Source of the DNA: Tubulanus polymorphus
Lineage: Eukaryota > Animalia > Nemertea
DNA length: 64,000 nucleotides
Reading direction: 5' to 3'
Assembly: GCF_964204645.1 (NCBI RefSeq)
Contig: NC_134035.1
Coordinates: forward strand, 13,362,451-13,426,450
In this document: positions 1-64,000 of the stretch, in pieces
How the letters are laid out: each line of letters starts with the position of its first letter
Position numbering within the stretch: position 1 is the first letter of the stretch
The notes under the pieces: generated by a model
What the model saw: the letters and a program-made list of their open reading frames with translations, nothing else
The model's database searches: none
Told to the model about the DNA's origin: nothing
Program-made: the position numbers and the translations under genes

Positions 1-3000
1 TCAGACCAGTCTGATAGGTAACATAGTTTAAAAAATTTACCTGCTTGCGTGGAATGGAGTATGAAAATAGTTGTTGAGTAGAATATTGAAAATTGGAGTT
101 AGATAACTAGATTCCTTCGGCCTGAGAAGGAACTATGTTCGAATATTTCAATATAGAGAAAACTATTTTATAATGAGTTTGTAAAAAGATGTGTCATGTG
201 TTTTGCAATGTGACAGAAATATCCTTTTTAGAGTCTAATAAAAGCTAAGCTCCATTAATTCACGATATTGGTCTTCGATCTTTGGTTGATAGATAAGTCG
301 AGTTGGTTAGTCACTAGGAGTAAATGGTCGCGTCGAGCGCCTAGTTTTGAGTCGTAGGTCTGTTGAGTTAACGCCTAAACTGAGATATAGTTTCAACATG
401 ATATTGTAAGTTTTATTGTGCTTAACATAGTTAAACAGAGTCAACACAGTGGCTTTGCCCTGTAGATATCACATAGTTAGGAAACATAGAACATAACGTC
501 CTATGTACAAATAATAAGTATTTGCAGAATTGTAGATGTACTAATTTGATGGCATTGATATTTTCCAAGGCCTGTGTAACCAATTTGAGAAATGAATCAT
601 ATATGTCGATTTTCAAATGGAGTTTTAACTTTGAGCCTCCATCAATCTGTTCGATGATCAAAGCTACGTATTTGAAAGCAAAGCTTTATCTAAAGAGACC
701 ATTATTTATATTTGAGAGGTAAAGCTAAAGTTATAGCTAGGACTAATTTTGAACGTTTTAACATTGTTTATAGCTGTTTGAACTTCTTTTATTGTAATGG
801 GTAAATCCATATAACGAGATGGCTCTCGTGAATAATCACTTAGCTTCAAATCGGGTGTATAATGATTATTAAGAAGCGGCAGTGAATTAGTAGTGCTTTT
901 TTAAAATGGGCCCAGAACTTTACTGTGAAAAAATGCCTGCAGTTGTAAATAGAGGAGTATAAATAATACATGATACAAAATACAAGTACATAAATAAATG
1001 AATAATATTTAAAAAAATAGATAAAATAATAAGCAACAATACAAACAAACAACAAATTAATACTCTATTTACATGAAAAGGCATTTTTTCAAATATTTAT
1101 TTATCAACAAGGTTTTCTCATTTATCGAACAACCTTCCCTAAGTATAGCGAAAACCCGAGATCTTTTCTGTTGTTGTTTTTAGCATTCTATCAACTCGGT
1201 TATTGTAATAAACAAAACAAATAACAATAAACCTTAACTAAATCGAATACACTTAAAAAAATAACTGATATGATAGAATGCTTTGAATAACTGTGATGAA
1301 AGATCGACCCGTCCTTAGAACTAGCTGCGCTCAATCACTGCTGTGACTGTTTATTGTTATACTGGGGTAGACTTACTATCTAAAATCTGGTACATACATT
1401 TTACTTTTTAGAAAGAATTTAAAACAGCTATAAACTTAAGTTATTGATGTTATTGATAAGTTACCGATTGTATAATTATGTTGATGTTTTCGAAGCTGGA
1501 AGAAAAAGGTCAGAATAGTTAGTATTTAATGTCAAGGTGCTTGGACATCTTCAAGTCAGGGCAAAGTTAGTGGCAAAATTATAGTTTTCAAGTGAAAGTA
1601 ATGTTTACGCAAAAGAAATTAAGAATGATAAATTGATACTCCAAGATTTCTGGAGTGAATCGGTATGTTTCATCTCTAGTTTTAACGCTTTATGTTAGAG
1701 ACTGTTATTGTAATACAGTTCACGTGTTTGTAAATTAGGAACTTACATGATGATTCCTCGATTAAGATATTATTGTTGTGTGAATAAAACAATGTACATT
1801 TTCATCATTCATGTTGATACTTTTCAGTTGTTAAGTTTTATAGCAACAATTTCACTTTGGTGCTTATCAGTCGTTCATAAAATACTGATTTAATTAAGGC
1901 CCTGTCGAAAATAGAGGATAACTTGTGGATGCAGTGCTAATTGGTCAATCGTCCTAGCTTTGTTTTGATTATCGGTTTAACCGCGTCTGTGTGAAAAATA
2001 CTATTTTTATTAAGGTCCTTATGGAAAATGGAGGAGCAAAATAGAGGAGCATTCTCTTGATTAATGAGGATATATGAACAGTATTAATCAGTAAATTGTG
2101 CTAGCTATATATGGACTCTAAAATCATGGCTTAACAATGTCTATATGGGTCCTGAAATATCTGCACGAGAAGCACCTCAAAAAATTATTGAATCTAACTT
2201 AATTGTAGATATCTAAGCAATTAGTTATTAGTAATTGACCTAGCTCTATTCAAATTGACAGTTGCACAATATTTATATAATCGATTTATCTTGCTGAATG
2301 CATAGAAGAGAATGCCTCCAAAATACTTTGCATTAATATAACATTTGAGAAAATAACCAATTTGATCATGTCTGAAGACAAGGCAAAGGTGGCAAAACTC
2401 TAGTTATCTTTTAAAATAATGTTATTGAAAATTAAATCAAAGACTGTTTAAAATCAAAAACGAAATGTTCATGTCAACTGTTCTGAAACGCTTTTCTTGA
2501 TAATTGAGATGTCATCTGAAAAGTTGAGATGATAGATTCATATTTCATGAAATATAACAAAGTGTCGGTTATATTGACCTCATGAATTGTCAAATTCATA
2601 ATCTTAGACTTTCAGAATAGTCCAATTGTCGGTGTTTTATGGATCAAAGTTTATAATTCTTTGTGTATTTTTGTTATTTTCCTATTGATGCAAAATTGTA
2701 TAAAGTCAGTAGTAGTGGAAATGTATTGTATATCAAAACTTCGAAATACCTTACATGTAACTTTTGTGGTTTTAAAGTTAGAACAATTTCATACATAGCA
2801 ATAGAAATAAAATTACTATTTGAATTTGAGAAAATAAGCTAAAAGTTAATAATTTGATATGTGAAAATAAAATGATGTAAAAATGTAAATCACTTACTGT
2901 AATTACTTAATCCTACGCTTTCCAGAGTATTTGGCCAGGTTTATCTCTGGTTTTAGTGCGGGGAGCCATGGACTCTTACAGTTTAAGAGTCCATGGTTGG

Positions 3001-4123
3001 GCCATAGGCTTTTTTGTTTTAGAGTCTATGGTTGGACCATGGGCGTATAAACTCTCGTTTATAGTTTATACGCTTATGGTGGTTGGACTAGTTGTTTTTG
3101 AAATACAGTCCACGTGTTTGAGGAGCTTACATTATAATTCCTCGAGCACTCCTGGCATTTTGTATAATTGTTGTATGAGAATAAATATGATTGATTTTGA
3201 AATTTGTTAAGTTTAATAATAGCAACTCTTAGATTGAGGCCTAAATCGATTTAAGATAAACTGAATTAATGAAGAAATGAAATCGATTCAAGAGTTATGA
3301 AACTGGGTCCTGGGTATTGTTGTTGACCAATCAGTTTCACCCAGAGATCCCAATGGTATTTTATTCCCCAGGGCCCACAAACAGGATTAAGGCCTAAATT
3401 GATTTAAGATAAACTGAATAAATGAAGAAATTAAATCGATTTAAGAGTTAAACCTTTTTGTGAAACTCGGCCCAGGGGCTTGTATATTGTTATTTTATAT
3501 ACATTATACATGTAGACAGATTATCGTTTTTACACTACCTACAATTCTGATATGAGGAGCCCCTGTTTTATTCTTGCAATCTACTTCATCCAATAAATAA
3601 TCGCACCAACTGGTCCGCTGACAAGCTTTTACACGTTCGGAAGACATGATTATGTGATTATATCAACGGCAAAACCAATACGACTTTGTGAGTTAAACTG
3701 AGCCTGTTGACGGTTGTTGACGCTATGACCAGCCAGAAGTACAGCGGGCCTAACTACGATTCAAAAATCCGCCATTTTGGGTCTTTCAAAATCTGAATTT
3801 TATTACTGTAATCCGTAATTTCCGAGGAGAAACAAAGCTTCGTTCAGAAGTTATTTCGTAACAAAGGAAAAAATTTTTATATGTGATAACAAAATGGACT
3901 TCACTAAAGCGCAAGTCCAAGTTTTTAGTGAGGGAGGATCGATATTGATTGATTCAATACCCATTGCGATACTAATCAAGATTGAATGCCGAACTTTTGT
4001 CGAACTACAAGTTTTATTTACAATATTTTTAACAGAAAATATGAAACAATCGAGAATAAAACATTTCTACAAAGGACGAAGCTGCTGAATTTCAGATGAA
4101 GTCTGCGTACGTAATAGGAAGTA

Positions 4124-4273
4124 CAGTCAAACCCCCGATATATCGCCCTCCCACATACCGCACCCACCAGGTTTTATCAATGTACACCTCTATACAAATA
4201 CATGATAAAACACCCCCGATATACCGCCAAAATTGTTCTGTACCGATGTGAGCGGTATATCGTGGGCTGACTG
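4124..4273. mobile_element. Tc1/mariner (pogo/Tigger-like) MITE
   Basis: TA|CAGTCAAACCCCCGATATATCGC ... GCGGTATATCGTGGGCTGACTG|TA: imperfect TIRs with TA target duplication. Confidence 0.7.
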
Positions 4274-4879
4274 TATTGGCAAATTATTCAATCCCCGCCC
4301 TCTCCTCCCTTCCCTCATGGATGAGCATGTTAGAATAACCGCGATACACATTTTTTTTTTTTACTGATTTGAGCTAGAAAAACAATTACAGTTTAGAATA
4401 TATACACTAGACTAGAGGCACGTAATCAAACGAGGATGAATGATGATTCAGGGAGAACCCAATATCGCCCGAAGATGAGTTTTCATTCACTGAGCGCAAT
4501 CTCGTTCATTACAATTAAACTGGATTCAACAATTGGGGGCGCCAGTTGCTGAAAAGTTGGTTGAAGCATGGACGTTTAATGAGCCTCATTACAATTCCCT
4601 GGTTGAAGATATAACGAGCGGAATGAATCAACAAATCTTTAATTGTCACTATGTCAACTATCCACTGATCAACTCTAACCAACTTTTGAGCTCAACCGGT
4701 TCCAGTTCACAAAAAACGCAGAACTTTGTCCCAAATCGGAAGAATTCTCGCAGTCGGAACAATCGTTATATGTTGTAGACTCGACGAAATGACAAGTTCA
4801 TTAACGTGATGACTTATCAGATAACGACTACTACTGAGTTTGACTGCGATTTCTCAAAAGAGATTTTTTTGGTGCTCTG

Positions 4880-4987
4880 GACCCAGTTCCACAGTTGTGA
4901 GTTAGAGTTAACTCCGAGTTAAAGTTAGTTCATTTTCAATGAGTTAGCTCAGAGTCAAATCTTGACTCACAACTGTGGAACTGGGCC
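4880..4987. mobile_element. MITE family A (CWG target duplication, PIF/Harbinger-like)
   Basis: CTG|GACCCAGTTCCACAGTTGTGAGT...ACTCACAACTGTGGAACTGGGCC|CTG. Related copies at 8600-8690, ~33879-33986, ~40070-40253, ~56852-56945. Confidence 0.75.
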
Positions 4988-5549
4988 CTGAAGTTCGTTG
5001 TAACGAGGTTCAACTGCATTTAAAAGGCACTAGTTTAACATATACTAAAACCAATATCACCAACCAATAAATAATAGATAGCACTTTGTGTAAAAGCAAA
5101 TTCAGTACAATGAATAGAATACACAATATCACCCGCAATTTTCAAATCACATTGTTCTCTCTACGAGAAATTATCTGAATAATTGCTCGCAGGTTCAGCA
5201 CACCAGTGGAAGCTGGATTTAAATCATTCCCTTATGATTGATATAGTCTCAGCAAAACATCGAAATACCTGCATAGATTCAAGAAATATGACATATGAAG
5301 GTGACTGATTACACTTAGTAAGAATTGATTCGAGGTACATAAAATAAACCTTGCACCTTAATGGGACAAAAACAACATTCCTGATTTCTTCCTCTGCCAG
5401 TGGTCAGAGTTAGGACAGTTTTACTGTATCCGTGAATATATCTTATAAGTGAAATTCAAACTGTTTTGAAAATAAGACAACAACAGCAGCTGCTGCTTCT
5501 GCTGCTGCAGCAGCTACAGCTACAGCTACTGCTGCTGCCGCGATAACAA

Positions 5550-8500
5550 CTAATCATCTGAATCAGATGAATCATCCTCATCACTCTCCTCGTCATCATC
5601 ACTACTAGAGGAATCGGATGATTGTTGTCGATGATTCCACATATTACGGTATGTGTATATTTTATTACTTGATTCTCGTCCGCCGATACTCGGTAACGCA
5701 AACGATGATTTCGATTGTCTCGCCGGTCCCGATCGTTGCCTCGACGATGCGCTGTACGTATGATACTGTCTCGCCGGGCGAGGTGGAGCTACTCCCGGTT
5801 TACTATTCGTTAAACCGGGTTTATTACTTAGTCCTGGTTTATTGTTATTGTTTTGAGCGGAGGTTGGTTTACCGTCTGTTGAAGAGGTATCCGTTGTATT
5901 ATTGTCAGAAGAAGCCGATATTTGATGTTTCTGCGCTGCGTACATCTATAAAATAATGGAACAGAAAAAAACTCTTAGAGAAAAACATATTCAGGAACTC
6001 CAGGAGGAGCTGAGTGCCCCAGACGTGCCCCAGGAGGAGCTGGTCGACAAGCAACTTGTTGCCCCAGGAAAAGCTTGCTGCCACCGCAGGAACAGGTTGC
6101 CACATGAGGAGCTGGTTGACCCAGGAGCCCCAGGAGCTGGTTGACCCAGGTGGTGAGGAGGAGCTGGTTGACCCAGGAGCCCCAGGAGGAGCTGGCTGAC
6201 CCAGGAGCCCCGGGAGTAGCTGGTTGACCCAGGAGCCCCGGGAGGAGCTGGTTGACCCAGGAGCCCCGGGAGGAGCTGGTTGACCCAGGAGCCCCGGGAG
6301 GAGCTGGTTGACCCAGGAGCCCCGGGAGGAGCTGGTTGACCCAGGTGGTGAGGAGGAGCTGGTTGACCCAGGCGGTGAGGAGGAGCTGGTTGACCCAGGA
6401 GCCCCGGGAGGAGCTGGTTGACCCAGGTGGTGAGGAGGAGCTGGTTGACCCAAGCGGTGAGGAGGAGCTGGTTGACCCAGGTGGTGAGGAGGAGCTGGTT
6501 GACCCAGGAGGAGCTGGTTGACCCAGGAGCCGCGGGAGGAGCTGGTTGACCCAGGAGCCCAGGGAGGAGCTGGTTGACCCAGGAGCCCCGGGAGGAGCTG
6601 GTTGACCCAGGAGCCCAAGGGAAAACTGATTGTCACAGGACACAATAGAAGCGATAAGCAATAAGAGCAAATACAAATAATTGAATAGATTATAACTATA
6701 ACTAACCGTATCTAATTGTGAGTTTGTTTGTTCAGTTAAAGTGTTTAATGTTTGTCTCCAGCTGAGTAAACGAATCAATTCATTGATACTGTTTACTAAA
6801 TCACCCTCGTGTACGAGATCATTAAAACGCTTTCTCCGTCTGAACGGACCGACCGCTTTCATATTGAGTAATACACGTGGAACGTGATATCGAGTGGAAT
6901 CGACGATTCCCGCAAACGGTTCCACCTACAAAATACAAACACAGCAAAATATTCATCATCAATTTCACAGTTTGCATAACTTAATCCGAGACATTGAAAG
7001 TAAACTATAAACGATATTTTATATCGTGAAGAGTTATGGCGAATATCTAAAGTGGTGGTTCAGGCCGGACTGCAGATTGTCTGAAGGTGTCTGAAGGTCA
7101 GGGGTTACAGGCTTAACTTTAACAATGAATTCCGATAATGAACAGACCTCTAGCGAAGTGCCGAGTACGAGTAAAAGATCTGCCTGCGGAAAATCGCGTA
7201 GATAATAATAAAATCTCTTTGGTAAATCTTCACCAAAAAACACAATGTCGGGTTTAATGACTCCCTGGAATAAAACAAAATAAATAACAATTAGAAGCTT
7301 TTCAAATTCCACCTAATAACGCACTAGATGAAGAGAAATATATGTCAGTAAATAAAGTAAAGAGCAAGTACGCCATTTTGAGGCGACCATAAATATGATA
7401 ATATACTTACTGAGCATGATGTTCTCTTTCTGCAATAAGGAATTTTTCCCTGAAAAATGTCGCCCTAAAATAACAGCAAAAATATCAGATCTATTGAAAA
7501 ATACCAAGTTGTTTTAATGATACTACATTCTGTAGCACTATCTACAGAATACCATGCTCAAGTCGGATCTGTTGGGATCTTGAAAATTTGTCCAACTTAA
7601 CAGTCATATCTGAGTTAGATAGTACAGTAGAGATCTTTTGACTTGATAGTGATATCTGAGTTAGATAGTACAGAAGAGATCTTTTGACTCCAGAGTGATA
7701 TCTGACTAGAACCTTGATGATACAATAGACTCTGCATGAGTAAGTAGGATTTTTGATATAAGGTTAATATATCTGAGGACGGTAAACTGTAGTTTGCCGT
7801 GTTATAAATCGTACCTTGATCTCATCTCCGGGATATTGTTTATTACACGCGGTACACGTAGCCGTCGCGAACGTACCGTGGGCTTCGACCATCTTCGCCG
7901 GCGGTATTCCACATACTGAAACAACCAATCATCATCATCATCACCATTACCACGACGACAAAAATACGAAGACAACAATATACGTACGACGTTCTAATCC
8001 GTCGATGTTTTGAGTGTACATCCTCAGTAATAACCCTCGATCGTAAAGCATTCGCACGAAGTAATGGATAATATTCGGACGGTATTTACCGGACGGATAT
8101 AGTTCTTTCGCCAACTCGAAAAACGGGCGCGGTTTATAGTGGAAATAATCGATATCGAATATCGCTTCCGGGTACGGGATACTATACTGTTTGAGATTAT
8201 CGTAAAGACCGGTTCCAGGACTCCTGAAATATCAACATTTTGAAATACATATTTGATTGTACATTCTATTGAAGTGACAGAGATTAGAGAGAGAGGGTAT
8301 TGATCTACAACTCGGAACCCCCTTCTGCCCCAGAACGACACTATGCAGTCTTTCATTTGAAGATGACTTATTGTACAAGTCAAAACATTGAATAATTTTA
8401 GACTTTATTCTTCAAGGGTGCAGGGATTTTATGTTATCTTTATAATATGGACTCAGAATGTTTCAGCAATGTTAGCTTCAAGTGAATTAGAATACAGAAG

Positions 8501-10450
8501 GACCAGTAGCTGTATTCCTGAAGCTGACTATTAGGTTTTAGTCAACTTTTCAGACTCCTTTCTCTCCCTATTTTTGTGTGATTCTAGTTCACATTGCTGG
8601 GCCCGGTTCCACAGTTGTGTGTTAACAGTTAACTCAAAGTTAAAATCAGTAAATTTTCAATGTTTTAACTGAGAACTGTGGAACTGGATCCTGTTGTTAG
8701 ATGAATGAGTTTACGTAGGTACCTGAAATCAGGAATTCCACTGGGTGTACTGATTCCAGCTCCAGCCATTACAACAATATTCTTCACTCGTTCTGTAGAG
8801 ATTAAACGTACGACGTCGTCTAAACTCTGAATACGACTTCCAGCACTAGATATACTCCTCTTTACACCAGCACTGAAATAATCAATACACATATATCAAT
8901 TCAGAAGGGCTCAGTGGCAGAGTCGTGACTTAAATTTAAGACCAGTAAATGCCCATATTTCAACTATATCCAATCTACAAGACTTAAAGACCAGTCTTAG
9001 CTCATTTTGGTTCTATAGCCAATCTAACAACTTAAGACCAGTCTAAGCTCATTTTGATTCTGTAACCAATCTAACAACTTCTTAAGACCAGTCTAAGCTC
9101 ATTTTGGTTCTATAGCCAATCTAACAACTACAACTTAAGAAGACAGTCTAAGCTCATATTGATTCTGTAACCAATCTAACAGACTTAAGACCAGTCTTAG
9201 CTCATTTTGGTTCTATAGCCAATCTAACAACTACAACTTAAGAAGACAGTCTAAGCTCATTTTGATTCTGTAACCAATCTAACAGACTTAAGACCAGTCT
9301 TAGCTCATTTTGGTTCTATAGCCAATCTAACAACTACAACTTAAGAAGACAGTCTAAGCTCATTTTGATTCTGTAACCAATCTAACAGACTTAAGACCAG
9401 TCTAGTGATTTTACATCATTCATGGATAAAACCTACAATATGGATAAAACAATTTACCCAAAGACAAACAAGGGCAATAAATCACTTTCATTTGAGAACA
9501 AATGCAAAAACAGTCGAGGGTAGGCCGAGGGATACCAGCCCTAGAAAATCATTTCTCAAGGTTCAGACTTTGCTATTTTATGGGTTAATGCTGGCATGTT
9601 TTATCAAATTGTAACTCTGTAGTTTTGAGATCCAACATGATCCACATCTTTCGCCGCTACTGTCAAAAAACTTCCGTGCGAATTTTACCAAATTGTAAAT
9701 TTATGAAAATACGTTTCTAGAGAAATCTAAATTAGAAACCTTTTAGTGAAAGCGTTTGTGCTGGCGGTACTGATGTTCGATTTCGCCGATCCATTCGCTC
9801 TGCGTCGTTCCCGTAGCGACAATTGTTGTACACCGTTTGTTAAAGATGAATCGGAGCGTGATTTATTCGGTTGAGGAATCGGTGATTCGACGGTGATCAG
9901 AGTGCGAGCCTGCGGTCGATTCGGTTTGTTATTCGTGGATTTAGATCGCGGTGGAAGTCCAGCAACGAGTCCTGAAAATGTAATCTACACTTCAGCTTCA
10001 CCCGTAAGATAATCTCGACCCAGTTTCGATAGAACTCATTATTGAATTGAAACATTCAGGAAAGAATCAAACTCTTAAGTGGGTAGATACAGCATTTGAT
10101 ATTTGTGTTGCTGTTTGGGTTGGAGGAGGGGGCATGAGGGGGTGGGGTGATTACAGTTTTAATGACCTCTGCACCAGTCACACTTGGTATTTAGTGCACC
10201 ACTGTACTTCTAGGTAACTAACTTGGGTCAGGGTAAATAAAGTTTAGATTATTCACACTGGGCTCACTGATTTTCAGAACTCATTCAAATCACCCCCCCC
10301 CCCCCCCCCCGTACTGCAACGACCGAGGAGGGGGCCAGAAGAGGAGGGCGCGGTGGGTGATCGATGATGTCGATATTGAAGAACATGTTGATCTGAATTG
10401 ATTGATTGATGATAGTTCGTACCTGTTTTTAGTTTCGCTGCTGCTGACAT
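5550..10450 (-). CDS. SIRT3: NAD-dependent deacylase, SIRT3-like class I sirtuin (~510 aa, 9 coding exons)
   Basis: Exons 10423-10450, 9740-9971, 8723-8872, 7988-8223, 7815-7915, 7411-7464, 7148-7264, 6707-6925, 5550-5945; GT-AG introns with matching phases. Motifs [41 protein letters not shown]...[26 protein letters not shown]. Sequence and intron positions resemble SIRT3 more than SIRT2; exact paralog uncertain. Confidence 0.9.
5990..6620. repeat. GC-rich ~28-bp minisatellite in the last SIRT3 intron
   Basis: (CCAGGAGCCCCGGGAGGAGCTGGTTGAC)n with variants. Confidence 0.9.
8980..9404. repeat. ~47-bp tandem repeat related to the interior of MITE family B
   Basis: (TTAAGACCAGTCTAAGCTCATTTTGGTTCTATAGCCAATCTAACAAC)n; also ~27720-27960 and ~60535-60820. 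Confidence 0.9.
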
Positions 10451-10863
10451 TCTATAAATGATTCTCATTTTCTACAAAATCAAAACATTTTTTGCCGCTT
10501 TGGAAATTATTTCATTCTCAGAATCCGTCACACAATATCCCAAAATCTCTGCATCACTGACGGAATTTGAGATTTAAGACGAAAATTTCCACAAGGAAGT
10601 GATTTGTTGCCATAATAAGACTCCTCATTCTTCCAGTATCGCGCGGGTAGGAGATAGGGTTCAGTGTTGTCTCAACCAGGGTTATGATATTGTTGGAGCA
10701 GTCCCTTAATTAGGGTTAGCACATACACCGGTTAGCGGCTCTAAATGCGGAACCTGTAATCCGGCTCCGTAATTTACTCTCTACTGTCGGAACCCAGTAG
10801 TTCAGTCGGTTCAGTGGTTTGACAGCAGTATTTTTAGAGGTTATACCCCGCGCCGCTGTTGTA
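10451..10863. promoter_or_regulatory. Putative bidirectional promoter/5' UTR region of the SIRT3-like gene and CYB5R
   Basis: Divergent start codons at 10450 (-) and 10864 (+); locally CpG-richer; ETS-like AGGAAGTG (10594) and partial X-box-like GTTGCCATAATAAG (10606). Confidence 0.55.
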
Positions 10864-13800
10864 ATGGCTCCTGTCGAGGTTGTGGTAAGTTGTCTTACTT
10901 ATTCTGTATTTTATGTATTTCATTTACAGTAACTGACAATATCTTAAATCATAGTAAAACCAACACTCAGTGACTGAGTCTACATTTTTGGCTTTGCGGA
11001 AAGGAAAGGTCCCTCACCTGGCTGGTCACGACCCCTCACTGACCATCATGACTGGTTTGCACTGAACTGTCTCGTGACCCTTTATTTAAGAGCCTGTGTT
11101 CTGTCTATTAAAATGGAGTTTGTCGACACATGAAAGCTGTCATTGTCTGGGTCTTATGAAGAAGTGTCCGACCGTCTTTACTCTTTGCCTTTGGTGGCGT
11201 CAACGGTCTAGGGCTCCTGTCCAAGCCAAGCTGTCCTCTTGTTGGCCTGTCATTAGTTATATGTCCTTCTCTCTCTCCAAGTATCATTGATTACACACAG
11301 TCTGACAGGAACAGGTGTGTTTGGATGATGCTAAACAGGTCTGTTGTACTCTACAGACGAGCTGGGCTGGGCCTGGGTCTCTGCATAGGCCGCATTAATT
11401 AGTCCTGTAAAACTTGGCCCTGACAGGACCAGTTGTTCCTTAGCATCAGGAAACCTATTTAACATTCAGGATATCTATTTAACCAGGACAGTTTTTATAG
11501 CCTATATATATTTATATGATATTGAGTTGATTTCAATCAGGCCCTACTCGTGATTTAATGGTTTTAACTCGCAACTGTTGAACTGTAGGTCCTCGGTCTG
11601 ACTATTTGTCATATGAAAACATGTGATAATGTGTAATCAATCTAGTTTATAAATCTATACTCAGTATAACAGTCGCGGTACCCCGGTGTGTGAGAGACCA
11701 ACACTAGGTTCTAGTCAATATTAAATCTTCAAGTATTCTGCACGTATAACCCAGATTTCTATAGTAAGGGGGACATGACCTGAGTGCGACTAATCAAATC
11801 ATATATGATATCGTGTTAAGTATGGTACTTATAAATGCAGAAATATTTAACTTGAAAAGTTCTGAGTCTCGCTGGCTGATTATTGAAGAGCGCTCTACTT
11901 TCTATCCTCCTCAAGGAGACAATTAAGACATTCTTGTTTTGACGTTTTCTGTGCTGATCGAGACCTGAACGGTTTATGTCTAAACGTTTTAATGAATTCT
12001 AAGTCGAATTAGGACAAAATTGAAGATCTTTTTACTACAGGATAATTGTTTAGAATTAGTGCAGTAGAACATTTTCGTACTAGGTACTTGAAAAATATAA
12101 TTAGATGTCATAATGACTTTATTCTGGAGTTAGAAGATAGGGTAGTACTTTTCCCATTGAGGGGAAGGTTTACTGAGGGTCCTATCTTAGGAATTATTAT
12201 CAATTGTGTTGCGTTATGAGGTTCTCTCGGGCTTTGTTGATTTGTAGAAGAGCTCTGGACCTGATTCCACAGTGTTCTGAATTAAGATTGCACTCAAGAG
12301 TTTACTTATTGAAAGTGAACTGTGGAACTGGATCCAGAACAGTAGAACTGATTCAAAGCAGTGGTACTGGATCCAGAACTGTGAAACTGGATTCAGAACT
12401 GTAAAACTGGATTCAGAACTGTGGAACTGATTCCAGAACTGTGGAACTGGATCCTGAACTGTGGAACTGAATCTAGAACTGTGGAACTGGATCCAGAACT
12501 GTGGAACTGGATCCAGAACTGTGGAACTGGATCCAGAACTGTGAAACTGGATTCAGAACTGTAAAACTGGATTCAGAACTGTGGAACTGAATCCAGAACT
12601 GTGGAACTGGATCCTGAACTGTGGAACTGAATCTAGAACTGTGGAACTGGATCCAGAACTGTGGAACTGGATCCAGAACTGTGGAACTGGATCCAGAACT
12701 GTGGAACTGGACTCTTTTAAGCGTAAAGTTAAATGCATCCTTGTATAACATGCAAATATGGTTATTGATTGAACCCAAATTTCATCATGCGAAAACCGTG
12801 TTATTCAGATTGAAGAGAAACAAGATTTGAATAATTCATAAAGAAATTCAAATAATATAAAAACTAGTTACGGATAAAAATCGATAATATAGTAATAATT
12901 TCTGGTCGCGTATTTTATCCTATCACATTCAAACACACATTCAGCATTTATCACTGACATCTGTTCAACAGTCATTCTCCAGACAGAGGTTCAACACGGG
13001 ATGATTCAATATTCTTCATTTCACCAGTGTTGAGAAAATATACCGATTTCATTTGTGTCGATGAACAGGAAAGGTTCGGATCTAGACGGATTTTGAAAAG
13101 TTTCCTTGAAAATTTCTCGAGAGTTGGCCCAGACCCTTGGCACTTGCCTATTCAACTACTGGGTCTCGGGGTCTTGTCACGTAAATTTGGAGGATGGAAG
13201 TCAAAGATTCATGACTGAACTTAGATTCCGGTATTTGAGGCTTTGTTAGTAGAATAGTTTTGATTATGATTGAGAAGATATTGTTCGTATAGACTCAATA
13301 CACACTCACAGCTGTCTAATAGAATAGGGAGCCTCGATCCTCCCTCACTCAGTGGTTGAAACAGCTTTGCGTGTGACTAATACTAACACACTAGCAGCAG
13401 ACGGCAGTACGACTGATAGGACCGCAGACAGTGAGACAGGATACACACACGTACAAATCATGTCTACTTTAGGTATAATTGTAAGTAATCTCAATATCGC
13501 GCTTTAAATCGGAAAGCAAAATGTCTGATTTTGAACGCGAGATTTCAGAAATTTGATATCGAACATTTCGTAGTAATGTCAACATTTGAAATTTGAGCTG
13601 ATTTGATATCTCATTGATTAGATTAACTTCATTTCAATTTTAGCCTATTTGTAAATTTGTTGTCATAAAGAGATTGTTTTGAAATTTTATATCATAAAGA
13701 ATCTACGTAGTGAGAGAGACTTCATGTAAGATGTGCTTAAATTCAGTAGTGCCGGAAATTAGGGGCTGATTCAGGGGGTAGAGACTTTGACAGTAGAACT

Positions 13801-16800
13801 AAGAAGTGAATTGGACATATTATACTGGAATAGAGCAAGTAAGGTATCCTCGCAGTCAAAACAAGGGTCAGAACAATTTTGAAATTTTAATGCATTTTTG
13901 TGCGATTTCTAGGCACTTCAGGTGCATCACAGTGATCTGCTGTCTTTAGTTACGGGTGGAAAAAGTGCCTTGAAAAATATTGCCTTTGCATTTTCAAGAC
14001 ACGCGATAATTGCGACATTGTCTGGATCCACCATAAGCAGCCTTTTTGACACCAGTGCCCGGTTGTACAATATGACTCAAATATAAGACCAGCCTAAAAC
14101 CATCCTTTAGTTCTATATCTAACAACTCGTGACTATTCTTGAGACCAAGTCTGTGTAACTGGAGCATAGTTCAGAAATAAAAAAGATTCCCGTGACAATA
14201 TTCGAGCAAAATGAACAGATTGTATTTCAGTAACATTAGATATATATATGTAACATTGATAAAACCGATGCATTTGTTTCATAGAACGACAAAAATTGTA
14301 TATAATATGATAATTTCTATATTATTGTATAGAAGCAGCTGTTCACGTTCGGTTCCGTGCCTGGATATATGAACTGATCTAGATTATTAATATTCAATAT
14401 CGTACATATCTTACACGTACATACACACTACTCATCAGGTTTATCAATCAGTCTGATCGTTTTGGTCTCGTGGTTCCGGACAGAGGTTTCTTGCACTTCC
14501 CTGATTAACTACTGCTGTCTGTGTATTTCCTCTGATATTCCCTTACAATCTATAGAGATCTCTGTTTGTCTTCTTCGTCAAGATTCCAATAATTTCATCT
14601 ATGAATTGTCTGCTTAAATGTGTTTCAATTGAATATTTTCTGTAACTGAAATTTACATCAGTTTTTCCTGATCTCCCTTTGTCCTCACTCTCCCTCCCTT
14701 TGCCCCTCTCTCCCTCTGCCCTCTCTCTCCTTTTGCCCCCTTCCCCTCTCTCCCTCTTCCCTCTCCCTCTCCCCTCCCTCACCCTCCCTCTCCCTCTCTC
14801 TCCCTTTGTCCTCCCTCTCCCTCCCTTTGCCCCTCTCTCCCTCTCCCCTCTCTCTCTCCCTCTCCCTCTCTCTCCCTCTCCCCTCCCTCTCCCTCTTCCT
14901 TCCCCTTTTCTCTGCACATTTCATATGTAATGATACATGTTTTATATTGTTTGTGTCTTACAGAAACTTGCTACATGTGTAAGTATCCTTCTCATAGTAA
15001 CTCACCACCACCACGTCGTCTCTGCTCAAACCGATGATCCGGATCACGATGCCGCTGTTACCGTCGACGCTGCTGATGACGCAGCCGCCGTAGATACTGA
15101 CACCGCACCCCCTCAAACACCGCCACCTGGTGACGATAAACAAAAACAACCTAAAAAGAACACTATTGTCATAGCGATAGTGGTAATATATCACTTAGTA
15201 ACACTTCAACAATCGGACAGATTGCGGCGGATAGTGGCTCCCTCTATTCTATTATCTCCGAGCATGATTGGTCGGTTTCAGAGGTTGTTACTATGGCGAC
15301 AGCTGCTTCTTTTGCTTTATCTACAACTCTCTTCTTGTTTTCACTATATTTTCTTGTTTTGCTGTGATAGATTTTTGACCGTTAAATTCTTTGAAACTAC
15401 GGCACATTCTACCGCCGACTGTGGCTCCCTCTATATTTAACCCTTTTCAGTTTTCGAACCCCCCGCTGTTAAACGGTGTTCGCTATACACACCTCGGTGT
15501 CATCATTTGCTTGTGGTATTCTGTGTGCGTCGTTTATTAATTAGTTTAATTATGCTAACGAGTTTTTGATCGACATGTTTAGTCTAATAATAGATATCTG
15601 TATATGTGTTGATGTATACAGTAGGTTTGTATGAATAATTATCCCTTAGATACTACAATAAATAATGATCTCCATTTTATTAATATATCTACATATTATA
15701 TCTATATACATACTAGTATACTACAGTATCGCAGACAACATATGAAATATAAATATCGCTGTAAAATTGAATAGTTTATCGATGCTGTCATGTTTTGATT
15801 GTTCCTATCATCACGAGCTGAAACGATGCAGTTGTTAGAAACTTGCTTCAAGTCATTGACAGACGTAACGACAACTAAAACTGCAATTTAAGGCTTAATT
15901 AGTAATACCTCGTTTCTCCTAATCGGCCGGGTCACTTTTGTAAATCGCGATAAAATGTGTAATCAGTTTATTTCTATAACTGCCGGGTCTGTTATTGTTA
16001 GTTTGATCATGATTTTAAAAGAAGTGATGTACAGGGTAGATAGGCGGCCGGCCGGGTCAACTTTTAAGCTAAAATTTTACCAAAAACCTGGAAAACCTTT
16101 GGATAATGTTATTGACCGCGTGTTTCATCATCAGTACATGATTGACTGAAAAATGAATGAATTGGAACATTTAAAACCTAGAAATTTCTCTGATTCATTC
16201 GCAGGGAATTTTGTATCGTAACATGGAAAAACCCGGGAAATTTCAGAGGAATTTGTAAATGGATGTAAAGTGGCGCCATCCTGTATGAGATGATGATGTT
16301 ATTGTTGTATATTTACAGGCTGTAGCCGGTGTAGTCGGTGTAGGGTTAGTCATAATCGCCGCTATAGTTATAAAGAAACTATCAAAGAAGAAAAGTGCAC
16401 CGGTCGCGCTGGTTGACCCGAACGTGAAATATCCTCTACGTCTGGTCGACCGTGAGGAGATCAGTCACGATACGAGACGTTTCCGTTTCGCTCTTCCATC
16501 ACCGCAGCATATACTGGGATTACCAGTCGGTGAGTACTACATGACTCCAGCAGTCAATAGTCCCAGTGACTCCATCACCGCAGCATATACTGGGATTACC
16601 AGTCGGTGAGTACAACATGACTCCAGCAGTCCCTAGTCCCAGTGACTCCATCACCGCAGCATATACTGGGATTACCAGTCGGTGAGTACAACATGACTCC
16701 AGCAGTCAATAGTCCCAGTGACTCCAGCAGTCACTAGTCTCAGTGACTCCAGCAGTAACTGGTCTCAGTGACTCCAGCAGTAACTAGTCCCAGTGACTCC

Positions 16801-19800
16801 AGCAGTCACTAGTCTCAGTGACTCCAGCAGTAACTGGTGTGAGTGCAACCTGTATTAAGTGACTCCAGCAGTAACTGGTCTCTACATCTATAGACGATAA
16901 GTCCTTATCATATTCTGAAACTTGCCCTGAAGTCGTTGTAGTTGTGACAATTATTGTGTCTAGGATTTATCCAAATAAAGACTTAACGCTTAGTAAATTG
17001 AATTGGAAATAGAAATTGAGACTCAAAAATAGAGAAGACTTATCTAAATGGCAATTTACACTTAGTAGATTGAATTGTAATTACAAATCAGGACTCAAAA
17101 TAGGAGATGACTTCAGTAATGTGATGACTGACTCGAGTTTGTTTAACTGTAGTTTGTGATATGATTGTATTTTCTCATTCTATAGGTCAACATATCTACC
17201 TGAGCGCCAGAATCGATGGACAGCTCGTCATTCGACCTTATACACCTGTTTCTAGTGATGACGATAAAGGATTCTTTGATCTGGTTATTAAGGTTCGTCT
17301 TAGATCTTAGATTAGAGAGAGGGAGTCGTTTTAGATCTTAGATCCTAAATTAGAGAGAAAGAGAGAGAACTCTCAGAATCAACTCTAAATGTACCGGTGA
17401 GACTGTGAACCCGGGCATACTGGCCACATCATTCACTGGTCTCTCATCAATCACTGATTCAATCGGTTTTGAATCCTGGTGGTGACTGAGTATCTCAAGT
17501 GTTTTGTCTCTGGCCTGGCTATGATAACTGAATTGGTACTCGGTGGGATGGGGGTGGTAAAATAAAAACCTTGAACCTCCTTATTTTCTAAAAATTTTCG
17601 TACGCAATTTTATTAACCGTTTTGAATTATGATAATTGTACGTTAGGGGTAATTCATTTATTACGTACGCATTAGGGGAGGGGGGAGGGGTCAGTGCAAT
17701 TGCGTTCTGTAATGCTTAATGTATATGAAAAAATGGCCGATTTTGCGTACAGAGGGGGTTGAAAAATTCAAATTTTATGCGTACGTAATAAATGAATGAT
17801 CCTTTAGCGAGATACATATACAAAAATTCAAATTTTAATCCTGTTTAAAGAGAGTCAGCGTAAGGTGTTCTCCGAATCTGTATTGTAGGTCTACTTCAAG
17901 AATGTGCATCCTAAATTCCCGGAGGGCGGAAAAATGTCGCAACATTTGAACGATATGGAGATTAACGATTACATCGATGTTCGCGGTCCGTCTGGTCTCC
18001 TCGTTTACACCGCTCCAGGTAAAAACATATTAAACTATTCTCTAAATCATCGGAATTCTCTCTCAAAATGTAGAGAGAATCCTACAAGAATAACGAAAAA
18101 CCAGCCCAAAAATTTAACTGAAGCTAGTAGTTTATTCAATGTTTTGACTCAGGAATAATGAATAATGATGACTATCAGGATATAGTCGAGACGTTGAATA
18201 AGCTACTAGCTTCAGTTACATTTTTGGGCTGGTTTTTCGTTATTCTTGTAGGATTCTCTCTACATCGCTTCAACACGGATCCATAGTGTTTTATCAATCA
18301 TGATCTCTCTCAAAATATTTTCATCTATATTTTACATTATGAATATTGAAATATGTTCATCTCTGAGCACGTATAATCATCACGACGTTTTAAACTTAGA
18401 CGTGATTCAATGATAAATTAATAAATTGTTACGTTTCAAACCTAGAGATTTCTCTGATTCACTTTTTGTGTAATCACATGGAAACCTGAGGGAAAACTGA
18501 GGGGACTGATTTGTAAATGAGTGGAAAGTAGCGCCACCCTGATAAATATCTATGGATCTTCAATGAAACTGTATTTTAATCTAACTGTTTAAAATCTAAT
18601 GTTACATTTGTTTATCAGGTGAACTGGCGATTCGTGAAGATAAGAAAAGTGAACCGGTTCAACGTAAAGTGAACAAGATTTCACTAATTGCCGGCGGGAC
18701 TGGAATAACACCGATGCTACAGATTATCAGACAAGTTTTTAAAGATCCAGAAGACACGACGGAACTTGCTCTACTGTTCGCTAACCAGGTATATTAATAC
18801 TGACTCTATCCTTTACAGCCTCCTTTACGACTGCAGTTATACATGGGATTTCAGTTCAAATAGTTCATATCCTTAACTCCTTAGTCGAAAAATAGTTAAA
18901 ACTTTCAAAAACTGAGCATTCACTCTATTCATCACATGTGTTCAGTACTTCACATTTTTGAATGAAAATGAACTACAAACACCAGAAATTAGATATTTCA
19001 TCAGCACACTTTCAAAAACTAACCGTCCACACTTCACATGGTGTTCAGTGCTTCACCTGAGACATTTTTAATTGAAAATCAACTACAAACACCAAACATT
19101 AGACATTTCATACAAACTTCACTGTAATAATGAATGCTTGTCTGAAAGGGGTGTAGAATACATGGAGGCAGGTTTGTGAAGGGGTCGATCTCGGACTGCA
19201 GTTTAATACCTGTCTCTATAATTGATATGTTTTAGACTGAACAGGATATTCTGTTGAGAGAGGAATTGGAAGAAATAGCGAGTAGCCATCGTAAACGCTT
19301 TAAACTGTGGTACACCGTCGATCGCGCTCCGGAAGGTGAGTATTTAAAACACGTGCTGTTTGAAAAGTCCGCGCCAGTTGATCAGAATTTGGTTAATTGT
19401 TGGATAAATGCCTTTGTGACCACGTTGTTTATCCACTAGTTTACTCTAAGCCTTTCAGTGCGGTATTTTATTCACTGATAGGCTTTGCTAGTACACAGCA
19501 TCGCGGTGTATTGATGTAAATAGTAATTAGTTGTTATCTCTCCTGAAAGATGGCAGCACGTGTCAAACATAGAGAAATATTAGTAACTATTGATACACCG
19601 CACAGCAGTGTAGACGCACTATAGCGGTATGCCATTTATTCAAGGAGTGGAATTTCTAGAAATTTTCAAATTATCTCCCGCACTTTCTAGTATTGATTAT
19701 CTAGCACTGAAAGGGTTAATAGAGCAGCTGGGCTCCACGTTTATTTAAGAATTCTACTATCACACGAATAAATGTATATATTTCTAGGTTGGGAGTACAG

Positions 19801-19960
19801 CGAAGGATTTATCAGCGCTGATATGATTTCCGCTCATCTATTTCCACCCGGTGATGATTCGATTGTTCTGATGTGCGGACCGCCGCCGATGATTAAATTC
19901 GCTTGTTTACCGAACCTCGATAAACTCGGCTACGCGGAGAACATGAGATTCGCTTTCTAA
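10864..19960 (+). CDS. CYB5R3: NADH-cytochrome b5 reductase (CYB5R3-like), ~303 aa membrane-anchored isoform
   Basis: Exons 10864-10884 (MAPVEVV, gtaagt donor; alternative first exon 13460-13480), 16319-16529, 17186-17292, 17889-18018, 18619-18788, 19236-19335, 19788-19960. Motifs [72 protein letters not shown]. Choice of first exon is less certain than the core. Confidence 0.93.
12318..12712. repeat. 20-bp minisatellite (AGAACTGTGGAACTGGATCC)n
   Basis: Direct tandem copies; same family as the TIR of MITE A. Confidence 0.95.
13460..13480 (+). CDS. CYB5R3: Alternative first coding exon of CYB5R (MSTLGII)
   Basis: aaatcATG TCT ACT TTA GGT ATA ATT|gtaagt; 7 codons, phase 0, compatible with the exons at 14964 and 16319. 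Confidence 0.7.
14679..14912. repeat. Polypyrimidine (CCCTCT-like) tract
   Basis: Low-complexity C/T run; similar tract at ~45400-45555. Confidence 0.9.
14964..15182 (+). CDS. CYB5R3: Alternative CYB5R exon (signal-peptide remainder, acidic Pro/Thr-rich segment, start of TM)
   Basis: ttgtgtcttacag acceptor, 73 open codons [25 protein letters not shown]...[13 protein letters not shown]|gtaata donor, phase 0-0; GC-richer than the flanking intron. Confidence 0.7.
16496..16880 (+). repeat. 76-bp tandem copies of a CYB5R exon end plus donor, decaying into a ~24-bp repeat
   Basis: CCATCACCGCAGCATATACTGGGATTACCAGTCG|GTGAGT three times. Confidence 0.9.
17645..17803. mobile_element. MITE with ~25-bp TIRs in a CYB5R intron
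   Basis: AGGGGTAATTCATTTATTACGTACGCA ... TGCGTACGTAATAAATGAATGATCCTT. Confidence 0.65.
18068..18265. repeat. Inverted repeat (~82-bp arms) in a CYB5R intron
   Basis: ATGTAGAGAGAATCCTACAAGAATAACG... pairs with ...CGTTATTCTTGTAGGATTCTCTCTACAT. Confidence 0.85.
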
Positions 19961-19977
19961 ACTTTATACACATACGA

Positions 19978-20500
19978 ACCGTGTTCCACAGTTCTGTACA
20001 CGGTTCCACAGGTTCTGGAACCAGTTCCACAGTTCAGGACTCAGTCCTGCACTTCAGGATCCAGTCCCACAATTCTGGATCTGGTTCCACACTTCAGGAC
20101 CCAGTCCCGCAATTCTGGACCCAGTTCCACACTTCAGGACCCAGTCCTGAAGTTCTGGACCCAGTTCCACATTTCAGGACCCAGTCCTGCAGTTCTGGAC
20201 CCAGTTCCACACTTCAGGACCCAGTCCTGAAGTTCTGGACCCAGTTCCACATTTCAGGACCCAGTCCTGCAGTTCTGGACCCAGTTCCACACTTCAGGAC
20301 CCAGTCCTGAAGTTCTCGACCCAGTTCCACATTTCAGGACCCAGTCTTGCAGTTCTGGACCCAGTTCCACACTTCAGGACCCAGTCCTGAAGTTCTGGAC
20401 CCAGTTCCACACTTCAGGACCCAGTCCTGAAGTTCTGGACCCAGTTCCACATTTCAGGACCCAGTCCCGCAATTCTGGATCTGGTTCCACACTTCTTGGA
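19978..20500. repeat. 20/40-bp minisatellite in the CYB5R 3' UTR
   Basis: (GGACCCAGTTCCACACTTCA GGACCCAGTCCTGAAGTTCT)n. Confidence 0.9.
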
Positions 20501-21691
20501 CACGCTAAAATTTGACTCAAAAATTAGAATTAGTAAATTTCCAAATATTCTAAAACTTGCGTAAAATTATCACGGAAAGAACTGTGAACAACAAACCATG
20601 GAGAATAAATTTTGATATTGGATTTGTTTGAATATAGGAAAGATTTATGAATTATTGATTTGATGTGATTTGTTTATGAAATGCTATGTTTGTTTTTTTG
20701 GAAGCGGGAATTCTGTGAGTTTATATCATTGTCGATATAATCAGCTTGAAAGAACAATATTTTTGGAAAAATGAATTTTTTTTGTGTCTAAATTCAACAA
20801 AAAAAGAAGAATCTGAACAAAGATGAGGTGGTTATTTGCGGTTGTTTTATTGAACGAACTTTAAAACGCTTTTGTAAATAAATCTATATATTCTGTATAT
20901 GGATAGATGGTGAACTGTTAATCTTTAGTTATAACTGTAAAAACTATCTACATACATATAAAACTTACATTTGTAACCAGTTAGATTTGGATCTAATCCG
21001 GATTTTGATCAAGTTCATGTTGATCTAGATTCCAAGTGTTTAAATGAATCTGGAAACTAATTCTGATATGGATTTCGTGAAAACCAAAACCTGGTTCACG
21101 AGCTGTGTTGATCAAACGTTGGTTAAAGATAACATGCGGATGATTACTGTGGACTTTTAATGGTCACTGTGTCAACTATCCACTGTGTAACTCTTACCAA
21201 CTTTAACCAACGACAGCTGTCCCTTAGAATTTGGCTTTGAGTAAAATTCTTGAGGTTTCACTAGTTGTGAAACTCTCACTCGTGATAAATTTTATCAGAT
21301 CCGAATGGTCCAAATCAGTCGACCCCCTTCTATAGTGTATTCAAATAGTATTCATTTGTGTGATACATATATCAACAACCAGTGTGTGGACCAGCGGTTC
21401 CACCAGTGTGGATGGATCCTGTTCCACAGTTATGAGTTTATATACAATGTAACTCACAACTGTGGAACTGGGTCTTGTAGTATTTATACTTATAATTAAC
21501 TATGCAGTGATATCGTTAAATGTGCTATAAGTATTTGTAATAATGTTGAGGTGATTGTGTCGTAGGATGAGGAAATTCTTCATTTGACTTTTTTGTAGAA
21601 ATAAATCGTCAAACTCGTTTCGATGTTTGGATAATATAGAAATAATTATAGGCATCTGATAGTGCTTTATTGAAACTTGTATTTTTCAATG

Positions 21692-21697
21692 AATAAA
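21692..21697 (+). terminator. CYB5R poly(A) signal (proximal copy)
   Basis: AATAAA followed by a GT-rich tract (ttgttgtttgtttt) at the end of an AT-rich 3' UTR-like region. Confidence 0.5.
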
Positions 21698-23031
21698 AGC
21701 TTCTGCTTTGCGAAATTCAAGCTCAATTTGTTGTTTGTTTTCACCTCGGGGCTCCGTGGATACCTACAGACCTAAATATGAGGATGTCTTTAATTACTAG
21801 GTTCGAAAACCGAAACGCCCCTGTACATCCTCTATTCAGCATCAGGACCATTCTGAATCAGTAGCAGTAATTACTGGGTTCGAACCCGGGATAATTGCTC
21901 AGATTAATAATGATAATGCTATGATCGCCATCTATTGGATTATGGCAGAACCGACTAGATAGCTCTTATTTGTCTCACTGAGTCTTCTTCAGTGGGTTGA
22001 AATCACACTCGCCATCTGGTGGATTTCTATGCTACAACAGTCTAATGATGGTTCTATCCATCAGATGGCGAGTGTGATTTTCACGGATTAAAGAAGACTC
22101 AGTGAGACCAGTGAGAGCTGTCTAGTCAGTTCAGCCAAATTCCAATAGATGGCGATCACGATAGAAAGCTTGATATCCTCTTCTTGTTGGGCATCGGCCT
22201 GTACACCTTCTATTCAGCATCAGTACCACTCTGAATCAGTATCAGTAATTACTCGGTTCGAACCCGGGACACCCCTGTACATCCTCTACTCAGCATCAGT
22301 ACCACTCTGAATCAGCATCAGTAATTACTGGGTTCGAGCCCGGGACACCCCTGAACATCCTCTATTCAGCATCAAGATCCCTGAATTATTGTAAATAATT
22401 ACTGGGTTCGAGCCCGGGACACCCCTGTACATCCTATTCAGCATCAGGACCACTCTGAATCATTGTCACTAATTACTGGATTCGAGCCCGGGACACCCAT
22501 GTGCAACCTCTATCAGCATCAGGACCACTCAGAATCAGCATCTGTAATCATTGGGCTCGAACCCGGGACACCCGCTTAGTTTGATAATGATGTTCTGATT
22601 GCCATCTATTGGATTTTGGCAGAACCGACTAGATAGCTCTTATTTGTCTCACTGAGTCTTCTTCAGTGGGTTGAAATCACACTCGCCATCTGGTGGATTT
22701 CAACGCTACTACAGTTTAATGATGGTTATATCCACCAGATGGCGAGTGTGATTTTAACGGATTAAAGAAGACTCAGTGAGACCAGTGAGAGCTATCTAGT
22801 CAGTTCAGCCAAATTCCAATAGATGGCGATCACGATAGAAATCTTGATATCCTCTCCTTGTTGGGCATCGGCCAGTACATCCTCTAAACAGCATCAATCA
22901 GGACCATTCTGAATCATTGTAAATAATTACTGGGTTCGAGCCCGGGAAACCCCTGTACATCCTCTATTCAACATCAGGATAAATCTGAATCATTGTAAAT
23001 AATTACTGGGTTCGAGCCCTGGACACCCCTG

Positions 23032-23900
23032 TATAGTGTATTCAAATAGTATTCATTTGTGTGATACATATATCAACGACCAGTGTGTGGACCAGCGGTT
23101 CCACCAGTGTGGATGGATCCTGTTCCACAGTTATGAGTTTATATACAATGTAACTCACAACTGTGGAACTGGGTCCTGTAGTATTTATACTTATAATTAA
23201 CTATGCAGTGATATCGTTAAATGTGCTATAAGTATTTGTAATAATGTTGAGGTGATTGTGTCGTAGGATGAGGAAATTCTTCATTTGACTTTTTTGTAGA
23301 AATAAATCGTCAAACTCGTTTCGATGTTTGGATAATATAGAAATAATTATAGGCATCTGATAGTGCTGTATTGAAACTTGTATTTTTCAATGAATAAAAG
23401 CTTCTGCTTTGCGAAATTCAAGCTCAATTTGTTGTTTGTTTTCACCTCGGGGCTCCGTGGATACCTACAGACCTAAATATGAGGATGTCTTTAATTACTA
23501 GGTTCGAAAACCGAAACGCCCCTGTACATCCTCTATTCAGCATCAGGACCATTCTGAATCAGTAGCAGTAATTACTGGGTTCGAACCCGGGATAATTGCT
23601 CAGTTTAATAATGATAATGCTATGATCGCCATCTATTGGATTATGGCAGAACCGACTAGATAGCTCTTATTTGTCTCACTGACTCTTCTTTAATGCTTTG
23701 AAATCACACTCGCCATCTGGTGGATTTCTATGCTACTACAGTCTAATGATGGTTTTATCCACCAGATGGCGAGTGTGATTTTAACGGATGAAAGGAATGT
23801 CAGTGAGACCAGTGAGAGCTATCTAGTCAGTTCAGCCAAATTCCAATAGATGGCGATCACGATAGAAATCTTGATATCCTCTCCTTGTTGGGCATCGGCC
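23032..23900 (+). repeat. Direct duplication of 21331-~22200 (CYB5R 3' end plus first palindrome)
   Basis: Near-identical sequence starting TATAGTGTATTCAAATAGTATTCATTTG at 21331 and 23032. Confidence 0.95.
23393..23398 (+). terminator. Duplicated CYB5R poly(A) signal (distal copy)
   Basis: Same context as 21692, within the 1701-bp-offset duplication. Confidence 0.45.
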
Positions 23901-26900
23901 TGTACATCCTCTAAACAGCATCTGGACCACTCTGAATCATTGTGAATAATCACTGGGTTCGAGCCCTGGACACCCCTGTACATCCTCTATTCAGCATCAG
24001 GATAAATCTGAATCAGCATCAGTAATTACTGGGTTCGAACCCGATAGACCTCTGAACATCCTCGACTCAGCATCAGGATAACTGAATCATTGCAAATAAT
24101 TACTAGGTTCGAGCCCGGGACACCCCTGTACATCCTATTCAGCATCAGGACCACTCTGAATCATTGTCACTAATTACTGGATTCGAGCCCGGGACACCCG
24201 CTTAGTTTGATAATGATACTATGATCGCCATCTATTGGATTTTGGCAGAACCGACTAGATAGCTCTTATTTGTCTCACTGAGTCTTCTTCAGTGGGTTGA
24301 AATCACACTCGCCATCTGGTGGATTTCTATGCTACTACAGTTTAATGATGGTTATATCCACCAGATGGCGAGTGTGATTTTAACGGATTAAAGAAGACTC
24401 AGTGAGACCAGTGAGAGCTATCTAGTCAGTTCAGCCAAATTCCAATAGATGGCGATCACGATAGAAAGCTTGATATCCTCTCCTTGTTGGGCATCGGCCT
24501 GTACACCTATTCAGCATCAGTACCACTCTGAATCAGTATCAGTAATTACTCGGTTCGAACCCGGGACACCCCTGTACATCCTCTACTCAGCATCAGTACC
24601 ACTCTGAATCAGCATCAGTAATTACTGGGTTCGAGCCCGGGTCACCCCTGAACATCCTCTATTCAGCATCAAGATCCCTGAATTATTGTAAATAATTACT
24701 GGGTTCGAGCCCGGGACACCCCTGTACATCCTATTCAGCATCAGGACCACTCTGAATCATTGTCACTAATTACTGGGTTCGAGCCCGGGACACCCATGTG
24801 CAACCTCTATCAACATCAGGACCACTCAGAATCAGCATCTGTAATTATTGGGCTCGAACCCGGGACACCCGCTAAGTTTGCTAATGATGTTCTGATTGCC
24901 ATCTATTGGATTTTGGCAGAACCGACTAGATAGCTCTTATTTGTCTCACTGAATCTTCTTCAGTGGGTTGAAATCACACTCGCCATCTGGTGGATTTCTA
25001 TGCTACTACAGTTTAATGATGGTTATATCCACCAGATGGCGAGTGTGATTTTCACGGATTAAAGAAGACTCAGTGAGACCAGTGAGAGCTATCTTGTCAG
25101 TTCAGCCAAATTCCAATAGATGGCGATCACGATAGAAATCTTGACATCCTCTCCTTGTTGGGCATCGGCCTGTACATCCTCTAAACAGCATCAGGACCAC
25201 TCTGAATCATTGTGAATAATTACTGGGTTCGAGCCCTGGACGCCCCTGTACATCCTCTATTCAGCATCAGGATAAATCTGAATCAGTGTCAGTAATTACT
25301 GGGTTCGAACCCGATAGACCTCTGAACATCCTCGACTCAGCATCAGGATAACTGAATCATTGCAAATAATTACTGGGTTCGAGCCCGGGACACCCCTGTA
25401 CATCCTATTCAGCATCAGGACCACTCTGAATCAGTATCAGTAATTATTGGGCTCGAACCCAGGACACCCACTTAGTTTGATAATGATAATGCTATGATCG
25501 CCATCTATTGGATTTTGGCAGAACCGACTAGATAGCTCTTATTTGTCTCACTGAGTCTTCTTCAGTGGGTTGAAATCACACTCGCCATCTGGTGGATTTC
25601 TATGCTACTACAGTTTAATGATGGTTATATCCACCAGATGGCGAGTGTGATTTTCACGGATTAAGAAGACTCAGTGAGACCAGTGAGAGCTATCTTGTCA
25701 GTTCAGCCAAATTCCAATAGATGGCGATCACGATAGAAATCTTGACATCCTCTCCTTGTTGGGCATCGGCCTGTACATCCTCTAAACAGCATGAGGACCA
25801 CTCTGGATCATTGTGAATAATCACTGGGTTCGAGCCCTGGACACCCCTGTACATCCTCTATTCAGCATCAGGATAAATCTGAATCAGTGTCAGTAACTAC
25901 CGGGTTCGAACCCGATAGACCTCTGAACATCCTCGACTCAGCATCAGGATAACTGAATCATTGCAAATAATTACTAGGTTCGAGCCCGGGACACCCCTGT
26001 ACATCCTCTATTCAGCATCAGGATAAATCTGAATCAGTGTCAGTAACTACCGGGTTCGAACCCGATAGACCTCTGAACATCCTCGACTCAGCATCAGGAT
26101 AACTGAATCATTGCAAATAATTACTGGGTTCGAGCCCGGGACACCCCTGTACATCCTATTCAGCATCAGGACCACTCTGAATCATTGTCACTAATTACTG
26201 GATTCGAGCCCGGGACACCCGCTTAGTTTGATAATTATAATGCTATGATCGCCATCTATTGGATTTTGGCAGAACCGACTAGATAGCTCTTATTTGTCTC
26301 ACTGAGTCTTCTTCAGTGGGTTGAAATCACACTCGCCATCTGGTGGATTTCTATGCTACTACAGTTTAATGATGGTTATATCCACCAGATGGCGAGTGTG
26401 ATTTTCACGGATTAAAGAAGACTCAGTGAGACCAGTGAGAGCTATCTTGTCAGTTCAGCCAAATTCCAATAGATGGCGATCACGATAGAAATCTTGACAT
26501 CCTCTCCTTGTTGGGCATCGGCCTGTACATCCTCTAAACAGCATGAGGACCACTCTGAATCATTGTGAATAATCACTGGGTTCGAGCCCTGGACACCCCT
26601 GTACATCCTCTATTCAGCATCAGGATAAATCTGAATCAGCATCAGTAATTACTGAGTTCAAACCCGATAGACCTCTGAACATCCTCGACTCAGCATCAGG
26701 ATAACTGAATCATTGCAAATAATTACTAGGTTCGAGCCCGGGACACCCCTGTACATCCTATTCAGCATCAGGACCACTCTGAATCGTTGTCACTAATTAC
26801 TGGATTCGAGCCCGGGACACCCGCTTAGTTTGCTAATGATGTTCTGATTGCCATCTATTGGATTTTGGCAGAACCGACTAGATAGCTCTTATTTGTCTCA

Positions 26901-29900
26901 CTGAGTCTTCTTCAGTGGGTTGAAATCACACTCGCCATCTGGTGGATTTCTACGCTACTACAGTTTAATGATGGTTATATCCACCAGATGGCGAGTGTGA
27001 TTTTCACGGATTAAAGAAGACTCAGTGAGACCAGTGAGAGCTATCTAGTCAGTTCAGCCAAATTCCAATAGATGGCGATCACGTCAGAAATCTTGATATC
27101 CTCTCCTTGTTGGGCATCGGCCTGTATACTTCGTTTCAGCATCAGGACCACTCTGAATCATCCTGAATAATTACCGAGTTCAAACCCGGGACACCCCTGT
27201 ACATCCTCTAAACAGCATCAGGACCAATCTGATTCAGTATCAGTTATGCTAACTATATACAAGAGAATAGTTGTGTCCTCGGTCGAATTTCCTCAAAACA
27301 GTAAATAAACAACTATTATAATGTTAATGCCGATATGAGTAATAATTGTATTGATCCAAGTGTATTAATTATAATCATAATATGCGGCGTGTACACATCT
27401 ATACAACCTGTATTATCATATATATTATATATATATATATATACTTCCTCAAAGCTTGCATAAAAAACACTAAAATCAATCATCAATCATATATATAATA
27501 AATACGCAATGGAGTTAGATTCATCTATATATCTATCATTCACGAATATATTACACTTGACTAAAGCTAAAAATTCTACAACGTCTTGTATTTGATGCAG
27601 TATTAAACCTTGAAAGAACTCGACTGCATTTCAACAGTCATTCACTGTAGCCGTTGTCTGTCTCATAACTTACTCCGTAAACATCCGTATACCAAGTTTA
27701 ACGGTCTAGACTTGAGAGATGAAAGACCGGTCTTAGCTCATTTTGGTTCTATAACCAATCTAACAACTTCTTAAGACCAGTCTAAGCTCATTTGGGTTCT
27801 ATAACCAATCTAACAACTTCTTAAGACCGGTCTAAGCTCATTTTGGTTCTATAATCAATCTACCGTAACAACTTCTTAAGACCAGTGTAAGCTCATTTTG
27901 GTTCTATAACCAATCTAACATTTCAAGATCAGCTCAACAACTTACAGCTAAAGACCAGTCTTAGAACGCTGCATGTATCTGAACTCTGAATGCAAAGCAA
28001 AAACAAAATTAAAGTCTAAAGAGTTTAAATGCAAGGTTTACAACTGCATAGAAAGAATTCAAACTTCTCCAATTTTAAAGGCAGAATATGATATCCCTGA
28101 AACTTTACATCGGTTTCGTTGTGTTCTAAGTTAGAGACTGACTCGGGGGCTGTGTGAATTCTAATTGCACATTATTTGTAAAGAGAGAGTTAAAGAGATT
28201 GCGTGTGTGTCATGCTAAGATAAAATCCCTGATATATATCATGATCAATCCCCCTAAAATACAGCAGCTTTCAATATATATATATATATATATATTACAT
28301 CTATATACATGCAGCTCACATTTCATCTCAGGTTTTGTTACAACTTTGCATTTACCCTTATTATGCACAACAATATATATAGCTCTTCTGTAAAATAACG
28401 ATGATGCCATATTACTGCAGATGTCAAACACAATAAATTATTTACACAACAGATGACCAGTAGTTTTGGAATCCCGATTACGGAGGAATCTTGATACTTC
28501 AAGAGACCAGAAAATCTGTTCGTTATAACTGATACAGCGGAACCTCGTTACAACGAACTTCAGGAGACCAGAAAATCTGTTCGTTAACAGCTTGAGATGA
28601 AAAATTCTTCACTTTTTACATCCTAGTTCGAGCTCAGGTGACCAAAACATTGAGCTTAATCATGTGCTAACTATCAAAATCTACTGAATTCTTATTGGTT
28701 TTGAATGACACAATGTATTTTGAGAGTCCAATAGACAAACATCACGCGAACAGACACTTCTTAATGATTTAAATCGTCACGATCCTAAGTATTACATCAT
28801 AATAAACCATTGCCTCATAAATATTACTACTTTATATTCATATCATCATCGTTCATAGCTGCTGTAAGAATTTAAACACGTTCACCGCTGACCGCAAGTT
28901 ATCTCATAGTTCCAGTTCGGCCATCATTGTCACTATGAGTTATTTCATAGCTGTTTCTTTTTCATTTTCACCGAATAGATATTTGCACTCTGGTGCACGG
29001 GAATGACACAGTTCCTGATCGGCTGGCAATGCGAACAAACTCAGCTTCATTCTCAAGGCTCATCGGTCAATTTTGAATAATGGCTGACCACATAATAGTT
29101 CCAGCTCTAACTATGAGATAACTGATTGTAACGACACAGTAGCAATGAACATCAGTAAACACCAAATAATCATTAAAAATACAAAACATTATCAGATTAT
29201 ACAGATTTCACATATTTTTTCAGTTTAAAGCATTTTAAAAAGGCACAAAGAATTCTTGTTCAAGCACGACGTGTTGTATATCTTCAGTTGTTATTTCGCA
29301 GTAAATCAAATTTACAAACGATTAAATAATTAATTACCCTTTTGAAATAAATACAGATCCGAGTAAAAATGTAAACGAATTTCCGCGCTACCCCCGTTAC
29401 TAGTTAGTTCAGAGCTCTCTAACTAGGGGACACGTTGTTTAATTTTAAATGCATTCCGAGATGAATATATGACGGACAAAAAATGTCATGAAAATATATC
29501 GTATCACAACAGAATATCAACAGAAAAAAAGTGACTATAGTTCGAATAGTTGAATTCGATCTGGGGATGAATCTAGGGGATCTAGGGGATCCCTGCGTCT
29601 GTCAAAGCAGAGATGATAAAGATCTGTACTGATTTGACACTGATCCGCTCGTTAATATTCCTTCGGAGAGGACGGATCTCGCTTGTTGCCTTCAGCATGG
29701 CTGATTTATTTAAAGAAAGCCTTTTCTTTTTTGTTTTGGACCTCGGCTTTCCAATTTGTCTAGATCCGCCGATGACGAAAAGATTGTTTAATCAAGTTTA
29801 AAATAAGTTTCATCAAACTGTAATCTTTCTTATAAATCAGAATCAGAAGTTCTTGCTTAAAAATTTTGACCATAATTTTGAGTATGAAAACATCGGAAAT

Positions 29901-29937
29901 GAACTAATTTTCAACTGTAGAGGCAAACACCAGAACG

Positions 29938-30360
29938 GGTTCCTGAGCTGTGGAACTGGGTCCAGAACTGTGGAACTGTGTCCAGCACTGTGGAATTGTG
30001 TCCAGAACTGTGGAACTGGGTCCAGAACTGTGGAACTGGGTCCAGCACTGTGGAATTGTGTCCAGAACTGTGGAACTGGGTCCAGAACTGTGGAACTGGG
30101 TCCAGAACTGTGGAACTGGCTTCTGAACTGTGGAACTGGATCCAGAACTGTGGAACTGAGTCCAGAACTGTGGAACCAGGTCCAGAGCTGTGGAACTGTG
30201 TCCAGAACTGTGGAACTAGGTCCAGAGCTGTGGAACTGGGTCCAGAACTGTGGAACTGGGTCCAGCACTGTGGAATTGTGTCCAGAACTGTGGAACTGTG
30301 TCCAGAACTGTGGAACCAGGTCCAGAGCTGTGGAACTGGGTTCAGAACTGTGGAACTGTG
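29938..30360. repeat. 20-bp minisatellite, MITE A TIR family
   Basis: (AGAACTGTGGAACTGGGTCC)n; further arrays at ~35595-35856, 45185-45280, 46678-46915, 50346-50770, 57313-57450, 62272-62712. Confidence 0.95.
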
Positions 30361-30894
30361 TTCTAATAAACATCTAGGGTAGATTTTTGTATCGTTGTTT
30401 AAAAGCTTACGAATACAATTATACACTGCATTAAAGTCAAATACAAATAAAGCAATTTTTTTCAATCAATTTAAACATAATAATATTTCTATCACTGCAT
30501 ACATTCATTCGTATTAGTTCTACATCCAACACTTTGTTAAAGCATTCGTTTTTATGGTTTTGTTCTGAATGGTTTTTTGATCAAATGATTATTATGTCCT
30601 AGCAGTATATTTTCTAATAGCTCGATTGGTTCCGGAGACAAAGTTGAGTCAATCAACTCGTACCATTGAACGTCTGAGGTCAATTCAATGTGGCCCTCAT
30701 TCACAACTGATAAATCTGCCGTTAGTGGAGTGCTCCATGAGACCCCGATCCTAAGTGCGAGGAGCCACCCCAATCCCCGACAGGAGGAACCCCGATCCAC
30801 GGCAGGAGGAACCGCAATGATTATAGCAGCAATTAAACAAGCGTTTTCAACCTGGCCTAAGTTTGAGTTAATCCTCTAAAATTCAGAGTTCATC

Positions 30895-31040
30895 CAATGA
30901 TAGTTGGAGTTGTTGGAGTTCATTCTCTGATAGTTGGAGTTCATTCTCTGATAGTTGGAGTTCATTCTCTGATAGTTGGAGTTCATTCTCTGATAGTTGG
31001 AGTTCATTCTCTGATAGTTTGAGTTCATTGTCTAATAGTC
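30895..31040. repeat. 21-bp minisatellite
   Basis: (GATAGTTGGAGTTCATTCTCT)n just after the ARHGAP39 stop codon. Confidence 0.85.
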
Positions 31041-31049
31041 GGGAGTTTT

Positions 31050-63679
<32,630 letters not shown>

Positions 63680-63799
63680 GTTTCAGCCGTCTGTCTGTAG
63701 ATAGAAACCTGTTCTTCACGATCATATATATTCACGCATACAACTGCATTAAATCCTTCCGACGTCAAACAATAACAATAACACCGATCAGGATACGAT

Positions 63800-63900
63800 G
63801 ACAATTTCTATGAACGGCCATTTTGTTCTTACCGAAGGTGTGTGTGTGACGTACGGAAATTGACGGAATTTGCCGAGCGATCAGATCGCTACCTGGGGAC
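63800..63900 (-). promoter_or_regulatory. Putative ARHGAP39 core promoter
   Basis: YY1-like AAAATGGCCG on - strand (~63816-63825) and two CGGAA ETS-like motifs just upstream of the first coding exon. Confidence 0.45.
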
Positions 63901-63970
63901 AAAATTTGGAACTAGGGAAAAGGGTACATAAAAAAGACGGAATGGGACTCTGTACAATACGGAGTCCAAC

Positions 63971-64000
63971 ACTGGGTTCGAACCCGGGGCACCCCTGTAC
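63971..64000 (+). repeat. Start of another copy of the 75-bp B-box unit
   Basis: ACTGGGTTCGAACCCGGGGCACCCCTGTAC matches the array unit at 29/30 positions; truncated by the window end. Confidence 0.85.

Follow-up and report, generated by a model that had tools for sequence, protein, structure and literature searches.

A composite array of eight palindromes embedded in a 76-bp minisatellite occupies positions 21791-27244 of the window, the stretch of 64,000 nucleotides from Tubulanus polymorphus that we analysed. This array is young, and it belongs to a large set of expansions, variable in copy number, of a repeat of distal chromosome regions. The explanation that we favour, and that is probably the right one, is that a composite repeat dispersed over the distal arms has recently expanded in tandem at this locus, which became dense in CTCF motifs by drift of copy number. 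The CTCF motifs are probably real and the B-box-like words behave like passengers; therefore, the locus is probably a CTCF-dense patch produced by such drift. Any insulation by the array would be a by-product. The array itself is a matter of ordinary repeat dynamics; of greater value is the motif grammar.

The array and its flanking genes

The array sits between the convergent genes of cytochrome b5 reductase (CYB5R, + strand) and an ARHGAP39-like protein (- strand), which bears out the convergent arrangement given in the preliminary description. These two genes and the CTCF gene were identified by exon-by-exon searches, with Pfam for the flanking pair. The unique block before the array is probably the end of the CYB5R 3′ UTR. 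A contig with a depth of 1551 from run X2 (a run of unrecorded kind, probably RNA) stops at 21627, and the poly(A) site of CYB5R would lie at about this position. The array starts about 165 bp past this probable site, and a barrier there could matter. In addition, the CYB5R 3′ end, with its AATAAA, is present a second time in spacer 2; this copy had been overlooked earlier, as had the genome-wide repeat status of both units.

Table 1. Positions of the array components and of the flanking features in the window
Feature	Positions	Strand	Remarks
CYB5R (cytochrome b5 reductase) exons	16289..19957	+	Pfam FAD_binding_6, NAD_binding_1
Original unique block, probable CYB5R 3′ UTR end	21331..21790	+	AATAAA at ~21600
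Palindrome 1	21922..22158	.	Outer and inner CTCF-like sites; left pair -, right pair +
Spacer 1: five 76-bp B-box-like units, type A	22198..22573	+	97.7% identical to spacer 4
Palindrome 2	22596..22832	.	
Spacer 2: two 76-bp units up to duplication junction	22872..23031	+	CCCCT microhomology at junction
Spacer 2: 460-bp duplicated block	23032..23491	+	99.3% identical to 21331-21790
Palindrome 3	23623..23859	.	Most diverged, 93-94% to other palindromes
Spacer 3: four 76-bp units, type B	23899..24199	+	93-97% to spacers 5 and 7
Palindrome 4 (reference copy)	24222..24458	.	Outer cores 24226-24238, 24442-24454
Palindrome 4 inner cores	24310-24322 and 24358-24370		
Spacer 4: five 76-bp units, type A	24498..24870	+	
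Palindrome 5	24893..25129	.	
Spacer 5: four 76-bp units, type B	25169..25469	+	
Palindrome 6	25495..25730	.	
Spacer 6: six 76-bp units, type B	25770..26220	+	Internal dimer duplication
Palindrome 7	26246..26482	.	
Spacer 7: four 76-bp units, type B	26522..26822	+	
Palindrome 8	26845..27081	.	
MyTH4-RhoGAP (ARHGAP39-like) gene, 3′ exons	31050..35166	-	Pfam; stop at ~31050

Each palindrome is 237 bp long and consists of 103-nt arms, which are 85-89% complementary, and a 31-nt loop. It carries four CTCF-like motifs, an outer and an inner one on each arm, two pointing leftward and two rightward. As had been described, there are 32 such motifs, all of which match CCANYAGRKGGCR, and only 0.08 such matches would be expected. 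The earlier statement that they fit the CTCF core holds in the strict form (CCASYAGRKGGCR) for just the 15 intact inner sites, whereas the core of the 16 outer sites reads CCAATAG. The reported number of about 35 units of ~75 bp was also found again: there are 35 B-box-like anchors, 27 of them with GGTTCRANNCC on either strand, and six of the seven spacers have four to six units. Both ends of the array lie at about the same phase of the 76-bp unit, without a target-site duplication.

None of the listed contigs spans the whole array, which would leave room for an assembly artefact. This explanation is scarcely credible: the divergence between copies, 1-7%, is nested, run X1 yields short-read contigs that agree with the array at every position (one of them across the duplication junction), and the depth of run X1 in the duplicated block is about twice that of the single-copy flank (65-78 vs 33).

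Folded as DNA, a single palindrome of the array gives a very stable hairpin (-92 kcal/mol, z -21.8), and such a hairpin follows the probable poly(A) site at a distance of about 300 bp. A locus of hairpin RNA or endo-siRNA fed by CYB5R read-through would have these properties, and we consider it very improbable. In run X2, the depth of the array bins does not exceed 33 and is 0 in many of them, against 1551 for the 3′ UTR contig, although contigs cannot prove absence. Furthermore, Rfam gives generic hairpin matches alone, far below gathering scores, and the constraint is on the motifs, not on the pairing itself.

Grammar and conservation of the motifs

The genome has a CTCF gene on C3 at 3.43 Mb (L052), with 11 C2H2 fingers across three exons, and human CTCF is its best match in the PDB (E 9e-62). 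Genome-wide, there are 3,915 occurrences of the strict core against 35 of the reversed control (about 110-fold enrichment), and 679 of the CCAATAG core against 11. In addition, the outer sites have two parts. AGTTC stands nine nucleotides before the core at the eight right sites and GGTTC at the eight left sites, as at both outer cores of palindrome 4. Genome-wide, the spacing of the upstream word peaks at 9-10 nt; AGTTC precedes the core by 9-10 nt in nearly all of the first 100 matches, and about 12 of the 14 unrelated contexts have it there too. The same layout was found in unrelated repeats and at unrelated single sites, and six diverged contexts retain just the core, 8-9 nt and GAACT. The motifs of the array are probably genuine binding sites, with core and upstream motif combined in the outer ones, and a protein would presumably bind them.

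The outer cores have 0.27 changes per column, against 0.94 for the other symmetric arm columns (about 3.5-fold, p ~0.004), in a comparison of loci chosen by whole-palindrome similarity. Meanwhile, the upstream GAAC of the outer sites has 0.00 changes per column. Many of the seemingly independent outer sites may share descent. The inner cores are weakly conserved (p 0.03-0.09), and their signal is gone once conversion-type changes are removed. We also considered CTGTAGTAGC, 8 nt before the core, as an upstream motif of the left inner site; its geometry fits, and it was rejected as its conservation does not exceed that of the rest of the loop. TGYAG shows a modest peak at spacings 11-12, and the TGTAG-like word of the loop has no excess conservation over the surrounding loop.

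The B-box-like words gave a different picture. Across 251 distinct 76-bp units, conservation is 0.915 in the B-box and 0.918 in the unit, that is, no selective constraint was seen on the B-box, and GTTCRANNC is kept in 55% of the units. The decay of the B-box keeps pace with that of the unit, and most 76-bp arrays have no palindrome. Of the two classes of architectural site that had been proposed, the CTCF half is supported by the gene, the enrichment, the upstream motif and the outer conservation, and the TFIIIC half is unsupported. In the comparison of motif positions with the rest that had been suggested, conservation is higher at the outer cores, weakly so at the inner cores, and not at the B-box. 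The array has no A-box match, no tRNA by ARAGORN and no Rfam tRNA match at E<10, in agreement with the earlier remark on the lack of an A box and a cloverleaf. We rejected the idea that the 76-bp unit is a tRNA or SINE, as it has no support from ARAGORN, Rfam or folding (fold z -0.4 to +0.6); by eye, likeness to a T arm is all that remains of the tRNA resemblance.

Dispersal and mode of spread

Both the palindrome and the 76-bp unit are genome-wide repeats and form a dispersed composite. The palindromes number roughly 150 in the genome. The outer 17-mer has 295 matches, and the 76-bp core has 2,142; counted by hand, about 94 among the first 100 exact matches of the latter are no farther than 3 Mb from a chromosome end. 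The composite occurs at dozens of loci with 1 to >14 palindromes, a natural copy-number series of one cassette. By hand comparison, about 18 of the 26 clusters of 76-bp units on C1-C3 are without an outer site in their vicinity, and the same minisatellite also hosts a CTCF-free foldback. Moreover, a related family has two CTCF-type sites 87 bp apart without a palindrome. Older copies occupy blocks that share >1.4 kb of flank, so a larger mobile element is possible.

Across the loci compared, the arrays terminate at all phases of the 76-bp unit and show no target-site duplication at their outer ends, whereas the position of the inner junctions does not vary. A fixed terminus or Helitron-like nick phase was suggested by the ends in the window, which are in phase, but it was rejected because the other loci scatter. 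The outer junctions compared share no flank, and the Helentron HINE layout (conserved left and right flanks with subTIR, microsatellite and 3′ palindrome) was not found at them. Terminal inverted repeats of a MITE were not found either, since constant, non-complementary linkers lie outside the arms, nor was a MITE target-site duplication, the sole direct word being one ancestral 8-bp word.

In the expansion that we favour, an old fold-back, which keeps one phase within the 76-bp minisatellite, would have arisen as an inverted duplication of a 103-bp segment whose two CTCF-type sites are 84 bp apart. The unit would grow by slippage or unequal exchange. New sites would be reached by random-ended pieces, presumably through ectopic recombination or template switching and not by cut-and-paste. 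Arm-to-arm conversion would homogenise the palindrome arms, and 142 of 166 variants at asymmetric arm columns copy the opposite arm. The local duplication would have carried along 460 bp of neighbouring CYB5R DNA.

Inverted repeats of the Sleeping Beauty type have an inner and outer direct-repeat design. The palindrome may be compared with a non-autonomous foldback DNA transposon of this design, whose transposase sites would resemble CTCF sites by chance or co-option. Each arm has two related sites, internal-deletion derivatives exist at three loci (L034, L038 and L039), an 8-bp GGACACCC-like word stands on both sides of the insert, and conservation is highest in the outer sites, as would also be expected of transposase sites, since they lie at the palindrome ends. 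However, we regard this origin as unlikely. Nearly all copies are surrounded by the same linkers, so they are not independent insertions with their own target duplications. The true ends of the insert are not inverted repeats, the related family keeps its two sites without a palindrome, unrelated single sites have the two-part motif too, and no transposase ORF was noticed in an unsystematic look.

A functional boundary or read-through barrier, at which CTCF, with or without TFIIIC, would separate the 3′ ends of CYB5R and RhoGAP and copy number would be selected, seems to us improbable to a similar degree. The array has 32 motifs in 5.4 kb, compared with about one strict site per 68 kb genome-wide, and it lies directly past the probable poly(A) site. 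In vertebrate assays, two-part sites are the insulating class, and 2-4 tandem sites were required in one screen (PMC12885311). Locus-specific parts also have reads from a second sample, in keeping with a shared array. Nevertheless, the B-box is without constraint, most of the 76-bp clusters compared on C1-C3 lack a nearby outer site, and the array is young and looks like many others of its family. In D4Z4, multimerisation abolishes CTCF binding and anti-silencing (PMC2639723). The divergent orientation of the motifs, taken earlier as a boundary sign, is due to the geometry of the palindrome, and motif orientation is no boundary mark in echinoderms or flies (PMC13317027).

Comparison with known systems

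As in DTC84 (PMC3879986) and Cg_HINE (PMC7492417), foldback or MITE-like elements of bivalves that contain tandem repeats, we see dispersed short tandem arrays with inverted repeats, ordered unit variants, a palindrome within each unit and locus-specific copy number. However, those elements are cassettes with conserved ends around the array (either an AA target duplication, or subTIRs together with TT sites and a 3′ stem-loop), whereas here the array encloses the foldback and has random outer ends. Amplified CTCF sites, often near chromosome ends and variable in copy number, are also known from D4Z4 (PMC2639723), DXZ4 (PMC3218863) and human subtelomeres (PMC4032850). The present repeat differs in its 0.6-0.75 kb units, its four divergent predicted sites per hairpin and its dispersal over many loci of an invertebrate genome.

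The two-part site is like that of vertebrates, with AGTTC at 9 or 10 nt before CCA..AG.TGGCG, where the upstream motif is read by CTCF fingers 9-11 (PMC12885311). It differs in the outer core, CCAATAG, and in AGTTC being the sole part kept of the 10-bp upstream motif. A two-part, high-affinity CTCF site is thought to be mainly a vertebrate feature, and the upstream motif was reported absent in Drosophila (PMC12885311). Whether CTCF builds boundaries outside vertebrates is an open question (PMC10658181, PMC13317027), and here the genome of a non-vertebrate shows the two-part motif at the vertebrate spacing. It is conceivable, if rather doubtful, that CTCF of a non-vertebrate bilaterian reads a two-part high-affinity site and that several unrelated repeat families (the foldback, a dispersed family of mid-chromosome regions, and a 78-bp and a 54-bp satellite) captured and amplified it independently, so that variable arrays would serve as tunable boundaries of the distal arms. 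Since the cassette series runs from 1 to >14 palindromes, dose-response tests of binding and insulation would be direct.

The rodent B2 SINE is a retroelement that spreads CTCF sites. Like B2 and the ETC/TFIIIC B-box boundaries, the composite spreads CTCF motifs beside Pol III-like words; unlike them, it is without an A box, a tRNA-model match, a SINE tail of its own and B-box constraint.

Structure of the array

In the 268-Mb animal genome (77 contigs), the array lies on contig C11, where the window occupies 13.36-13.43 Mb. It includes eight palindromes of 237 bp, in each of which two 103-nt arms enclose a loop of 31 nt. As the preliminary description had stated, every palindrome has four CTCF-like motifs, of which two point left and two point right; CCANYAGRKGGCR matched 32 times in the array (0.08 expected) and nowhere else in the window. 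The strict CTCF consensus quoted there fits the 15 intact inner sites, nearer the loop, but not the outer sites, which read CCAATAG. In addition, we recovered all 35 B-box-like anchors of the 76-bp units, and GGTTCRANNCC fits 27 of them. Neither a tRNA nor an A box was found in the array.

The palindromes were 93-99% identical to one another. The numbered spacers between them formed two block types, with 97.7% identity between spacers 1 and 4 and 93-97% among spacers 3, 5 and 7. A single event within the history of the array also copied the unique block 21331-21790, found again at 23032-23491 (99.3% identity, junction microhomology CCCCT). In sequencing run X1, the depth of this duplicated block was about twice that of the single-copy flank, and one contig spanned the duplication junction. 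Thus, the array is real. The reads of a second sample were compatible with the same structure.

Predicted two-part CTCF sites and B-box-like words

The main value of this locus is a predicted two-part CTCF motif in a non-vertebrate animal. High-affinity, insulating CTCF sites of vertebrates are marked by an upstream motif of 10 bp (CTGCAGTTCC type) about 8 nt ahead of CCA; this motif was reported as absent from Drosophila (PMC12885311). The host genome encodes an 11-finger CTCF, and the strict core occurred 3,915 times genome-wide, against 35 for the reversed control. When AGTTC was searched 5-14 nt ahead of the strict core, the spacing was almost always 9, much of this peak being one other repeat family. 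Without that family and the palindrome, about 12 of 14 contexts (hand count) had a spacing of 9 or 10, against about 3 of 14 under a uniform expectation. At each of the 16 outer sites in the array, AGTTC or GGTTC stood at the two-part spacing; many outer sites share descent. In six diverged contexts with differing flanks, the core and GAACT were both retained, 8-9 nt apart. Furthermore, one related family had two sites 87 bp apart (84 in the array palindrome), and the DNA between them was no more similar than shuffled sequence.

Conservation was estimated from 43 copies chosen by whole-palindrome similarity. Changes per column came to 0.27 in the outer cores and to zero in the upstream GAAC, against 0.94 in the other symmetric arm columns (p ~0.004 and ~0.006), although a transposase model likewise predicts conserved terminal sites; the inner cores had 0.54 (p ~0.09). 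Arm-to-arm conversion was pervasive: at asymmetric columns, 142 of 166 variants copied the opposite arm. A foldback transposon, whose transposase would recognize these sites, is unlikely, as terminal repeats and target duplications are lacking.

The B-box was no better conserved than its unit (0.915 vs 0.918 for the rest, 251 distinct units), and GTTCRANNC was retained in 55% of these units. Motifs diverging as fast as the rest of the repeat, one outcome named beforehand as counting against an insulator, were therefore found for the B-box but not for the outer CTCF sites. B-box-like words are common in minisatellites of this genome.

Other two-part sites were also seen. A dispersed mid-chromosome family on C1-C5, unrelated to the array palindrome, has a near-perfect site (AGTTCC + 8 nt + CCACTAGGGGGCG), often as 2-4 sites about 440 bp apart. 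The minisatellite on C6 has the upstream motif TGTAGTTCTC, which is nearly vertebrate-like.

Genomic distribution and origin

The outer 17-mer had 295 matches in the genome and the 76-bp core 2,142; when the first 100 exact core matches were counted by hand, about 94 proved to be no more than 3 Mb from a chromosome end. Elsewhere, loci contain from one to more than 14 palindromes, some with internal deletions and inverted loops. About 18 of the 26 clusters of the 76-bp unit on C1-C3 had no outer site nearby. In the loci compared, unit-palindrome junctions were fixed, and outer array ends fell at any phase of the unit with no target duplication seen. These features point to one ancestral fusion, which we infer spread through recombination-type copying. 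In older copies, the 76-bp unit is single and the common flank exceeds 1.4 kb.

We favour, as the probable reading, a composite distal-arm repeat expanding by drift, in which the foldback would bear real, though predicted, two-part CTCF sites and the B-boxes would be passengers. In its workings the array resembles a cross between bivalve foldback elements that contain tandem repeats (PMC3879986, PMC7492417) and CTCF-bearing macrosatellites. Tested as a MITE, a HINE and a tRNA-SINE, it fell outside all three, and we do not class it as an insulator.

Several related structures were observed. The 76-bp minisatellite also hosts a second foldback, 176 bp long and with ends CCGTACGG, which takes the place of the B-box at one fixed phase and lacks a CTCF motif as well. 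Upstream of ancestral palindrome copies lies an old block present in multiple copies (70-90% identity), with matches near many chromosome ends. At locus L033, a palindrome arm is interrupted by a LINE-like insertion, which is truncated at its 5′ end and has (TATTCG)n as its tail; beyond it the flanking arrays make a large inverted repeat. In one subfamily (L011, L017, L018), a retroposon-like 3′ tail (AATAAA + TATCT repeats, opposite strand) is inserted in the left unit-palindrome linker. L049 and L050 contain a 1.43-kb tandem unit distantly related to the palindrome arm, in which a degenerate 76-bp unit accompanies several two-part sites that are not palindromic.

Neighbouring genes and repeats

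The convergent neighbours were borne out by a search made one exon at a time: CYB5R on the plus strand and a MyTH4-RhoGAP gene on the minus strand. A contig of run X2 (depth 1551; probably RNA) stops at 21627, just over 20 nt past AATAAA. If X2 is RNA, the array starts about 165 bp past the poly(A) site of CYB5R. A boundary under selection, separating the two genes, is improbable: the divergent motif orientation follows from palindromy itself, boundaries of echinoderms and flies are not marked by orientation (PMC13317027), and CTCF is lost from D4Z4 upon multimerisation (PMC2639723). A hairpin-RNA locus, suggested by the predicted fold, is very improbable given the little signal in X2.

Coordinates of the array and of other features (window positions unless a contig or locus is named)
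Feature	Position	Strand	Remark
Composite array	21791-27244		8 palindromes + 76-bp units
Sirtuin exons (SIR2 domain)	7037-10000	-	upstream of and divergent from CYB5R
tRNA-Ala(TGC)	62899-62969		ARAGORN call
20-bp minisatellite arrays	12317-12711, 19983-20495, 29933-30358, 35582-35850, 46684-46915, 50347-50765, 62274-62707		very abundant; each flanking gene has arrays in its probable 3′ UTR
Related 52-bp minisatellites	37690-38388, 43127-43515		B-box-like word inside
78-bp and 54-bp minisatellites	C6:107756-109281 and C4:11006841-11007165		two-part CTCF site in each unit
176-bp foldback	L033:3174-3349		also L032, L048, L014, L039
LINE-like insertion	L033:1700-2770		
Old multi-copy block	L035:100-1480		
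1.43-kb tandem unit (L049, L050)	C10:11.72 and 12.08 Mb
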